64,000 nt of DNA, from NCBI GenBank assembly GCA_965250285.1, contig OZ252299.1, positions 2,912,001 to 2,976,000 on the forward strand, in the 5' to 3' direction. Both the position numbers and the translations under genes were made by a program. The DNA is from Myxococcota bacterium (GTDB taxonomy: Bacteria > Myxococcota_A > UBA9160 > UBA4427). Position 1 is the first letter of the stretch, and the number at the start of each line of letters is the position of its first letter. This document shows, one piece after another, positions 1 to 64,000 of this stretch. Below the pieces are notes generated by a model. The model searched no databases. It had not been told where the DNA came from and was given only the letters and a program-made list of their open reading frames with translations.

Positions 1-414
1 CAGACGGCGGTGGGCGAGACCGACGGCGAGGTGCTCGACATGCATGTTTCGAAGCATCTCTTCAGCTTCGACTAGGAGGTGGTCGAGGCCTTCTCTCAGG
101 GGCGCGAGGTCAAGACGATTCAGGTCGAGACGTCCACTCTGAATTCGATCCTGGCCGAGCACGAGATCGAAGAGATCGATCTGCTGAAGATCGACATCGA
201 GGGGGCCGAGATGGCGGCGCTGCGCGGGTTCGATCTCGATCGGTACGCGCCCGCGCTGCTCGTCATCGAGACCCCCCGAGACGGCCCGGTCGTCCCCTAC
301 CTCGAGAGTCGGGGCTACGAGGTGATCGAGAAGTACCTCGCCGCCGACAAGATCAACGTCTACCTGCAGAAAAGCCAGCAAACCAAGGACGTGAGCTCGA
401 AGACGGACGCGTAA
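1..414 (+). pseudogene. FkbM-family methyltransferase, 5' truncated by the window edge and interrupted by an in-frame TAG at 73-75
   Basis: Frame 1 reads QTAVGETDGEVLDMHVSKHLFSFD*EVVEAF...TLNSILAEHEIEEIDLLKIDIEGAEMAALRG. The IDLLKIDIEGAE motif is FkbM-like and FkbM-like sequence continues upstream of the stop. Confidence 0.7.
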
Positions 415-455
415 AGCAGCGGCGTGACCTCGACGACGCTCCAGGCGCCGCTCGC

Positions 456-857
456 CTAGTCCTTCGCCGTGGCGCGCCGGTAGTTCTCGGCCACCTTGGC
501 CGGATCGAAGAAGCCCTCGTAGTCGAGGATGCGTCCGTCCGGCGAGAAGACGAAGGTCGAGATGCCGCGATAGACGTCGTCGGGCGAGGCGTCGATGTGG
601 CGCTCGTTCCAGCCGATCGAGAAGCGATCGGCCTCGAGCACCCGCCACTCCTCGAGGTTGACGACGCGGGGCCAGTTCTTCGCGAACGCGCGGATCACCT
701 CGCGCCCCTCGAGCGGCGCAGGCAGCGCCGAGTTCATGAACCGCCCTGCTTCGGCGAAGCAATCGACGAAGGCGTCCCAGTCGCCCCGATCCGTCGCCGA
801 CCTGGTCCTCGCGATCGTGGCTTCGATCGCCTCGCGCGTCACCGAGCCTCCGGTCAT
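456..857 (-). CDS. SnoaL-like / NTF2-family protein
   Basis: 133 aa; GDWDAFVDCFAE, EGREVIRAF and YRGISTFVFSPDGRI fit the NTF2-like pattern; GAAGGGG RBS. Confidence 0.8.
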   Translation of the reverse strand: MTGGSVTREAIEATIARTRSATDRGDWDAFVDCFAEAGRFMNSALPAPLEGREVIRAFAKNWPRVVNLEEWRVLEADRFSIGWNERHIDASPDDVYRGISTFVFSPDGRILDYEGFFDPAKVAENYRRATAKD

Positions 858-1042
858 CGTACCCCCTTCGATCGCCGAACTCGCGGCGGATCGACCGAGC
901 GACTCGACTCGCTCGCGGTCAGCGGCATCGGTCCGATGCCGGCCGGATCGGACGGTGCTGATTCAGCGCCCCCCGATCGGGCCAACGCGGCCGTTTCCCT
1001 CACAGGCCGTCGTGCGACCGGCGACCAGGCCCATGCGGGCGG

Positions 1043-2362
1043 CTAGAAGCCCTCTCGCATCTGGGCCAACCGCGTCTGGATCTGGCGAAGCAAGCCATGC
1101 CGGCGCGACCACAGGTGCCTCAGATTGGAGCGCGAGACGAGGTAGCGAGGCTTGAGGTAGAGCTCTGCATTGTAGAGCGCGAGCAGGATGCGATGGCGTG
1201 CCCAGTTCGACTCGCCCTTGCGCAGCACCACACGCGATGACACGCCCAGCGTCTGGACGCCGAACCGAAAGGCGAAGGCGAATTTCAGCGGTTGCGAGTG
1301 GACGACGAGGTCGGTGTCCTCTGTCGGGCCGATCGATTCGAAGCGTCTGGTAGCGAGCTCGAATCGCACGCTTTCTCCCAGGTCGGGTATGTACACCGTG
1401 ACGGGTGCCAGGCGGCGCAGTAGCAGCGCCGGGTACTTCTCTCGCAAGTCGGACGCGAGCTGCTCGAATGCGGTCCGAACGTCATCGAGCGAAACCGGCT
1501 CGACCGGATCGAAGTCGAAGTCATCGAGGGCCGCATAGGCAGCCTCGAAACGGCCGAGAGCGGGTTCGGAGTCATGGGGCACGCTCGAATCCCAGACGTC
1601 CCCCGGATACAGCACCGCCACGTCGAGGTCGCGGCACTTCAGCCGCTCGACGACGTCTCGCGGGCGGTTGGCAAAGGCGTTCATGTACTTGTTGTCGTCG
1701 CACGAGTAGATCATGAAGCTCGCGAAGGGGATGGTGACGCGCGCGCCGAGGTCAACATGGTTCTCGACGACGAGTTCGAGGTGCTTGTCGGCCATCTTCG
1801 CCAGGTGCGTTTCTCGATCTTCCAGACCGGCGTACCCAGCGGTCGAGAATTGATTGAGCACGACCGTCGCCTCGCCGAAGTCGGCGGTCATGATGCGCGC
1901 ATCGCCGCGACTCAACGTGGCGTCGTTCACGTTGACCGCAACGTCGCCCCCGCTGCGAATGCCGAGACATGAATCCATCTGTCCGACCTGATAGCAGTAC
2001 ACGTCGGTCTTCGGCGTCAGCGCGTGGACCCGGCGGTGGGGCAGCGCGACGAATCGCTTGAAGCCGAAGCCACGAAGCGCCTCGAAGACCTTGTCGGAGT
2101 TGTTCTGCTGGAACAGGACGGTGACCCGCTCCTTGAACGAATCGGGGAGCGAGCGCAGCGTCGGCACGTTGAAGTGGTCGGGGTGTTCGTGGGAGATCCA
2201 GAGGTAGTCGATCCGCTGCAGCATCGAGTCGTCGAAGGCCGGCGGCGGGTAGAGCGTCCAGGATTCGTTGAAGACCTTGCTCACGAGCCACGGATCGGAC
2301 CAGATGACCGCATCCTCGGCAAAGGTCAGCACGGAAGAGTGGGAAACCAGCTGAATCTGCAC
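1043..2362 (-). CDS. Metallo-beta-lactamase-fold protein, UlaG / CMP-Neu5Ac hydroxylase-like (no Rieske domain)
   Basis: SDPWL, WISHEHPDHF (HxHxDH), NVNDA and IPFAS motifs; 439 aa. Confidence 0.75.
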   Translation of the reverse strand: MQIQLVSHSSVLTFAEDAVIWSDPWLVSKVFNESWTLYPPPAFDDSMLQRIDYLWISHEHPDHFNVPTLRSLPDSFKERVTVLFQQNNSDKVFEALRGFGFKRFVALPHRRVHALTPKTDVYCYQVGQMDSCLGIRSGGDVAVNVNDATLSRGDARIMTADFGEATVVLNQFSTAGYAGLEDRETHLAKMADKHLELVVENHVDLGARVTIPFASFMIYSCDDNKYMNAFANRPRDVVERLKCRDLDVAVLYPGDVWDSSVPHDSEPALGRFEAAYAALDDFDFDPVEPVSLDDVRTAFEQLASDLREKYPALLLRRLAPVTVYIPDLGESVRFELATRRFESIGPTEDTDLVVHSQPLKFAFAFRFGVQTLGVSSRVVLRKGESNWARHRILLALYNAELYLKPRYLVSRSNLRHLWSRRHGLLRQIQTRLAQMREGF

Positions 2363-2888
2363 GATGCCACCCCTTCACTTGGGCGAATCCATAGAGTTAG
2401 CACGCGGGCCGTCCTTCGCGGCAAACTTGATTGGCACGATCATGTGAAGCGTCGACCTGCGCCGTATGCACCTCGAAGCCGCCCCACCGGAGCGAGTCGG
2501 ACACCGCTCGGCGGGTTGAGCGACCAGCCCCGGGGGCCCGTCGATCTTGGAGCGGGCGCGATCGTGCGACTGGCATTGCGGGTGTCGCGTTCTGAAGCAG
2601 AACCGACGCAGGTCGTCGGGGGCACGGGCACATTGGTTCAGTCGCCTCGAACGCAGGCGCGCGTCCCGGAGATGGACGCCGTGGCGACCTGGATCCCCTT
2701 ATTGGCGAGTCGAGCGACGTGTCTTCGGGGGATGGACAGCGCCTGTCTGGGATGTGCGCCGGCCCCATCTGGTCGAATCGAGAGCCGACTTCGAGCTGCA
2801 AACGAGAAGAAGCGGAAGACTGAGCCCCACATCGAAGCGCGATACCACGGGGTTTCGGCGCGGCCTTGCACTTGACTGCTCAGGGTCG

Positions 2889-3238
2889 TCAGGCGTCGAT
2901 CCGCCGGTACTTGATCCGATGCGGCTGATCGGCATCCGCACCCTTCCGCCGCTTGTAGTCCTTCTCGTAGTCCTGGTAGTTGCCCTCGAACCATTCGACG
3001 TGGCTGTCGCCCTCGAAGGCGAGGATGTGGGTCGCGATGCGGTCGAGGAACCAGCGGTCGTGGGAGATCACGACGACATAGCCTGCGAAGTTGACCAGCG
3101 ATTCTTCGAGTGCACGGAGCGTGTCGACGTCGAGATCATCGGTCGACTCATCGAGCAAGATCGCATTGCCGCCGCTCTTGAGCAACTTGGCCAGGTGCAA
3201 TCGGTTGCGCTCAGCTCCGGAGAGTGAGCCCACGAGCA
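2889..3238 (-). pseudogene. ettA (fragment): Degenerate duplicate of the 3' ~115 codons of ettA
   Basis: Direct repeat of 4625-~4974; 87 nt identical (2907-2993 = 4643-4729). The ABC signature LSGGE has become LSGAE and DEPTN has become DESTD. Confidence 0.9.
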
Positions 3239-3340
3239 GTCGACGAACGCATCCGAGTCGCCGCGGTCGGTGGCATCGCGCGACTTCGCGATGGTCGCCT
3301 CGATCGCCTCGCGCGAGACCTCGTTCGGATCACCGGTCAT
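3236..3340 (-). pseudogene. 5' fragment of a paralog of the SnoaL-like gene, fused out of frame to the ettA fragment
   Basis: [35 protein letters not shown] versus [33 protein letters not shown] of 456-857. Confidence 0.85.
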
Positions 3341-3480
3341 GCCGTTCCTCTTTCGGGCCCGCCGATCCCGGCATGCAGCGAGCGTAGGCGATCAGGTCAC
3401 GCGGCTTTTCCAATGGCGCGTCCCTGCGGCGGACATGGACCGGCGAGCAGCCGATCGCGAGGCGGAGCGTCGGCCTTCGG

Positions 3481-3508
3481 TTGTCCGCGACGGCTAAAGC
3501 CATACAAT
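3481..3508 (+). promoter_or_regulatory. Putative sigma70 promoter of the SGNH gene
   Basis: TTGTCC-N16-TACAAT, then GGAGG RBS at 3524-3528 and ATG at 3537. Confidence 0.55.
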
Positions 3509-3536
3509 CCTCGACCCCGGGCTGGAGGCCGACTTC

Positions 3537-4577
3537 ATGAATCGATCGAGCAGAGGAAGAAGATGGGCCACCACGGCCGCACGTCTCCTCATGGTCTGGC
3601 TCTCGATTGGGGCCGTGCTCGGTGTCTTCGAGATCGCCCTGCGAACGATGCCGGGCCTTCAGGAACTCGACTCCAGTACGCCCATCTACGTGCCCCGCCG
3701 GCTCTCGCGTGCCGATCGCGAGATCGACATGGCGCACCGCCGCCGAGCAGAACACCACCGCTACGGCTTCAACGACGTCGATCGATCCCTTTCGAAGACC
3801 CCGGGCACCTTCCGCGTCGTCGTACTGGGCGATTCATTCGTCTTCGGTGACGGTGTACCCGAGGACGTGCGATGGAGCCGGAAGCTCGAGGCTCGGCTCG
3901 GCGCGCAATATGAGAATGTCGAGGTCCTCCATTGGGGGCAGAACGGATGGGCGACCCTCGACCAGTTCCGATTTCTCGAAGCGCACGCTTCAGAGTGGTC
4001 GATCGACGCATTGCTCATCGGCTACGTCGAGAACGATCCCGATATGGAAGACTCGCTCCGGTGGTCGCTCCCGACGATGACGATTCTGAAGGGCCTCGGC
4101 TATCGACGGCTGTTCCCTGAGGCCTGCATCTGGCTGGAGGCTCACGTCGCGAGCGTGCTCGATCCGCTCCTCGGCTCGGGCTACCACGCCTGGCGTGAGC
4201 GGCTCTACGAACGAGAGAATCTCGAGAAATGGACCGAGCTACTCGGCCGTCTCGATACGCTGCTCGAGCGTGAGGGCATCCCCTACGTGTTCGTGACGAC
4301 GCCCCGAGATGGCCACCCCGACCAAACGCACATGTTCGAAGCGGCGGTGCGCAGCTTCGAGGTCGCCGGCAACCCGAACGTCGATCTCCTACCCGTGGTG
4401 CGAGCCGAGTTCGGCGAGGAGCGAGACCGTCGGCTCTGGGCCAACCCAGCCGACGGCCACCCAGGAGCGCTACTCACGGCGCTCTATGCGCGTGAATCGA
4501 TGGGTCTGATCTCGACACGATGCGAGAGCGAGGAAACGCGGCTGATCCGCTGCGACTTCAGCGCCGAATTGCGCTGA
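3537..4577 (+). CDS. Membrane-anchored SGNH/GDSL hydrolase-family protein
   Basis: N-terminal TM helix; block I VVVLGDSFVFGDG, block III YVEND, C-terminal ADGHP (DxH). Confidence 0.8.
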   Translation: MNRSSRGRRWATTAARLLMVWLSIGAVLGVFEIALRTMPGLQELDSSTPIYVPRRLSRADREIDMAHRRRAEHHRYGFNDVDRSLSKTPGTFRVVVLGDSFVFGDGVPEDVRWSRKLEARLGAQYENVEVLHWGQNGWATLDQFRFLEAHASEWSIDALLIGYVENDPDMEDSLRWSLPTMTILKGLGYRRLFPEACIWLEAHVASVLDPLLGSGYHAWRERLYERENLEKWTELLGRLDTLLEREGIPYVFVTTPRDGHPDQTHMFEAAVRSFEVAGNPNVDLLPVVRAEFGEERDRRLWANPADGHPGALLTALYARESMGLISTRCESEETRLIRCDFSAELR

Positions 4578-4624
4578 GGGCTGCGCCGCGTCGCCGCCCC
4601 GTCCCGAACGGCCAGACGGCAAGG

Positions 4625-6301
<1,677 letters not shown>

Positions 6302-6412
6302 GCTGTCCTCGGTCGTTGCTCGATTGAATGAAGGCTTCGCCGTGTCGTCGGCGCGCGCATCGAGTGTACCGGGCGCTGCGGGCTTGGCGACGCCCGAACT
6401 CGTTCGGCAAGC

Positions 6413-8074
6413 GTGATAGACTCCGCCCGCCCCTCCGCAATCCGAAGTCCGACCTTGCTGCTGCCGTTGCCCAAGCTCGACATCATCGCGCCGTGTTCCG
6501 GATCGCCGCGCTGCGCAGCCCTGCGCCGATCGGCCAGCGCCGCCGCGGCCGTGCTCTGCTCGATCGCCGCGCTCGCCTGCTCGGACGACGACACCGATCG
6601 TGTCCTCGTGCTCGTGAACGGAGCGAGCCCGGTCTCGATCGCGATCGGAGAGGCGTATGCCGGCGCGCGCGGCCTCGACGAAGACCGAATCCTCTCGCTC
6701 GACCTGCCCACGCCCGACCCACTCCTCGGCGACGCGCGCCACGAACGCATCGACCAGGCCGGATTCGAGGCATCGATCGCCCAGCCTCTCCGCGCGTGGC
6801 TCACCGCGCACGACCCGGGCGGCGAGGTCGACATCCTCGTCACGACCAAGGGCGTCCCGCTGCTGATCGAGGCCGACGACGTGCCCGCACGAGATTGGGT
6901 CCGGCGTTACAGCGGCGCCTCGGTCGACGCCGAGCTCGCGGTGCTCGGTGGCCCGCTTGCTTTCGGCGCCGGTCTCTTCGGCACCTCGAACCCGTTCTTC
7001 GACTGGCCGGGCTCGTTCGACGACCACCGACAACGCGCGAGCGATACGCCGCTTCGTTTTCTGGTCGCACGGCTGACGTCCTTCCAGACCGCCGCGACCG
7101 CAGACGATCCCGTTCCGCGCGATCTGCGTGCCCTGATCGAGTCGGCCCGCGCCCCCGTCGAAGGTCGCGCGACCTGGCTCGTCGACCGCGATCCGAGCCT
7201 GCCCGCCGCGATGTCGGCGGGCAACCTGTTGCTGCTGGCGCCAACCGCCTCGACGCTCCGCGCCCAGGGCATCGACGTCCGCGACGACGACCAGCCCGAG
7301 TTCGTCGGCGGCGCCGCCGGGCTGCGCGGCTACGCATCCTGGGGCAGCAACGATGGCCACGAGCCGACCCGCCAGACCTACGGCGAACACGAGGGCGTGC
7401 CCTACCCCGGGCGCTTCGCGCCGCGGTCCATCGCGACCGATCTGGTGAGTACGAACGCCCGCACCTTCACGCATCCCGCCGCGTACGGTCAGTCGCTCGT
7501 CGCCGATCTCATCGCAGCGGGGGCGAGCGGCGCGACGGGACACGTCGCCGAGCCAACGCTCAGCGCCGTCGCCCGTCCCTATGTCTTGCTGCCGCGGTAC
7601 GCCGCCGGCGAGCTCGCCATCGAGGCGTACTTCAAGTCGCTGCCCTACCTGGGCTGGACCCACGTCTTCGTCGGCGACCCGCTCATGCGACTGCCCGAAG
7701 AAGCTCGCCACGCGATGACGTCGGATCGCGACGGCGATCAGGTCGGCGATGCAGACGACAACTGCCTGCATCTACCCAACGCCGACCAACGGGACACCGA
7801 CGAGGACGGATTCGGCAACGTGTGCGACGCCGACGTCGACGGCGATGGCCTGGTCACGACGTCGTTCGGACGCATCTTCCCATCGTCTTCGCGCGGCGAC
7901 GTCGAGTGGATCGCGCTCACCGCGCAGAACGGTCCCTACGATCCCGACCACGACCTCGATGGCGACGGCGTCGTCGACGAGCGCGACGTCGCGATCGCGC
8001 AGATCAGCCTCTTTCGGCCACCGGGCCCCTCTCTTCCAGGGGTTCGACGAGCGGTACCGGCAGACGGATCGTGA
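6413..8074 (+). CDS. TIGR03790-like protein with C-terminal thrombospondin type-3 and dockerin-like Ca-binding repeats; probable lipoprotein; start probably further downstream
   Basis: [75 protein letters not shown]...[12 protein letters not shown] lipobox. Confidence 0.75.
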
Positions 8075-9827
8075 ACTCGGTGCCCTGACCGGGTTCGCTC
8101 TCGAAATCGAGATCACCGCCGTGCTCGCGCACGATCGCGAAGCTGATCGCGAGCCCGATCCCCGTGCCCTCGCCCTCCTCTTTCGTGGTGTAGAAGGCAT
8201 CGAAGATGCGCTCCTGCACCTCTTCGGGGATCCCGGGCCCGTTGTCGCGAACGCGAATTTCGACGTTCTGCCCCGCGCGGCGCGTCGTGAGCTCGATCCG
8301 CGCGTCGACCTGTCCGGCGAGTGCCTGACGAGCATTGTCGATGAGGTTGAGCAGCACCTGCACGAGATGCTCGGCCGAGCCCCGTACGATGGGCAACACA
8401 CTCGCCTCTTGCACGTGCACCCGCAGATCGGCGCCGCCCCGGAGCCGCGCCATCTTGATCGAGTCGGCGACGACCGAGTGAACCTCGACTTCGCCCATCT
8501 CGCCCGTGCGCAAGCGCGAGAAGCGACGCATGCGGTCGATCGTCGCGGCGATCCGGTCGATGCCCTCGAGGCTCTCCTGGGCGGCAGCGACCAGATCGAC
8601 GAGATGGGCCGCATCGGATCCTTCGTCGCCCGGCGCTTCGCTGGAAAGATCGGCCAGGTGGGCCGCGACGCGCTCGATGTGCGTGAGGTTCGACTTGACG
8701 AAAGAGAGCGGGTTCTTGATCTCGTGGACGATGCCGGCACTGAGACTCGCCGTCGTCTCGAGCTGTTGGCTCTGACGCAAGATCACGTCGAGGCGCTTCT
8801 GTTCGGTGCGGTTGCGCAGCAAGGCGTAGATGCTCGCGCGCTCCCCGTCCCCCGCGTGCACCGCTGCTGCCGTCACTTCGACGCAGCGCCCGTCTTCCGT
8901 ATCGAACTCGGCCTGCAGCGGCTCGCCCCACGCGACGAGTCGATCGACCGCGTCAACGAGCCCGACCACGTGCTCCTGCGATGCGAGATCTCCGAGCACG
9001 CGCGTGAGCGCCTGCCCTTCGAGCTGCCCGATGCCCTGACCGATCAGCTTCTCGGTTGCAGGATTGACGTCGAGCAGGTGACCGCTCGCGTCTGCGATCA
9101 GGACGCCCTCCGCGAGGTGGTCGATCACGTCGCGGCGTGCGAGCGGCAGCGTCTCGAGCGTCCGGTGGCGCCAGCTCGTCACGAAGAGCATCGCTGCCGA
9201 GAGCGCGATGAAGGCGGCTGTGAGATCGACCTTGAAGTAGAGGCCGGTGATCGGACTCGCCACGAAGGGCAGCATCACGACCCCCGCGAGCGAGAGCCCC
9301 CGCCGCACCTCCCCCTCGCGCATCAGTCGCAGCGCCGCACCCACGTAGATCACGGTGCCGACGCACATCAGCGTGATGGCCCAACCGAGACCGATCCAGA
9401 ACAGCGGCCCCGCCCATTGCTCGGGATGCAGCCGCATCAGCTCGGGATCGAAGTCGCGAATGAAGAGCCGATGGCCCGGATTCGTCACGACGGCGAGCGC
9501 CGTCATCGCCGGGGGCACGAGCAGACCGATCAGCCAGCCCGGCTGCTCGTCGAAGATGTCGAGGTGGGTGTGGTGCGTCGCGAGCAGAACCCAGATCGGG
9601 GGCGTCGCGAACACCCCGAGAAACAGCGTCATCATCGCGAACTGCGCGACCGGCCCGGGCGGCGACATCAAGAAGACGGCGTAGCCCGCGCTCCACAGAC
9701 CGAGCGCGGCTGCGAGCGCCATGAGCAACCCATGCAGCTGCGTACGCTCGGCCCGCGAGGCCAGGTAGATGACGCCGCCCGCGAGCCCCAACGTGGTGAC
9801 TGCGAGCGCGACGACGGTCGAGGTCAT
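8004..9827 (-). CDS. Sensor histidine kinase with N-terminal 7TM (HisKA_7TM-like) and PAS domains
   Basis: About 7 TM helices from MTSTVV; H-box HEIKNPL, N-box QVLLNLIDNA, DNGPGI, FYTTK, GTGIGL. No response regulator adjacent. Confidence 0.88.
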   Translation of the reverse strand: MTSTVVALAVTTLGLAGGVIYLASRAERTQLHGLLMALAAALGLWSAGYAVFLMSPPGPVAQFAMMTLFLGVFATPPIWVLLATHHTHLDIFDEQPGWLIGLLVPPAMTALAVVTNPGHRLFIRDFDPELMRLHPEQWAGPLFWIGLGWAITLMCVGTVIYVGAALRLMREGEVRRGLSLAGVVMLPFVASPITGLYFKVDLTAAFIALSAAMLFVTSWRHRTLETLPLARRDVIDHLAEGVLIADASGHLLDVNPATEKLIGQGIGQLEGQALTRVLGDLASQEHVVGLVDAVDRLVAWGEPLQAEFDTEDGRCVEVTAAAVHAGDGERASIYALLRNRTEQKRLDVILRQSQQLETTASLSAGIVHEIKNPLSFVKSNLTHIERVAAHLADLSSEAPGDEGSDAAHLVDLVAAAQESLEGIDRIAATIDRMRRFSRLRTGEMGEVEVHSVVADSIKMARLRGGADLRVHVQEASVLPIVRGSAEHLVQVLLNLIDNARQALAGQVDARIELTTRRAGQNVEIRVRDNGPGIPEEVQERIFDAFYTTKEEGEGTGIGLAISFAIVREHGGDLDFESEPGQGTEFTIRLPVPLVEPLEERGPVAERG

Positions 9828-10000
9828 CACGACTCCGGAATCGGGCCGAGGCATTCGGCCCACGAGGCCATTCGCCGCGGCCCCGGCTTCGAATCGGCGT
9901 GGGACGCGATGCGATTGAGGCGGGCGTACGCGGCGCGCCGCGCCGTGTGGGCGAGCGTCTCGCGGGCCGGTAGCGGCTCCCGGCTCGCGCGAAACTGCAG

Positions 10001-10891
10001 CTATTCGGGCTCGCTGGAACCGAGTCGAGTGATGAGACTCGAGGTATCCCAGCGCGGGCCGCCCGCCGCCTCGATCTCGGCGTAGAAGCCATCGACGAGC
10101 GCGGCGACCGGCAGCTGCGCGCCATTGCGCGTCGCTTCTCCGAGCGCGATGGCGAGATCCTTGCGCATCCATTCGACCGCGAACCCGAAGTCGAACTCGC
10201 GCCGCGCCATCGTCGACGCGCGGTGCTCCATCTGCCACGAACCCGCCGCGCCCTTCGAAATCACGTCGACGACGGCGTCGACGTCGAGGCCGGCGCGCTC
10301 GGCGAACGCCAGCCCTTCGGAGAGTCCCTGCAACAGCCCTGCGATGCAGATCTGGTTCACCATCTTCGCGAGCTGACCGCTGCCCGCCGGACCGAGCAGC
10401 GCGTGCTTCCTCGCGTAGCAGTCGAGCAGCGGCGTGACGCGCGCGTAGTCGGCCGCCTCGCCCCCCAACATCACGGTCAGCTGACCCTGCTCGGCGCCGG
10501 CCTGGCCGCCCGAAACCGGCGCGTCGAGCATCGAAGCGCCCCGATCGCGGGCGGCCGACGACAGCTCGCGCGCGATCTCGGCCGAAGCCGTCGTGTGATC
10601 GACGAAGACCGCACCCGGTTCGAGCGCGGCGAACGCACCGTGCGCACCGAGCGTGATCGAGCGCAGGTCGTCGTCGTTGCCCGTACACGCGAGCACGAAC
10701 TCGGCGCCGCGCGCCGCTTCGGCCGGCGTGGCCGCCGCTCGCCCGGGGTGCGCCTCGAGCCAGCGAGCGCGGGGCGCTTCGGATCGGTTGTACACGCAAA
10801 CGTCGAAGCCGGCCGCAGCCAGGTGACCGGCCATCGGCGCGCCCATCACACCGAGGCACAGAAAGGCGACCTGCGTCGGCGGGTCGCTCAC
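10001..10891 (-). CDS. NAD(P)-dependent 3-hydroxyisobutyrate / tartronate-semialdehyde reductase family oxidoreductase
   Basis: LGVMGAPMAGHL, DAPVSGGQAGA, GQLAKMVNQI, FAVEWMRKDL. Confidence 0.9.
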   Translation of the reverse strand: MSDPPTQVAFLCLGVMGAPMAGHLAAAGFDVCVYNRSEAPRARWLEAHPGRAAATPAEAARGAEFVLACTGNDDDLRSITLGAHGAFAALEPGAVFVDHTTASAEIARELSSAARDRGASMLDAPVSGGQAGAEQGQLTVMLGGEAADYARVTPLLDCYARKHALLGPAGSGQLAKMVNQICIAGLLQGLSEGLAFAERAGLDVDAVVDVISKGAAGSWQMEHRASTMARREFDFGFAVEWMRKDLAIALGEATRNGAQLPVAALVDGFYAEIEAAGGPRWDTSSLITRLGSSEPE

Positions 10892-10919
10892 GCCCGGCCC
10901 CCTCGATCGGCGACCTGAT

Positions 10920-15392
<4,473 letters not shown>

Positions 15393-15566
15393 GTGGGCCC
15401 CCCCGCCTGGACCCCGATCACCCGGAACAGGATGCGCAAGCTAGCAGAGGCCCCATGGCTGGGCGAAGATGCGGCGAACCCCGCTGACGCGACTCGTCAC
15501 CAGCACCCCGCACGCACACGCGGCCGGGAGGCTCGGTGCATTCGCGAAGCCCGATGGAGCCCCCGG

Positions 15567-16286
15567 TTGGAGATCGTCCTCGTCCGTCACGCCCAGCCCG
15601 ACTGGGAGCCCGACGACCGTGCGGTGGACGACCCCGAGCTGACGCCGCTCGGCCACGCGCAGGCCAAGCTCGCGGCCGAGGCGCTCGCGGGCGAACGCTT
15701 CGACCACGTCTACGCGAGCCCCCTGCGCCGCGTGCAGGAGACAGCAGCGCCGATCTGCGCCGCGCTCGGCCAGGAGGCGGTCACCTGCCACTGGCTGCGC
15801 GAGCTCGGCCTGCCGTCGCTCGCGGGTCAGACGTCAGAGCAGGTGCAGGATTTCTTCGCCCACGCGCGCAATCGCACGCTCGAGCACTGGTCCGATGGCC
15901 TGCCGGGGGGCGAGACGTTCGATCACTTCTACGAACGCGTCTCGAGCGGCATCGAGAGCCTGTTCAACGATGTCCACGACATCCGCACCTCGCTGCACGA
16001 AGACGACGGCTGGCGCATCTGGCACCTGCCCGAGGCCGAGGTGCGGCAGCGCATTCTGATCGTCGCGCACGAGGGCACGAACGCCGCGATTCTCTCCCAC
16101 CTGCTGGGCATCGAGGCCGTGCCGTGGACGTGGATGCGCTTCTCGGGCGCGTGGACCGGCATCCACCGGGTGCACACGCTCAAGACCGGCAGCGGACGCG
16201 TGTGGTCGATGCAGTCGTTCAACGACGTCACGCATCTGCAGGCGCTCGAAGCAGACGCCGGCAGTGGTCGGTCGTCCGACACATGA
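15567..16286 (+). CDS. Histidine phosphatase (phosphoglycerate-mutase superfamily)
   Basis: LVRHAQP, LTPLG, YASPLRRVQET, LIVAHEG; TTG start with GGAG RBS. Confidence 0.85.
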   Translation: MEIVLVRHAQPDWEPDDRAVDDPELTPLGHAQAKLAAEALAGERFDHVYASPLRRVQETAAPICAALGQEAVTCHWLRELGLPSLAGQTSEQVQDFFAHARNRTLEHWSDGLPGGETFDHFYERVSSGIESLFNDVHDIRTSLHEDDGWRIWHLPEAEVRQRILIVAHEGTNAAILSHLLGIEAVPWTWMRFSGAWTGIHRVHTLKTGSGRVWSMQSFNDVTHLQALEADAGSGRSSDT

Positions 16287-17227
16287 GCGCCGAGGCCGCG
16301 CCGCTTCGCATCGTGTCGCTGCTGCCGGCGGCGACCGAGCTCGTCGACACGCTCGGCCTCGGTGCCTCGCTCGTCGGTCGTTCTCACGAGTGCGACTGGC
16401 CGAGCGCGGTGCGCGATCTGCCCGTCTGCACGCGGTCGCTGGTGGTCGACGGGCCGGGCCGCGAAATCGACACCGACGTGCGAGAGCGCATGGCGACGGG
16501 TCAGCCGCTCTACGAGATCGACGCCGAGACCGTGCAGCGTCTCGCACCGACCCATCTGCTCACGCAGGCACAGTGCGACGTCTGCGCGGTCGGCGAAGAA
16601 CAGGTCGACGCCATGCTCGCGAGCGACTGGTCGGGCCCTGCCCCCGAGGTCGTGGCGCTCACCCCGCACACCCTCGGCGACGTGTTCGCCGATCTGCAGC
16701 GACTCGGCGACGCGCTCGGCGCGAGCGCCGCGGCGCGGCGCGCCGCCACCGAGCTCGCCGAGCGCGTGTCGCTGGTCGGTGAGAAGACGGGCGCCCTGCA
16801 CGAGCGCCCGAGCGTGCTCTGCCTCGAGTGGCTCGACCCGCCGATCGTCTCGGGCAGCTGGGTCCCCGAGCTGATTCGGGTCGCGGGGGGCGACCCGCTC
16901 TTCGGCCGGGTCGGGGCACCATCGGAGGACGTCGGCTGGGCCGAGATCGCCGCCGCCGACCCCGACGTCATCGTGCTCATGCCGTGCGGCTTCGATCTCG
17001 AGAGAACGCTCGTCGAAGCACGCGACCTCGAGCGCGTGCCCGAGTGGCGCGCGCTGCGCGCCGTCCACGAAGGCCGGGTCACCGCCGTGGATGGCAACGC
17101 GTGGTTCAACCGGCCCGGTCCGCGCCTCGTCGAATCGCTCGAGCTGCTCGCCGAGATCCTCGCCCCCGAGCGCTTCGACTTCGGGCTCAGGGCGCGAGGT
17201 GCTGCGCCGTTCCCGATGCCCGGCTGA
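16283..17227 (+). CDS. Cobalamin/iron-complex ABC substrate-binding (BtuF-like) protein without signal peptide
   Basis: RIVSLLPAATE, GRSHECDWP, TQAQCDVC, EWLDPP, NRPGPRLVES; ATGA overlap with the upstream gene. Confidence 0.8.
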   Translation: MSAEAAPLRIVSLLPAATELVDTLGLGASLVGRSHECDWPSAVRDLPVCTRSLVVDGPGREIDTDVRERMATGQPLYEIDAETVQRLAPTHLLTQAQCDVCAVGEEQVDAMLASDWSGPAPEVVALTPHTLGDVFADLQRLGDALGASAAARRAATELAERVSLVGEKTGALHERPSVLCLEWLDPPIVSGSWVPELIRVAGGDPLFGRVGAPSEDVGWAEIAAADPDVIVLMPCGFDLERTLVEARDLERVPEWRALRAVHEGRVTAVDGNAWFNRPGPRLVESLELLAEILAPERFDFGLRARGAAPFPMPG

Positions 17228-17239
17228 CCGCCTGCCCGC

Positions 17240-18634
17240 TCAAGGCGCGGGCGCGGCGCGCTCGCCCTGCTCGCTCTCGTCCGCATCCGCGTCGGCCTCG
17301 GCCTCGGCCTCGGCCTCGGGATCGGCGTCGGGATCGACGGCGTAGCCGAGCGCGCGCAGCTGCGCGCCGAGCTCGTCGGACAGATCGCCGCCTGCGCGCA
17401 GACCGGGCTGGAGGGCGTCGGCGTCGGCGAGCAGCGACCGCCGCGCTTCGGCGAGCACCTCGGCCATCGCCCGCACCCGGGCCGGGTCTTCGATCGGCGC
17501 GTGTTCGCCCGGATCGGCCTCGACGTCGAAGAGCCCGTTGCGCGAGGCACCCGGCAGCTCCGACTCGAGATAGTGCTGCCCGTCCTGATACACCGACCAG
17601 GCCTTCGGCCCGGCCCAGCTCACGTAGGCCCGCCCGCGGGTCGGTGGCTCATCGAAGATCGCACGCCCCTGCCCCGGCATCCGCTCGTCGATGCCGAGCA
17701 GCGCGAGCACCGTGTTCGCGAAGTCTTCGAGGCCCGCCTCGCCGATCACGCGACCGCGCACCGCTTCGCTCGGGTGCTTCACGATCCAAGGCACCCGCGT
17801 GACGTTCTGACGCAGCAGCCGCTGGGTATGACCGATGCCCTCGAGTCCGTACTCGGCAAAGCTCTCGCCGTGATCGCCGGTCACCACGATCACCGTGTCG
17901 TCGAGGCGCCCGAGCGCGTCGAGGCGCGCGACGAAGCGGGCGAGCACGTCGTCGGTGAAGCGGATCGAGCCGTCGTAGAGGTCCATCGACCGCGTCGCCC
18001 GGTCGCGTTCACCCGGGGTGACGAAGCGGCGCCGATACGGCGGCGGCGGCGCGTACGGGCTGTGGATCTCGTAGGTCTGCACGAAGAAGAAGAAGCGCTC
18101 GTCCGCTGCGACGTCGTCGAGCGCCTCGAGCGCCAGATCGAGCTGGGCGGGAAAGAGACGGCGCCGGTCATCGTACGACTCGAAGCCGCGGGCGAACCCG
18201 AACGTGCCCGCCATCTGACCGCCGTCGACCCAGGCGCGCGTGCGAAAGCCGTGATCGCGCAGCACCTCGGGCAGCGTGCGCACGTCGTCTCGCAGACGCA
18301 CGCCGGGGTTCTTCGCCGAATGCATCACGCCGTGCACGACCGGATGAAAGCCCGTGAACTGCGTCATGTGCACGGGCAGCGTGGCCGACTGCGGGGCGAT
18401 CGCCCACTCGACCCACGCGCCTTCGCGCGCGAGCTCATCGAGAAACGGTGTGGTCTCGCGCGCGTAGCCGTAGAGCGAGACGTGATCGGCGCGGAGCGTG
18501 TCGAGTGAGATCCACACAAGCGACAGCTTCTGTCGCGCGGCCTGCTCACCGCCGTCGCATCCCTGCGTCGCGAACGCGAGCAGCGCGGCGACGAAGGCCG
18601 CCTGCATGCGGCGCAGGCTTCGACCGCGCATCAC
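17240..18634 (-). CDS. Sulfatase / alkaline-phosphatase-superfamily lipoprotein
   Basis: ISLDTLRADH, TPFLD, YDGSIRFTD, TGDHGE, C-terminal LRALGY; lipobox-like TQGC; lacks the C/SxPxR formylglycine motif. Confidence 0.85.
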   Translation of the reverse strand: MMRGRSLRRMQAAFVAALLAFATQGCDGGEQAARQKLSLVWISLDTLRADHVSLYGYARETTPFLDELAREGAWVEWAIAPQSATLPVHMTQFTGFHPVVHGVMHSAKNPGVRLRDDVRTLPEVLRDHGFRTRAWVDGGQMAGTFGFARGFESYDDRRRLFPAQLDLALEALDDVAADERFFFFVQTYEIHSPYAPPPPYRRRFVTPGERDRATRSMDLYDGSIRFTDDVLARFVARLDALGRLDDTVIVVTGDHGESFAEYGLEGIGHTQRLLRQNVTRVPWIVKHPSEAVRGRVIGEAGLEDFANTVLALLGIDERMPGQGRAIFDEPPTRGRAYVSWAGPKAWSVYQDGQHYLESELPGASRNGLFDVEADPGEHAPIEDPARVRAMAEVLAEARRSLLADADALQPGLRAGGDLSDELGAQLRALGYAVDPDADPEAEAEAEADADADESEQGERAAPAP

Positions 18635-19497
18635 GAAGCCGGCGGCTCGGGGCTCGAGTCGACGAGGGTGACGACATCGGCGGCGAGCGCCGTCGGCTCG
18701 TGGAGCAGCCCGAAGTAGCGCTTCACGATGCGCCCCTGGCCATCGACGAGGTAGGTGATCACGGTGTGCTCGATCTGATCGCCTTCCCCCGGCACCGTGC
18801 CGACGCCGAATGCGAAGAGGATCGGCTCGACCTCGTCGGGGGGGCCGGTGAGGAACGACCAGTGGCCGAGATCGACGCCCCGCGCCTCGGCGTAGGCGGC
18901 GAGACGCTCGGGCGTATCGTACGCAGGGTCGACCGAGATCGAGACGAAGCGAACGCGATCGTGCACGCGCTCGGGCAGCGCGCGCCAGGCCTTCACGTGG
19001 CTCGAGGTCAGGATCGGGCAGGGCCCGGCGCAGCGCGTGAAGACGAAGTCGACGAGCAGGACGTCGCCGGCGAGATCGCCGAGCGTCACGGGCTGGTTCG
19101 CCTGATCGACGAGCGCGAAGTCGGGGGCGGGATCGGATCTCAGCAGGGCGTCGCCGAAGCGCACCCAGCCCTCCTCTTCGGCGGTCGATCCGACGACTTC
19201 GAAGTCGGTGATCGCGTAGCTCTTGCCGTCGAAGGCGAGCTCGAAGTCGATCACCTGCCCCGATCGCAGTCGCCCGACGACGGCCGGATCGGGCACGTCG
19301 AAGCTCATGGTCATCGCGGGCATCAGCCCCGGGATGTCTTCGTGCTCGACCAGCGCCTGCCCCCGCTCGACCTGCACGTCGTGGACGGTGCCCCGCACTT
19401 CGTACGTTCGGACGTCGTCACCCGGGCACCCGACCGAGAGCGTGAGTGCCCCCAACGCGGCGAAGACCGCGATTCGTCGCCGGGCTAGTACAGCCAC
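18631..19497 (-). CDS. SCO-family copper chaperone with N-terminal CusF-like copper-binding domain
   Basis: HEDIPGLMPAMTMSF (CusF-like), FTRCAGPCP (CxxxC), SISVDP, IEHT; start uncertain (GTG 19497 or ATG 19521). Confidence 0.88.
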   Translation of the reverse strand: MAVLARRRIAVFAALGALTLSVGCPGDDVRTYEVRGTVHDVQVERGQALVEHEDIPGLMPAMTMSFDVPDPAVVGRLRSGQVIDFELAFDGKSYAITDFEVVGSTAEEEGWVRFGDALLRSDPAPDFALVDQANQPVTLGDLAGDVLLVDFVFTRCAGPCPILTSSHVKAWRALPERVHDRVRFVSISVDPAYDTPERLAAYAEARGVDLGHWSFLTGPPDEVEPILFAFGVGTVPGEGDQIEHTVITYLVDGQGRIVKRYFGLLHEPTALAADVVTLVDSSPEPPAS

Positions 19498-20549
19498 TGA
19501 AAACCCGCCGAGAGGGTCCATTGACGCTCGACCTGAGGGCCGGAGACGTCCTGGAACACGGGGAAGAGCCACTCGATCGCGAAGCGCTGGCCGCCCAGCA
19601 ACGGGAGATACACGTCGGCGCCCGGGCCGAAGTCGAGGCGGTTCCAGCCCTGGTTGTACGGGTTGTTGGCGGGGTTCTGATCGAGGTCGAGCTCGGGATC
19701 TTCGCCGCGGACGTTCGTGCGGCGCGACCATACGAGGCGCGCCGAGAAGCTGAGCCAGTCGTTCGCCATCGCATTGAGCCAGCCCGATGCCTCATAGAGC
19801 GTGCCCTGGGTGTAGCCGACCGAGTTCGTTCCGATGCGATAGACGCCGTGCACCTCGCCGCCCCAACCGAGGCGGTCGTGACGGCCGGTATACGTGATGC
19901 CCCAGACGGCATCCCAGGTGCCCGAGCCGAGCTGCAGGCCGTAGTGCAGGCGCTCGCCGTTCGAGTCGGTCTCCTGGATGCTGCCGGTGGGGAACGTGAA
20001 GCCCGCGGTCATGTGCGTCGACTGGTCCCCGTTCTGGATGAACGGGATCACGAAGACGAAGCGCGCGTCGCCGATGCCGCGGGCCTCGAGCGTTCGCGTG
20101 CCGGTCTCGGTCAGCACATCTTGCTCGCGAATGCGATACGGCAGCGACAGCTCGAAGGTGAGTCGGTCGAGCGGGGCGTAGGCCACGCTCATCACGTGGG
20201 CCTGATCGGTCTGGCGGGTCGGCACCTCGCTCCAGGGCTCACCGAGGATCGAATCGGGCTGGATCGGGTCGCGCCCATCGAGCAGCCCGTCGCTCGAGGC
20301 GCGCAGGTAGCGATACGAGAAGATCCAGCGGCCCCGATCCTGGGGATGATCGTTCAGGACACCGATCGGCGGGAAGCCGCCCGCGTCGTGCAGACGCCGC
20401 AACCCCGAAGCGGCCGCGGCGGTCTCGGCATGCGCCATCGACACGCTGGCCACCCCGAGGAGCATGCTGCCCACGAGCGCGACGAAGAGACGGAACGCGC
20501 CGCCCGGGCGCGCGCGGGAGCGGGTCGTGGCACCGATTCGCTGAGGCAC
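19485..20549 (-). CDS. Outer-membrane beta-barrel 'transporter' (MetA-pathway-like)
   Basis: Signal peptide; PIGV..DH...G.W..SYRY, GIGD, PTGSI, LQLGSGTWD; aromatic C-terminus. An extended -10 (TGcTAGCTT) lies 7 nt before GTG 20549. Confidence 0.7.
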   Translation of the reverse strand: MPQRIGATTRSRARPGGAFRLFVALVGSMLLGVASVSMAHAETAAAASGLRRLHDAGGFPPIGVLNDHPQDRGRWIFSYRYLRASSDGLLDGRDPIQPDSILGEPWSEVPTRQTDQAHVMSVAYAPLDRLTFELSLPYRIREQDVLTETGTRTLEARGIGDARFVFVIPFIQNGDQSTHMTAGFTFPTGSIQETDSNGERLHYGLQLGSGTWDAVWGITYTGRHDRLGWGGEVHGVYRIGTNSVGYTQGTLYEASGWLNAMANDWLSFSARLVWSRRTNVRGEDPELDLDQNPANNPYNQGWNRLDFGPGADVYLPLLGGQRFAIEWLFPVFQDVSGPQVERQWTLSAGFQWLY

Positions 20550-20629
20550 GGCGCGCAAGCTAGCAATGCCGACGATCGGGTGCCCGGTGGATCCACCCGA
20601 GGGATGCTTGCCCATCAATCTGGACGTCC

Positions 20630-21484
20630 TCAGCGCCGGCTGCCCAGTCGACGCGCTTCGAGGTGCGCAGCCTCGAGGTCGGCGAGATCGTCGCGGTAGA
20701 TGCGCCGGGTGACGCGGTCGAGGTCGCCCGTGCGAACGAAGTCGCGCACCCACTCACGCAGTCGGCGCTCGCCCTTGAGAGAGGCGAGATAGTCGATGAA
20801 CGCGTACGACTGCAGATACGCAATGCCGGCCCCGTCGGGCCCGAGGTGCCCGAAGCTGCCACCCGCGAGATCGGCGAGCGAGAACGCCCACCCCCGCTCG
20901 ACCACCCGCGACATCACCTCGGCCTGCCGTCCCGACAGCCCGCGCTGACCGAGAGCCCGCGCCTCGAAGTACTCGGCGAGACCTTCGTTCATCCAGGCCG
21001 GCACGAAGAGGCTCGGCGCCTCGGCGTCGAACGCCGCGTGTACGAGCTCGTGGTAGAGCGTGTGCTGCAATCGACCGTCGACCCTCGTGCCGCCCCGCAC
21101 GTGCACCGTGCCGCCGTAGAAGCCGGCCGCCGGAAACCGGAAGAGCCCCGAGAAGCGTTCATCGAAGATGCCGGGGTCGTGCACGGTGACGACGATCGGT
21201 CGCTCGGGCCGAAGACCGAGGCGCGCCTCGAGCTGGTCGAAGGCGGTCTCGAGGGTGGCGAGCACGTCCTGCTCGAAACGACGACTGCCGTAGAGACCCG
21301 AGGTCTGATCGATGTCGACGTCTTGATAGAGCACGAAGTGCGAAGACTCGCGGCGCTCGTACTCACCGTCGGCTCCGCCGCCGAGCGCCTGCGCGGGCAT
21401 GGGCGCCGCGCCGACGACGAGCGCCGCCGCGGCCGACACGAGACCGACGAGCACATGGGCAGGGACCAACCGCGGCCTTCGCAT
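20630..21484 (-). CDS. Secreted peptidase MA-like zinc metalloprotease
   Basis: Signal peptide; LYHELVH (HExxH), WMNEGLAEY, AYLQS; ATG overlaps the upstream TGA. Confidence 0.82.
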   Translation of the reverse strand: MRRPRLVPAHVLVGLVSAAAALVVGAAPMPAQALGGGADGEYERRESSHFVLYQDVDIDQTSGLYGSRRFEQDVLATLETAFDQLEARLGLRPERPIVVTVHDPGIFDERFSGLFRFPAAGFYGGTVHVRGGTRVDGRLQHTLYHELVHAAFDAEAPSLFVPAWMNEGLAEYFEARALGQRGLSGRQAEVMSRVVERGWAFSLADLAGGSFGHLGPDGAGIAYLQSYAFIDYLASLKGERRLREWVRDFVRTGDLDRVTRRIYRDDLADLEAAHLEARRLGSRR

Positions 21485-22500
21485 CAGCCCATCGGGTACA
21501 GATGCTCGCGCGTGATCTTCGCGATCGCGGCGTGGCAGTCGTCGGAGAGCGTGAGCCCCGCAGCAGCCAGGGTGTCGTCGAGCTGCTCGGGCGTCGTCGC
21601 ACCGATGATCGTCGACCCGACGAAATCGTGGCTGAGCGTCCAGGCCGTTGCCAGCGTCGTCACCGAGACGCCCTCCTTCTTTGCGAGCTCGATGAACGCG
21701 TCGACCGACGCGAGGGACTTCTCGTTGATGAAGCGGCGGGTCATGGCCGCGCCCCGTGCCTTGTCGCTCTGGTACGTCGAGAAGCGCGCGCCTTCCGGGA
21801 ACGCCCCGCCCTGGTACTTGCCCGAGAGCACGCCGCCAGCGATCGGGCTGTACGGCAGGCAGCTCACGTCTTCGCGTCGACACACCGTCGCCAGCTCGTC
21901 TTCGAAACGACGATTGAGCAGGCTGAAGTTGTTCTGGATCGTTTCGTAGCGCACCAGGCCGTGCGCATCGCTCTGCCACAGCGCCTTGGTCAGACCGTAG
22001 GCGGTCTCGTTGCTGCAGCCGACGTAGCGGACCTTGCCCGCCTCGACGACGCGATCGAGCGCCTCCATCGTGTCTTCGATCGGCATGCCCGGGTCGGGCC
22101 AGTGCGTCTGATAGAGGTCGATGTAGTCGGTGCCGAGCTTCTGCAGGCTCGCGTCGACGGCCGCCTCGATGTTCCAGCGATCGAGCCCGGTGTGCCCCGA
22201 ACGGATCGGTCCCTGAAACCAACCACCCCCGGGCCCAGCGACCTTCGTCGCGACGATCACCGAGTCACGCGGCCGACCGGCAAGCCACTTGCCGCAGATT
22301 TCCTCGGTGCGCCCCGCCCACTTCTTGTTGGGCGGTACGGGATAGATCTCGGCGGCGTCGATGAAGTTGATGCCCGCGTCGAAGCTCTTGTCGAGGATCG
22401 CGACCGAAGCCGCCTCGTCGGCCATGCTGCCGAACGTCATCGTCCCCATGCAGATCTCGGACACCACGAGCCCGGTGCGCCCCAGTCGATTCCGCTTCAT
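21484..22500 (-). CDS. Aldo/keto reductase (Tas-like)
   Basis: ICMGTMTFG, IDAAEIYP, IVATKV, IDLYQTHWP, PYSPIAGG, IIGATT. Confidence 0.92.
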   Translation of the reverse strand: MKRNRLGRTGLVVSEICMGTMTFGSMADEAASVAILDKSFDAGINFIDAAEIYPVPPNKKWAGRTEEICGKWLAGRPRDSVIVATKVAGPGGGWFQGPIRSGHTGLDRWNIEAAVDASLQKLGTDYIDLYQTHWPDPGMPIEDTMEALDRVVEAGKVRYVGCSNETAYGLTKALWQSDAHGLVRYETIQNNFSLLNRRFEDELATVCRREDVSCLPYSPIAGGVLSGKYQGGAFPEGARFSTYQSDKARGAAMTRRFINEKSLASVDAFIELAKKEGVSVTTLATAWTLSHDFVGSTIIGATTPEQLDDTLAAAGLTLSDDCHAAIAKITREHLYPMG

Positions 22501-22673
22501 CCCGCCCTCCAGTTCAAGAAGTCAGAATGATAGCCCCCAACGAAGCCACCCCGATCCGGTCCACGGATCCGACGCGAGACGCGCCGAGGCGCGGCCGAAG
22601 GCCGCGACGAGCCTCCTCCCACTCTCAACCGAACGTCCGGCCACCGCGACTCGAGCGACCGAGCCGCCCGTTC

Positions 22674-22808
22674 TCGCGTTTTCGGGGGCGGCGCCCGCAA
22701 TCGAAGGCGAGCCAGACCCCAGCCCCCCCCGACCGCTCCGAGCGAAAACGCACCTGTCCTGCAAAACGGGCTCGCCGCAGTCTGAGGACGACGCCCCCGA
22801 AAACGCGA
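22674..22808. repeat. 135-bp intergenic element bounded by inverted repeats (MITE/REPIN-like or long RNA hairpin)
   Basis: Perfect 17-bp IR TCGCGTTTTCGGGGGCG (22674-22690) / CGCCCCCGAAAACGCGA (22792-22808), extending imperfectly to about 40 bp (GGCGAGCC/GGCTCGCC). Confidence 0.6.
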
Positions 22809-22855
22809 CCCGAGCACCCACGCACGAATGAACCGAGCCCCCGGCGGTCGCCCCC

Positions 22856-23212
22856 CTACAGCCACCCACCGGTGAAGTACTTGAGCGCCCCGCGCCCCGC
22901 CATCGCGATGTACTTCTGGATCTCACGGGCCTGGGCACGCGCGCGAATCAGGAACTTGCGCTGCTTGTGGTACTCGGGGCAGCGGTCGGCGCGGCGATCC
23001 TTGAGCTTGGCGAGGTGCAGCTCCATCGAAGCCTCCCACGCCTTGTCGCCGCGGTCCTTCGCCATCTGCAGCACCACGTTCTCGTAGTGGTTGATCTGGT
23101 TCGTCATGCGGCGGCAGTCACCCCGGTTGCCGCGTGTGCGCACGGGCTCACCGAACGCCGCGACGGGCGCCCACAGGACAGCGAGGATCAGAATCGTCAG
23201 GCCAATGCGCAT
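22856..23212 (-). CDS. Secreted hypothetical protein (118 aa, two Cys, basic)
   Basis: Signal peptide MRIGLTILILAVLWAPVAAFG; host-like codon usage. Confidence 0.7.
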   Translation of the reverse strand: MRIGLTILILAVLWAPVAAFGEPVRTRGNRGDCRRMTNQINHYENVVLQMAKDRGDKAWEASMELHLAKLKDRRADRCPEYHKQRKFLIRARAQAREIQKYIAMAGRGALKYFTGGWL

Positions 23213-23390
23213 GCCGGCGCCCCTCCAGGCGAGATCGGCGAATCGGCGCCGGCGGTCCGGGCTGGATCGCGGGCGCACCAATCTCCAGAGGACTCATCGG
23301 CCGACGGTCACTCAGGATGAAGAGGCGAGTTGCGCGCCGCTGCGGGGCCGGCGCACGGGGGTGACCCGGCCCACCGACCCACCGGATCGC

Positions 23391-23873
23391 TCAGCCCGTG
23401 ACGCGGAGCGTGGTGTAGCCGAAGACGAGCGGATCTCCCCCAGGGGCCTCTCCCGGCTCGAAGAAGCGAGTCTCGACCATGCCCGTGCCCCCTCGCCGGT
23501 GGACGATGCGACCGTCCATCTCGAAGCGCGGCCCCATGACGGGCCGGAAGTAGTCGATCCGCATGTTGAGCGTCGCGAGCCAGCGGCGCTGGTCGCCCCG
23601 CTCGTTCTCGCGCCCCGCCCAGAACGTGAAGAGCGCCATGAAGTCGACGTAGGTACCGGTGAACCCACCGAACAGCTGGCCGCGCGGATTGCGGACGGCC
23701 GCGGGCAGGTGGGCCGAGACGTGAAGCCGACCGAGCCCGCGGTCGAGCACCTCCCACTCGTAGGCCTCGAGGATGTCGCCGACGGGATGGCCTCGGCCGA
23801 TCACGCGGTTCGGTTCGTCGGGTCGCAGCACCCGCAGCAGCTGCTCGGGCATCGGGTCGTCGGTCACGTGCAC
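23391..23873 (-). CDS. PaaI-family thioesterase (hotdog fold)
   Basis: NPRGQLFGGFTGTYVD, ATLNMRIDYFRPV. Confidence 0.85.
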   Translation of the reverse strand: MHVTDDPMPEQLLRVLRPDEPNRVIGRGHPVGDILEAYEWEVLDRGLGRLHVSAHLPAAVRNPRGQLFGGFTGTYVDFMALFTFWAGRENERGDQRRWLATLNMRIDYFRPVMGPRFEMDGRIVHRRGGTGMVETRFFEPGEAPGGDPLVFGYTTLRVTG

Positions 23874-23941
23874 CTTCTTCGTTCGGGTCTTCGGGCTTCG
23901 TTCGGGCCTTCGGGTTCGTCTCGTGCGTGAGCAGACGCACC

Positions 23942-25495
23942 TCAGAGCCGGTCGGCGAGCGCCCCGCCCTGGCGATGCGCGAGCGCCATCACCGTGTACA
24001 TCGGATTCACGCTCGTGCAGCGCGGAAAGATGCCCGTGTCGGCGATGTAGAGGTTGTCGAGATCGTGGCAGCGCCCGGTCTCGTCCACCACCCCCGACTC
24101 AGCGCGGCCGTGCATGCGGGTGGTGCAGAAGACGTGACTGCTCGCCATCGTGAAATCGCCAGGCTTCGGCTCGCGGCGCGCGATCGCATCGATCTCGTCA
24201 GGCCGCGTGATGATCTCGGGCAGGCCGTGCACGCCGGGCAAGATTCGATCGGCCCCCGCGGCGTCGAGCACCCGACACAGCACCTCGACCGATCGCAACA
24301 TGATGCGCGCGTCCTCTGGATCGAGTCGCCAGTGGATCGCTGGATCGAGCGTGCCGGAGCGCGCGCGCACGGTGCCGAGCGAACGGTGGGTGCTGCAGAT
24401 CGCGTCGAACACGACGGTGTGCGGCATCGCAGCGAGGTGACGTACGAGCGAAGCGCCGACCCCGGGCATCCGCACGCCGAGGGCCGCGGGCGCCGACCAC
24501 AGCGTCTCGAGCTTGAACCCCTCGCGCAGCCAGTGCAGCGACTGATAGCTCTGCGTGCCGCCGAAGATCGGATCGACGTTCTCGGCGAACACACCGGCGG
24601 CGGCGGTGCCCGGATGAAACTGCAGATTGCGACCGACCTGGTCGGAGCGATTCGCGAGATCGCCGCTGCGCTGCAGCAGCACCGGCGTCGCCATGCAGCC
24701 CGCCGCGAGCACGACGACCTTCGCGTTCACGCGCACGCGGTGACCGAGGCGACCGGTGAAGGGCTCGACGACGCGCCCCTCCACGCCGTACGCGCGGGTG
24801 CGCGACGCCCGCACGCGCTGCACCTGCACCGAGGTCAGGACCCGCGCCCCGAGACCGATGGCGGCCGGGATGTAGCTGATGTCCATGCTCTGCTTCGCGC
24901 GTGGCCGACACCCGGTGAAGCACTCTCCGCTGCCCCGGCAGCCGCGCGCGTTGCGTTCGACGGGCTCGCTCTCGACCCCGAGCGCATCGCAGCCGCGCTT
25001 GAAAAGCGCGTTGCGGGGCCCCTGCACGGCATCGGGCGTCGCCGCGATCCCGAGAAAATCCTGCACCGCGTCGAAGTGCGGATCGAGCGCATCGCGGGTC
25101 GTGTGTTCGAGGTCGAAGTGGCTGCACCACTCGTCGAAGACCCACGCCGGCGGACGCACGCACATGGCCGAGTTCACGAGCGACCCGCCGCCCAGCGCGC
25201 AGGCCTGCAGCACCGGCATGAAGTGCCCCGTCGTCGTCCGAAGCCCCCCGTCCCGCAGCGTGCGGGTCATCGACTCGGCGGCGTCCGGCCGAAAGTCGCG
25301 CGCCGTGAAGGGCGGGCCCTCTTCGAGGAGCACGACGCGATGACCGGCTTCGGCGAGTCGGTGCGCCACGACCGCGCCGGCGGGCCCAGACCCGACGACA
25401 ACCGCATCGGCCTCTTCGACGAGGTCTCGGTCGTAGTCGGCGAACACGCGCACGCTGCCCTCGGGCCAGCGGGCGGCCTCGGCGACGGCGCTCAT
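23942..25495 (-). CDS. GMC-family FAD oxidoreductase
   Basis: VVVGSGPAG, LGGGSLVNS, CRGSGECFTGC, VGRNLQFHP, SHVFCTTRM, VNPMYT. Confidence 0.9.
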   Translation of the reverse strand: MSAVAEAARWPEGSVRVFADYDRDLVEEADAVVVGSGPAGAVVAHRLAEAGHRVVLLEEGPPFTARDFRPDAAESMTRTLRDGGLRTTTGHFMPVLQACALGGGSLVNSAMCVRPPAWVFDEWCSHFDLEHTTRDALDPHFDAVQDFLGIAATPDAVQGPRNALFKRGCDALGVESEPVERNARGCRGSGECFTGCRPRAKQSMDISYIPAAIGLGARVLTSVQVQRVRASRTRAYGVEGRVVEPFTGRLGHRVRVNAKVVVLAAGCMATPVLLQRSGDLANRSDQVGRNLQFHPGTAAAGVFAENVDPIFGGTQSYQSLHWLREGFKLETLWSAPAALGVRMPGVGASLVRHLAAMPHTVVFDAICSTHRSLGTVRARSGTLDPAIHWRLDPEDARIMLRSVEVLCRVLDAAGADRILPGVHGLPEIITRPDEIDAIARREPKPGDFTMASSHVFCTTRMHGRAESGVVDETGRCHDLDNLYIADTGIFPRCTSVNPMYTVMALAHRQGGALADRL

Positions 25496-26115
25496 GTCCC
25501 TGGCCTCTGCGGGCGGAGCGGGCGGGTGTCGCGCACCGGGGTGAGATCGGCCTCGGTCCACTCGATCGATGCACTCGACTCGCCGACCGGCGGGTAGAGC
25601 AGGTCGGTCTCGATGACGGGCGACTCGATCGACCACGGAGCGAGGCCGAGCGCACGCAGGTTGTCTGCGTGGCCGAGCACGCCCATCACGACGAAGGCCC
25701 GCAGCGCCGTGAACAGCGAGCGTCGCCATGCCCACGGGCTCTCGGCCCACGCTTCGAGCACGCCGCGCCGCTGGTCCGGGTCGAGCTTCGAGAAGCGACG
25801 AAAGCCGCCATGCCCCCGCGCCGGAAAGAGCAGCGTCGACTGCTCGAAGAAGACGAGCATCGAACGAATCAGCAGACGCTGGCGCCGGGGCAGTGCACCG
25901 ACGTAGCGGTCGACGTAATCGGCGAGCTCGGCGCGCGCGCCGGGTCGTGCGAGGCCGCGCTTCGCCTCGGGCAACAGCGCGTCGGCGGCGGCATCGAGAA
26001 AGGCGAGCTCCGCCGCGGAGACGACGCTCGAGGTGCGCGTCGGCTTCGGCACTCCGACGAAGAGCCGAAAGCCGAGCCAGACGAAGAAGAGCGCAACGAG
26101 CGTCGGAAGCACCAC
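25492..26115 (-). CDS. Gluconate-2-dehydrogenase subunit-3-like partner of the GMC oxidoreductase
   Basis: FLDAAADALLP, RFSKLDPDQRRGVLEAW pattern; ATGA coupling to the GMC gene; N-terminal TM; start approximate. Confidence 0.65.
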   Translation of the reverse strand: MVLPTLVALFFVWLGFRLFVGVPKPTRTSSVVSAAELAFLDAAADALLPEAKRGLARPGARAELADYVDRYVGALPRRQRLLIRSMLVFFEQSTLLFPARGHGGFRRFSKLDPDQRRGVLEAWAESPWAWRRSLFTALRAFVVMGVLGHADNLRALGLAPWSIESPVIETDLLYPPVGESSASIEWTEADLTPVRDTRPLRPQRPGT

Positions 26116-26379
26116 GCCACGAGCATCGCCCAGACCCGCGCGGCTCGCTCGAACGCCCGTGCACACGGCTGCGCGCGACGCAGCCCCGGCCCTGCACGCA
26201 GGAGCAGACGCGGCGCTGCACGCAGGCGCCACCGGGCGGTGGGGTATGCTGGCGCGCCGCGGCGCGCGCACGCGCGCAACGCATCCCCGCTCGAGAGGGC
26301 CTGCAGCGGATCGAACCCGAGAGCGTGCTGCTCCGAACCGAAGCGCGGCCCCGCCGCCTTGGCCGCACCGGGAGGCGAC

Positions 26380-27933
26380 ATGAGCTGGAAGCCCGAAGTC
26401 GAAGGCATCGAAGCGCGGCGCAAGGCCGCCCTCGAGATGGGAGGCGAGGCCGCCACCCAGCGGCAGCACGAGAAGGGGCGGCTGACGGTGCGCGAGCGCA
26501 TCGATGCGCTCGCCGACGCGGGCAGCTTTCGCGAGCAGGGGCCGATCGCCGGCTACGGCGAGACCGACGACGAGGGCCGGCTCGTCGAGTTCACACCGGC
26601 CAACTACGTGCTCGGTACCGTCGCCGTCGAGGGCCGTCCGTGCGTGGTGGGCGGTGAAGACTTCACCCAGCGCGGCGGTTCGCCGACGCCGGCGGGCCTG
26701 CGCAAGAGCGTCTACGCCGAAGAGCTGGCCTGGCGGCAGCGCCTGCCCCTCGTTCGCCTGCTCGAGGGCGGCGGCGGCAGCGTCGCCGGCACGGGCGGCA
26801 AGAAAGGGCAGCCGCGCCCGATGGGCGACCCGGTGTTCGCCAACCCGCGCTTCGAGTCGATCGCGATGGTGCTCGAGACCGCGCCCGTCGTCTCGGTCGC
26901 GCTGGGCGCGGTGGCGGGGTTCCCGGCCGCGCGCCTCGCCGCCTCCCATCTCTCGATCATGACGAAGCACACCTCGCAGGTGTTGATCGCCGGCCCTGCG
27001 GTGGTCGAGCGCGCAACCGGCGAGCACTTGACGAAAGACGAGCTGGGCGGACCGGGCATCCACCTGAAGAGCGGTGTCGTCGACAACGTCGCCGAGGACG
27101 AGCGCGAAGCCCTCGACATGGCGCGGCGCTTCCTCTCCTACCTGCCGCGCAACGTCGACTTCCTGCCGCCGCGGAGCGACTGCAACGACCCCCGCGACCG
27201 ATCTGAAGAGAAGCTGCTCGACATCGTGCCGCGCGACCGACGCAAGGTCTACAAGATGCGCAAGATCCTCGAGGCCGTCTTCGATACGGGCTCGTTCTTC
27301 GAGATGAGCCCGCTCTACGGTCGCTCGCAGATCGTCGGGCTCGCGCGCTTGATGGGCACGCCGGTGGGCGTCTTCGCCAACGACCCGATGTTCTATGCCG
27401 GTTCGATGGGCGCCGACGGGGCGCAGAAGGTCGCCCGCTTTCTGCGCTTCTGTGAGACGTTCCACCTGCCGGTCGTCTCGTTCGTCGACGAGCCCGGCTT
27501 CATGATCGGGCTCGAGAGCGAGAAGGCCGGGACGATCCGCTACGGCGTCGACGCGATCGTGGCCGGCGTCCGCTCGACGGTGCCGTGGGCGACGGTGGCC
27601 GTACGCAAGTCGTACGGGGTCGCCGCCGCGGCGCACTACGGTCCGCGCGGCACGGTGTTCACGTGGCCGAGCGCCGAGGCGGGCGCCCTGCCCCTCGAAG
27701 GTGGCGTCGCGGTGGCGTTCCGGCGCGAGATCGCGGCCGCACCCGATCCCGATGCGAAGCGCGCCGAGCTCGAAGAGATGCTCGCGAGGCGCCGCACGCC
27801 GTTTCCGCGCGCCGAGGCCTTCGCAGCCCACGATCTGATCGATCCGCGACGCACGCGACCGGTGCTCTGCGATTGGCTCGAGCTCGTCTGGCCCGGGCAT
27901 GAAGCCGCGGTGCTACGGGGCGGACCGCGCTGA
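26380..27933 (+). CDS. Acyl-CoA carboxylase carboxyltransferase (beta) subunit
   Basis: QHEKGRLTVRERI, DFTQRGGS, ELGG, FVDEPGFMIG, VRKSYG, IDPRRTR; GGAGG RBS. Confidence 0.92.
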   Translation: MSWKPEVEGIEARRKAALEMGGEAATQRQHEKGRLTVRERIDALADAGSFREQGPIAGYGETDDEGRLVEFTPANYVLGTVAVEGRPCVVGGEDFTQRGGSPTPAGLRKSVYAEELAWRQRLPLVRLLEGGGGSVAGTGGKKGQPRPMGDPVFANPRFESIAMVLETAPVVSVALGAVAGFPAARLAASHLSIMTKHTSQVLIAGPAVVERATGEHLTKDELGGPGIHLKSGVVDNVAEDEREALDMARRFLSYLPRNVDFLPPRSDCNDPRDRSEEKLLDIVPRDRRKVYKMRKILEAVFDTGSFFEMSPLYGRSQIVGLARLMGTPVGVFANDPMFYAGSMGADGAQKVARFLRFCETFHLPVVSFVDEPGFMIGLESEKAGTIRYGVDAIVAGVRSTVPWATVAVRKSYGVAAAAHYGPRGTVFTWPSAEAGALPLEGGVAVAFRREIAAAPDPDAKRAELEEMLARRRTPFPRAEAFAAHDLIDPRRTRPVLCDWLELVWPGHEAAVLRGGPR

Positions 27934-27980
27934 GCGGTGTCCCCCCGATCTGACCCGGCGGCACGACGCGGGTCGCGCGG

Positions 27981-29315
27981 TCAGCCCCGATCGTAGGTCA
28001 GCGCGCGCGCAGCCCTCGCCTCGACGTGCTGGCCGGCCTGCCAGACGACCTGCCCGTTGACGATCGTCGTCTGGATGCGGCTGCCGAAGCGGCGGCCTGC
28101 AAAGGGCGTCCAACCGCACTTGCTGAAGACCGGCTCGTCATCGACGACGTACTCGGCACGGTCGTCGACCAGAACGAGATCGGCGAACCAGCCTTCGCGC
28201 AGGTGCCCCCGCTCGGCCACATCGAACAGCGCGGCCGGTGCGTGGCAGGCCTTCTTCACCAGATGAGGCAGGTCGAAGCGCCCGGCGCTCACGTGCTCGA
28301 AGAGCGTGAGCAGGGCGTGCTGAACGAGCGGCAGTCCGGCGGGCGCATCGAGAAAGGGGCGCCCCTTCTCTTCGCGGGTGTGGGGTGCGTGGTCGGTGGC
28401 GATCACGTCGATCCGATCTTCGGCGACCGCGCGCACGATCGCCTCTCGATCTTCGGCGGTCTTGATCGAGGGGTTGCACTTGATGTCGGCCCCCTTCGAC
28501 GCGTAGTCGCCCTCGTCGAAGTACATGTGGTGCACGCAGGCCTCGGCGGTGATGCGCTTGCCCTCGACTGGTCCAGGCTCGAAGAGCGCCAGCTCCTCGG
28601 CCGTCGTCAGGTGCAACACGTGGAGCCGCGCGTCGTGCTTCTTCGCGAGCTCGACGGCGAGCGAGGACGACTGCCAGCACGCTTCGCGCGATCGGATGTT
28701 GGCATGCAAATGGGCCGGCGCATCCGAGCCGTGCTCCTCTCGAGCGGCGGCCTCGTTGGCGAGGATCGTCGGCGTATCTTCGCAGTGCGTGGCGATCAAC
28801 AGGGGAGAAGCGCGAAAGATGCCGTCGAGCGTCTCGGGTGAATCGACCAGCATGTTGCCCGTCGATGCGCCCATGAAGACCTTCAATCCACAGGCCTTCG
28901 ATACGTCGACGCGCATGATCTCTTCGAGGTTGTCGTTCGTCGCCCCGAAGTAGAAGCCCCAGTTCGCCCAGGCCGAGTCGGCTGCGCGGCGGTGCTTGTC
29001 TTCGAGGGCCGCGGCATCGACCGTCAGCGGGTTGCAGTTGGGCATCTCCATGAAGCTGGTGATGCCGCCGGCGACGGCCGCCTTCGACTCGGTGCCGAGA
29101 TCACCCTTGTGCGTGAAGCCCGGCTCTCGAAAGTGCACCTGATCGTCGATCATGCCGGGCATCAAGACGGCGCCGTCGGCGTCGATCACCGTCTCGCCGG
29201 CACGGCCTTCGACCGCCGGGCCGATCGCATCGATGCGCTCGCCGTCGACCCGCAGATCGCCCTCGCGTACGTCGCCATCGGTCACGATGCGGGCATTGAC
29301 GATGCGGAGGCTCAT
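27981..29315 (-). CDS. pyrC: Dihydroorotase
   Basis: PGMIDDQVHFREPG, KVFMGASTG, THCED, EACVHH, KCNPSIK, ATDHAPH, SKCGWTPF. Confidence 0.92.
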   Translation of the reverse strand: MSLRIVNARIVTDGDVREGDLRVDGERIDAIGPAVEGRAGETVIDADGAVLMPGMIDDQVHFREPGFTHKGDLGTESKAAVAGGITSFMEMPNCNPLTVDAAALEDKHRRAADSAWANWGFYFGATNDNLEEIMRVDVSKACGLKVFMGASTGNMLVDSPETLDGIFRASPLLIATHCEDTPTILANEAAAREEHGSDAPAHLHANIRSREACWQSSSLAVELAKKHDARLHVLHLTTAEELALFEPGPVEGKRITAEACVHHMYFDEGDYASKGADIKCNPSIKTAEDREAIVRAVAEDRIDVIATDHAPHTREEKGRPFLDAPAGLPLVQHALLTLFEHVSAGRFDLPHLVKKACHAPAALFDVAERGHLREGWFADLVLVDDRAEYVVDDEPVFSKCGWTPFAGRRFGSRIQTTIVNGQVVWQAGQHVEARAARALTYDRG

Positions 29316-29423
29316 GACGTTTCTCCCGCCGAGTCGGCGTCAGGTGTGGGCGCGAACGGGTCGAGTGTAGGACGCGACGGGGCGACGCGTCGCCCTCGAC
29401 CGAGAGGGCGAGGCGCAAGCACG

Positions 29424-30632
29424 CTACCAGGCGCCGCCGGTCTGAATGTAGAACGCGAACGTGTCTTGGCTGAAGCCGAAGTCGACGCCGCTATGGAGCC
29501 CCATCATCCGGGCGAGGAGATACCGGAACCCGAAGCCTCCGGCCGGCACCGCGCCCGGGTCCTCGAACTCGTCCGACTTTCGCCCGTCGATCCAGCCGAC
29601 GCCCGCGAACCCGATCAGGCTCAGTCGACGCCAGACCCGCCAGCGCAGCTCGAGCTCGCCCTGCCATGCACGGTCGTCCTGATACCGGAGCGCCGGCACG
29701 CCGCGCAGCTTGATGTACGGCTCCATGTAGAACGGCGCGTCCCCGAAGCTGAAGTCGGCCCCGATGTTCAGCCCCGCCACCAGCTTCTCGTCGAAGAACG
29801 GGTGGTACGTGATGAAGCTCGTCTCGAGGATGTCGAAGTTGTTGTCGCCGCCAAAGAAGTCGCGCCAGAACGTGTGATAGACACGAACGTTCTGACCGCG
29901 GTTCGGCGTGAAGATGTTGTCGCGGTTGTCGTAGATGCCGAGCACCGAGAGGCCCGAATTCTTGTCGGTATCGAAGCGAAACAGCTCGTCGAAAGGCGGC
30001 GGCACGAGATCCGCCACGGGCGTGCTGGGCTTCAGGTACAGATAGCGATAGCGAGCCCCGAGAAAGAAATCCGACCGAAAGAGCCTCGCTTGGAACTCGT
30101 GGCTGACGATGCCGCCCTCGACGGTGTAGGGAAAGCTCAGACTCGTCGTGTCGCCATCGATGAAGAGATCGACGTTCGCCGCCATGTAGCCGCCGAACGT
30201 GAGCGTTCGAAACTGGTCTTCGCGCCACGAGCCGAAATGACCGCCGCCCGCGCCCCACGATTTGCTCTCGGTTCCGAAGCCGAAGCCGAACGAGATGCTC
30301 GGCGGCAGACCCAGCGGCTTCTCGGGGTGCTCCTTCTGGCGTTCTCGATCCCGCGCCGTCTTGTGAAAGAAGAGCAGCGCAGCGCCGCCGCCGTAACCGA
30401 CCGCCGGCTCGGTCACGATGATCGGCACCGGCATCGCACCGCGCTTGTTGAGCAGCCAGTCGCTCATGTCGAACTGGCCGTCGGTCGGGTCGACGAACGC
30501 CTCGGTCAGGAAGCCCTGGGCGCGCGCAGGCCCGGCCTGCAGCCAGAGGCACACGACTGCGCCCACCACCCCCACCGCGCCCAGGCAGCGCCGAACGCGG
30601 TGGCTGCGCTTCGGCCGATCCGGCCCCGTCAT
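29424..30632 (-). CDS. Omp85 (BamA/TamA-like) barrel-only outer-membrane protein
   Basis: Signal peptide, PIIVTEPAVGYGGG, YDNRDNIFTPNRG, LRGVPALRYQ, GFRYLLAR, C-terminal Trp. Confidence 0.75.
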   Translation of the reverse strand: MTGPDRPKRSHRVRRCLGAVGVVGAVVCLWLQAGPARAQGFLTEAFVDPTDGQFDMSDWLLNKRGAMPVPIIVTEPAVGYGGGAALLFFHKTARDRERQKEHPEKPLGLPPSISFGFGFGTESKSWGAGGGHFGSWREDQFRTLTFGGYMAANVDLFIDGDTTSLSFPYTVEGGIVSHEFQARLFRSDFFLGARYRYLYLKPSTPVADLVPPPFDELFRFDTDKNSGLSVLGIYDNRDNIFTPNRGQNVRVYHTFWRDFFGGDNNFDILETSFITYHPFFDEKLVAGLNIGADFSFGDAPFYMEPYIKLRGVPALRYQDDRAWQGELELRWRVWRRLSLIGFAGVGWIDGRKSDEFEDPGAVPAGGFGFRYLLARMMGLHSGVDFGFSQDTFAFYIQTGGAW

Positions 30633-30733
30633 CCTCGAAATCCCCTCGCCCACGAGAAAATCGCGCTCGCGCCACACCGACGCGATAGCACAGGGTGCAT
30701 CGCGACGACCCGAGCGAGCGCGCAGCCGCGCAC

Positions 30734-31858
30734 CTAGAAGCCGCGGGCCGGACCCCGAATGCAGTACGCACGCAGGGCCGGGTCGAGACAAGATCGATCG
30801 ATGAACTGGTCGACCTGATCGGAGTGCGCGTCGAGCCTGCGCTCGTAGGTCGACGGGTCGACGCGACCGATCTCGGCGGCGATCGCGCGCACGATGCCAT
30901 TGCTGATGCCCGCGTCGAAGTGGTGCAGATCCTTGTAGCGCGACAGGTCGTGCGTGATCACCCGCTCCGTCTGGAAGTCGTGGATCGCGACGTTCGGCGC
31001 CACGCCGAACGCATCGACGACACCGCGCTTGAACGCGAGTCGCTCTTCGAACTCGTGATCCGAGACCAGGTGATCGGCGACGTACGCGACGATCGAGTAC
31101 GGCGCGAAGAACAGATCGAACTGCACGCTCGGGTTCTCGCGCACGAGCGGCCCGATGAAACGCTCGACCTTGCGACGCGTGACGGGCGCCGTGCGTCCGA
31201 AGTCATTGCCGGGCAGCGCCTTCTCGCGCGCGACCCAGCGGCGGATGCGCTGCCAAGAAGCCTCGACCTGGACCGGGCCGAACTGCGATGTCTCGGCCCA
31301 GCGGTTGAGCGTCTCGAGATCACGGTGGCCTCGGCCGAGCAGCGCGTCGCGAGAGAGGCGCAGGGTGTCGAGCGAGAGCAGGTAGCCCCCGATGGTCTCG
31401 AAGCCGGGCTGGTAGAGATGACGCGGGAGCGCGTCGTCTCCCCATGGCGAGAGGGGCGAGTCGCGGAACGCCAGATGGTCGAGCCCCCAGATGACGCGTT
31501 TCACCTGACCCGTGTCGATGGCCGCCTGCACGAGGGCCGCCTGCTCGACCGCCCGCGACCCCTCGACGGCGAGCTTGATCGCTCGTCCGCCGAGCTCCGC
31601 TTCGACGAGGCGCGGGGAGAGGTTCTCGGTGTGCGAGGTGCCGACGATGATGGTGTCGTAGTCGTGCGTGCGGATGAGCCCCGCGTTCTGATGTCGTTGG
31701 TTCTCGGTGTAGATCGGCGAGTAGGCCGCACGACGCAGGATCTGCAGGGGATCGACCGCAAAGTTCACCGCACCGACGAGCGCCACGAACAGGATCGCCC
31801 CACCGACCACGATCGGCAGATACAGCCCCTCTCTCGGATGCGTCGGCGTCGTTGTCAT
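30734..31858 (-). CDS. Membrane-anchored SGNH-like partner of the MBOAT (DltD/AlgJ-like)
   Basis: N-terminal TM, IIVGTSHT, C-terminal YKDLHHF (DxxH); directly downstream of the MBOAT. Confidence 0.65.
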   Translation of the reverse strand: MTTTPTHPREGLYLPIVVGGAILFVALVGAVNFAVDPLQILRRAAYSPIYTENQRHQNAGLIRTHDYDTIIVGTSHTENLSPRLVEAELGGRAIKLAVEGSRAVEQAALVQAAIDTGQVKRVIWGLDHLAFRDSPLSPWGDDALPRHLYQPGFETIGGYLLSLDTLRLSRDALLGRGHRDLETLNRWAETSQFGPVQVEASWQRIRRWVAREKALPGNDFGRTAPVTRRKVERFIGPLVRENPSVQFDLFFAPYSIVAYVADHLVSDHEFEERLAFKRGVVDAFGVAPNVAIHDFQTERVITHDLSRYKDLHHFDAGISNGIVRAIAAEIGRVDPSTYERRLDAHSDQVDQFIDRSCLDPALRAYCIRGPARGF

Positions 31859-31882
31859 CGGTCGAGCTCGCCTCGCCCCTGG

Positions 31883-33346
31883 CTAGAACTGGAAGTACAG
31901 GAACTCGCTGTAGCGCCGGATCCCGAGCAGCGCCGCAGCCGCCACGAGCGCAACCCCCGCGGCCAGGGAGGGCGTCGGTCGCCAGCGGAGCCCTCGCGCG
32001 ATCGGCCGCAGCGCGCCATCCGGGGCGAGCGCCCCCGCCTCGTCGATCATCCACTCGTGGAGATTCGGCATGGCCATACAGAACGCCGTCAAGCCGACCA
32101 GCACAATCACCTCGTTCGGCGCGAAGCCCGCCCCGAGACCGCGCAGGCCGAGCATGCCCTCGTAGATCACCACGGCATCCCCCACGTGTTCGGCCCGAAA
32201 GAGCACCCAACCGAAGACGACCGCCAGAAACGTGAGCAGGCGTCCCACCGCCCGCCCGGCGAGCGAAGGCGCGCGCGCCCCCCGCAGCGCGCGCCAGCCG
32301 TGGTTCACGAGCAGATACACGCCGTGCAGGGCACCCCACGCGAGAAACGTGAACCCCGCCCCGTGCCACAGGCCGCCGAGGACCATGGTGATCAGCAGAT
32401 TCGCGTAGCGACGCGCGACGCCGTGGCGATTGCCGCCGAGCGGGATGTAGACCTGCTCCTTCAAGAACCGCGAGAGCGTCATGTGCCAGCAGCGCCAGAA
32501 CTCGATCATGCTCGTCGCGCGATACGGCGAGGCGAAGTTGAGCGGCAGACGCACGCCGAAGAGCAGGCCGAGCCCCACCGCCATGTCGCTGTAGCCCGAG
32601 AAGTCGAAGTACAGCTGGAACGTGTAGGCGAGCGCAGCCGTCCACGACTCGGCGGCCGCGGGGAGCGCGCCGAGGGCGACCTGCTCGAAGACCGGCGTCG
32701 ACCACGTCGCCACGCCATCGGCGATCGCGACCTTCTTGAACAAGCCGAGAAAGAAGATCGTGAGTCCGACGTCGAGATGCCGCCGCGACGGCCGGCCTGC
32801 GCGCAGCTGCTCGAACTGCGGAAGCATCTCGCGGTGGTGAACGATCGGGCCCGCGATCAGCTGCGGAAAGAAGGTGACGAAGAGCGTGTACTGCAGCGGG
32901 TCGCGCTCGGCCGTGCCCGAACGCCAGGCGTCGACGAGATAGGCGATCTGCTGGAACGTGAAGAAAGAGATCGCGAGTGGCAGCACGATCGTGTCGAGCT
33001 GCACCTGCCAGCCGGCGACCCGCACCAGCGTGTCCGTGAAGAAGTTCGCGTACTTGAACCACCCGAGCGCCGCGAGGTTCGCGGCGACGCCGAGCGCCAG
33101 CCCCGCGCGCCCGCCCTGCCCCGCCGCACGGCGCCGCGCCAGCCATCCGCCGACGACGAAGTTGAAGGCCACCGAAGCCCCGAGCAGGCCGAGGTAGCGC
33201 GGGTTCCACCAGCCGTAGAAGACGAGCGAGGCCGCGACCAGCCAGACGCGAGCGGGCCGCTCGCCGACGAATCGCCCCAGCAGGACGAACCCGAGCCACG
33301 TGAGCGGCAAGAACCCCAGGATGAACACGTACGAGTTGAAGAGCAT
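31883..33346 (-). CDS. MBOAT O-acyltransferase (AlgI/DltB-like)
   Basis: MLFNSYVF, LPLAISFFTFQQIAY, FPQLIAGPI, YFDFSGYSDMA, FWRCWHMTLS, GLWHGA, FLYFQF. Confidence 0.93.
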   Translation of the reverse strand: MLFNSYVFILGFLPLTWLGFVLLGRFVGERPARVWLVAASLVFYGWWNPRYLGLLGASVAFNFVVGGWLARRRAAGQGGRAGLALGVAANLAALGWFKYANFFTDTLVRVAGWQVQLDTIVLPLAISFFTFQQIAYLVDAWRSGTAERDPLQYTLFVTFFPQLIAGPIVHHREMLPQFEQLRAGRPSRRHLDVGLTIFFLGLFKKVAIADGVATWSTPVFEQVALGALPAAAESWTAALAYTFQLYFDFSGYSDMAVGLGLLFGVRLPLNFASPYRATSMIEFWRCWHMTLSRFLKEQVYIPLGGNRHGVARRYANLLITMVLGGLWHGAGFTFLAWGALHGVYLLVNHGWRALRGARAPSLAGRAVGRLLTFLAVVFGWVLFRAEHVGDAVVIYEGMLGLRGLGAGFAPNEVIVLVGLTAFCMAMPNLHEWMIDEAGALAPDGALRPIARGLRWRPTPSLAAGVALVAAAALLGIRRYSEFLYFQF

Positions 33347-33402
33347 CGACGGCCTGGGTTCGAGTCACCGCATCGACGCGACGGACATGCGCGCGCCGAC
33401 GT

Positions 33403-34008
33403 TCAGAGGAACGGCAGCCAGCCGCGCTGTTCGAGCTCGGCTCGGCAGCCAGCATACTGCGCCTCGTAGCGGCGGGCGCGGGCCTCGACGCGGCGGGCCG
33501 TGGCCTCGAGCCACGCCTTGCCCTCGTGGTCGCCGCGCACGAAGCCCGTCGGCCCTTCGTGATAGGCGAGGTACAGGTCGCCCACGGCGTCGGGCGCGAT
33601 CCCGGCCACGCGCCGACTGCGCGCGCCGTACCAGCCGACGAAATCGAGCACGTCGTCGATGCGATCGCGGCGGGCGCCTGGCCGGGCGCCGGCGGCCAGG
33701 TAGTCCTGCCACGTCGAGTCGAGCACCTGACCGAAGCCGTAGGCCGACGACACGCGAAAGCCGGGCAGTACGCCGAGCCAGACCCGACGCGGCGGCCGCG
33801 CATCGGCGCGAAAGCTCGACTCCTGAAACACGATCGCGAGCTGCGCCGCTTCGGAGACACCCCAGCGATCGGCCGAGGCACGCGCCGCGGCGTGCCAGCG
33901 CGGCTTCTCGCGAAACACGGCGCACAGGTCTTCGGGATCACGCGGCGGTGCGTCCGACGCGACGACGAGCCACGCCACCGCGACGACGAAGCAGATGCAG
34001 AGGGCCAC
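33403..34008 (-). CDS. Transglycosylase SLT-domain protein
   Basis: DLCAVFREKPRW, QESSFRADARPPR, SSAYGFGQ, YLAYHEG; start approximate. Confidence 0.8.
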   Translation of the reverse strand: MALCICFVVAVAWLVVASDAPPRDPEDLCAVFREKPRWHAAARASADRWGVSEAAQLAIVFQESSFRADARPPRRVWLGVLPGFRVSSAYGFGQVLDSTWQDYLAAGARPGARRDRIDDVLDFVGWYGARSRRVAGIAPDAVGDLYLAYHEGPTGFVRGDHEGKAWLEATARRVEARARRYEAQYAGCRAELEQRGWLPFL

Positions 34009-34147
34009 TGCGCCCGCCCGCTCGACGCGCTCACGCAGGCGCTTCAGCAGCGGTCCGCGCCGCCCACGACGGACGCGAGCGCGCGCCGGCCCGGCCCGCT
34101 TGCGCGCCGCGGCCTTGCGTCGGCCCGCCGCCCGCGCGGCCGACGGC

Positions 34148-35053
34148 CTACGTCGGCCCCGCTTCGAAGCCACCGATGCGCTCCCCCATGCGCACGGGAT
34201 GTCCCGGGTCTCGTGGTTCGAGCGCGACGCTCCCCGGAGCCGCCAACACGATGATCGTCGAGCCGAACTCGAAGCGCCCCAGCTCGTCACCCGCTGCGAG
34301 ACGGGCCTCGCCGTGCTCGTAGACGCACGACGCGCGGGCCCCCCGGCGCACGTTGGTCTCGAGTGAAGAGAACGTCAGCTTGGTCTTGCCCACCATCGTC
34401 GCGCCAACGGCGACGAGGCCAATCGAGCCCTCGGGCCCGCGCGGCAAGCCCGAAGTCGTGAGCGGCGACAGATGCGTGCACAACCGTTCGTTCTCGGCGA
34501 ACAGGCCAGGTACGCCCTCGAGACCGATGCGATTGACCGGCCAGAGACGCCCCGGCACGTAGTCGACGCGCTCGACCTCGGCCGTGCACGGGGCGTGAAA
34601 GCGGTGGTAGTCGCGCGGCGAGAGGTAGAGCGTCGCGAACCATCCGCCCTCGAAGGCCTTCGCCCGTTCGGCTGAAGCGATCAGATCGGCGAGCGCATAC
34701 GGGCTGCCCTTCACCTGGAGCAGGCGCCCGCCTTCGATCCGGCCGGTGGCACCCCAAGCGCCGTCGCACGGCGAGACGAATGCGTCGGAGCCGGGATCGA
34801 GGGGTCGCGCACCATCGCGCAGCGCGCGCACGAAGAACGACTGAACCGACTCGAAGCGTTCGATCGGATCGCGCGCCTCGCTGACGTCGGCCCCCACGGC
34901 CCGCGCAAAGCCAGCGACGATCGGGCGGGCGAGACCGAAGGGCCAACGAATCGAGACCACGCGGCCGGCGAGCCGGCTGATTGCGTTCTTCGGCACGACG
35001 CGCAGCAGCTGCAGCAGGAGCCACGCGGCGCCCGACAGGCTGCCCTTCGACAT
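34148..35053 (-). CDS. psd: Phosphatidylserine decarboxylase proenzyme
   Basis: FFVRAL, VSPCDG, YLSPRDYHRFHAP, LFAENER, VGATMVG, FEFGST self-cleavage motif. Confidence 0.92.
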   Translation of the reverse strand: MSKGSLSGAAWLLLQLLRVVPKNAISRLAGRVVSIRWPFGLARPIVAGFARAVGADVSEARDPIERFESVQSFFVRALRDGARPLDPGSDAFVSPCDGAWGATGRIEGGRLLQVKGSPYALADLIASAERAKAFEGGWFATLYLSPRDYHRFHAPCTAEVERVDYVPGRLWPVNRIGLEGVPGLFAENERLCTHLSPLTTSGLPRGPEGSIGLVAVGATMVGKTKLTFSSLETNVRRGARASCVYEHGEARLAAGDELGRFEFGSTIIVLAAPGSVALEPRDPGHPVRMGERIGGFEAGPT

Positions 35054-35329
35054 CTCGGTCCTCTCTACTCCGACGCGTCGGGCCTGCTCGGCCCGGCGCG
35101 CCGAAGACGTTGGGCGTTGCTTTCAGCGACGCGTCGGCCGTTCGGCCGGCGACGCCTGCATCCGCGCGGCGGGCCGTCCGGCCCGGCGCGTCGGCTTCGT
35201 GGGCCTGCGATTCGAGTCGCTCGCTTCACAAGTGTCCGCCGCACAGCGCAGGGTTGCCACCACCGCGTGCGGTCGCGTCAGAGGCGCAGCCCTCGCCACG
35301 ATGCGCTGCGTAGGGCATCGTCGGGCGGG

Positions 35330-37165
35330 ATGAGCCTCGCCGGACCCGACACGCTGCTGGGCCAGACCCTCCTCGGTCGATATCGCGTCGAAGCGACGCT
35401 CGGCCACGGCGGCATGGGGACGGTCTATCGCGCCTTCGACGAGAGGCTCGGACGACCGGTCGTGGTGAAGGTGCCGCGGGTCGAGGTGCTGGTCGACGAA
35501 CGGTTGCGCGAGCGCTTCCTCACCGAGGTGCGCGACCTCTCGGCGCACGAACACCCCCACATCCTCGGGATCCTCGACTTCGGCGAGCATGAAGGCGTGC
35601 CGTTTGCGGTGTTGCAGCACCTCGGCGGTGGCGACCTCTCGGTCCGCCTCGACGAAGGCGTTCAGAGCCCGGCGGAGGTGCTCGCCTGGTTGACTCCCCT
35701 CGCGTCGGCCCTCGACTACGTCCATGAGAAAGGCTGCCTGCACCGCGATGTGAAGCCGGGCAACATTCTCTTCGACGAGATGGGCCACCCGTTCCTGGCC
35801 GACTTCGGCATCGCGACCGTGCTCGATCACGTCGTGCGAGACGAGACGGCGCCGCGCCGCGGTCTGACGGCGACGGGCGGCATCGTCGGGTCGGGCGCGT
35901 ACTCTCCGCCCGAAGCCGTCGATCGTCAGTTCTCGCCGGCGTTCGATCAGTACAGCCTGGCCACCGTCGTCTATCTCGCCCTGGCCGGCGATCTGCCCTT
36001 CGAGGGCGACACCGCCGAAGCGCTCCTGATCGCGAAGTACTCGGGCACGCCGCGTTCCCTCGAAACCCTCGAGCGCGCGCCGGCCATCGACCCGCGCCTC
36101 GCCGCGGTCGTCGCGCGCGGCCTCGCCCGCGAACCGGACGACCGCTTCGAGAGCTGTCGCGCGTTCGCCTCGGCCTTCGCCACGGCGGCCCACGATGCCG
36201 GCACGCTCACAGGCGAAGAGGTCACACACCCGGGCTCGGCCATCGCCGCGCGCACGAGATCGCCCTCGCCCGGTGCGCGTCCGCGCATCGGTCTGCTGGT
36301 GGCGGCCGGGCTCGCGCTGGCCGCGGCGGCGGCCGGCGGCCTCTACTACGCCGACCGGCCGGCCAGCGAGCCATCGCGCGACGGCCCCGTGCGCGCGGTG
36401 GTCGGGAGCCGACCGCACGAGATCGCCGAAGCGATGCAGCTCTGCATCAACCACGGCGGCGCCTGCACGCCGAACGACTTTGCGGGTGAGGAGCTGCGAA
36501 CGGTCTGGCTCGCGGACGGCACGCTCGACCCGACCGAGGTGCGGCAGATCGATTTCGCGAAGTGGGTCGACGCGCGTGGGCGCCCCACCTACGCGGAGCG
36601 CGAGGGCGCGAGCTACGACGGTCCACTGCGGGTGCCCGGCCTTCACTTCAGGGCGCCGCTTCGCACGAGCGGAGCGACCGCGATGGCCGTGCCGGACGAC
36701 CACCCGGTCGTGCACGTCTCGCTCGACGAAGCGAAGGCCTACTGCGAGAGCCGCGGCGCGAGGTTGCCCACGGCCGACGAGTGGGAGTTCCATGCCCGCG
36801 GCGAGGCGCGGCGGATCTTTCCGTGGGGCGACGCCTGGGACGAGGCGCGCCTCGATTCGGCGCTCGACGGCTCGACCGGGCCCGGTGCGGTCGGACGCCA
36901 TCCGCGCGGCGCCACGCCCGAGGGCCTGCTCGACCTGGCGGGCAACGTCTGGGAGTGGACGTCGACGCGCACCGACGAAGGGCACGTGATCAAGGGCGGC
37001 TCGTGGGACGACGACGTGCCGACGTATTTTCGCGGTGCCGCGATCGGCGTCGTCGACGCCGACTACACGAGCAGCGATCTCGGCTTTCGCTGCTTCACGC
37101 CCGCGCCGGCCTCCGCGCCCGACCCCGCGCCCGCCGCCGACCCGGCGAGCGACGCCGGCAGCTAG
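35330..37165 (+). CDS. Hanks-type Ser/Thr kinase fused via a TM helix to a SUMF1/FGE-sulfatase domain
   Basis: GHGGMG, HRDVKPGN, DFG, YSPPE; then HPVVHVS, RLPTADEWE, DLAGNVWEW, GFRC. Confidence 0.9.
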   Translation: MSLAGPDTLLGQTLLGRYRVEATLGHGGMGTVYRAFDERLGRPVVVKVPRVEVLVDERLRERFLTEVRDLSAHEHPHILGILDFGEHEGVPFAVLQHLGGGDLSVRLDEGVQSPAEVLAWLTPLASALDYVHEKGCLHRDVKPGNILFDEMGHPFLADFGIATVLDHVVRDETAPRRGLTATGGIVGSGAYSPPEAVDRQFSPAFDQYSLATVVYLALAGDLPFEGDTAEALLIAKYSGTPRSLETLERAPAIDPRLAAVVARGLAREPDDRFESCRAFASAFATAAHDAGTLTGEEVTHPGSAIAARTRSPSPGARPRIGLLVAAGLALAAAAAGGLYYADRPASEPSRDGPVRAVVGSRPHEIAEAMQLCINHGGACTPNDFAGEELRTVWLADGTLDPTEVRQIDFAKWVDARGRPTYAEREGASYDGPLRVPGLHFRAPLRTSGATAMAVPDDHPVVHVSLDEAKAYCESRGARLPTADEWEFHARGEARRIFPWGDAWDEARLDSALDGSTGPGAVGRHPRGATPEGLLDLAGNVWEWTSTRTDEGHVIKGGSWDDDVPTYFRGAAIGVVDADYTSSDLGFRCFTPAPASAPDPAPAADPASDAGS

Positions 37166-37171
37166 CCGCCG

Positions 37172-38206
37172 CTACGACGCGCGAATCAGCTCGAACTCGA
37201 CGCGGCGGTTCATCTGCCGACCTTCGGGTGTGTCGTTCGACTCGACCGGTCGTCGCTCTCCATAGTGCGCGACCTCGATGCGCTCCGAAGCGATCCCCCC
37301 GACCTCGATCAGGTACCGCGCGACCGACTCGGCCCGCGCAATCGAGAGCGAGTCGTTGTAGGCGTGCTCGCCCACGGCGTCGGTGTGTCCGGCGATCCGA
37401 AAGCGGGCATCGGCCAATCGACGATCCGCGAGCGCCTGGGCGACCTGGTCGAGGTTGCGACGGGCGATGGCGTCGAGCTCGGCCGAGCCAGTCTCGAAGT
37501 GCACGTGCAGATCGAGCCGCGGACGCTGAATGGCACGCGCGCGCGTATCGAAGTACGCGACGACCTCTTCGGCGAGCATCTCGGGCCCTTCGTCGCGCGC
37601 GAGCACGCGCTGCTCGACGAGCGTCGTGCTCCATGCGTCGCCTTCGCGCGCGGCCAGCGCCTCGCGGATGCGCGCCACGAGCACGGCGACGTCCGACGCT
37701 TCGACGATCGCGAACGGCCGCGCCTCATCGAACTCGAGACCGAGCGCGGCCCCGTCGAGCGGCTCGGCCGTCGCGACGACGAGCAACGCTTCGCGGCCGA
37801 TGGGGGGTTCAGCGGCCAGGCTGAAGCCCGTATCCTCGGCGGGCCACGTCACGGCTTGCCCCGCGCGCGCTTCGGGCGGTGCACCGAGCCCGTTCGGCGA
37901 GAGCAAGGTCCCGACCCCTTGCGCGTCGACGTGCAGCAGCAGCAGCGCGGCATCGCGCTCGCTCTCGACGCGGTACGCGACCGGTGCCCCCAGCGGCAGC
38001 TCGGCCGTCGGCGCAGCGAGCTCGGCTGCGACCGCGAAGCCGTCGCCTTCGGCAGCGAGCGACGCGACCGCCGCCCTCGCCTCGGCTCCGATCTCGGCGG
38101 CCCAGACGGGTGATGCGACCGCGCACGAGAGCGCGGCCACCACCCATGCGAGCCACCCGATGCCGAACGACGCAGGGAGGCGCGAACCGTGCTGCGATCG
38201 ACTCAT
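37172..38206 (-). CDS. Exported DUF4384-like + OmpA-like peptidoglycan-binding protein
   Basis: Signal peptide, LLHVDAQG..TLLSPN...PPIGRE (DUF4384-like), FETGSA, GHTDAVG, LSIARA, NRRVEF; AAGGAG RBS. Confidence 0.85.
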   Translation of the reverse strand: MSRSQHGSRLPASFGIGWLAWVVAALSCAVASPVWAAEIGAEARAAVASLAAEGDGFAVAAELAAPTAELPLGAPVAYRVESERDAALLLLHVDAQGVGTLLSPNGLGAPPEARAGQAVTWPAEDTGFSLAAEPPIGREALLVVATAEPLDGAALGLEFDEARPFAIVEASDVAVLVARIREALAAREGDAWSTTLVEQRVLARDEGPEMLAEEVVAYFDTRARAIQRPRLDLHVHFETGSAELDAIARRNLDQVAQALADRRLADARFRIAGHTDAVGEHAYNDSLSIARAESVARYLIEVGGIASERIEVAHYGERRPVESNDTPEGRQMNRRVEFELIRAS

Positions 38207-38481
38207 CGAAGACACTCCTTGCTCGAATCCCGACCCGCGTACGGGCCCGTTGTCACCGCAGCGTTCCACACGACCCGCTGCGCGCGCCCGGATGATCCAT
38301 GCCGGGTTTCGTTCAACTCGAAGCCGTTTCCCCTCAACTCGTTGAATCACGTGGGGAAACCCCTCTCCATGCCCGACGCCGTCTCTCCGAAATCGAGGCC
38401 GGGTGACGCGAGTCACTGATCGAACCGAGCGGAAACCGGATAAACCCGGTGCAGCCCGCCCCGGACCAAGGAGGACCGATC

Positions 38482-38634
38482 GTGAGCGACATGGCCAGCA
38501 TTCTCGGCTTGATCCTTGTCGCGTTCACCTGGCTCGCACTCCGTGGGATGGGGAACGAAGACAAGCCGCGCCGCGCGCGCCGACGAGGGGGCTCGAACGG
38601 AGCCGCCCGGCCCAGCCACCACCCAGCACGCTAG
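38482..38634 (+). CDS. Small (50 aa) single-TM protein with a basic tail
   Basis: AAGGAGG at 38468-38474, 7 nt before GTG; MSDMASILGLILVAFTWLALRGMGNEDKPRRARRR. Confidence 0.55.
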   Translation: MSDMASILGLILVAFTWLALRGMGNEDKPRRARRRGGSNGAARPSHHPAR

Positions 38635-38743
38635 TCCCGAACGCCGCGATCCGAGTGCAGACGACCCCACCGGCCTCGGCCGGCACGGTTCTCTGCGCCC
38701 GGGCGTCGAGGCGCGCCGGCTTCGTGAGACGCTCCGCCGCGGG

Positions 38744-39901
38744 TCAGGGCTCGACGATCGAGAGCTTGATCTGCGAAGGTCGCACACCGACCACGCGCAC
38801 GTCGTCGGGATGCACGACCTGGTCGGTGCCGATCTGGAATGTGCGCCGACCGAGCTGCACGAGCCACGCGTCGACCTCGACCGCCACCGATTCGGCGCTC
38901 GCGAGCACGAGGTCGCGACGCTTGCCCTCGAGCTGCACTTCGATCACGGGCGGATCGACGCCCTCGACGAGGTAGCCCTCGGGCAGGTTCTCGACCCGAA
39001 TCGAGACCTCGCGCGTGACCATCCCGATGTCGGCGCCGGGGATCGCGACCGACCAGAGCACGAAGGCGGCGGCCGCAGCGGCGAGCCCCTCGCGCCAGCG
39101 GCGGCCGATGCGCCGGGTGCGTCCCCAGAAGCCGCGCTCGGCACTCGAGCGGCGGCCATCGGCGAGGAAGCCGCGCAGCGCGCGCATCAATGCATCGGGC
39201 TCGTCGACGACGCGCAGCTCGCCCTCGAACGCGATCGAGACCTGGCCGCGCTCTTCCGAGACGACGAGACACAGCGCATCGCTTCGCTCCGATAGCCCGA
39301 GCCCGGCGGCGTGGCGAGTGCCGCCCCCCGCGAGCGTCGACCAGTCGGTCGAGAGCGGGAGATGACACGCGAAGCGCGTCACGCGATCGCCGTGCACGAC
39401 GACCGCGCCGTCGTGCCCATCGCTGCCAGGGTCGAAGAGGCTCTCGAGCAGCTCTTCGGAGAGCTGCCCGTCGAGCGAGACGCCGCCTTCCATGTGGCGC
39501 GCGAGCGGCTCCTTGCCCGGCAGCACGATGAGCGCCCCGACCTTGTCTCGCGCGAGCGCAAAGCAGGTGCGCACGAGAACGTCTTGAGCGCGCCGCGTCG
39601 GCCGCGGCGTGCCCCGCCGAAGTCCCCAGACCGCGATGCGTTCGAAGAGCCGTCGCAGGTCGTCCTGGAAGACGACCACGAGCACGATCGCGCCGACCGC
39701 GAAGAAGCCCTGCAGCAGCCAGGTCGTGAGCCGGAGGTCGAAGCCGCGGGCCGAGAGATAAAGCGCACCGAGGGCGGCGAGACCGACGAGCGCGAGCCGC
39801 GCACGCGAGTGTCTCAGCCAGGTGATGCCCACCCACAGCAGCCCGGCGACGATGGTCATGTCGACCACGTCGCTGAGCCTCAGCTCGGCGAGAAACGGCA
39901 C
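38744..39901 (-). CDS. dacA: Diadenylate cyclase (CdaA/DacA type) fused to a C-terminal YbbR-like domain
   Basis: 3 N-terminal TMs, VVFQDDLRR, VGALIV, HDGAVV, GTRHAAGLGLSE, VVSEERG; extra TM plus YbbR-like beta domain. Confidence 0.88.
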   Translation of the reverse strand: MPFLAELRLSDVVDMTIVAGLLWVGITWLRHSRARLALVGLAALGALYLSARGFDLRLTTWLLQGFFAVGAIVLVVVFQDDLRRLFERIAVWGLRRGTPRPTRRAQDVLVRTCFALARDKVGALIVLPGKEPLARHMEGGVSLDGQLSEELLESLFDPGSDGHDGAVVVHGDRVTRFACHLPLSTDWSTLAGGGTRHAAGLGLSERSDALCLVVSEERGQVSIAFEGELRVVDEPDALMRALRGFLADGRRSSAERGFWGRTRRIGRRWREGLAAAAAAFVLWSVAIPGADIGMVTREVSIRVENLPEGYLVEGVDPPVIEVQLEGKRRDLVLASAESVAVEVDAWLVQLGRRTFQIGTDQVVHPDDVRVVGVRPSQIKLSIVEP

Positions 39902-40269
39902 GCTCCCCCACCCCCCTGTCCGACCGGGTGCAGCCGCGAAGCGGCTGGGGGGGGTGCCGACGCCGGTGCGGAACGCGACGGAGCGTACCGCGCCGAACCG
40001 GCTCGGGCATCGGGGCTTCGCCCATCAGGCCGGGTCGGCCCCCACCACGAGCGATCGGGACCGCAAATCGTGCGGAACCTCCGCCGGCCCGCGGGTCCTC
40101 AAGATACGTTCGGCGCCCCCCACGCCGCGATGCGACGAGACCCGAAGCGGCGATCCGGGGGCGAGCAACGGTAGAATCGATGATCCGGCAGCCGGATCGC
40201 CGCGCAGCGAATGGGCCGCTTCGACCGCGCGCCCTGCGTCCGGATGCACCCTTGGAGGGGGAGAGCCCG

Positions 40270-42417
40270 ATGCCGCGAACGAGATCGCCGATCGCGCGCG
40301 CCCCGAGTGCCCTGCTGGCCTTGACCCTCACCATCTCACTCGCGTGCGCCGGCGGCCGCACGCCCTCGGTGCGAAGCGCCGCCAAACGCGGCGACGTGGC
40401 TCGGCTCGAGGCCGCGCTCGCCGGGGGCGCCAGCCCCGAAGGCCGCGACCGCGACGAGCGGCCGCTGCACCGCGCGGCCGAGAAGGGCCATATCGACGCC
40501 GTCGAGGTGCTGCTCGCCTACGGCGCCCGCGTCGATCCCCGGGACGACCACGGCGAGACCCCGCTGTTCGTGGCCGCCGAAGAAGGCCACCTGCGCATCG
40601 TCGAGATCCTGCTCGCGGCCGGCGCCTCGCCGGGTCTCTCCGATGAGAAGGGCCGCACGCCGCTGATCATCGCGGCCGACGAGGGCCACGCGCGGGTGGT
40701 CGAGGCTCTGCTCGCGAGTGGCGCGAGCGCTGACGTGCGCGACGACGAGCGCCGCACCGCGCTCTGGCATGCGATCGACGAGCGCGACCTCGAGGTCGCC
40801 GACGCCCTGCTCGACCACGGTGCCGATCCGAACCGGCTCGATGAAGACGGGCAGACGCCGCTCGGCCTCGCCATCGAGGAGAACGACCGCGAGATGGTGC
40901 GGCTGCTGCTCGAGCATGGCGCCAACGCGAGCCAGCGAACGCGGTCGGGCAACTCGCCGCTGGTCGAGTCGCTCATGCGCAACCGCGGCGACCTCGCTGC
41001 CCTGCTGCTGAACGCCGGCGCCAACCCCACCGCCTCGGTGTCGGATGAAGTGCCCCCGATCATCATCGCCGCGCGCAACAACGACACGGCGGCGGCGCTC
41101 ATGCTGATCGAGGCGGGCGCCGACCCGGGCGTCCAGGATCTGACCGGCGCGACGCCGCTCGGGTGGGCCGTCGATCACGGCAACCGCACGCTCGTCGAGC
41201 ACTACCTCGAGGCCGGCGCCGACCCGAACGCGTGGGGCGCGGGCGGACGCACGCCGCTCTTCGTCGCGGTCGAGCGCCGCCGCCTCGACGTGGCGAAGCT
41301 GCTGCTCGACGGCGGGGCCGAGGCCGACCGCCTCAATCGCAACGGCGCCCGTCCGATGGTGGTGGCGGTGCACCAGCAGGACGGTCCGATGGTCGAGCTG
41401 CTCGCCGAGCACGGCGCCAAGCGCACCACGCCGAGCGAGCTGATGGGCGACATGCCGGGCTTCGCGCAGAAGTACGGGTACGGCGCCGTGCTGCAGGCCG
41501 CGCTGGCGGCGGCCTCGGAGGCACGCCAGCAGGCGATGGGCGGCGACGCCCGCCGCAATGAATCGGGCAGCGCCGGCAGCTCGAGTCGGCCCGCGCCGCG
41601 CCCCTCGCAGCCGTCGCCCGACGTGGCGCCCGCGCCGACACCGATGCCCGTGACCACCGGCGAGCTGTACAGCAAGCGCGTCGCCGTGGTGGTGGGCATC
41701 GATCGGTATCGCGCGTGGCCGCCGCTCGAAGGCGCCCGCCGCGACGGTCGACACGTCGCGAAGACCCTGCGCCAGATGGGCTTCGACGAGGTCATCGAGG
41801 TCTACGACGAGAAGGCGACGCGCACCGAGCTGCTGCGCGTGCTCGGGACCGAGCTGCCCGAGAAGACCGACTCGAACGCGATGGCGATGATCTACTTCGC
41901 AGGGCATGGCCAGACCGAGACGCTGTCGGACGGCGACAAGCGAGGCTACGTGATCCCCGTCGATGCCGTGCCGGATCAGACGTTCGCGACCGCGATCTCG
42001 ATGGATACGCTGCGCGAGATCTCGGCCCGGCTCCCCGCCAAGCAGGTCTACTACGCGATGGACTCGTGCTACTCGGGCCTCGGCCTCGTGCGCGGCATCT
42101 CGATCGAGCCCGAGGGCGGCGGAGCGTTCATCGAGAAGGTGACGTCGCTGCGCGCCGTGCAGATGATCACCGCAGGGAGCGAGGGCGAGCAGGCCCTCGA
42201 ATCGGGCGGTCAGGGTCTCTTCACGCGCTACTTCCTGCGCGCGCTCGAGGGCGAGGCCGACTTCGACCACGACGGCTTCGTCACAGCGAGCGAGATCGGA
42301 ACCTACGTGCGACCTCAGGTGACCATGGCCTCGAAGCGAAGGCAGACGCCCCAGTTCGGCACGCTCGAGGGCTCGGGCGAGGTGGCATTCCACGTGCTGC
42401 GCTCAGACGCTCCCTGA
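40270..42417 (+). CDS. Lipoprotein with about 10 ankyrin repeats and a C-terminal caspase-like (peptidase C14) domain
   Basis: Lipobox SLAC; repeated G.TPL..A...G; VAVVVGIDRY, YFAGHG, MDSCYSG catalytic dyad; ADFDHDGFVTASE. Confidence 0.9.
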   Translation: MPRTRSPIARAPSALLALTLTISLACAGGRTPSVRSAAKRGDVARLEAALAGGASPEGRDRDERPLHRAAEKGHIDAVEVLLAYGARVDPRDDHGETPLFVAAEEGHLRIVEILLAAGASPGLSDEKGRTPLIIAADEGHARVVEALLASGASADVRDDERRTALWHAIDERDLEVADALLDHGADPNRLDEDGQTPLGLAIEENDREMVRLLLEHGANASQRTRSGNSPLVESLMRNRGDLAALLLNAGANPTASVSDEVPPIIIAARNNDTAAALMLIEAGADPGVQDLTGATPLGWAVDHGNRTLVEHYLEAGADPNAWGAGGRTPLFVAVERRRLDVAKLLLDGGAEADRLNRNGARPMVVAVHQQDGPMVELLAEHGAKRTTPSELMGDMPGFAQKYGYGAVLQAALAAASEARQQAMGGDARRNESGSAGSSSRPAPRPSQPSPDVAPAPTPMPVTTGELYSKRVAVVVGIDRYRAWPPLEGARRDGRHVAKTLRQMGFDEVIEVYDEKATRTELLRVLGTELPEKTDSNAMAMIYFAGHGQTETLSDGDKRGYVIPVDAVPDQTFATAISMDTLREISARLPAKQVYYAMDSCYSGLGLVRGISIEPEGGGAFIEKVTSLRAVQMITAGSEGEQALESGGQGLFTRYFLRALEGEADFDHDGFVTASEIGTYVRPQVTMASKRRQTPQFGTLEGSGEVAFHVLRSDAP

Positions 42418-42422
42418 CCCCG

Positions 42423-42467
42423 ATCCTTTCGGTACCCTCGGCGGCGACGCCAGCTGACCGAAAGGAT
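42423..42467 (+). promoter_or_regulatory. Perfect 11-bp hairpin sequestering the gloA Shine-Dalgarno
   Basis: ATCCTTTCGGT (42423-42433) / ACCGAAAGGAT (42457-42467); the 3' arm contains GAAAGGA, ending 7 nt before ATG 42474. Confidence 0.55.
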
Positions 42468-42473
42468 GCCCGC

Positions 42474-42893
42474 ATGAAGTACCTGCACACGATGGTGCGC
42501 GTCACCGACATCGACGCCTCACTCGCCTTCTACTGCGACGCGCTCGGCCTCGAAGAGGTGCGGCGGATCGACGTCGAGGCGGGTCGCTTCACGCTGGTCT
42601 TCCTCGCAGCACCCGGCGATCACGAGGCCCAGGTCGAGCTGACCCACAACTGGGATCCCGAGGCCTACGACGGCGGCCGCAACTTCGGCCACCTGGCCTA
42701 CGAGGTCGAGGACATCTACGCGGCCTGTCAGCGCCTCGCGGACCAGGGCGTCACGATCAACCGCCCGCCCCGCGATGGACACATGGCCTTCGTGCGCTCG
42801 CCCGACGGCATCTCGGTCGAGCTCCTGCAGAAGGGCGGCTCGCTGCCCGCGCAAGAGCCGTGGGCCTCGATGGAGAACACCGGCGAGTGGTAG
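42474..42893 (+). CDS. gloA: Lactoylglutathione lyase (glyoxalase I)
   Basis: MKYLHTMVRV, ELTHNWD, GRNFGHLAYEV, RPPRDG, SPDGISVELLQ. Confidence 0.9.
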   Translation: MKYLHTMVRVTDIDASLAFYCDALGLEEVRRIDVEAGRFTLVFLAAPGDHEAQVELTHNWDPEAYDGGRNFGHLAYEVEDIYAACQRLADQGVTINRPPRDGHMAFVRSPDGISVELLQKGGSLPAQEPWASMENTGEW

Positions 42894-42957
42894 CCCGGCG
42901 GGCCGCCCGCGGCCCGCGAGCGGCGTGAGGTGCTCCTCAGCGCTTTCTCACGCGATT

Positions 42958-42989
42958 TGATTGACAAATATTCAATCATGACAAATGAT
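42958..42989 (+). promoter_or_regulatory. Promoter with overlapping palindromic operator (probable TetR autoregulation)
   Basis: AT-rich patch; TTGACA (42961-42966)-N17-AATGAT; inverted repeat TGATTGA-N7-TCAATCA (42958-42978); ATG 6 nt after the -10. Confidence 0.7.
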
Positions 42990-42995
42990 CAGCGC

Positions 42996-43697
42996 ATGGC
43001 GATGGAGACCCCCGCGCGCGATCCCGCTGCCGCACCGGCCCAGACCGGCGATGCGCCGCCGTCGCCGCGCGCGACGACGACGGCCCCCGACCGACGCGCG
43101 CGACGCCGGGCCGAGACACGCGCGCGTCTGCTGGCGGCCGCCCGCGACCTCTTCATCCACCAGGGCTATCACGCGACGCGACCGCAGGACATCGCGCGCG
43201 CGGCCGACGTCGCCGTCGGCACCTTCTACACGTACTTCGACGACAAGCGCGACGCGTTCATCGCGTTCACCCGCCAGGTCGGCGACGAGCTGATGGCCGA
43301 GCTCGCGCGCTCCGGCCGAGGCCCGGCCGAGGGGTTCGAGTCGGCGCTGGCCGGGGTGCTCGAGGCGCTGCTCGACTACTCGGACACGCATCCCGGCGTA
43401 CTCGGGGTCGCCTTCGGCGAGGCCGTGATCGCGCGATCGAGCGGCGACGTCGATGCAGCCGACACGCCGCAGGCGGCGTCGCTGCGCGACCGCCTCGCAG
43501 CCGCGCTCGCCGAAGGCCTGCGCACGGGCATGAAGGCCGGCCGCATCCATGCCGACTACGACGCCGACCTCGTGGCCGACGCGATGGTCGGCCTGATTCA
43601 TCAGGGGCTCGTGCACGGCCACGCCCTGCCCCGCGCTCAGGTCATCTCGAACATCACCCGGTTCTGCGCCCGCGCCCTCGTCACCGACGAGCGCTGA
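42996..43697 (+). CDS. TetR/AcrR-family transcriptional regulator
   Basis: TRARLLAAARDLFIHQGYHAT...DIARAADVAVGTFYTYFDDK HTH. Confidence 0.92.
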   Translation: MAMETPARDPAAAPAQTGDAPPSPRATTTAPDRRARRRAETRARLLAAARDLFIHQGYHATRPQDIARAADVAVGTFYTYFDDKRDAFIAFTRQVGDELMAELARSGRGPAEGFESALAGVLEALLDYSDTHPGVLGVAFGEAVIARSSGDVDAADTPQAASLRDRLAAALAEGLRTGMKAGRIHADYDADLVADAMVGLIHQGLVHGHALPRAQVISNITRFCARALVTDER

Positions 43698-43733
43698 GAC
43701 CCCTGCCCGGCGCCGACGCCGAGAGGAGCCCCC

Positions 43734-44759
43734 ATGCCCCAGCTTCGCTTCACCGAAGAAGAGCTCATGCGCTCGCACGACTACAGCGCGCCCCAGGTCG
43801 AGGCCGGTCAGCGCCTGCACGGCGGCTTCGACGAGAGCGGCACGTACGTGCCGCCGCGCACGCTCCTGCGCGAGCCCGCCGTCGACGCGTGGACGGACGC
43901 GCTGCGCGCACGCGGCGGCGAGCCCATGTCGGCCGACAGCTCGCTGCTCGCGGGCATCCGCTACCCGAGCCCGCCGCAGCTCAAGCTGCTGCTCCAGGAG
44001 GGGCTCGGTCAGAGCTTCTACAACACGCTGACCATCACCGGAAAGATCGAGGCGCGCGGCCGCGTCCTTGCCGACATGCAGTTCCCCGACTTTCAGCCGA
44101 TCGTCGTCGAGGACATCTCCGAGACGATGCTGGGCCACTTGAATACCGGCATGCTGAAGGCCCACGGCCTCGACGAAGGGGGGGAGCCCGAAGCCGGCAT
44201 CGGCGGCCACGACGTGATGTGGTTCGCGCTGCGCGATCTGGTGCTGGGCGACGGGGGCTACCCCGACGTCGATCCGCCCGAGAACATCGCGCGCCCCGAG
44301 AACGATCTGCGCAAGACACCGCCGATCAGCGAGCCGCACATGCGGCTCGTCTACTTTCTGCTCAACCTGCTGCTGATCGAGTTCCGCGCCGAGCGCGGCT
44401 TCTCGATGACCGAGGAGCTGCTGGTCGACCCCGATCTATTCACCGATCGGCGCGACGCGGCCGAGCGAGCGGCGGAGATCGTGCGGCGCATTCGCCGCGA
44501 CGAGGAGATCCACGTGACCTCGCTGCGCCTCGTGCTGGGCGAGATCCGCCACCTCACGTTCAAGACGCTCGACGGGGGCACCATGAAGGGCGCCGAGATC
44601 GTCGACGACTTCTGGAACGAGATCGTGCACTGGGCGACGGTCGAGCAGCCGAAGCTCGCCGCCGAGCAGCAGCGCGAGATCTTCCGCGAGCGCATCGCCG
44701 CCCATCCCGAGGCCGATCGGGTGCAGGCCGCGTTCGACGCGCTCGAAGACCGCGAGTAG
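43734..44759 (+). CDS. Hypothetical protein, probable ferritin-like di-iron carboxylate fold
   Basis: Spacing of KIEARG, DEGG...GHD, LIEFRAE and RRDEEIH resembles the E..ExxH..E..ExxH ligand set; GAGGAG RBS. Confidence 0.65.
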   Translation: MPQLRFTEEELMRSHDYSAPQVEAGQRLHGGFDESGTYVPPRTLLREPAVDAWTDALRARGGEPMSADSSLLAGIRYPSPPQLKLLLQEGLGQSFYNTLTITGKIEARGRVLADMQFPDFQPIVVEDISETMLGHLNTGMLKAHGLDEGGEPEAGIGGHDVMWFALRDLVLGDGGYPDVDPPENIARPENDLRKTPPISEPHMRLVYFLLNLLLIEFRAERGFSMTEELLVDPDLFTDRRDAAERAAEIVRRIRRDEEIHVTSLRLVLGEIRHLTFKTLDGGTMKGAEIVDDFWNEIVHWATVEQPKLAAEQQREIFRERIAAHPEADRVQAAFDALEDRE

Positions 44760-44808
44760 CGAGCGCCCCACAGCCGCCGGGTCGGCCCTGAGCCTCACCA
44801 CGCCGAAG

Positions 44809-44826
44809 TGTGCTTTATGAAGCACA
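44809..44826. promoter_or_regulatory. Palindromic operator candidate upstream of amtB
   Basis: TGTGCTT-TATG-AAGCACA; a putative promoter TTGACG (44864)-N17/18-(C)AATAA(A) lies downstream. Confidence 0.5.
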
Positions 44827-45007
44827 TCCGGTTGGTGGAGGCGCGCCTGGGCGCCTCCGCGCGTTGACGCGGTCGTCACAATCGCGCAATAAAGAGCCCA
44901 CTCGGGCGTCGCTTTGCGCGACGTCCTTCCGAATCCGTCGCCGGGCACCCGTCGACGCGCCCGCCTCACCTCGATGCCTGGCCCGGACCGCCAGGAGGAG
45001 CCCGTTC

Positions 45008-46333
45008 ATGAACTGCGTTCGCCTTCCCCTTCGCAGGGCCGCCGCACCGCTCGCCACGGCGATGACGCTGGTGCTCGTTCCCCGACTCGTGCTCGCGCAA
45101 GACGAGATCGAAGTCGCCGACTCGGGCGATACCGCCTGGATGCTCACCAGCTCGCTGCTCGTGCTGATGATGACGCTGCCGGGTCTCGCGCTCTTCTACG
45201 GCGGACTCGTGCGCGTGAAGAACATCCTGTCGGTGTTGATGCAGTGTCTGATCTCGGCGGGTCTGATGGGCGTGCTCTGGGTCTTCGCCGGCTACAGCCT
45301 CGCCTTTGGCGAAGGCAGCGGCGCAACGCAGCCGTTCATCGGCGACCTGTCGATGGTGATGCTGAGCGGCATCACGCCCGACAGCGTCTCGGGCACGATC
45401 CCGACCTATGTGTTCGTGATGTTCCAGGGCATGTTCGCGATCATCACGCCGGCGCTGATGCTGGGCGCCTTCGCCGAACGCATGCGCTTCAGCGCATACC
45501 TCGCGTTCTGCACGATCTGGCTCTTCGTGGTCTACATCCCGCTCGCGCACATGGTGTGGGGCGGCGGCTGGCTCGGCGCGCACGGCGCCCTCGACTTCGC
45601 CGGCGGCCTGGTCGTGCACATGTCGAGCGGCTATTCGGCGCTCGTCGCCTGCCTGTTCATCGGGGCGCGCCGCGGCTACGGCCGCGAGCCGATGCCGCCC
45701 AACAGCCTGCCGCTCACCGTCATCGGTGCATCGCTGCTGTGGGTCGGCTGGTTCGGCTTCAATGCCGGCAGTGAGCTCGCTGCCGACGGGGTCGCGGGTC
45801 TCGCGTTCCTGACGACCCAGACCGCGACGGCCACGGCCGTGCTCTTCTGGGTGATCATCGAGTGGGTGCACAACGGCAAGCCCACGGTGCTGGGCGCCGC
45901 GACCGGCGCGGTCGCCGGCCTCGTTGCAATCACCCCCGCCTGCGCCTTCGTCGGCCCGGGCGGCGCCATCGCGATCGGCTTCGGCGCCGCGGTCATCTGC
46001 TACGTCGCCGTCGCGATCGTGAAGCCGAAGCTCGGCTACGACGACAGCCTCGACGTCTTCGGCGTGCACGGCGTCGGCGGCACCTGGGGCGCACTGGCCA
46101 CCGGCCTCTTCATCGCACCGTGGGCCCTCGGCGACGGCATGAGCTGGGGCGAGCAGGTCTGGCTGCAGGTGCAGTCGATCGTCTTCACGCTCGTCTACGC
46201 GGGCGTGCTTTCATGGATCATCCTCATGGTGCTCAAGGCTGTGATGGGCGACCTGCGCGTCGACGCAGAGGCCGAGCACGAAGGTCTCGATCTCTCGGAG
46301 CACCAGGAGACGGCCTACGGCGACGCGGCCTGA
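45008..46333 (+). CDS. amtB: Ammonium transporter
   Basis: SGDTAWML, PGLALFYGG, FQGMFAIIT, DFAGGLVVH, WVGWFGFNAGS, DDSLDVFGVHG, GLDLSEH; AGGAGG RBS. Confidence 0.95.
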   Translation: MNCVRLPLRRAAAPLATAMTLVLVPRLVLAQDEIEVADSGDTAWMLTSSLLVLMMTLPGLALFYGGLVRVKNILSVLMQCLISAGLMGVLWVFAGYSLAFGEGSGATQPFIGDLSMVMLSGITPDSVSGTIPTYVFVMFQGMFAIITPALMLGAFAERMRFSAYLAFCTIWLFVVYIPLAHMVWGGGWLGAHGALDFAGGLVVHMSSGYSALVACLFIGARRGYGREPMPPNSLPLTVIGASLLWVGWFGFNAGSELAADGVAGLAFLTTQTATATAVLFWVIIEWVHNGKPTVLGAATGAVAGLVAITPACAFVGPGGAIAIGFGAAVICYVAVAIVKPKLGYDDSLDVFGVHGVGGTWGALATGLFIAPWALGDGMSWGEQVWLQVQSIVFTLVYAGVLSWIILMVLKAVMGDLRVDAEAEHEGLDLSEHQETAYGDAA

Positions 46334-46355
46334 TCCCGCGCGCCGACCGCGAACC

Positions 46356-46394
46356 CGGGGCCCCGAGCAGCCGCTCGGGGCCCCGCTTCGTTTC
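46356..46394 (+). terminator. Intrinsic terminator-like hairpin after amtB
   Basis: 13-bp stem CGGGGCCCCGAGC-agcc-GCTCGGGGCCCCG followed by CTTCGTTTC. Confidence 0.7.
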
Positions 46395-46396
46395 GG

Positions 46397-46530
46397 GCCC
46401 TCAGACCGTGTCCGCGAATCGCACGCTTCGGGCCCTCAGATCGTGTCCGCGCATCGCACGCGCCGCGCCCTCAGATCGTGTCCGCGAATCGCACGCGCCG
46501 CGCCCTCAAACCGTGTACGCGAATCGGACG
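46397..46530. repeat. 35-bp tandem repeat, about 4 units, derived from the 3' end of the OsmC-like gene
   Basis: GCCCTCAGA(C/T)CGTGTCCGCG(A/C)ATCGCACGC units at 46397, 46432 and 46467; a diverged unit at 46502 is the gene's own last codons and stop. Confidence 0.85.
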
Positions 46531-46913
46531 TCGAGCTCGATGTCGGGGTGGATGCTCTGCTTGACCGGGCAGGCCCACGCGATCGCCTCGAGCGTTTCGC
46601 GTGTCTTCACGTCGAGGGCCGCCGGCAGGTCGAGCTCGACCACGAGCTTCACCACGCGGCGCGGTCCGGCGGCCATGTGCTTCTCGGTGCGCGCCCGCGT
46701 GCCGGCGAAGGGCCAGCCCTCGTCTTCGGCGCGGATGCCCATGGTCGTGACCATGCAGGAGGCCAGCGCCGTCGCGAGCAGATCGGTGGGCGAGAACGAC
46801 TCGCCGCGACCGCGATTGTCCACCGGTGCATCGGTATGGAGTCGAGTGCCCGACGGCGCGTGATCACACGCCGTGCGCAGCCCGCCCTCATACGTGGTGT
46901 GGATCTCGACCAT
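46506..46913 (-). CDS. OsmC/Ohr-family (YhfA-like) protein
   Basis: TDAPVDNRGRGESFSPTDLLATALASC...ACPVKQSI; GGGAG RBS. Confidence 0.88.
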   Translation of the reverse strand: MVEIHTTYEGGLRTACDHAPSGTRLHTDAPVDNRGRGESFSPTDLLATALASCMVTTMGIRAEDEGWPFAGTRARTEKHMAAGPRRVVKLVVELDLPAALDVKTRETLEAIAWACPVKQSIHPDIELDVRFAYTV

Positions 46914-47087
46914 CTGGCGTCTCCCTCTGTCGGTCCCGTTTGAAGGACGCGCGTCAACGCAGCGAGCGTCGCGCATCATGCCGTGAACCGCTGCGACGCA
47001 TCGGCCAGCGCAAGTCAACCGGGGCGCGCTGCAGGGGGACGGGGTACCGTGCAGCCACCTCGGTCCTTCTGGCTGGAGCCAGCCCGC

Positions 47088-49049
47088 TTGTCGCTCTTCG
47101 ACCCCTCGCAACACCCCGAAACCCGTCGCGAGGCGGCTGATCCCGCCGATCTGCAGGCCGGCCTCGAACGGCTCGGCCACAGTACGTTTCGCCCGGGCCA
47201 GCGCGAGGCCATCGAGACCCTGCTCGACGAGGGACGCATGCTGCTCGTCGCGCCCACGGGCGGCGGCAAGAGCCTGACGTACCAGCTGCCCGCGCTGCTG
47301 CTCGAAGGCACGACGCTCGTCATCTCACCGCTGATCGCGCTGATGCAGGATCAGGTGCAGGCGCTCGAAGCGCTCGGCATCCGCGCGACGTATCTCGCGT
47401 CGACGCTCGACTCGGGCGAGCTCGAGGCGCGGCTCGAGGGGCTGATGCGCGGCGAGTGGCAGCTCTGCTACGTGGCTCCCGAACGGCTCGGCGCGCCGGG
47501 TTTTCGCGCCCGGCTGCGCACGCTCGACTGCCCGCTCGTCGCGATCGACGAGGCGCACTGCATCAGCGAGTGGGGCCACGACTTTCGGCCCGAGTACATG
47601 CAGATCGGCGAGGTGCTGAAAGATCTGCCGCGCGCCCGGGTCATGGCGTGCACGGCGACCGCGACCCCGATCGTGCGAGACGAGATCCTCGAGCGGCTCG
47701 GGCTCGACCCATCGACGCCGCAGCTCGTCCGCGGCTTCGCGCGGCCGAACCTCTCGCTGCGCGTCGCAGACATCGCCGGCAAGGCCGAGCGCATTCGGCT
47801 CGTCGACGGTGCGCTCGACGAGGCGCTCGGCGCCCCCGAGTCGCCCCGGGGCAGCGCCATCGTCTACTCGCCCACGCGCAAGATGACCGAAGAAGAGGCA
47901 CGCCGCCTCGCAGCCCGGGGCTACCGGACCGACGCCTATCACGCCGGCCTCGATGGCCCGACGCGCGACGCGGTCCACCGCGCATTCACCGAGGGCAGCG
48001 TCGACGTCATCGTGGCGACGAATGCGTTTGGCATGGGCATCGACCGGGCCGACGTGCGCGCGGTGATCCACCTCGCGCCGCCCGGCTCGATCGAGGCCTA
48101 CTACCAGGAGGTCGGTCGCGCGGGCCGCGACGGCGCCGACGCGCTCGGGCTCATGCTCGTGTCGGCCAACGACTGGCCGAGGCGCCGTGCGCTGATCGAG
48201 AGCGATCTCGACGGCCTCGCCCCTGATTCCGAGGTCGTGCGCCACAAGTGGAACCTGTTCCTCGAGCTGATGCGCTTCGCCGAAGGCGGCAGCTGCCGAC
48301 ACGACTCGGTGCTTCGCTACTTCGATGACGAGGCCGAGACGCTGCACGGGTGCGGGCGCTGCGACGTCTGCCGACAGCTCGCCCTCGGTGTCGATCTCTC
48401 GCTCGACGTCGACGAAGCGAACGCCACCCTGATCGTGCGCAAGGCGCTCGCAGGCGTCGCGCGCGTACACGGTCGGTTCGGCCTCGGTGCTGCGGTGGCG
48501 CTGCTGCGCGGCGTGCGCGACCCACGGCTCTCTCGGGACGGTCTCGACCGCACGACGACCTTCGGTGTGCTCGAGGACTTCACCGACGACTGGCTGACTC
48601 GACTGCTGCGCCGCTGCGTCACGGCCGGCTGGGTCGACTACTGGGGCGGTGATCGCCCGGTGGTGATCCTCACCGAAGAAGGCGCTGAAGTCATGCGCGG
48701 CGAGCGGCCGGCTCGGCTGCTGCTCCCGCCGCTCAAGCGCCCGAAGGCCTCGGCCACCGCGAGTCGCGGTGGCGGAAGTCGGTCTTCGGGTTCGAACGCC
48801 GGGCCCAGCCTCGACGAGCTCGACGAAGCCGGCCGCGAACTCTTCGAGCAGCTGCGCGCCCATCGCATGGACATCGCCCGGGCCGAGGGCGTGCCGCCCT
48901 ATGTCGTCGCGAGCGACCGCACGCTGCGCGACGTCGCCGCCCTGCGGCCAACCACGCTCTCCGACCTGCAGCTCGCGCATGGCATCGGCCCCGCGAAGGC
49001 CGAGAAGTACGGGCCGGGCCTGCTCGCCGTCGTCGCCGGCGCGGTCTGA
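47088..49049 (+). CDS. recQ: RecQ-family DNA helicase with RQC and HRDC domains
   Basis: FRPGQ, PTGGGKS, DEAHCISEWGHDFRP, ATNAFGMGID, YYQEVGRAGRDG, CGRCDVC, HRDC VPPYVV; start uncertain (46983, 47049 or 47088). Confidence 0.92.
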   Translation: MSLFDPSQHPETRREAADPADLQAGLERLGHSTFRPGQREAIETLLDEGRMLLVAPTGGGKSLTYQLPALLLEGTTLVISPLIALMQDQVQALEALGIRATYLASTLDSGELEARLEGLMRGEWQLCYVAPERLGAPGFRARLRTLDCPLVAIDEAHCISEWGHDFRPEYMQIGEVLKDLPRARVMACTATATPIVRDEILERLGLDPSTPQLVRGFARPNLSLRVADIAGKAERIRLVDGALDEALGAPESPRGSAIVYSPTRKMTEEEARRLAARGYRTDAYHAGLDGPTRDAVHRAFTEGSVDVIVATNAFGMGIDRADVRAVIHLAPPGSIEAYYQEVGRAGRDGADALGLMLVSANDWPRRRALIESDLDGLAPDSEVVRHKWNLFLELMRFAEGGSCRHDSVLRYFDDEAETLHGCGRCDVCRQLALGVDLSLDVDEANATLIVRKALAGVARVHGRFGLGAAVALLRGVRDPRLSRDGLDRTTTFGVLEDFTDDWLTRLLRRCVTAGWVDYWGGDRPVVILTEEGAEVMRGERPARLLLPPLKRPKASATASRGGGSRSSGSNAGPSLDELDEAGRELFEQLRAHRMDIARAEGVPPYVVASDRTLRDVAALRPTTLSDLQLAHGIGPAKAEKYGPGLLAVVAGAV

Positions 49050-49059
49050 ACCCGGCCCC

Positions 49060-49731
49060 ATGGCGCTGCCCTGGCAGACCCTCGACACGGCCGACACTCC
49101 CGACGGCCGCCTCGAGCTGCGGCAACGCGGCGACGACTTCCTGATCCTGATCGACGGCCGCGTCCTGATGAACAGCCGCCAGAACCGCAGCGAGATCGCG
49201 GTGGCCGAGCGGCCCTGTCGTGCGCTCGCCGACCATCCCGCTCCGCTGGTCCTGATCGGCGGACTCGGCATGGGTTGCACGCTGCGTGCGGCCCTCGATG
49301 CGTTGCCCGCGGCGGCGCAGGTGATCGTGGCGGAGCTGAACGAGGTCATCGTCGAGTGGTGCCGAGGCCCCCTCGCCCCCGTGCACGCAGGTGCGCTCGA
49401 CGATCCGCGCGTCCGCGTCGAGCTCACCGACGTCGCCGCGTTGATCCGCGCCCACGGCACGAAGGCAGCGCCCCGCTTCGACGCGATCGTGCTCGACCTC
49501 TACGAGGGGCCGCACGCCCAGACCGACGCCGTCGGCGATCCGCTCTACGGCCGGCGCGCCCTCGAGCGTACGCGCCGGGCGCTGCGGCCCGGTGGCTTCT
49601 TCTCGGTCTGGAGTGAGGCGGCCGACGCGGGCTTCGCCAAGCGCCTGCACGCGGCCGGGCTCGAGAGCGAAAGAGCCCGCCCCGGGAAGGGCGGGCTCCG
49701 TCACGTGGTCTACCTCGCGCGTCGGCGCTGA
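49060..49731 (+). CDS. Spermidine-synthase-like SAM-dependent methyltransferase
   Basis: LELRQRG..F.I..DGRVLMNSR, LIGGLGMGCTL, FDAIVLDLYEGP, VWS. Confidence 0.82.
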   Translation: MALPWQTLDTADTPDGRLELRQRGDDFLILIDGRVLMNSRQNRSEIAVAERPCRALADHPAPLVLIGGLGMGCTLRAALDALPAAAQVIVAELNEVIVEWCRGPLAPVHAGALDDPRVRVELTDVAALIRAHGTKAAPRFDAIVLDLYEGPHAQTDAVGDPLYGRRALERTRRALRPGGFFSVWSEAADAGFAKRLHAAGLESERARPGKGGLRHVVYLARRR

Positions 49732-49747
49732 GTCGATCTCACTCGAC

Positions 49748-51217
49748 TCAGTTCGCGGCGCCGCCCGCCGCCAGCAGCTTGACGCGGTGGTCGCCGAGCG
49801 CCGCGACCTCGGGGTGGCGCGTCTCGAGCGTCGCGAAGAAGTCGTACGAGTCGTACCAGTAGCCCCGCCGAGCGAGCTCGTGGCCTCGTTCGGCCAGGCC
49901 CACCTCGTCGATCGCATTCGTCTCGGCGTCGTTCGAGGCGAGGCGCTTGATCGAGCCTGCCGACACCGGGTTGCGCGACGGCCGGTCGGGATCGTTCACG
50001 AGCGTCACGAACCAGCGGTACTCGATGCCCGGCTCGAGCGACACGCCCTCGTCGGCGAGCGAGATCGATGCGAGGCCCGCGGCGTGCGGTCCGGCGAGGG
50101 TCAGCTCGAGCACCGGATCGATCTCGCGATCATCCACCACCGTCACCACGATCGCCTGCTCGGTCGGCTCGGACACGGACCACCAGAGTCGGGGCGAAGC
50201 CTCGCGGGTGAGACCCACATGGTCGGGTGCATGGGCCGTCACGCGCGGTGCCGAGCCATCGCCCCGCACGCCGCGCACCGAGCCGAACTGGTGCATCCAG
50301 GCCAGCTCCGTCGAACCAGAGGGCGCCGCGTAGTCGGGCGGGGCCATCTGCGAGAGCGAAGCGAGCAGGATCTCTTCGCCGGCCACGAGGTCGCCGGCGG
50401 GCGCCGCGTCGCGGGCCGACGGCTCTTCGTCGCGGTCGATGGCCGGCACCGCGGCGCCGCCCGGTCCGCCCTGTGCCTCGGCAAGCTGCACGACCTCGGG
50501 CTCGATCGACGGGGTCGGCGCCGGGGCCGGCGCCGCCGACTCGCTCAGCACGGGCTCGGGCACCGCCGCGCGATCCGCCGCCGCCAAACGCGACGGATCA
50601 CTCGGCGCCGGAACAGGCACCGGCTGCGGCGGGATGGCGCTCGGCTCGGGCTCGGCCGTCGGCGCCGACCGCTCGGCCAGTCGCTGCGGTGCGCGCGCGC
50701 CGCCCCCGCCCTCGCCGATCGTCACCCAGGTGCCGATCGCCGCGATCGCGACGAGCAGCGCGCCGGCCGCGGCCCAGCGCGGCGGTCGATCGAGACCGAG
50801 CCAGCCGGCGATGCGCTCGATGGCGCTCGGCGCCGCAGCCGCAGGGGCTTCGGCCGCCGCGCCCCAGGGCGCGCCGACCACCTCGGCGAAGTCGAAGGTC
50901 TGGAGGGCCTGCCACTCGGTCCGGCAGGTCGCGCACGCGTCGAGGTGTCGTTGCATCTTCATCTGCTCCGGCCCGGCCGTCGCGCCGCCGCCCGCGTAGC
51001 GGGCGAGCGCCTCGACGTCCGGGTGCCAGGGGCCGTCATCAGCCCCCTCTGCTTGCGAAGGCTCGGCGAGGGTCGACTCGATGCCGGTCCAGAGGGCCAG
51101 CTCGGCCGAGCACACCGCGCAGTCGGGATAGTGCGCGCGGAATGCCTCGAACTCGCTCGCCGACGGATCCGTCAGGTAGCGGGCCAGGTCGATCTCCTCA
51201 CGGAACCGGCAGATCAT
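49748..51217 (-). CDS. Anti-sigma factor with two zf-HC2 (ZAS) motifs, TM helix, Pro/Ala linker and C-terminal DUF928-like domain
   Basis: HYPDCAVC and HLDACATC (HxxxCxxC); TM WAAAGALLVAIAAIGTWV; APDHVGLT..SPRLWW, LEPGIEYRWFV, ARRGYWYD (DUF928-like); GAGGAGG RBS; directly downstream of the ECF sigma gene. Confidence 0.8.
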   Translation of the reverse strand: MICRFREEIDLARYLTDPSASEFEAFRAHYPDCAVCSAELALWTGIESTLAEPSQAEGADDGPWHPDVEALARYAGGGATAGPEQMKMQRHLDACATCRTEWQALQTFDFAEVVGAPWGAAAEAPAAAAPSAIERIAGWLGLDRPPRWAAAGALLVAIAAIGTWVTIGEGGGGARAPQRLAERSAPTAEPEPSAIPPQPVPVPAPSDPSRLAAADRAAVPEPVLSESAAPAPAPTPSIEPEVVQLAEAQGGPGGAAVPAIDRDEEPSARDAAPAGDLVAGEEILLASLSQMAPPDYAAPSGSTELAWMHQFGSVRGVRGDGSAPRVTAHAPDHVGLTREASPRLWWSVSEPTEQAIVVTVVDDREIDPVLELTLAGPHAAGLASISLADEGVSLEPGIEYRWFVTLVNDPDRPSRNPVSAGSIKRLASNDAETNAIDEVGLAERGHELARRGYWYDSYDFFATLETRHPEVAALGDHRVKLLAAGGAAN

Positions 51218-51264
51218 CTCACCCTGCCTCCTCGCTCGCCGAAGCCCCTGCCTCGGCGTTCACA

Positions 51265-51298
51265 GGATGGATCGCTGAAGCCCCTGAAATCGGATCAC
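51265..51298 (-). promoter_or_regulatory. Conserved 34-bp motif, copy 1 (putative ECF promoter), upstream of the anti-sigma gene
   Basis: Minus strand GTGATCCGATT-tcaggggct-TCA-g-CGATCCATCC; same motif and spacing as 54362-54395. Confidence 0.7.
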
Positions 51299-51360
51299 CC
51301 GCCGAGCCCATTTCTCCACGGTTCGACCATTTTGCTGCTCTCGTCGCCCTCAGTGCGCGC

Positions 51361-51939
51361 TCAGCCATCCGCCAGCTCCGCGCGCAGGGCCGCGAGCCCC
51401 TCCCGCAGCGCGCGCTTGAGGGTGCCGAGCGGCAGCCGGGTCTGCTCGGCGGCCTCTTCATAGGTGCGGCCGCGCATGTAGACCTCGACGACGGCCTCGC
51501 GTGCGCGGTCGGGCAAGCGCTCGAGCGCCTCCCAGAGCGCCACCTGGTGATCGGCCGACAGGCCCCCTTCGCCACCGGGCGGCCAGGGCGAGGCCCCCTG
51601 CTCGGTCAGCTCTTGGGCATCGTGGTCGGGGGCCTGGCGCTCGAGCGCGCGCAGCCGGTCGACGAACTTGAAGCGGGCCGTCTGCTTGAGAAAGCCCGCG
51701 ACGGCGCCCGCGTTCTCGAGGCGGCCGTCGCGGTGGGCTTCGCAGACGGCGAGGACGACGTCCTGCACCATGTCGTCCCAGTCGTCGCGAAAGTCGAAGG
51801 CCCTCCAGCGCGACAGAAAGCCGGTGACGAAGCGCGCGAGGGTCACGAACGCGACGCGGTCGCCCTGCCGCACCCGACCGACGACGGCGTGCCAATCGGT
51901 CCTCGCCCCTCTGGCGCTCGTCTGGGTCGGCTCGGACAC
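51361..51939 (-). CDS. ECF RNA polymerase sigma factor
   Basis: Region 2 GDRVAF...DDMVQDVVLAV...RFKFVDRLR; region 4 LPDRAREAVVEVYMRGRTYEEAAEQTRLPLGTLKRALREG; TAGCCT -10 six nt before the GTG. Confidence 0.9.
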   Translation of the reverse strand: MSEPTQTSARGARTDWHAVVGRVRQGDRVAFVTLARFVTGFLSRWRAFDFRDDWDDMVQDVVLAVCEAHRDGRLENAGAVAGFLKQTARFKFVDRLRALERQAPDHDAQELTEQGASPWPPGGEGGLSADHQVALWEALERLPDRAREAVVEVYMRGRTYEEAAEQTRLPLGTLKRALREGLAALRAELADG

Positions 51940-52041
51940 CCGCGAAGGCTAACCGACCCGGGTCACGAGAATCGAGTGGCCGCGGCGCCTTCGGGGTCGG
52001 GGCACCCGCAGACGGCCGCGACCGCGTATTCTCGGTGGCCG

Positions 52042-54279
52042 ATGGCCGACCCCAATCAAGAAGAGCACGACGCGCCCAGCGAGAGCTGGATCGCCGAGTT
52101 TCGCCGGCGCACGGTCTTCCGGGTCACGGCGGCGTACGTGGTCGTCGCCTGGGTGCTCATGCAGGGCGCCGAGATCGTCTTTCCGGCCTTCGAGCTCTCG
52201 AACGCGGCGCTGCGGCTCTTGATTCTGGTCCTGGCGGGCGGGCTGCCGATCGCCGTGATCCTCGCGTGGCTGCTCGAGGTCACCCCGACCGGGGTGCGGC
52301 TGACCAACCGTCTGCGTGCGGGCGGCGCGACCGGTGAAGGGCGCGAGCAGACGACGGCCTTCGGGCGCGTCATCGAGATCGTCGTGCTCGGGGCGTGCAT
52401 CCCGGCCATCGCGTTCGTCGCCGTCCTGCTGATGTCGACGCCGATCGACCTGACGGACGCGTCCGACGAAGCCACGCAAGCCGAGGGAGCGACCCCGGGG
52501 TTTGCGCCGATCGAGGGCCGGAGCCTCGCGGTGCTGCCGTTCGAGGATCTGACCGCGACGCCCGAGGGTTCGGGCTTCTTCGCCCGCGGCGTGCACGAGG
52601 ATCTGCTGACCCGGGTCGCTGGCCTGCCCGACCTGCGCGTGGTCGCGCGCACGACGGTACTCGCCTACCTCGACCGCCCCGATGGCCTGCAGGCGATGAC
52701 CCGCGAGCTCGGCATCGCGCACGTGCTGCAGGGCAGCATCCGCCGCAGTCCATCGCTGATCCGGGTGACGGCCCAGCTGACCGGCACCGAGACCGGCGAG
52801 CTCGTGTGGGCCGAGACGTTCGAGGCCGAGCCCGAAGACGTGCTGCGCGTGCAGGCCGACCTCGCCGCTCGCATCGGTCGCGCCCTCGAGGACGAGCTGT
52901 CGGGCGAGGGCTCGAGCGGCGGCGAGATCCCGGTTGCGGTCGTGACGTCGCCGATCGTCGACGAGGCGTCTGCGCCCCGGCGCGTCGTGCCGGCGGCGTT
53001 CGACGCCTACCTCGAAGCGCGCGACCTGCACCGCAGCCTCGATGCCGAGAACCGCGAAGACCTCGCCCGCGCCCGCGCACTCTACGAGACGGCGGTGCGC
53101 CTCGACCCCGAGCTCGGCGCGGCCTGGGCGCAGCTCGGCATCCTGCACGCCGAGGCCGACTGGTTCGGCTTCGACCGCAGCGGGGCCCGCTGCGACCGCG
53201 CGCGCGAAGCCATCGAACGCGCGGGCGCGGTCGAGCCGGGTCTCGACCTGCTGCCCCTCGCAGCCGGCATCGAGGCGTACTACTGCGACGGCGACTTCGA
53301 GCGCGCCGAGGTGCTCTTCGCAGAGGCCGCCGAAGCGATGCCCGGCGACACCCAGGCGCTCTTCTACCGCGCCATGGTGCTGCGCCGCCTCGGTCGTCTA
53401 GAAGAGGCGCTGGCGCTTCAGCGCCGGGCGCTCGCGATCGACCCGCTCAACCTGGGCGAGCGCGACGAGCTGCCGCTCACGCTGGCGTTCCTCGGCCGGC
53501 TCGAGGAGGCGCGCCGCGAGACCGACGTGTTGCTCTCGCTCGATCCCGACCGGATCCGCGCGCGCTTCTACGGCTGGCACCTCGACCTCGAGCTCGACGG
53601 CCGGCCCGAGATCGTGCTCGACGAGATCCTCGCGGCCCCCCGCTCGCAGTTCGGCTTTCAGCACCTCGGCCTGCTCGAGCGCGTGGCCGTGCTCGCCGAC
53701 CGGCCCGACGACGCGATTGCGCTGATCGAGTCGCTGCCCGAGGACGCACCCGACCCGGGCTTTCGAGACTTTCGCCTGGCGCGGCTGCAGGGCTGGGCGG
53801 GGCGGGCCGACGAGCGGGCCCGTCTGCTCGCCCGGTCGCGGGCGAAGTGGGATGCGATCGTCGCCGCCGTCGGCGACGCGCTCAGCCCGACCGAGCGCAA
53901 CGTGGCCGAGGCGCTGTTGGCGGCGGCCGAGGGCGACCTGCCCCGCGCGATCGTGCTGCAGGGCGAGATCGTCGAGGCCCAGCCGATCGAGGTCGACCTG
54001 ATCACGGGCAGCCCGCCCCTCGCGCAGCTGATCCACTTCAACGTACTCGCCGGTCGCACCGGCGAGGCCGAGGCCCTGCTCGACCGCCTCGAGGCGCGCG
54101 GCGCGTTCGGCGCCGTGCTCTTTCACGGCTGGTACCACCTGCTGCACTGGCCCGGCTATACCCCGGCGCTGCAGGATCCGGCCTTCCGGTCGGCCCTCGA
54201 GCGCCGGCTGCCGCCCTACGTCGAGCGCTGGCTCTCGGAGCGCGCCGGCGGCGGCGCCCAGATCCCGGTCGCCTCCTGA
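52042..54279 (+). CDS. Membrane protein with 3 N-terminal TMs, TolB-like/FlgO-like domain and TPR repeats
   Basis: EFRRRTVFRVTAAYVVVAW, SLAVLPFEDL, VVARTTV, VLQGSIRR, LVWAETF, then multiple TPRs (LAIDPLN). Confidence 0.82.
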   Translation: MADPNQEEHDAPSESWIAEFRRRTVFRVTAAYVVVAWVLMQGAEIVFPAFELSNAALRLLILVLAGGLPIAVILAWLLEVTPTGVRLTNRLRAGGATGEGREQTTAFGRVIEIVVLGACIPAIAFVAVLLMSTPIDLTDASDEATQAEGATPGFAPIEGRSLAVLPFEDLTATPEGSGFFARGVHEDLLTRVAGLPDLRVVARTTVLAYLDRPDGLQAMTRELGIAHVLQGSIRRSPSLIRVTAQLTGTETGELVWAETFEAEPEDVLRVQADLAARIGRALEDELSGEGSSGGEIPVAVVTSPIVDEASAPRRVVPAAFDAYLEARDLHRSLDAENREDLARARALYETAVRLDPELGAAWAQLGILHAEADWFGFDRSGARCDRAREAIERAGAVEPGLDLLPLAAGIEAYYCDGDFERAEVLFAEAAEAMPGDTQALFYRAMVLRRLGRLEEALALQRRALAIDPLNLGERDELPLTLAFLGRLEEARRETDVLLSLDPDRIRARFYGWHLDLELDGRPEIVLDEILAAPRSQFGFQHLGLLERVAVLADRPDDAIALIESLPEDAPDPGFRDFRLARLQGWAGRADERARLLARSRAKWDAIVAAVGDALSPTERNVAEALLAAAEGDLPRAIVLQGEIVEAQPIEVDLITGSPPLAQLIHFNVLAGRTGEAEALLDRLEARGAFGAVLFHGWYHLLHWPGYTPALQDPAFRSALERRLPPYVERWLSERAGGGAQIPVAS

Positions 54280-54361
54280 GCCGATCCGCGCGGGACGGAC
54301 ACCCCGGAACCCCTCGGAAAATCTCGATTATTACGAATCACTCGAAAATCTTTTTGTTTTC

Positions 54362-54395
54362 GTGATCCGATTGGCCGCCCGTCACCGATCCATCC
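54362..54395 (+). promoter_or_regulatory. Conserved 34-bp motif, copy 2 (putative ECF promoter), preceded by an AT-rich UP-like tract
   Basis: GTGATCCGATT-ggccgcccg-TCA-c-CGATCCATCC; AT-rich 54317-54360; AAGGAGGAGG RBS follows. Confidence 0.7.
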
Positions 54396-54413
54396 CACGA
54401 AGGAGGAGGTGAC

Positions 54414-54887
54414 ATGCTCTACCGATTCGAGACTTTCGAGGTGGCCGAACAGACGCGCGAGCTGCGCTGCCAGGGCCAACAGGTGCACTGCCAGCCCAAG
54501 GTGTTCGACCTGCTCGTGCTGCTTCTTCAGCAGCGCCACCGCGTGGTGTCGCGCGAGATGATCCTGCGCGAGATCTGGCCGAGCGTATGCGTCTCGGGCG
54601 CGTCGGTGAATCGCCTGGTCAAGGAGACACGCCGCACCCTGGGCTCGGCCTGTGACCCGAACGGCCACATCCAGACCAGCCGCGGCCGCGGCTACCGGTT
54701 CGTGGGACACGTCGAGTGCGTGCGTGAGGCCGGCGAAGCCAGCGAAGAGGACGCCATCGTCGCCCGCGCGCGCCGCGCGCTCGAGGCCTCGATGGAAGAG
54801 GGCTTCCAGGATTTCAAGCTGCGCCTCGACGAGTTCGTGTCGACCTGCCACCTCGCGATCGAGGCGGCGCGGAGCCAGGCGCAGTGA
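54414..54887 (+). CDS. Stand-alone OmpR/CadC-type winged-helix DNA-binding protein
   Basis: YRFETFEV...RELR..G, PKVFDLLVLL...RVVSRE...IW, IQTSRGRGYRF; no receiver or TM domain. Confidence 0.85.
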   Translation: MLYRFETFEVAEQTRELRCQGQQVHCQPKVFDLLVLLLQQRHRVVSREMILREIWPSVCVSGASVNRLVKETRRTLGSACDPNGHIQTSRGRGYRFVGHVECVREAGEASEEDAIVARARRALEASMEEGFQDFKLRLDEFVSTCHLAIEAARSQAQ

Positions 54888-55277
54888 CTGCCGCCTTCGA
54901 CGACACGCCGCGCCTGCGGACGAAGCTCACGCGCGTCGGGCGACCCGACGGTGCTCTTGGCCGCCCGGTTGCGTGTGGGTTGCCGGTGGATCGAAGACCG
55001 AGCGCAGATCGGATCGCCGCCGGCGCGACACCGACGCGCAGCCCCGAGGCCGCCCCGACGAACACGAAATGGCACGAGGTCAGCTTCGCATCACGAAAAG
55101 ACGCACAGCGAGCCCAATCAAGTGACCCAACCCATCCCTGACAGCGGATCGTCGTGCACGTCGAATTCGCGAACGCGACGCTGGCCGCTTCCGGTATGCT
55201 GGCCCGAACCCCAGCCGCGTCGGCACCCCGGGATTCATCCGGCCGCAAACCCGAGTCGACGCGACCACGAGAAGCGC

Positions 55278-58121
55278 ATGTGCCACCGAAGCCCCCGCCT
55301 CGAGTTCCGAATCGCGCTGTGCGTGATCAGCTGGCTGTGCGCAGCCGGCCTGGCGAGCGCGACCGAGCCCGTCGTCTTTCACAGCCCGACCGATGATGGC
55401 GCCGGCGCTCCGGGCTTCGTCCTCACCGCCCCGAATGCGACGCTCAACCTCTGGCTTCGCCCCGGCGACGTGCCCAGCGAGTCGAGCCAGATCGTCTGCG
55501 TCAACGGCAACGGTGACGAGATCTGCGGTTTCGACCTCGTGCTTCTCGCGAGCGGCAGCTTTCGGTTGAGCTCGTTCGAGCCCGACTCGGAGAACGACGT
55601 GGTCGCGGGCCCCGTTTCAGCGACTGATCTACGGCTGAATCGCGTTGCCGGCCTGAACCCCGACTCGGCGCCCGTGCGCATCGGGACGCTCAGCGTCTTT
55701 CGCTTGAGTGATGACCCCGGTGAGCTCCGCGTCTCGCCCGAGAGCCTGGCGGTCGATGCGTCGGGGGAGCTCATCTCGATCTCGGACGAAGAGGCGATCG
55801 CCCTGCCCGAGCCGTCCGGCGCTCTGGGTCTCGTTGCGGGCGCGTGCACGCTGGTCGCGCTCAGGCGTCGACGGCAGCGCGCGACGATGCTGCTGCTGGC
55901 GCTCGTGTCCCTGCTCTTCGTCCCGACGGGCGCCAACGCCGACTCGACGAGCTTCGAGACCGGGTACGCCGAAGGCGATCTCGTCACCACGGTCGACTTC
56001 CCGACCAATCGGGTTCGGATCCAGGGCCAGGGCCAGATCCGGATCGGTGAGATCGGGCTGCCGACCGTGGCCTTCGAGCCCAACGACACGCATCAATTCG
56101 CCGACCCCTTGAATCAGCGGTTCTTCATCTACGACACCACGGGTCAGACGACCGGCGGGCCTCGGGACGGCTACGTCTTCGAGTTCGAGAAGCCGGTCGA
56201 GTCGTTCGGCATCGTTCTGCTCGACTTCAACCAGGAGGCAGGCCCCCCGGCCGTGCCGCTCGGGGCCACCGCGCGGATGCGGGCGTATGGTGACTATGCC
56301 CGCACCCAGCTGCTGAGCGAGCAGACCGCCACGACGAACTCGAGTCAGCCCGACGGCAGCGCGTTCATCTATCCGGCGGCGCCGGTGACGTCCGAGATTC
56401 GCGCTGTCACCCTCGAGTTCGATCAGAGCGAAACCACCACCGGCATCTCGGGCATGATCTTCGAGACGGTCACCGACACCGACTTCGACGGCGTCTTCGA
56501 TCCGTTCGACAATTGCCCCGACTTCTACAACCCGCAGCAGGAGGACGGCGACGGCGACGACGTCGGCGACTTCTGCGACAACTGCCGCTACACCTCGAAC
56601 CCGGCGCAGACCGACACCGACCAGGACGGCGAGGGAGACCTCTGCCAGCCCGCGACGATCATCGGTGAGGTGCAAGGCGACCAGAGCGGCCCCAAGCAGT
56701 TCCAGGTGTTCCTGCAGTGCAACGCGCGGCCGATCCGCACGATGTCGTTCGGCGTGCTCGTGCCCTTCGGCTCGAGCGTCGAAGAGAGCGGCGTGCTCTT
56801 CGGCGACTGCGGCCTGCCCCCGAACCCGCCGCCGGGCGTGCCCGCCGGCGGCGGCTGTACCGGCACCCTCGGCCCCACGGTTTCGCCGGGCGATTCGGGC
56901 GTCTGGTCGTCGAACGTCGGCGTCGGCCCGCCGTGGCACCAACGCGCGGTCTACCTCACCGTCAGCGGCACGGGCAAGGAAGGCGCGCTCTGCGAGCCCT
57001 TCGAAGGGCCGGTGCCGATCGCACAGTTCTTCTACGAGTTCGACGTCAACTTCGAGGGCCAGTCGGGCTTCGTGGTCGACGGCTTCGCCGACCAGGGCGA
57101 GCCGGTTCTCGAGACGATCGAGGGTGAGCCGTCCGAGTACGAAACGGTGTCGTACTTCATCGTCTCCGATCCGGTCCCCCCGCCGCAGCTCGAGCTGCTG
57201 CTGCAGCCGGCAGCCGGGGAGCCCGCCGGCTTCGAGACGCGCTGGAACCTCTGCATGTCGAGCGACCTGGGCAACCTGATGAAGCGGGTCAGCGTGGGGG
57301 TGCACGTCGAAGACTCGACCATCAACGACATTCGCGTGATCGGCTGCGACACGCCGGACGTCGGCGAGTTCAAGCGTGAGTGCACCAGCACCGTGGGGCC
57401 GCACGTCGACTTCTCGAAGTCGTTCACCCAGGGGCCGTTTCCGAGCGACATGGCACCGCTCGGCGCGGACACGCTCTACATCGCGCTCGAGGGTTCGACG
57501 CCGACGTTCGACGGCCCGACGCTCAACCCCTCGCCCACCGCCGAGACGTGTGTCGCGACGATCGAGATCGATATCCCGCCCGGCGCGGAGGGGGTGCAGC
57601 CGACGCTCGTCAACGCGGGGGTCGACACGCTCCCGTTCGACGATGGCGAGGCCGAGGGCTACCTGCGCTCGACCCTGAGCCCCACGCCCGACCCGATCTC
57701 ACTGTTCGAGGTCTATCTGGCCAATGGGCTCGACGTCGGCGAGGACTACGACAACGACGGCCACCTCGATTCGGCCGACAACTGCGTCTTCCGCGCGAAC
57801 GACCTGCAGAACAACGGCGATTTCATGAGCGCCACGCCGAACTTCGACGACGACGGCGACGCCTGCGAATGCTCCGACACGAACGGCACGGGAGCGATCT
57901 TCGACGAGAGCACCCCCGACCCGGTGACGGGCGCTCCCTCCGACCTCGCGAAGATGCGAGACTATCTGGCGGGTCGCGATCTGAGCGAGAACATCGCCCA
58001 GACGTGCAGCGTCGCGGGGAGTCCCGAATGCGACATTCAAGATGCCGTCGTGCTGCAGCGCGCGCTGGCGGGCGCACTGCCGGGGATCGAGACGCGCTGT
58101 GATGCTGCGCTCCCCGACTGA
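55278..58121 (+). CDS. Exported acidic surface protein with internal PEP-CTERM-like motif, second signal peptide, thrombospondin type-3 repeats and dockerin-like C-terminus
   Basis: Signal peptide to ASA; LPEPSGALGLVAGACTLVALRRRRQR at aa 176-201; DTDFDGVFDPFDNCP..NPQQEDGDGDDVGDFCD repeats; CDIQDAVVLQRAL. Confidence 0.8.
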   Translation: MCHRSPRLEFRIALCVISWLCAAGLASATEPVVFHSPTDDGAGAPGFVLTAPNATLNLWLRPGDVPSESSQIVCVNGNGDEICGFDLVLLASGSFRLSSFEPDSENDVVAGPVSATDLRLNRVAGLNPDSAPVRIGTLSVFRLSDDPGELRVSPESLAVDASGELISISDEEAIALPEPSGALGLVAGACTLVALRRRRQRATMLLLALVSLLFVPTGANADSTSFETGYAEGDLVTTVDFPTNRVRIQGQGQIRIGEIGLPTVAFEPNDTHQFADPLNQRFFIYDTTGQTTGGPRDGYVFEFEKPVESFGIVLLDFNQEAGPPAVPLGATARMRAYGDYARTQLLSEQTATTNSSQPDGSAFIYPAAPVTSEIRAVTLEFDQSETTTGISGMIFETVTDTDFDGVFDPFDNCPDFYNPQQEDGDGDDVGDFCDNCRYTSNPAQTDTDQDGEGDLCQPATIIGEVQGDQSGPKQFQVFLQCNARPIRTMSFGVLVPFGSSVEESGVLFGDCGLPPNPPPGVPAGGGCTGTLGPTVSPGDSGVWSSNVGVGPPWHQRAVYLTVSGTGKEGALCEPFEGPVPIAQFFYEFDVNFEGQSGFVVDGFADQGEPVLETIEGEPSEYETVSYFIVSDPVPPPQLELLLQPAAGEPAGFETRWNLCMSSDLGNLMKRVSVGVHVEDSTINDIRVIGCDTPDVGEFKRECTSTVGPHVDFSKSFTQGPFPSDMAPLGADTLYIALEGSTPTFDGPTLNPSPTAETCVATIEIDIPPGAEGVQPTLVNAGVDTLPFDDGEAEGYLRSTLSPTPDPISLFEVYLANGLDVGEDYDNDGHLDSADNCVFRANDLQNNGDFMSATPNFDDDGDACECSDTNGTGAIFDESTPDPVTGAPSDLAKMRDYLAGRDLSENIAQTCSVAGSPECDIQDAVVLQRALAGALPGIETRCDAALPD

Positions 58122-58133
58122 GTCGGTCGCCAC

Positions 58134-60806
58134 ATGAAGCAGTGGGCGGTGCTCGTCGGAGCACTGTGCGGATCGCTCGCGCTGCTGGGCCCACAGGCCG
58201 AGCTCGCCCGGGCCGACGTCGTCTTCGACGGAACGCTCGGGGCCCCCGGACCCGCGCCGACGCGCCCGCTCGACGGGCGCACCGACTTCATGATCGAGCA
58301 GAGCCGCGGCCTGCGCATCGCGTCGGGCGGCCGGGCGAACCTGTTCCACAGCTTCTCGACGTTCGACCTCGCCGCCGATCAGAGCGCGAGCTTCATGGCG
58401 ACCGACCCGGTCGACACGATCCTCGCTCGCGTGACGGGCGGCGACCCGACGACCATCGCCGGCCTGATCCGATCCGAGGTGCCCGGCGCCGATCTGTTCC
58501 TGATCAATCCGATGGGCATCACGCTCACCGAGACGGCGTCGCTCGATCTGCCCGCCTCGTTCATCGCCACCTCGGCCGACTTCATCGAGCTCGACGACGG
58601 CAGCGTCTTCCCCTCGACCGCGACCGTGCCGACCGTGACCGCCGCGGCGCCGAGCGCGTTCGGGTTTCTCGGCGGCGACGTCGCGGGAGCCCTCGTCATC
58701 GAGGGCGAACGCGCGCTGACGCTCGAGCGCGGCTCGACGTTCGCGCTGGTCGGCGGCGATGTGGGCGTGCGGGACGGATCTCGGGTGTTTGCGAGTGGCG
58801 GTCGCATCGACGTGGCCGCGGTGGGGAGCGCGGCCGTGGTCGTGCCCCTGAACGTGGGCGACTGGCATCCGCGGGCCGACGGCACGGCCGGGCTCGGCGA
58901 GGTGCGCGTCGATGGCTTCGAGGCCGAGCTGCACGCCTTCGACCTCGCCAACCCCAGCTCGAATCAGGGGCAGATCGTGGTCCGGGGCGGGGTCTTCGTC
59001 CTCGAGACGAGCTTTCTCCGGGCAGGAGGCGATGGCCCGGCCACGACCGCGATCGACATCGAGACCACCACCGGCGTCGAGGTCGACAACGCCGGGGTCC
59101 AGACCTTCGGCGCCGGCGCGGCCGGCGTCGGCGGCATCCGCGTCGACACCGACACGCTCTCGGTGTCGCAGGGATCGGTCTCGGGCATCGCGAGCCGCAA
59201 CGTCGGCACGGGCGCCGCCGGTCCCATCGAGATCACGGCGGGTCGCGTCGAAGTCCGCGCCGCCGGCCAGATCCAGAGCGATGCCGACGGCCCCGGGGAC
59301 GGCGCGCCCATCGTGATTCTGGCCGACGTGATCGAGCTCGATGGCGGCGCCGCGATCCAGACCGACACGACGAACGCCGGCCGGAGCGGCAGCGTCACGA
59401 TCGTCGCCGATCAGATCATCGCGACCGACCTGAGCGAGATCTCGAGCCGCACCGACGGGCTGGGCTTCGTCGGCAACGATGCGGGCGACGTCTCGATCAC
59501 CGCGCGGACGATGGAGCTGCGCTCCGGTGCGCGCGTCTCGGGCACGACGGACGGCAGCGGACGCGGCGCAGACATCGATCTCGACATCGAGGAGAGCCTG
59601 CTGCTCGATGGCGACTTCGTGATCGGCGGAGGCCCGGTGCTGCCGTCGGGCGTGTTTGCGCGCTCGGGCGTCGACGCCGGATCACCTGCGACCGGGGACG
59701 GCGGCGACGTGACCATCGACGCCGGTACGATGACGATCTCGAACGGCGCGCAGATCGCCGCGAGCCCGCGCGGTGAGGGCAACGCCGGCGCGATCACGAT
59801 CACGGTCGACGACACGTTCCAGATCTTCGGCGAGGGCCAGCTCCAATCGGGCGTCTTTGCGCAGGCCGTCGAGGGCGATGGCGGCGCGATCACCGTGACC
59901 GCGGACACGCTGTTGCTGAACGACGGCGCGCGCATCGAGTCGGCCGCGCTCTCGACGGGCAACGCGGGCGACATCACGCTCGTCGGCGAGACCATCGTCC
60001 TCGACGGCGACGTGCAGGTGAACGCGCGGTCCGAGTTCGAGGGTGCGGCCGGCGACGTCACGCTCCGGGGCGACACGATCCGAGTCGCCAACGGCGCGCG
60101 GATCCTGTCACTGACCGAAGCAGATGGCGCGGCCGGCAACATCAACTTCGAACAGGGCGACGTCGTCCTGGAGAGCGGCGCGACGGTCGACGCCGAGTCG
60201 CTCGGGACGCAGCCGGCCGGCAACGTCAGCTTCAACGCGGCGTCGGTGCGCATCGGCGACGCGGCGCGGGTGTCGACGCAGTCGGTGGTCAGCCAGGGCG
60301 GCAACGTCGACGTCGACGTGAGCGGGACCTTCGCCGTCGATCCCGGCGGCGTGGTCATCACCGACGTGCGCGGCCCCACCGGCGGCGGCGGAGACGTCAT
60401 CGTGCGCGCCGAGTCGGTCGTGATCAACGATGCCACCGTGACGGCGAACGCCAACGCCGTCGACGCCGAGGCCGGCAACCTCTTCTTCCAGGTGCGCGGC
60501 GGCTATTTCGAGTCGACGAACGCGACGGTCACGGCGAACAACCCGCAGGGCGTCGACGGCACGGTGGTCATCGATGGTCCGGTCGACCAGGTCGTCGGCG
60601 ACCTCGTCTCGCTCGACGGCGACTTCTCGGACGCCTCGGACCAGCTCGAGACACCCTGCGTCGCCCGAGGTAGCGCGAGCGGCAGCTTCTCGGTGCAGCG
60701 CGAGCGCGCGCCGCCGCCCCCACCCGACCAGCACCTCGACCCGGCCGCGCCGTCGAGCGGCCCCGAGTTCGACCCGGGTCAGGGCCGCTGCGAGACCGCG
60801 CGATGA
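58134..60806 (+). CDS. TpsA / filamentous-haemagglutinin-family exoprotein
   Basis: Signal peptide; TPS domain NLFHSF...ARVTGG...LFLINPMGI; G(N/D)(A/G)G.I.I beta-helix repeats; C-terminal PC...GSF motif. Confidence 0.9.
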   Translation: MKQWAVLVGALCGSLALLGPQAELARADVVFDGTLGAPGPAPTRPLDGRTDFMIEQSRGLRIASGGRANLFHSFSTFDLAADQSASFMATDPVDTILARVTGGDPTTIAGLIRSEVPGADLFLINPMGITLTETASLDLPASFIATSADFIELDDGSVFPSTATVPTVTAAAPSAFGFLGGDVAGALVIEGERALTLERGSTFALVGGDVGVRDGSRVFASGGRIDVAAVGSAAVVVPLNVGDWHPRADGTAGLGEVRVDGFEAELHAFDLANPSSNQGQIVVRGGVFVLETSFLRAGGDGPATTAIDIETTTGVEVDNAGVQTFGAGAAGVGGIRVDTDTLSVSQGSVSGIASRNVGTGAAGPIEITAGRVEVRAAGQIQSDADGPGDGAPIVILADVIELDGGAAIQTDTTNAGRSGSVTIVADQIIATDLSEISSRTDGLGFVGNDAGDVSITARTMELRSGARVSGTTDGSGRGADIDLDIEESLLLDGDFVIGGGPVLPSGVFARSGVDAGSPATGDGGDVTIDAGTMTISNGAQIAASPRGEGNAGAITITVDDTFQIFGEGQLQSGVFAQAVEGDGGAITVTADTLLLNDGARIESAALSTGNAGDITLVGETIVLDGDVQVNARSEFEGAAGDVTLRGDTIRVANGARILSLTEADGAAGNINFEQGDVVLESGATVDAESLGTQPAGNVSFNAASVRIGDAARVSTQSVVSQGGNVDVDVSGTFAVDPGGVVITDVRGPTGGGGDVIVRAESVVINDATVTANANAVDAEAGNLFFQVRGGYFESTNATVTANNPQGVDGTVVIDGPVDQVVGDLVSLDGDFSDASDQLETPCVARGSASGSFSVQRERAPPPPPDQHLDPAAPSSGPEFDPGQGRCETAR

Positions 60807-62506
60807 GCGCGCATCGCCTCACCCGATGCTCGGCCGGATGGGCGGCGATCGCGCTGCTCGTGCTCGCCCCGTCGCCGGCGTCGGCGCAGGATCTGGGCGT
60901 CGATCCGGGCGAGGTCCGCCCCACCCTGCCCGCGCCGCAGGCGCCGGGCGAGACCGACCTCACCCTGCCCCCCCTCGAACAGGGGCCCGTCGATCGGCCG
61001 GGCGAGCTCGCCGTGCCCATCGAGCGCGTCGTCGTCACCGGGAGCACGGTCTTCAGCGACGCCGAGATCGCCCGCGCGCTCGAGCCCTTCGTCGGCCGCC
61101 CGATGACGTCGGCCGATCTCACCGCGGCGCGCGATGCGCTCACCCACCTCTATGTCGATCACGGCTACGTGACCTCGGGCGCCGTCGTGCCCGATCAGCA
61201 GATCACCGCCGGCACGCTCACCCTTCACGTCATCGAAGGCGCCGTGAGTGAGATCGAGATCGAAGGCAACGACCGCATCCGCGATGCGTACCTTGCGCCC
61301 AGGCTGCGCGCGGCGACCCGCGCACCGGTGCAGCTCGGTCGCGTGCGCGAGACGCTTCGAAGACTGCAGAACAATCGCTACATCGAACGGATCGATGCAC
61401 ACCTCGAGCCGGGCGCACGACGCGGCGAGAGCAGACTCGTCGTCACGGTGCACGAAGCGGCTCAGTGGGCGCTCGCCCTCGAAGTCGCGAATGACCGGTC
61501 GCCCACCGTCGGCAGCACCGGCATCGCGGGCGACGGGACGATCGCGAACGTGATCGGCGTCAACGACGTCTGGCGGCTGCGCGTGCAGGCGACGCGGGGT
61601 GTCCTCGACATCGACGCGCGCTTCGAGGTTCCGATCACGCGGTTCGACACGATCTTTCGCTTCGAGCTGCGAGATACACACATCGAAGTCGTCGAAGACC
61701 CGTTCGACGTGCTCGACATCGAAGCCGAGGGCCGTCGCTACGGCCTCTCGATCTTCCATCCGCTCCTCCGCCGAGGCGATCACTCGCTGTGGCTCCAGCT
61801 GACGGGTGAGTACGAGCAGCAATCGTCGACGGTGCTCGGCCTGCCCTTCTGCTTCGAGCTCTTCCTCGAAGACTGCGACGAGCCGACCATCGCCGCGCTG
61901 CGCGGGGGGCTGCAGTACACGTGGACCACACAGCGCAACGTCGTCTCGGCCCGCGCGCTGTTCTCGGGCGGGCTGCCGATCCTCGGCGCAACGACCGGCG
62001 TGCCAAAAGATCGCCCCGATGGCCAGTTCTTCGTCTGGCTCGGACAGACCCAGTGGGCCCACGTGCTCCCCGACGCCGCTCTGCGCTCGACGCTCCTGCT
62101 TCGCGGTGACCTGCAGCTCGCCAACGATGCGCTGCTCGGCCTCGAGAAGATCGCGATCGGGGGGCGCCGCACCGTGCGGGGCCACCGAGAGAACCAGCTG
62201 GTTCGCGACAACGGCGCCGTGTTGTCGGGCGAGGTCCGCGTGCCCGTCTGGCGCACCTCGCTCGATCGACCCGTGCTCGAGCTCGTGCCGTTCATCGACT
62301 GGGGCTATGCGTGGAACAACGGCATCGACCCGCCGCAGAATCAGCTCTGGAGCATCGGCGCGGGGTTCCGCTTCATGCCGTGGAAGGGGACGCTCGGCGA
62401 GTTCTACTGGGGCAGCCACATCGACACGAAGCGTGACCGAAAGACGGACCTGCAGGATTACGGGATCTCGTTCAGGGTGAGGATCGATGCGCCTGAAGTG
62501 TTCTAG
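60803..62506 (+). CDS. TpsB (ShlB/FhaC/HecB) outer-membrane transporter
   Basis: POTRA VTGSTVFS...YVDHGYVTSGA..PDQ...VIEG; TVRGHREN (VRGY-like loop 6); C-terminal Phe; ATGA overlap with tpsA. Confidence 0.92.
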   Translation: MSAHRLTRCSAGWAAIALLVLAPSPASAQDLGVDPGEVRPTLPAPQAPGETDLTLPPLEQGPVDRPGELAVPIERVVVTGSTVFSDAEIARALEPFVGRPMTSADLTAARDALTHLYVDHGYVTSGAVVPDQQITAGTLTLHVIEGAVSEIEIEGNDRIRDAYLAPRLRAATRAPVQLGRVRETLRRLQNNRYIERIDAHLEPGARRGESRLVVTVHEAAQWALALEVANDRSPTVGSTGIAGDGTIANVIGVNDVWRLRVQATRGVLDIDARFEVPITRFDTIFRFELRDTHIEVVEDPFDVLDIEAEGRRYGLSIFHPLLRRGDHSLWLQLTGEYEQQSSTVLGLPFCFELFLEDCDEPTIAALRGGLQYTWTTQRNVVSARALFSGGLPILGATTGVPKDRPDGQFFVWLGQTQWAHVLPDAALRSTLLLRGDLQLANDALLGLEKIAIGGRRTVRGHRENQLVRDNGAVLSGEVRVPVWRTSLDRPVLELVPFIDWGYAWNNGIDPPQNQLWSIGAGFRFMPWKGTLGEFYWGSHIDTKRDRKTDLQDYGISFRVRIDAPEVF

Positions 62507-64000
62507 CTGCGCCTTGGCCACGACCGGCGCGTTGGCGTTCCTGCTGGGAGCGGCCGGCGGCGCGTACGCCCAGGACGCGGCCGCGACCGATGCCGAAGTC
62601 GCGATCGAACGCAGCGAGCGCACGGCGGCCCCGGCCGAACCGGATTCGGCAGCGGCACGCACCGCGCTCTACGACGAAGCCAACGCGGTGCGAGACCGCA
62701 TCGAAGCGAACCAGGTCGAGGGCGCGCAGGCGACGCTCGGAGCGCTCGCCGAACGCATCGACACCCTCGCCCGCCTGAGCGACCGAGCCCACGTCGCGAT
62801 CCATCTCGGCCGCAGCGAGATCGAGCTCGGCGATCGCCAGCCAGCCGCCGCGCGCGATCAGAGCCGCCTGCGCGCAGCCCGCCTCTTCGCCCGCGCCGCG
62901 GCCGACGCCGAAGAGTGTGACGATGCCCGCCTCGCCGCCTATGCCTGGGGCTACCTCGCCGAACCCTATCTCGACGCGGGGCGGATGGGCGACGCCCGCG
63001 TCGCCACCGAGCGGGCCATCGAGTACGCCGCCCTCGCGGCCGCCCCGGATGCCGAGTACCGATTTCTCGCTCAGCTGGGGGCGATCTTTCGCCGCGAGGG
63101 CGACCTCGACGCCGCGATCGCGGCCGACCGGCGCGCGGTCGCCATCGTGGCGCGGCTGAGCGAAGACCTCGCGTCCGACTCGTTGGCCGCTTCGTTTGCC
63201 TTCCGCGAGCAGGTCGAGCCGGTGTACACGTCGCTCGTCGACGCCCTGCTCGCGCGCGCGGCCCAGTCGACGCCCGAGACGGCGCAGCCGCTGCTGCGCG
63301 AAGCGCGCGACACGCTCGAAGCGCTGAAGACGGCCGAGCTGCGCGATCACTACGGCGACGACTGCCTGGCTTCGCAGCAGCGCGTCGCGACCGACGATCT
63401 GCCCGGGGCGGTCGTGCTCTACCCGGTGATCCTCCCCGACCGGGTCGAGCTGATCGTCGGGGCGGACGGCGTGCTGAGCCTGCACCGATCGCCGATGCCG
63501 CCCGACGCGCTCGACGCACAGGTGGGCCAGATGCGCCGCTTCGTCGCCTCGGCCATGACCCGCCGCTACCTGCGACCGGCGGCGGCGCTCTACGCCGGGC
63601 TGATCGCCCCCATTGCCGACCGACTCGACGACGCCGACGTGCTCGTGGTCGTGCCCGGTGGCGCGCTGCGGACGATCCCCTTCAGCGCGCTCTACGACGA
63701 AGCCCGCTCGGCGCACTTGATCGAGGACATCGCGGTCGTCACGAGCCCGGGGCTCTCGCTCACCGAGCCGCGCCCCTTCAGCGGCAAGGACACGCCGGTG
63801 CTCGCGGCCGGGCTCAGCGAGGCGCGCCTCGGCTTCAGCGCCCTTCCGAGCGTCGACACCGAGATCGAAGGCATCGCGGCGAGCTTCCCGACCACCGAGC
63901 TGATGAACAGCGCGCTCACCGGCGAGCGGCTCGACGGTGAGGTGGCGAGCCAGGCCGTGGGGGTCGTGCACATCGCGACCCACGCCGAGTTCGACGCCGA
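62487..64000 (+). CDS. Exported TPR + CHAT (caspase HetF associated with TPR) protease, 3' truncated by the window
   Basis: Own translation from ATG 62487 (GAGGA RBS): signal peptide to AYA-Q, TPR-like helices, FREQVEPVY, ALKTAELRDHYGDDC, LYPVILPDR, VVPGGALRTIPFSALYD, VVHIATHAEF (catalytic His). Not in the ORF track because there is no stop in the window. Confidence 0.88.
   Translation, partial: MRLKCSSCALATTGALAFLLGAAGGAYAQDAAATDAEVAIERSERTAAPAEPDSAAARTALYDEANAVRDRIEANQVEGAQATLGALAERIDTLARLSDRAHVAIHLGRSEIELGDRQPAAARDQSRLRAARLFARAAADAEECDDARLAAYAWGYLAEPYLDAGRMGDARVATERAIEYAALAAAPDAEYRFLAQLGAIFRREGDLDAAIAADRRAVAIVARLSEDLASDSLAASFAFREQVEPVYTSLVDALLARAAQSTPETAQPLLREARDTLEALKTAELRDHYGDDCLASQQRVATDDLPGAVVLYPVILPDRVELIVGADGVLSLHRSPMPPDALDAQVGQMRRFVASAMTRRYLRPAAALYAGLIAPIADRLDDADVLVVVPGGALRTIPFSALYDEARSAHLIEDIAVVTSPGLSLTEPRPFSGKDTPVLAAGLSEARLGFSALPSVDTEIEGIAASFPTTELMNSALTGERLDGEVASQAVGVVHIATHAEFDA

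Follow-up and report, generated by a model that had tools for sequence, protein, structure and literature searches.

The window (the whole stretch of 64,000 nucleotides that was analyzed) ends in a group of genes for an ECF sigma factor, a membrane-bound anti-sigma-like protein, a two-partner secretion pair (TpsA and TpsB) and an exported TPR-CHAT protease (Table 1). The sigma, anti-sigma, winged-helix, surface-protein, tpsA, tpsB and TPR/CHAT genes listed in an earlier sequence-only reading were all recovered in place, and the tight run formed by the last four was confirmed, with a 12-nt gap, a 4-nt overlap and a 20-nt overlap at successive junctions. The CHAT gene ends 388 nt beyond the window; the His499 codon lies at 63981-63983 and the Cys546 codon falls just outside. 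A CHASE2 gene was sought past 64000, and CoA transferase and NMO genes were found after the CHAT gene instead. No CHASE2 gene was found in the whole genome (95% complete, one contig), and the CHASE2-linked DUF928 cluster type was rejected for this locus on that ground. Positions 49000-64000 were covered without difference by one contig of sequencing run X1, which may be the source of this assembly.

Table 1. Coordinates of the genes and sequence features in and at the edge of the window.
Feature	Position	Strand	Evidence
Anti-sigma-like membrane protein, 489 aa	49748..51217	-	Pfam, alignment, hydropathy, structure model, fold match
Codon of Arg315 (FGSVR-G), near-invariant, predicted P1 of CHAT cut	50273..50275	-	
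ECF-type bipartite promoter motif GTGATCCGATT-N12-GCGATCCATCC, 5' of anti-sigma gene	51265..51298	-	
ECF sigma factor, 192 aa, regions 2 and 4	51361..51939	-	
-10-like hexamer TAGCCT, six bases 5' of sigma start codon	51946..51951	-	
Three-TM/TPR membrane protein, 745 aa, accessory	52042..54279	+	Pfam, hydropathy, synteny
Second promoter-motif copy GTGATCCGATT-N12-CCGATCCATCC, 5' of winged-helix (wHTH) gene	54362..54395	+	
Stand-alone winged-helix (Trans_reg_C) protein, 157 aa, accessory	54414..54887	+	
Surface protein, 947 aa: thrombospondin type 3 (TSP3) repeats, internal PEP-CTERM-like segment	55278..58121	+	
TpsA, 890 aa: signal peptide, TPS domain, conserved C-terminal tail	58134..60806	+	
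TpsB, 567 aa: POTRA and ShlB barrel	60803..62506	+	
Signal-peptide TPR-CHAT protease, 633 aa	62487..64388 (window ends 64000)	+	

The sigma factor was matched by TIGR02937 (47.1 bits, cut-off 42.9) and Sigma70_r4_2 (39.6 bits), and the region 2 model scored below its cut-off (19.7 bits, cut-off 24); it is a short protein with only regions 2 and 4, as in ECF (group IV) factors. Of the 13 sigma-like ORF matches in the genome, just one has a CHAT gene within 12 kb and the other 12 are at least 72 kb away from any, so the proximity was taken as more than chance. The C-terminal domain of the anti-sigma, read earlier as DUF928-like, is DUF928 by Pfam (81.5 bits, cut-off 26, aa 315-484). The N-terminal zinc domain held up as motifs, with two conserved HxxxCxxC (H29/C33/C36, and H91/C95/C98 with H65) kept across 25 aligned homologs, and not as a Pfam zf-HC2 match (14.4 bits, cut-off 22.2). 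Hydropathy gave a single TM helix at 149-167, followed by a Pro/Ala-rich linker, the Arg motif and DUF928. The N-terminal HxxxCxxC, the one TM helix and the gene position downstream of sigma are those of single-pass ZAS proteins, and from sequence the DUF928 protein is predicted to inhibit the ECF sigma in an anti-sigma-like role. In relatives, 14 of 49 anti-sigma loci carry a zinc-motif variant that our zinc-motif profile does not match.

Arg315 of DUF928, the CHAT protease and the TpsA tail

The modeled DUF928 fold is an Ig-like sandwich with TPR-like helices, for which the best fold match was the MtxA C-domain (PDB 4z29; Z 9.3, rmsd 4.1, 145 residues aligned, 14% identity). In alignments R315 was kept in 52/53 anti-sigma and 101/104 other DUF928 sequences; the following residue is mostly G, S or A, and the spacer from the Arg to the Ig domain is variable. 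A wider search gave the Arg motif in 137 of 151 DUF928 domains (86% at 6-13 residues, versus 14% in shuffles) and is partly circular because its profile includes the Arg motif. Two Nostoc DUF928 sequences from outside our alignments also retain the Arg. Loop 316-320 was modeled with low confidence, and a near-invariant Arg in a flexible loop fits an Arg-cutting CHAT such as HetF, which cuts R117-S118 (PMC9457339). Separase likewise cleaves after Arg (PMC11506125). Since the Craspase CHATs cleave after Met or Leu, Arg at P1 is no family rule for CHAT, and Arg315 is put forward as a candidate cut site, predicted from its conservation and from these analogies.

The CHAT protein gave a Pfam CHAT match of 184 bits with HIATH and LSACET present. 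The signal peptide claimed for it was borne out by a signal-peptide-like N terminus, and the LSAC looked for beyond 64000 was found there, leaving the His499/Cys546 dyad intact on a TPR-CHAT fold. H499, C546, E459 and D580 were invariant in 62/62 CHAT domains, and catalysis is taken to be under selection for this reason. D580 presumably corresponds to the Arg-binding Asp of separase. By analogy with HetF and separase, the protein would be an active protease with a preference for Arg at P1. Fold matches to the model were Csx29 (top), DdvA and separase; sequence searches of the PDB gave no match with the CHAT sequence itself and, with alignments, TPR matches and one weak TPR-CHAT (7zoq, E 0.19).

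The secretion pair was found as described earlier, with a TPS domain (93 bits) behind the TpsA signal peptide and POTRA_2 and ShlB matches in the adjacent TpsB, as in type Vb systems. The conserved TpsA tail contains D833, L838, C842 and a second terminal Cys, and at least two Cys occur in 21 of the 23 free tails picked. TpsA proteins of the HMW1/HxuA type likewise bear a C-terminal cysteine tail, the C terminus being kept in the periplasm by a disulfide anchor (PMC5422565). Two observations fit the wiring proposed in the sequence-only reading: the candidate cut site Arg315, and gene fusions that join the TpsA tail to CHAT. In that wiring the state of TpsA/TpsB gates the CHAT protease and the protease cuts the anti-sigma to release sigma; we infer both the cleavage and the gating.

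The best of the alternatives, which we consider unlikely, has CHAT cut the TpsA tail to release TpsA, with DUF928 as binding partner of the freed tail or of the occupied protease, and leaves the first cut of the anti-sigma to a housekeeping protease. The tail stands directly before TPR-CHAT in 7/7 TpsA-CHAT fusions, LapG provides a precedent by cutting CdrA (PMC5422565), and the Ig and TPR fold shared with MtxA suits binding. This genome also holds two further TpsA-TpsB-CHAT units with no adjacent DUF928 or sigma and no promoter motif, so a receiver nearby is not obligatory for the unit. Tail cutting would, however, leave the Gly-rich Arg loop unexplained, and an invariant Arg is present in DUF928 but not in the tail (R845 in 16/23).

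Promoter motif and linkage in relatives

The two motif copies in the window are nearly identical, and we infer that the ECF sigma of the locus reads them; the winged-helix gene is likely a sigma target. A matrix built from seven sites, none of them upstream of an anti-sigma, scored at least 10 in 26/57 anti-sigma upstream windows versus 0/114 controls. The TGA of the motif coincides with the sigma stop codon in many relatives (not in this window), which inflates the first three letters. Enrichment was confined to the tight pattern and the matrix; the loose pattern occurred at 6.2 versus 6.1 per 100 kb. A search for a wider regulon in the genome gave 3 sites at two mismatches versus 2.1 expected, and an unguided spaced word-pair search of all non-coding DNA gave nothing clear. 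The TAGCCT hexamer 5' of sigma is likely a leaderless housekeeping promoter, and similar hexamers occupy the same place in many relatives; a sigma-70 consensus scan, which left the hexamer unscored, returned 0 sites.

Linkage was counted within the fetched stretches of 49 anti-sigma loci from 42 genomes. Sigma lies directly upstream of the anti-sigma in 47/49, and TpsA, TpsB or CHAT is present in 39/49 with gene order and strand varying, so that the synteny on which the earlier proposal depended is seen in relatives. Among the 23 loci with at least 8 kb on each side, 19 have at least one of the three, 18 have CHAT and 13 have all three; the other four (L117, L122, L124, L128) have no TPS/CHAT within about 10 kb. 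The TSP3 surface protein is a variable partner (19/49). Across 225 genomes of the class, whose members are kin and not independent, the CHAT subfamily was found in 83, DUF928 in 95, both in 75 and neither in 122. DUF928 thus accompanies the CHAT subfamily in 75/83 genomes, and the 20/95 DUF928 genomes with no CHAT match include many that are incomplete.

Signal flow in the opposite direction was considered improbable. Sigma would then turn on the surface-protein and TPS genes, CHAT would mature secreted proteins, and DUF928 would sense an unrelated cue. The motif does precede the winged-helix gene here and TSP3 surface-protein genes in relatives (six tight matches: L109, L111, L113 twice, L133, L146), often beside tpsA, an arrangement also compatible with simple transcriptional control of the unit, and some sigma pairs lack a nearby TPS/CHAT. 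Against it, tpsA genes often have a TAGAAT-type -10 of their own, and free DUF928 adjoins TPS/CHAT with no sigma in this class, Nitrospira and Nostoc, which makes the CHAT-DUF928 link independent of sigma. TPS/CHAT is absent from 17/30 free-DUF928 loci.

Free DUF928 follows a CHASE2-cyclase gene in 26/30 loci, and fused DUF928 follows sigma as counted above, with CHASE2 in 0/49 anti-sigma loci (fetched stretch). This suggests that DUF928 is a common receiver to which different outputs can be attached.

A proposed trans-envelope switch and its precedents

The sigma/anti-sigma pair and the TpsA-TpsB-CHAT cassette are proposed to form a trans-envelope proteolytic switch in which CHAT cuts the anti-sigma after Arg315 (probability roughly 0.5), and the conserved Myxococcota cassette likely couples a cue at the cell surface to gene expression. 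TpsA would remain lodged in TpsB with the tail on the periplasmic side, and there the tail would control the exported TPR-CHAT protease. Active CHAT would cut after Arg315 and remove the DUF928 ectodomain, RseP (gene present in the genome) would cleave the TM remnant as in known ECF pathways, and freed sigma would transcribe the anti-sigma gene as feedback together with the winged-helix and surface-protein genes. In other bacteria the same domain, as free DUF928, may pass the signal to a CHASE2 receptor-cyclase instead. The outside cue may be a contact-dependent pull on TpsA or its loss, which is a guess.

A conserved Arg can instead be a docking residue. That the motif is a docking or pseudo-substrate site, with CHAT and DUF928 binding uncut and a conformational signal crossing the membrane, was judged slightly more doubtful again than reversed flow: the model places residues 291-310 confidently, as though they packed against the domain, and free DUF928 has no membrane anchor to be cut from, but the His-Cys dyad is invariant and a small residue following the Arg is as expected at a scissile bond. 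A chance neighborhood of unrelated envelope genes is very improbable, being contradicted for the core genes by linkage in shuffled order across 42 genomes and by the fusions. It describes better the three-TM/TPR protein and the winged-helix protein, earlier counted as system parts, which are linked in 7/49 and 2/49 anti-sigma loci and are accessory; the former, once read as TolB-like/TPR, has TPR matches and three hydrophobic segments and no TolB model match.

Published systems were compared as described in the available portions of the sources cited. DdvA/DdvS of Myxococcus xanthus, in the same phylum, is a closer precedent than those named in the earlier reading: an ECF sigma is held by a single-pass zinc anti-sigma, and a periplasmic TPR-CHAT is proposed as site-1 protease before RseP (PMC11506125). 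In that system the anti-sigma itself carries the TPR-CHAT as ectodomain, and its self-cleavage is a proposal (PMC11506125). A DdvA-type anti-sigma (ZAS, TM and TPR-CHAT in one chain) was rejected here, where the ectodomain is DUF928, the separate exported CHAT is linked to a TPS pair, and the locus showed no CRISPR/CBASS genes. In Craspase (Csx29/Csx30/CASP-sigma; PMC10028731) and CalpL/CalpT/CalpS (bioRxiv 2023.06.23.546230) the anti-sigma is a separate protein, and its cleavage by a TPR-CHAT releases an ECF sigma whose targets include genes of the same locus; these systems work in the cytoplasm and respond to target RNA or cyclic oligoadenylate. The cassette differs in its signal peptides, TM anti-sigma and secretion pair, and a type III-E or other CRISPR-linked identity was rejected from the signal-peptide-like N terminus of CHAT and the lack of any PADLOC cas match among 11 locus proteins scanned (single and nearest cas1 ~270 kb away).

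Other systems share single features. HetF of Anabaena is a bacterial CHAT protease that cuts one substrate, PatU3, after Arg before a small residue; the substrate is a division inhibitor, with no sigma or TPS pair described in the available text (PMC9457339). In CdrA/LapG a periplasmic protease acts at a TPS system, but frees an adhesin on a cytoplasmic cue, with no inward signal to a sigma in the portion available (PMC5422565). ECF54 (PMC7826278, PMC8999054) and EACC2-caspase systems (PMC8195603) place an ECF sigma beside CHAT/caspase genes, with proteolytic control proposed from context. ECF54 is described there without an anti-sigma and with subtilase/carboxypeptidase partners; it was rejected here, where an anti-sigma-like gene follows sigma and a Pfam scan of locus proteins gave no such domains. 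EACC2 systems use DUF1822 and the EACC2 domain, and 'two-partner', 'POTRA' and 'hemagglutinin' were not found in the available text of that paper (PMC8195603). DUF928 is not mentioned in the examined part of the ECF supplement (PMC7826278). Literature outside subscription journals did not yield the cassette wiring, though an ECF-group description may have been missed, nor a combination of CHAT, CHASE2 and two-partner/hemagglutinin; caspase, TPS, anti-sigma and Myxococcota together returned only the DdvA paper.

More tentatively, TpsA-TpsB-CHAT-DUF928 may be a widespread sensory pathway that has so far gone undescribed, occurring from Myxococcota to Nitrospira and cyanobacteria, with a secreted filament as antenna, a tail-gated protease and an Arg cut in DUF928 as the common signal, wired to an ECF sigma or a CHASE2 enzyme. 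If this is true, uncharacterized DUF928 would gain a function, as would a large subfamily of exported CHAT proteins; two-partner secretion would serve for inward signaling, and ECF pathways would have a further, new site-1 protease. With a predicted cut site, catalytic residues and a promoter at hand, four genes in a laboratory strain would suffice to test the claim, and cultured hosts exist for the Nostoc and Nitrospira versions.

DUF928 appears in the literature in a cyanobacterial WD40/CHASE2 cluster. MtxA of magnetotactic bacteria is an exported Ig-like and TPR-like domain encoded beside a CHASE2-adenylate cyclase; its deletion gave no phenotype, and no CHAT or TPS is mentioned in the available text (PMC4439547). 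On a quick tree of 121 DUF928 cores the fused/free label changes four times, with at least two changes forced by well-supported branches and repeated origin not established. Our DUF928 profile matches 7,164 clusters at 50% identity.

Genes of the locus and conservation of the cassette

The ECF sigma, anti-sigma-DUF928 fusion, TpsA/TpsB (two-partner secretion, TPS) and exported TPR-CHAT protease form a real, conserved and apparently undescribed envelope signalling cassette, and the probability that these core genes are functionally linked was put at about 85%. The gene set was present as the sequence-only reading had described it, DUF928 included. The anti-sigma carried a single TM helix and two HxxxCxxC motifs, kept throughout an alignment of 25 homologues. 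The plus strand encoded a three-TM/TPR protein, a free winged-helix protein (wHTH), a thrombospondin-repeat surface protein, TpsA, TpsB and TPR-CHAT, the last with a signal-peptide-like N terminus. Past position 64000, where that reading had placed the CHAT catalytic Cys and perhaps a CHASE2 gene, the Cys was found; CoA transferase and NMO genes followed instead of CHASE2, and no CHASE2 was found genome-wide (6.25 Mb, single contig, 95% complete). Inside the surface protein, a PEP-CTERM-like TM segment (about aa 177-200) was followed by another stretch resembling a signal peptide, which gives the look of a fusion of two exported proteins; the genome had six exosortase matches.

Positions of features in the window, elsewhere on its contig (G000:C1) and in one fetched stretch (L168)
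Feature	Position	Strand	Details
Flanking housekeeping genes	window 44810-49731		ammonium transporter, OsmC-like (by eye), RecQ helicase, spermidine-synthase-like methyltransferase
Anti-sigma-like protein	window 49748-51217	minus	489 aa; after ECF sigma; DUF928 81.5 bits
ECF sigma	window 51361-51939	minus	
Surface protein	window 55278-58121	plus	
CHAT gene	end at 64388, past window edge	plus	His499 and Cys546 encoded
TpsA-TPR-CHAT fusion gene (L004, L005)	G000:C1:451279-475000		with very long TSP3-repeat surface-protein reading frame, divergent TpsB
Third unit (L006)	G000:C1:856017-867432		CHAT, TpsB, TSP3/FGE-sulfatase surface protein, TpsA
Fourth TpsA (L008)	G000:C1:1005536-1016136		far longer; with TpsB, without CHAT; weak TPS match
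Two-mismatch motif copy	G000:C1:2157309	plus	ahead of two exported beta-barrel-like ORFs
Single open frame	L168:7471-10350		CHASE2, cyclase, DUF928

DUF928 was searched in 225 genomes of the class (150 of 174 matches listed), and 80 stretches, chosen largely for long reading frames but including a group of short ones, were fetched and annotated with purpose-built profiles and Pfam spot checks; L170, without DUF928, was dropped. Homologues carrying source names were Myxococcota. The anti-sigma form occurred at 49 loci in 42 genomes, with sigma directly upstream in 47/49. The expected synteny with TPS/CHAT in relatives was borne out: TpsA, TpsB or CHAT lay in 39/49 loci and all three in 21, in freely shuffled order and strand. 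Where at least 8 kb was available on each side (n = 23), 19 loci had at least one of the three, 18 had CHAT, 13 had all and four had none. The TPR membrane protein (7/49) and wHTH (2/49), part of the gene set as first proposed, are accessory. Among the DUF928 matches listed, and with relatives non-independent and many assemblies incomplete, DUF928 was present in at least 95/225 genomes and in 75/83 with this CHAT subfamily; both were absent from 122/225, DUF928 occurred without a CHAT match in 20 and CHAT without DUF928 in eight. An anti-sigma-DUF928 subtype without zinc ligands, with sigma, TM helix and Arg motif, was seen in L106, L112-L114, L119, L125, L128, L129, L134, L137, L138, L140, L142 and L154.

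DUF928 and its proposed outputs

Free DUF928 proteins (signal peptide, not fused to anti-sigma; 30 loci) had an adenylate/guanylate cyclase domain directly upstream in 26/30, CHASE2 within the fetched stretch in 27 and TpsA, TpsB or CHAT nearby in 13. No cassette-type sigma was found in these 30 stretches, and no CHASE2 in those of the 49 anti-sigma loci. Nitrospira genes ran tpsA-tpsB-CHAT-DUF928-DUF928; on Nostoc plasmids DUF928 lay close to CHAT and haemagglutinin genes or right behind a CHASE2 gene, and the purpose-built profiles also matched the TpsA tail and CHAT of Nostoc. The predicted DUF928 structure combined an Ig-like sandwich with TPR-like helices, and its best fold match was the C-domain of MtxA (Z 9.3, against 6.7 for the runner-up); a CHASE2 cyclase gene comes after the MtxA gene (PMC4439547, in part). 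From these neighbours and the fold match we infer that DUF928 is a receiver with an exchangeable output, the anti-sigma fusion taking the place of the CHASE2 receptor.

In Nitrospira stretches L049-L064, the tpsA-tpsB-CHAT-DUF928 pairs preceded TonB-receptor-like and response-regulator-like genes (by eye), possibly a third output; no CHASE2 or sigma matched there. The L168 frame is either a fusion or a lost stop; a stretch resembling a signal peptide separates its cyclase from its DUF928. In P0028-P0035, P0042 and P0093 DUF928 occurred twice, and an Arg motif stood ahead of each copy.

The CHAT protease and a candidate cut site

His499, Cys546, Glu459 and Asp580 were present in 62/62 CHAT domains of the fetched loci, and the predicted structure matched Csx29, DdvA and separase. 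Arg315, just ahead of the Ig domain, was kept in 52/53 anti-sigma and 101/104 other DUF928 sequences (some truncated anti-sigmas included), mostly with small residues before and Gly, Ser or Ala after, at a spacing made variable by insertions. A wider, partly circular search found the pattern in 137/151 domains, and two Nostoc proteins outside the alignments kept it. HetF cleaves PatU3 at the Arg117/Ser118 bond (PMC9457339, in part); separase cleaves after Arg and craspases after Met or Leu (PMC11506125, in part). Arg315 conservation and these Arg cleavages lead to a specific prediction, by analogy, that CHAT would cut the anti-sigma between Arg315 and Gly316.

A pattern picked 23 distinct tails out of 58 TPS reading frames; they shared a motif around Cys842, with a further Cys beyond in 21. 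The tail immediately preceded TPR-CHAT in 7/7 complete TpsA-CHAT fusions, one from the window's genome, and nearly all free CHATs had a hydrophobic signal-like N-terminal stretch; tail and protease would thus meet in the periplasm. The tail may be either gate or substrate of CHAT. The full cut-and-release mechanism was given an even chance.

Promoter motif, dispersed units and known systems

A bipartite motif, TGATCCGATT, ~13 bases and CGA(C/T), lay upstream of cassette genes; its TGA doubles as the sigma stop codon in many relatives. The tight pattern matched 10 times in 858 kb of anti-sigma loci versus once in the 572 kb of free-DUF928 loci, some of these matches being the sites from which it was drawn. 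A matrix built on seven sites, none upstream of an anti-sigma, scored at least 10 in 26/57 windows upstream of anti-sigma versus 0/114 controls. Two copies in the window, before the anti-sigma and wHTH genes, agreed at 21/22 specified positions; every other site genome-wide had at least two mismatches. A -10-like hexamer lay six bases ahead of the sigma start. These elements are consistent with a sigma that would be made constitutively, renew its anti-sigma and drive a small regulon. The two-mismatch copy tabulated is no more than chance expects.

Some sigma/anti-sigma pairs and many free DUF928 genes lacked TPS/CHAT nearby, and two TPS-CHAT units of the window's genome lacked a local receiver; action in trans is therefore needed, or the link is weaker. 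A simple regulator-target reading, the sigma controlling the surface-protein gene, fits as well. L124 (G121:C47, a relative's contig) had sigma/anti-sigma/wHTH beside amt-, osmC- and recQ-like genes (by eye), like the window but without TPS/CHAT, which suggests that the TPS-CHAT unit enters and leaves the locus or works in trans.

The cassette resembles DdvS/DdvA and Csx29/Csx30/CASP-sigma in its way of working but belongs to neither, having a separate exported CHAT, a DUF928 ectodomain and no cas genes. In line with the proposed CRISPR independence, the sole cas1 lay about 270 kb away. As the sequence-only reading had supposed, no description of this wiring was found in the literature searched, which took in open-access papers and a portion of the ECF supplement.

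Genome-wide there were one DUF928, three CHAT and four TPS domains, an RseP gene and 13 sigma-like matches, only the locus ECF sigma lying close to a CHAT gene. Neither DUF928 nor sigma adjoined the TpsA-TPR-CHAT fusion (L004, L005). The fourth TpsA (L008) is probably of another kind. Beside the third unit (L006) lay PEP-CTERM-like genes and a long ORF of Rhs-like appearance (both by eye).

Follow-up and report, generated by a model that had tools for sequence, protein, structure and literature searches.

A 34-bp motif that stands ahead of both an anti-sigma gene and the gene of a winged-helix (wHTH) regulator is, judging by its sequence and conservation, likely to be the −35/−10 promoter (TGATCC-17 nt-CGAT) that the ECF11-like sigma factor encoded next to it recognises. 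The window, meaning the whole stretch of 64,000 nucleotides that was analysed, contains two copies, and their coordinates, strands, distances to the ATG codons (47 and 18 nt) and 24 identical block positions, as given in the initial annotation, were all reproduced. The sites and the genes that they concern are as follows.

51265..51298, minus strand: site 1, the putative promoter from which the sigma would transcribe the anti-sigma gene, with −35 TGATCC at 51297-51292, a 17-nt spacer and −10 core CGAT at 51274-51271; top-ranked in the genome, orthologous position kept in 69/76 loci
54362..54395, plus strand: site 2, its putative counterpart for the wHTH gene, with the −35 at 54363-54368 and the −10 core at 54386-54389; genome rank 2
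51361..51939, minus strand: ECF sigma factor, 192 aa, ECF11-like (TIGR02937, Sigma70_r4_2, PDB 2q1z RpoE)
49748..51217, minus strand: predicted anti-sigma, 489 aa, with two ZAS motifs, a hydrophobic segment, a linker and a C-terminal DUF928
54414..54887, plus strand: stand-alone OmpR/CadC-type winged-helix protein, 157 aa (PF00486, model, orthologues), a predicted sigma target

The window has two matches to the 34-bp motif at up to three mismatches, with none in 100 shuffles, and the 6.25-Mb genome has just these two copies at up to five mismatches. Site 1 scores 26.3 with a matrix built without this locus, the highest value in the genome, and site 2 is second with 24.7. The predicted transcription start of site 1 is at ∼51261 (minus strand), and that of site 2 at ∼54399 (plus strand); the sites lie 47 nt before the anti-sigma ATG (51217) and 18 nt before the wHTH ATG (54414), respectively. 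An A/T tract (54346-54361) precedes site 2 and GGAGGAGG comes after it. A sigma-70 consensus scan returned no promoters, Rfam had no matches in 49000-56000 and no terminator was found between the sigma and anti-sigma genes.

The junction of the sigma and anti-sigma genes carries a site scoring at least 10 within a fixed window in 69/76 orthologous loci (67/76 on leave-one-out, with two misses traced to wrongly called starts), seven loci score below 10 and the opposite-strand control gave 0/76; the loci are mutually related, so that these counts overstate independence. One partial locus (L087) was left out of all counts. The conserved core is TGATCC(GAT)-17 nt-(C/A)GA(C/T). TGATCC is exact in 55 of the 69 sites and matches the −35 GTGATC criterion of ECF11, and CGAC, AGAC and CGAT predominate as −10 variants. 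The spacer is variable in sequence and constant in length (17 nt in 64 sites, 16 nt in five). The motif had been described as extending further: the count matrix shows family-wide conservation for TGATCC(GAT) and (C/A)GA(C/T) only, and TCA-S and the trailing CATCC proved to be local to this genome. The start codon of the anti-sigma gene (scored for 66/69 sites) follows the −10 core at 7 nt once, then at 9, 9, 9, 9, 10, 10, 11 and so on up to 97, and never closer; such a floor of 7–11 nt is expected if +1 lies ∼9–10 nt past the −10 core.

The TGA stop codon of the sigma gene supplies the first three bases of the −35 box in 45/69 loci. Sites that begin at a stop codon might act on RNA, through stop-codon context or translational coupling, and the two window copies, which are identical past the family core (TCA, CATCC), hint at a common origin, as would be left by a neutral local duplication. 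We regard either explanation as very improbable, since 18 of the remaining sites lie past the sigma stop and six within coding sequence, the same motif also precedes divergent genes that have no upstream stop codon, and it is the length of the spacer that is fixed and not its sequence.

The initial annotation had also offered an operator of the wHTH protein, with GATCC as a direct repeat 23 bp apart, by which the protein would control its own gene and the anti-sigma gene. The motif does stand ahead of 7/8 stand-alone wHTH genes, this one included (6/7 other orthologues have the core site, against 0/36 fused-wHTH controls, and one, L198/L034, has a degenerate site only), and a third copy flanks the wHTH gene on the opposite side. 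Against this, the second block xGATCC is kept in 1/69 junction sites, the sites are strand-polar and a wHTH-like match occurs in 5/73 loci. The sigma is found in 35/68 family genomes and a full-length stand-alone wHTH in 3/68 (with these queries and incomplete genomes). The operator is thus a highly unlikely reading. To the winged-helix protein itself the structure model adds only a long C-terminal helix (111-156), and a metagenome scan gave one close locus, without its upstream region.

The promoter could be read by a different sigma of the ECF11/18/19 type encoded elsewhere, with the anti-sigma gene under another regulator. Thirteen genes in the genome match the sigma profile, several with an LGTVKS-type region 4, and such similar region-4 motifs make cross-reading possible; one other ECF sigma gene has a site scoring 10.6 nearby, and exact-pattern matches occur in 13/33 genomes in which the sigma was not found. 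We nevertheless think this unlikely. The genome has a single orthologue of the sigma (the next best has E 2e-20), the site is tied to the 3' end of the sigma gene across distant taxa and the −10 variants agree within a locus, a non-junction site sharing the variant of its own junction in 36/52 pairs versus 19.9 when shuffled. Exact-pattern matches number 68 in the 35 sigma-positive genomes versus 21 in the 33 others; 13/30 sampled genome-wide matches fall in coding sequence, i.e. there is much background, and a regulon definition from these counts was dropped as too noisy. Outside the junctions, 58 held-out sites score at least 15 in 1.12 Mb, 53 of them intergenic, a number inflated by the gene caller, which had this genome as its training set and overlooks genes in contigs of lower GC. 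A co-variation of sigma residues with the −10 was not counted: Q88 tracks CGAT, but on a quick tree this variant is confined to one clade and so shows no co-evolution with the residue.

The preferred reading, a promoter of the local ECF sigma that feeds the anti-sigma and wHTH genes, is the one first proposed for this DNA, and it is supported: both orthologous positions are conserved, the 17-nt spacing is fixed, and the polarity, the distance floor and the kinship to Rhodobacter sigmaE agree with it. The matrix scan of the genome and of orthologous loci that had been suggested as a check placed sites 1 and 2 at the top of the genome, with the junction position kept in 69/76 loci.

The sigma has regions 2 and 4 only and scores 47.1 bits against TIGR02937 (curated cut-off 42.9), and in Pfam Sigma70_r4_2 is above the cut-off and r2 below. 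The best PDB match of its profile is 2q1z, R. sphaeroides RpoE (E 1.8e-19); 4nqw, of the SigK-RskA type, matched at E 3e-12. As had been noted, the sigma gene is without the motif and has a leaderless element instead.

51951-51946, minus strand: TAGCCT, predicted housekeeping −10 box that would give the sigma gene a leaderless mRNA, 6 nt ahead of GTG 51939

TAnnnT is present 5–9 nt ahead of the start in 49/74 sigma orthologues, compared with 2/74 at 15–19 nt and 57/799 other genes, and the strict form at 5–9 nt is missing in 25/74; L014, without an anchor, and L047, without a start candidate, were dropped from this test. A core site upstream of the sigma gene was found in 5/75 loci and not in this window. 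These five loci form one clade with the site 110–340 nt upstream, so the missing autoregulation is not universal. The predicted wiring had been called unusual, but the five-locus clade has an upstream site and the same wiring has been published for C. glutamicum sigH-rshA.

A ZAS motif has the form C/H-x23-26-HxxxCxxC and is encoded beside a sigma gene. The anti-sigma has two, C3/H29/C33/C36 and H65/H91/C95/C98, the residues of which are invariant in 46 alignment rows, and its zf-HC2 matches are weak. A hydrophobic segment follows at ∼149-168 (hydropathy), and the C-terminal domain is DUF928 (PF06051, E 8e-23). No RskA domain match was found in the protein, and no cupin match either there or among the orthologues (39/63 complete orthologues scanned). 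A model of the sigma/anti-sigma complex scored 0.61, versus 0.00 for the best of three controls, on a mark reached by 116/157 solved pairs and 2/215 mismatched pairs, a pass that may reflect likeness to similar complexes already solved. At least 81% of the contacts recur between runs, the partner pLDDT is at least 78, and the two ZAS domains are predicted to wrap regions 2 and 4 of the sigma. Every one of the 22 loci with a CHAT gene has an anti-sigma of the DUF928 form, and all 19 with a VIT-VWA gene have the other form; one promoter code might then serve two interchangeable sensor modules.

The remaining site and neighbouring genes are listed below.

52042..54279, plus strand: membrane TPR protein whose gene diverges from that of the sigma, no motif upstream
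54984..55017, minus strand: third copy, CGATCC-17-CGAT, antisense into the wHTH gene, exact core match
55278..58121, plus strand: secreted TSP3-repeat surface protein, first gene past the wHTH gene
58134..60806, plus strand: TpsA-like protein with a TPS secretion domain (PF05860)
60803..62506, plus strand: TpsB transporter (POTRA_2 and ShlB)
62487..64000, plus strand, running beyond the window to 64388: CHAT protease-domain protein, 633 aa (PF12770, E 4e-54)

A weak third match had been placed at 55123, before the surface-protein operon. It is present, but a role as promoter is unsupported and was rejected: its score of 6.4–6.7 (rank 2637) is at background level and it is not kept in the close relative. 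The copy at 54984-55017 (minus strand), which the initial annotation had overlooked, is a better third copy, being one of three exact matches in the genome to GATCCGAT-N14-CGATCCA; it scores 15.4 (rank 36, or rank 606 with a matrix excluding its own clade) and is absent in L119, the one close relative compared. CACGAAA-like repeats at 55063-55099 are a candidate target of the wHTH protein. The TPR gene is divergent from the sigma gene in 7/73 loci. The CHAT protein has a signal-peptide-like N-terminus and both His499 and Cys546, which we take to be the CHAT dyad motif. A minus-strand ORF at 62472-63983 has no family match and was discarded as a gene, the real gene being on the plus strand. Atlas searches returned unnamed or generic clusters only.

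Several known systems resemble parts of this locus. ECF11, typified by R. sphaeroides sigmaE-ChrR (PDB 2Q1Z), shares the −35 GTGATC and a zinc-binding anti-sigma gene directly downstream, with the consensus GTGATC/CGTA (PMC7826278). It differs in its −10 (CGTA there; CGAC, AGAC or CGAT here), in the anti-sigma (ChrR is a soluble cupin protein, whereas the one here combines a membrane segment and a pair of ZAS motifs with either DUF928 or an unnamed domain), in having motifs upstream of the sigma gene for autoregulation where here the promoter follows it, and in targeting oxidative-stress genes where secreted proteins are predicted here. ECF18/ECF19 (M. tuberculosis SigK-RskA) have an ATC-type −35, a CG-type −10 and single-pass anti-sigmas, some with a zinc finger (PMC7826278), but the SigK model gives 53.9 bits against a cut-off of 226, there is no RskA domain and the sigma here lacks region-4 cysteines. 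In C. glutamicum, housekeeping promoters transcribe sigH and a sigma-dependent promoter drives rshA alone, as proposed for fast shut-down (PMC3489674); with this precedent for the wiring, the surprise is moderate. That system is ECF12 with GGAAT/GTT and a soluble anti-sigma, and its layout is described as unlike that of related genera (PMC3489674), whereas here the layout is predicted to be family-wide, with the −35 on the stop codon in 45/69 loci. Sigma-dependent promoters or motifs that lie within the sigma gene or directly behind it are likewise described for E. coli rpoE-rseABC (rseA P3; PMC8595263) and S. meliloti rpoE8 (PMC6180224), which differ in having an upstream one too and in their promoter sequences. 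M. xanthus DdvA-DdvS, likewise from Myxococcota, pairs an ECF sigma with a membrane anti-sigma that binds zinc and is linked to a periplasmic CHAT protease domain; there CHAT lies within the anti-sigma and the neighbours are CBASS/CRISPR (PMC11506125), whereas here CHAT has a gene of its own, DUF928 forms the end of the anti-sigma and the neighbours are secretion and surface genes. A literature search, which most subscription papers lay outside, found no paper that deals with the promoter, with this sigma family or with DUF928 as a domain of anti-sigma factors.

On the preferred reading the motif is a likely promoter for an ECF11-like sigma whose membrane anti-sigma has tandem ZAS motifs and DUF928, and the wiring is mostly negative feedback. 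The sigma would be produced steadily from the leaderless housekeeping promoter and held by the membrane anti-sigma through its two ZAS domains. Once freed, it would raise the anti-sigma transcript, which would act as a shut-off, and would switch on the wHTH regulator and, in relatives, also genes of secreted proteins; for the most part it would not switch on itself. The surface-protein, TpsA, TpsB and CHAT genes of the window may come under control of the sigma through read-through from site 2 or via the wHTH protein, and not from 55123. More tentatively, and in our view doubtfully, the sigma may belong to a hitherto undescribed ECF family whose promoter is built into the sigma stop codon and which has a self-limiting role in surface signalling, in which a neighbouring periplasmic CHAT protease, triggered through TpsA/TpsB, would cut the DUF928 anti-sigma and free the sigma to act on the anti-sigma gene, a wHTH/CHASE2/DUF928 tier and secreted proteins.

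Most ECFs autoregulate and their target promoters are usually predicted from the region upstream of the sigma gene (PMC7826278), so a family with a downstream promoter would be missed; if the stop-codon promoter holds for the family, ECF groups listed without a conserved promoter would warrant a search downstream of the sigma gene. The new promoter specificity with its built-in negative feedback is a possible synthetic-biology part. The analysis provides a testable promoter consensus and a candidate regulon for this sigma family, which occurs in uncultured Myxococcota and Binatia. It also suggests that DUF928 forms the outer part of an anti-sigma, and it connects the TpsA/TpsB/CHAT/CHASE2 gene module, so far uncharacterised, with a predicted transcription switch.

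Both copies of the 34-bp motif noted in the initial annotation were reproduced by a pattern scan of the window, with the same coordinates, strands and distances to the anti-sigma and wHTH starts (47 and 18 nt, respectively), and 100 shuffles gave no match. The features of the locus and one further candidate are as follows.

Features of the sigma-factor locus and candidate sites (basis in parentheses)
51939-51361, minus: ECF sigma factor (TIGR02937, above the cut-off)
51265-51298, minus: site 1 (pattern match)
51217-49748, minus: 489-aa protein with C-terminal DUF928, the predicted anti-sigma (domain search)
Plus: TPR membrane protein (domain search)
54362-54395, plus: site 2 (pattern match)
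54414-54887, plus: stand-alone Trans_reg_C protein, the wHTH (domain search)
54984-55017, minus: third copy, overlooked initially (exact core match)
Plus: TSP3 surface protein (domain search)
Plus: TpsA, then TpsB (domain search)
Plus: CHAT protein (domain search and translation)
G000:C1:2157309, elsewhere in the genome: fourth candidate, score 19.8, upstream of a gene without a family

With up to five mismatches, sites 1 and 2 are the only matches in the whole 6.25-Mb genome; the core GATCCGAT-N14-CGATCCA has three exact matches genome-wide, namely these two and 54984-55017. In the matrix scan proposed at the outset, sites 1 and 2 take first and second place genome-wide with their own locus held out, and second and fourth with their whole clade held out. 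The TCA and trailing CATCC of the motif as first drawn are not features of the family consensus. A/T-rich tracts resembling UP elements abut the -35 box on its upstream side at 54346-54361 (plus), in the orthologous locus L020 (∼5010-5040) and at the upstream sites of L031 and L040, in DNA that is otherwise ∼69% GC.

Searches turned up a sigma orthologue in 11 of 40 relatives and 74 orthologous loci in genome_contigs, the latter with titles mostly of Myxococcota, Deltaproteobacteria and Binatia. Our set of 76 comprised 73 of the 74 (the truncated L087 was left out), the window's own locus, L011 and L014, and a site was called at a two-block matrix score of at least 10. By leave-one-out, 67 of the 76 loci have a site at the sigma/anti-sigma junction, or 69 once two mis-called starts are corrected, compared with 0/76 on the opposite strand and 5/75 upstream of sigma; kinship among the loci means that the counts are not independent observations. 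The motif is conserved at orthologous positions. Among the 69 sites the -35 consensus is TGATCC in 55, usually followed by GAT, the spacer is 17 nt in 64 and the main -10 variants are CGAC, AGAC and CGAT. In 45 the -35 box opens with the TGA stop codon of sigma; 18 sites lie past the stop and six inside the coding sequence. The -10 core is 7-97 nt from the anti-sigma start (66 of 69 scored; shortest 7, 9, 9, 9, 9, 10, 10 and 11), a floor that would fit leaderless mRNAs starting ∼9-10 nt past the core.

The sigma gene itself was described as lacking the motif and as leaderless, with a TAGCCT box 6 nt before its GTG. The box is as described, and TAnnnT stands 5-9 nt before a start codon in 49 of 74 orthologues (2/74 at 15-19 nt; 57/799 other genes), a placement that supports a leaderless housekeeping promoter. 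The absence of the motif holds for most loci, the exception being one clade (L026, L027, L029, L031 and L040) with an extra sigma-type site 110-340 nt upstream, so some family members may autoregulate.

The DUF928 protein has a hydrophobic segment near residues 149-168 and two invariant Cys/His zinc motifs. A model of sigma with its residues 1-115 scored 0.61 (best control 0.00), past a mark reached by 116/157 solved and 2/215 mismatched pairs, with contact agreement of at least 81% and partner pLDDT of at least 78; zinc motif 1 is predicted to contact region 4 and motif 2 region 2. Because complexes of sigma factors with zinc-binding anti-sigma factors have already been solved, the modelled score shows likeness rather than binding. 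A GTG-AGA-TGA mini ORF (51215-51223, minus) overlaps the anti-sigma ATG, 4 nt past a GAGGAGG ribosome-binding site. The amt, OsmC-like, recQ and methyltransferase-like genes adjoining the pair (43734-49731) recur on the same side in L034 of the relative G003 (13784-19888), which suggests a shared insertion site in the family.

The 225 genomes searched yielded seven other full-length stand-alone wHTH orthologues. A site on the same strand precedes six of them (scores 12.6-27.8), and a degenerate one precedes that of G003, compared with none before the 36 fused wHTH genes; sigma was detected in six of the seven genomes, the exception being 77% complete. Several of these orthologues head CHASE2 or DUF928 genes. 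The wHTH gene is therefore a conserved predicted target of sigma. The initial annotation also offered the motif as an operator read by the wHTH protein through its GATCC direct repeat; this is unlikely, as the repeat is kept in 1/69 junction sites, a wHTH-like match occurs at 5/73 loci and, among 68 genomes of the family, sigma is found in 35 but a stand-alone wHTH in three. Possible true wHTH binding sites are CACGAAA-like repeats in ∼10-bp steps before the surface-protein gene (55063-55099, plus), TACGAAT/CTCGAAA immediately upstream of site 2 (54330-54349, plus) and a block, GGTCA-N5-CGCATCAC, common to the window and L119. In L199 (1360-1490), L201 (1394-1485) and L202 (1240-1332), from three genomes, the motif and the wHTH gene are separated by an ORF of ∼30-42 aa with a hydrophobic stretch at its end.

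The antisense third copy (55016) ranks 36th in the genome, or 606th without its own clade, and is absent from L119. This copy may either reduce expression of the wHTH gene or be incidental. The weak match at 55123, once proposed as a further promoter before the surface-protein operon, was rejected: it ranks 2637th and is lost in L119, where the wHTH is 87% identical.

Across 1.12 Mb of orthologous loci, 58 further sites reach a score of 15 or more. Of these, 53 are intergenic according to the gene caller, which misses genes in lower-GC contigs. The 32 downstream ORFs scanned (of 42) comprise 12 VIT-VWA proteins, a TpsA, a TpsB, a DUF928 protein, two beta-helix, two FG-GAP, five others and eight without a family. 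The -10 variant matches that of the locus's own junction site in 36/52 pairs versus 19.9 when shuffled, an agreement inflated by kinship. DUF928 anti-sigmas occur at 31/73 loci, including all 22 with CHAT, and at 0/19 VIT-VWA loci. In a second subtype (L039, L044, L049, L052-L054, L056-L058, L060, L064, L066, L068, L070, L075, L081, L082, L086 and L088) the anti-sigma has an unnamed C-terminal domain in place of DUF928 and is accompanied by a usually divergent ∼800-aa secreted VIT-VWA gene, in most cases with a strong motif copy upstream. Genome-wide exact-pattern counts (68 in 35 sigma-positive genomes versus 21 in 33 others) are weak evidence because 13 of 30 sampled matches fall within coding sequence. 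Strong exact intergenic copies in L228-L236 (genera g17, g19 and g13), mostly 280-950 nt before the next called gene, may drive small proteins or RNAs missed by the gene caller. Two more TpsA/TpsB/large surface-protein clusters in the genome of the window (G000:C1:451276-472548 and 856911-867435) have no intergenic motif scoring at least 9 before their genes.

Among sigma factors of solved structure, R. sphaeroides RpoE is the closest. In excerpts of PMC7826278, ECF11 promoters (GTGATC/CGTA) lie upstream of sigma and the anti-sigma is a soluble cupin protein; the window system works like this promoter type, but we do not file it as ECF11 because three of the four ECF11 features in that text fail here. 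Excerpts of other papers describe the wiring predicted here for C. glutamicum sigH-rshA (PMC3489674), internal or downstream promoters alongside upstream ones for E. coli rpoE (PMC8595263) and S. meliloti rpoE8 (PMC6180224), and a CHAT-linked anti-sigma, M. xanthus DdvA (PMC11506125). Our literature search found no paper on this sigma family, which may already have a numbered group in the 2021 classification, compared in part.

The motif is a real conserved signal and very probably the promoter of the local sigma, as first proposed. Transcription of the anti-sigma gene by sigma would provide negative feedback, and that of the wHTH gene would extend the response as a cascade.

Follow-up and report, generated by a model that had tools for sequence, protein, structure and literature searches.

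An open reading frame with an internal PEP-CTERM motif and a second signal-peptide-like segment, predicted to yield a cohesin-type anchor and a dockerin-bearing cargo

The PEP-CTERM motif (a PEP sequence, a transmembrane segment and an arginine cluster) is normally found at the extreme C-terminus of a protein and is processed by exosortase. In a 947-residue open reading frame (ORF) from the window (the whole stretch of 64,000 nucleotides that was analysed), which belongs to the uncultured Myxococcota, the motif is internal and continues in frame into what looks like a second signal peptide. Does such a gene encode one membrane protein, or two exported proteins? An earlier note had favoured two products, an anchored domain and a released protein that might dock back onto it, and this interpretation is supported by our analysis. 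We consider that the ORF probably encodes a secretory polyprotein whose cleavage would give a cohesin anchor and a cargo, and the two products are predicted to bind one another.

The reading frame, its junction and its relatives

The putative polyprotein precursor occupies 55278..58121 on the + strand (ATG 55278, stop TGA 58119-58121), and translation of window:55278-58121(+) gives 947 residues with zero internal stops. Residues 1-28 (55278..55361, +) read from the sequence as a first Sec-type signal peptide with an A-x-A end, and the domains of relatives begin in register. The junction comprises the LPEP motif at residues 176-179 (PEP at 55806-55814), a hydrophobic stretch (residues 180-195), the Arg cluster (residues 196-201) and a second hydrophobic segment ending in AxA (residues 202-221), so placed that the predicted mature cargo starts at D222 (position 55941). 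A candidate sigma-54-like −24/−12 element (55070..55084, +), one of two plus-strand matches within the window, lies ∼200 nt upstream of the ORF; it is not conserved, being found upstream of 3 of 89 family genes where about one is expected.

The earlier note had asked that reads across 55860-55890 be confirmed. The junction was bridged intact by a contig in each of three sequencing runs, with zero other letters and zero gaps, these being contigs rather than raw reads, from three samples of one study, and run X1 possibly being the source of the analysed DNA. Because the contigs of all three runs span the junction unchanged, an assembly slip is ruled out. Chance is likewise ruled out, because the combination of this domain with this junction recurs in 59 ORFs, which come from 38 genomes. 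The in-frame occurrence of an internal PEP-CTERM motif and a second signal-peptide-like segment in the 947-residue ORF is confirmed.

Word-indexed protein searches returned the query alone or nothing, which is uninformative on absence because the relatives are near 30% identity. A scan of genome contigs returned two loci. The family as collected contains 102 ORFs: 60 continue for a long way after the PEP, 31 have it terminally, 6 are without it and 5 are unclear. One of the 60 was false, L160 having been removed as a fused member since its second signal is absent. The remaining 59 carry 13 cargo groups behind one common junction type, so the in-frame fusion anticipated for homologs is kept in 59 of the 102. 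The arrangement extends across the whole lineage. Ordinary PEP-CTERM genes, with a terminal tag, make up about one third of the family, and a separate dockerin gene comes after several of these; fusion is therefore common but not obligatory.

On a quick tree, built without L159 and L160 and without the rows that are PEP-less (6) or unclear (5), there were at least 4 and about 11 switches between fused and terminal forms, as well as wholly fused clades of 12 and 22 rows. In the sister loci the two genes are split, the stop codon of one overlapping the start codon of the next. For the lamin-tail-like/CotH cargo, which is split in five loci and fused in two, alignment of the two forms leaves a 2-bp gap at the stop/start overlap. 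Split and fused forms are thus shown to differ by a small indel at the overlapping codons.

These comparisons make it highly improbable that translation of the cargo mainly begins within the linker (at M204), or that a sequencing error masks two genes. There is an in-frame ATG in the linker of the 947-residue ORF, and G091 retains an old ATG with a Shine-Dalgarno-like word, although as a single recent fusion it could itself be an error. Against an internal start, 41 of the 59 linkers have no in-frame ATG, GTG or TTG, and a Shine-Dalgarno-like word occurs in just 3 of them. No such word accompanies M204, and starting there would leave no basic n-region. Against an error, the junction agrees in the three runs, and the two large clades are fused throughout.

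The cohesin-fold domain and its cargo

The domain between the first signal and the tag (residues 29-175; 55362..55802, +) represents a Cys-containing family. Its AlphaFold2 model (pLDDT 91.7) gave cohesins as the top Foldseek matches (best E 2.6e-5), and VIA-align placed it on 6kgc_A with Z 12.1 and rmsd 2.9 over 122 aligned residues; cohesin entries filled the top 13 rows, with the nearest non-cohesin at Z 10.4. None of 19 family members matched Pfam PF00963 (Cohesin), and there was no cohesin among the matches of a 91-row profile of the domain to PDB sequences. The predicted structure, without a Pfam Cohesin match, is what identifies the domain as having a cohesin fold.

The predicted released cargo has 726 residues (residues 222-947; 55941..58118, +). 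Its first domain (residues 222-397; 55941..56468, +) had no homolog in the fetched loci, and its Atlas matches (0.91) are unnamed. Thrombospondin type 3 (TSP3) Ca-binding repeats follow at residues ∼398-457 (56469..56648, +); PF02412 is over its cut-off, with four stretches in the whole protein, and the TSP3 region of MtsC matches residues 392-458. Next are two related Cys-containing domains common to many cargos, M1 (residues 458-632) and M2 (residues 636-815; together 56649..57722, +), which match each other at 98.4% by hhalign. M1 and M2 are possibly cohesin-like, a lead that comes from an Atlas match (0.91) to a cluster in which 13% of the members carry PF00963, but no profile linked them to the N-domain or to PDB sequences. 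A link of M2 to the cohesin family was rejected: the apparent matches fell in neighbouring ORFs, hhalign was negative and the M2 profile missed the cohesin proteins tested. No glycoside hydrolase family was found in the 947-residue protein or in 14 representative cargos, where the families present were GDSL, CotH, FG-GAP, RCC1-like and beta-helix. The locus thus does not have the multi-cohesin scaffoldin loaded with glycoside hydrolases that defines a cellulosome.

The C-terminal module (residues 860-947; 57855..58118, +) is preceded by a TSP3 repeat. A 14-row family profile matched 5nrm_B with E 2.1e-7, together with further dockerins, and Dockerin_1 (PF00404) matched 3 of the 14 members; a Pfam search with this copy alone gave no match. 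The model of the module has a pLDDT of 71.6, and dockerin chains are the top Foldseek rows, but with E values of at least 0.21. The module does not have the two intact Ca-binding loop-helix repeats of a type I dockerin. A loop between near-invariant Cys takes the place of its second Ca loop, with only the last Asp preserved, and the first loop contains an insertion in this copy. Judged by the family profile, which reaches type I dockerins, the module is dockerin-related, as the earlier note had proposed for this end of the protein.

That note had also suggested that the two ends might interact. Co-folding of the N-domain with the C-terminal module gave a score of 0.73, compared with 0.00 for the best control, using a mark that is reached by 116 of 157 solved pairs and 2 of 215 mismatched pairs. 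The runs share at least 90% of contacts and the partner pLDDT is at least 63. The co-fold was built on home-made alignments and may reflect memory of solved cohesin-dockerin structures, and conservation was no higher in the predicted interface columns than in the rest (p 0.32 and 0.73). With that reservation, the co-fold speaks for a possible binding of the dockerin-like end by the N-domain.

Of the 59 fused members, 45 carry a dockerin within the ORF itself and a further 6 have one in the ORF that follows; 3 of the 53 complete fused ORFs had no dockerin match inside or adjoining. The analysed genome has exactly three such cohesins and three such dockerins, each pair in one ORF. It is very unlikely, in our view, that the chain is cut as proposed while its cohesin and dockerin mostly bind other partners (paralogs, or chains with M1/M2), 1:1 self-docking not being the purpose. 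The three paralogous pairs in this genome, the possible cohesin-like nature of M1 and M2 (a lead only), the variable interface columns and the inability of the co-fold to distinguish cognate from close-cousin partners all allow for this. However, cohesin and dockerin are linked in 51 of 59 fused loci, the fetched stretch also contains dockerin modules for 18 of 31 terminal loci, and M1 and M2 are without a profile link to cohesins.

The internal tag, the second signal and their predicted processing

The internal PEP-CTERM motif (LPEP, hydrophobic helix and Arg cluster; residues 176-201; 55803..55880, +) was recognised by TIGR02595 at residues 177-200. The score was 16.4 bits when the full protein was searched and 20.7 bits with residues 1-202, over the cut-off of 16 bits, which bears out the assignment made in the earlier note. 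It is not C-terminal, with 746 residues after the Arg cluster. All 58 of the aligned fused junctions have an unchanged P-E-P, the motif by which they had been chosen. Within the family, at E ≤ 0.01, TIGR02595 matched 34 of the 58 motifs that are internal and 12 of the 31 that are terminal; the internal tags have therefore not decayed. The genome encodes exosortases, as the earlier note's interpretation requires: six PF09721 matches were over the cut-off, with a Cys present in the conserved motif region of all six. There are also one signal peptidase I, a GspD match over the cut-off and ∼70 ordinary terminal PEP-CTERM proteins. In its accessible text, the literature itself calls exosortase cleavage of PEP-CTERM proposed or inferred.

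The predicted second Sec/signal peptidase I-type signal (residues 196-221; 55863..55940, +) takes the Arg cluster as its n-region, followed by an h-region and A-x-A. It has the basic n-region, short h-region and small residues at −3 and −1 of a signal peptide, and it lines up in register with the signal at the free N-terminus in split relatives; its position is internal rather than at the N-terminus of a chain. The linkers contain 335 K/R versus 19 D/E among 797 residues. An AxA follows the hydrophobic core in 47 of 59 internal segments; the count is 55 of 74 for N-terminal signals and 32 of 120 for polytopic helices (Fisher p 1.4e-11, kin not being independent), a home-made and crude statistic distinct from SignalP. 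Owing to its overlap with the linker, the corresponding window after the first (PEP) helix is also positive in 28 of 59. The AxA count alone was used, a comparison of hydrophobicity with membrane helices being biased by controls picked for high hydrophobicity. Statistically, the second segment resembles a cleavable signal peptide, near true signals and unlike membrane helices, and its cleavage is predicted, in line with the second Sec signal envisaged in the earlier note.

In the processing that we propose, the first signal would direct the cohesin through Sec, and the PEP-CTERM helix would halt transfer with the arginines still cytoplasmic. The same arginines would form the n-region of the second signal, at which export would restart. 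Signal peptidase I would cut after A221 to free the 726-residue cargo, and exosortase would cut at the PEP to leave the 147-residue cohesin anchored, the two-helix linker being discarded. The dockerin-like end of the cargo would then dock onto the cohesin. Anchor and cargo would in this way be made 1:1.

Signal peptidase I might act alone, the cargo being freed and docking onto a cohesin kept in the inner membrane by a helical hairpin, which would stay uncut because exosortase cannot reach an internal tag. That single cut would suffice for the functional outcome, and our literature search gave no report of exosortase cutting an internal PEP-CTERM. We nevertheless regard this as unlikely: the PEP is kept across cohesins that are ∼30% identical, none of the six PEP-less members inspected has a helix-Arg-helix hairpin, and an internal tripartite signal is described as cut by ArtA (PMC7157517).

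Still less probable is a chain that is not cut at all and forms a two-helix hairpin protein of the inner membrane, with both large parts periplasmic and the dockerin bound to its own cohesin or to neighbouring molecules. The topology permits it, and some relatives do hold both modules in a single uncut chain: 7 of 7 matches from another order, and likewise four loci of the same order, combine the cohesin family with EF-hand/dockerin-like modules without a PEP junction, so separation is not needed in every use. However, the second segment, which is short and in 47 of 59 members closes with AxA, is in register with the free signal of the split sisters, and an anchor-docking pair would bring little gain to such a chain.

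Beyond the proposed double cut and docking, a broader reading is plausible but tentative, and we stop short of favouring it. The locus may exemplify a lineage-wide, self-assembling display cassette, in which a precursor gives a lipid-anchored cohesin and an exchangeable cargo, re-joined by a new disulfide-clasped dockerin variant. Re-joining could be periplasmic, with the cargo exported along with the anchor via type II secretion, and at least 13 cargo kinds would have been captured by repeated stop-codon erasure.

Comparison with known systems

The N-terminal signal, secreted domain, PEP, helix and Arg cluster, and the presence of exosortases, resemble what is described for PEP-CTERM substrates (PMC1569441), but here 746 residues separate the tag from the C-terminus, and a second signal and a second protein come after it. 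The main text of Haft et al. 2006 (PMC1569441) does not use the word 'internal'. As sorting tags are defined as C-terminal, annotation takes such genes as single membrane proteins.

A further likeness is to Haloferax volcanii HVO_0405, also a two-gene fusion with a central sorting signal for an exosortase-family enzyme. According to the accessible parts of the sources, two former genes are fused in HVO_0405 and the cut has been shown by experiment (PMC7157517, PMC9263693), the central tripartite signal being cleaved by the archaeosortase ArtA, an exosortase homolog (PMC7157517). HVO_0405 differs in having an archaeal PGF signal, in being a Tat substrate and in being called a strain-specific fusion, and a docking pair goes unmentioned in those parts of the text (PMC7157517, PMC9263693); the fusion described here is kept in 38 genomes with many cargos. 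A size shift is what made HVO_0405 a useful ArtA reporter (PMC7157517). A cut at the internal tag would similarly shift the size by hundreds of residues, making the junction a clean assay for whether and where exosortases cut PEP-CTERM.

The arrangement was not described in the literature searched, to which subscription papers and supplements, which could mention internal tags, did not belong. To our knowledge, there are few descriptions of bacterial polyproteins that are processed by housekeeping export enzymes. Polyproteins processed by signal peptidase include the structural polyproteins of enveloped viruses and Bradyrhizobium FbcH, in which, as here, two exported products are separated by an anchoring helix, a set of basic residues and a signal inside the chain. 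They are not known to have a sortase-type cut or cohesin-dockerin re-association.

Finally, a surface-anchored cohesin with a secreted dockerin partner recalls the single-cohesin anchors, such as OlpA and OlpC of C. thermocellum and ScaE of R. flavefaciens, and PDB 3ul4, 4dh2 and 2zf9, which are single-cohesin anchoring proteins, were among the fold matches of the N-domain. Anchors of the OlpA/OlpC/ScaE type are encoded by separate genes in Gram-positives and are held by SLH domains or sortase, whereas the present pair would be found in a diderm, with a PEP-CTERM anchor and within one ORF. The cohesin is also Cys-rich and only 7-15% identical to solved ones, and the dockerin has an altered second Ca loop. 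The locus would extend cohesin-dockerin display to a Gram-negative lineage, and it suggests how 1:1 surface display could be designed with a single gene.

The reading frame, its junction and the source genome

The gene at window positions 55278–58121 (+) is a 947-aa open reading frame without an internal stop. A first signal peptide (aa 1–28) is followed by an N-domain of 147 aa, an LPEP motif with hydrophobic helix and arginine cluster (aa 176–201), a second hydrophobic segment ending in A-N-A (aa 202–221) and a remaining 726 residues, here called the cargo. The earlier note had proposed that the PEP-CTERM signal is internal, and TIGR02595 indeed scored over its cut-off at aa 177–200. The continuity of the junction was also upheld, as contigs from three of three sequencing runs bridge it with zero differing letters; these runs are three samples of one study, one of them possibly the source of the present assembly. 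Upstream lies a sigma-54-like −24/−12 element (window 55070–55084) that is not conserved family-wide. Downstream, same-strand genes (window 58134–63998) encode a TPS/haemagglutinin-domain protein, starting 12 nt past the stop, a ShlB/FhaC-type outer-membrane transporter and a CHAT-domain protein.

The source genome, a single contig of 6.25 Mb, encodes six exosortases over cut-off, as the earlier reading presupposed, together with one signal peptidase I (SPase I) and a GspD over cut-off. A pattern scan for PEP, helix and arginines gave 78 matches, ∼70 of them near the C-terminus and six internal and followed by a signal-like segment, and a profile search brought the internal cases to seven. Three of these seven carry an N-domain of the same kind. 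The genome holds exactly three such cohesins and three such dockerins, and every pair lies within one frame. The two paralogues are at 456542–470737(−) and 4460853–4462733(+) of the source contig; one is a 4732-codon frame with many FG-GAP-type repeats and a tail (thrombospondin type 3 repeats (TSP3), second middle domain, dockerin) in common with our cargo. The four cohesin-less frames are at 2850730–2852520(+), 960376–962079(+), 4479517–4482477(+) and 1404321–1410743(+). Two carry another PEP-CTERM at their end, making them tandem surface proteins; of the others, one has the tag ahead of a beta-helix-like domain and one ahead of a very large protein. At 5181098–5181984(−) a canonical Pfam dockerin gene adjoins a weak Pfam-cohesin PEP-CTERM gene, which is this idea in its classical, split form, and two further weak cohesin PEP-CTERM genes lie at 2691187–2693297.

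Conservation, cargo variety and origin of the fusion

The cohesin profile gave 112 matches in 66 of the 193 genomes of the order, and 102 loci were fetched, the ten omitted being mostly the weakest matches. Sixty of the fetched frames run at least 250 aa beyond the PEP motif, 31 end at the tag (terminal), six have no PEP and five are unclear. After exclusion of one long frame without a second signal, homologs were found to keep the in-frame fusion in 59 cases, from 38 genomes and three families. Of 401 genomes sampled from the phylum, 28 matched the profile, all of them members of this same class.

Grouped on their first 200 aa, the fused cargos form 13 groups, and the kinds seen in 14 scanned representatives include FG-GAP repeats, GDSL hydrolase, CotH kinase and RCC1-like repeats. 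The fused frame itself contains a dockerin-like module in 45 of the 59 loci, and the next frame does in six; three complete fused frames have no dockerin match, and five more are truncated where the contig or the fetched stretch ends. Among the 31 terminal loci, dockerin modules lie inside the fetched stretch in 18. For the first domain of our cargo no named relative was found; the two middle domains are mutually related and only possibly cohesin-like. In nine fused members (L032, L033, L095, L102, L104, L110, L113, L117 and L119) more than 400 codons of open frame lie ahead of the cohesin. In the two inspected, L032 and L033, an FG-GAP-type region precedes it, and the anchored piece would therefore also bear a large domain. 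In genome G008, a cohesin-PEP frame runs out at the start of contig C383, at its arginine cluster (L042), and the nearest homolog of our cargo enters from the start of C116 (L040); these are probably one fused gene split by assembly.

A quick maximum-likelihood tree of 89 cohesins, which does not distinguish fusion from fission, requires 11 changes between the fused and the terminal state, of which at least four are imposed by well-supported branches; two clades, of 12 and 22 rows, consist of fused members only. In one clade, five loci have a CotH-containing dockerin cargo as a gene of its own, its start overlapping the stop of the cohesin gene, and two loci have that same cargo fused. Both fused sequences (genomes G091 and G136) have a 2-bp gap immediately 5′ of the overlap, and in G136 the ATG is gone. 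It follows that the second signal is the former N-terminal signal of the downstream gene. The G091 fusion is very recent and could be an error.

The two signals, predicted docking and the proposed mechanism

Judged from sequence, both signals look functional. At E ≤ 0.01, TIGR02595 matched 34 of 58 internal and 12 of 31 terminal tags, and none of the six PEP-less family members shows a helical hairpin. By a crude, purpose-made statistic on related sequences, an A-x-A motif lies past the hydrophobic core in 47 of 59 internal second segments; it does so in 55 of 74 of the family's own N-terminal signals and in 32 of 120 helices of polytopic membrane proteins. The putatively cytoplasmic linker (median 10 residues) is strongly basic, with 335 K/R versus 19 D/E in 797 residues. 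An internal start does not explain the layout in general: in-frame start codons are absent from 41 of the 59 linkers, and M204 of our gene has neither a Shine-Dalgarno-like word nor a basic n-region. Such a start, or an error, is highly improbable here.

The AlphaFold2 model of the N-domain (pLDDT 91.7, 19-row alignment) retrieved cohesins with Foldseek (best E 2.6e-5). VIA-align gave Z 12.1 (rmsd 2.9, 122 residues), with cohesin entries in all of the top 13 rows and the nearest non-cohesin fold at Z 10.4. None of 19 family members matched Pfam Cohesin, and the N-domain is therefore predicted to belong to a divergent, Cys-containing family with the cohesin fold. The dockerin-like end also stood, as a 14-row profile of the C-terminal module found PDB type I dockerins (E 2.1e-7); in a structure search with its model dockerins ranked first, weakly (E ≥ 0.21). 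The module has a Cys-flanked loop in place of the second Ca loop and an invariant terminal Cys. Co-folding the two domains with Ca gave 0.73 (runs 0.87, 0.70 and 0.73; best control 0.00), a mark reached by 116 of 157 solved and two of 215 mismatched pairs, and a pass that may be due to resemblance to solved complexes. Contact agreement between runs was at least 90% and partner pLDDT at least 63. Predicted contacts concentrate on dockerin residues 61, 62, 64, 65, 68 and 69, including second-repeat positions 10, 11, 17 and 18, which usually serve in recognition; the interface columns are no more conserved than the remaining columns. Docking chiefly to other partners seems improbable.

The most likely mechanism, which we hold to be fairly probable, combines Sec export, two cuts, anchoring and re-docking. 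The cohesin would be exported by Sec, transfer would be stopped by the PEP-CTERM helix and resumed by the second signal, and the arginines would set the orientation of both helices. SPase I would release the cargo, an exosortase would cut and anchor the cohesin, and the dockerin of the cargo would re-dock on it. Cutting by SPase I alone is unlikely, and an uncut chain, forming a hairpin protein, somewhat more so. Cohesin and EF-hand/dockerin-like modules do occur in one chain with no junction, in seven of seven hits from another order of the class (L163–L169) and four loci of this order (L097, L135, L138 and L149), which speaks against cutting being strictly necessary. In these the cohesin is joined straight to TSP3 and a dockerin-like or EF-hand-like end; L167 has a dockerin immediately N-terminal to the cohesin. 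Such proteins could form head-to-tail chains or serve as adaptors.

Relation to known systems

PEP-CTERM was defined as C-terminal, with cleavage proposed, by Haft et al. 2006 (PMC1569441), and exosortase anchoring is presented as inferred in two other accounts (PMC11980579, PMC12188702). The words ‘internal’, ‘cohesin’, ‘dockerin’ and ‘polyprotein’ are all absent from the Haft myxosortase preprint on a word search. We found no description of a cohesin-PEP-CTERM-second-signal-dockerin arrangement in a literature search that covered few subscription papers. The arrangement is real and conserved, and it is apparently undescribed. The closest experimental precedent for cleavage at an internal tag is archaeal: ArtA cleaves HVO_0405 at its central signal, and this protein is the product of two genes fused in a strain-specific manner (PMC7157517, PMC9263693). 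Here, an exosortase tag, an SPase I signal and a cohesin–dockerin pair, each of a known kind, are united as a putative one-gene anchor-plus-cargo precursor with predicted cleavage and binding.
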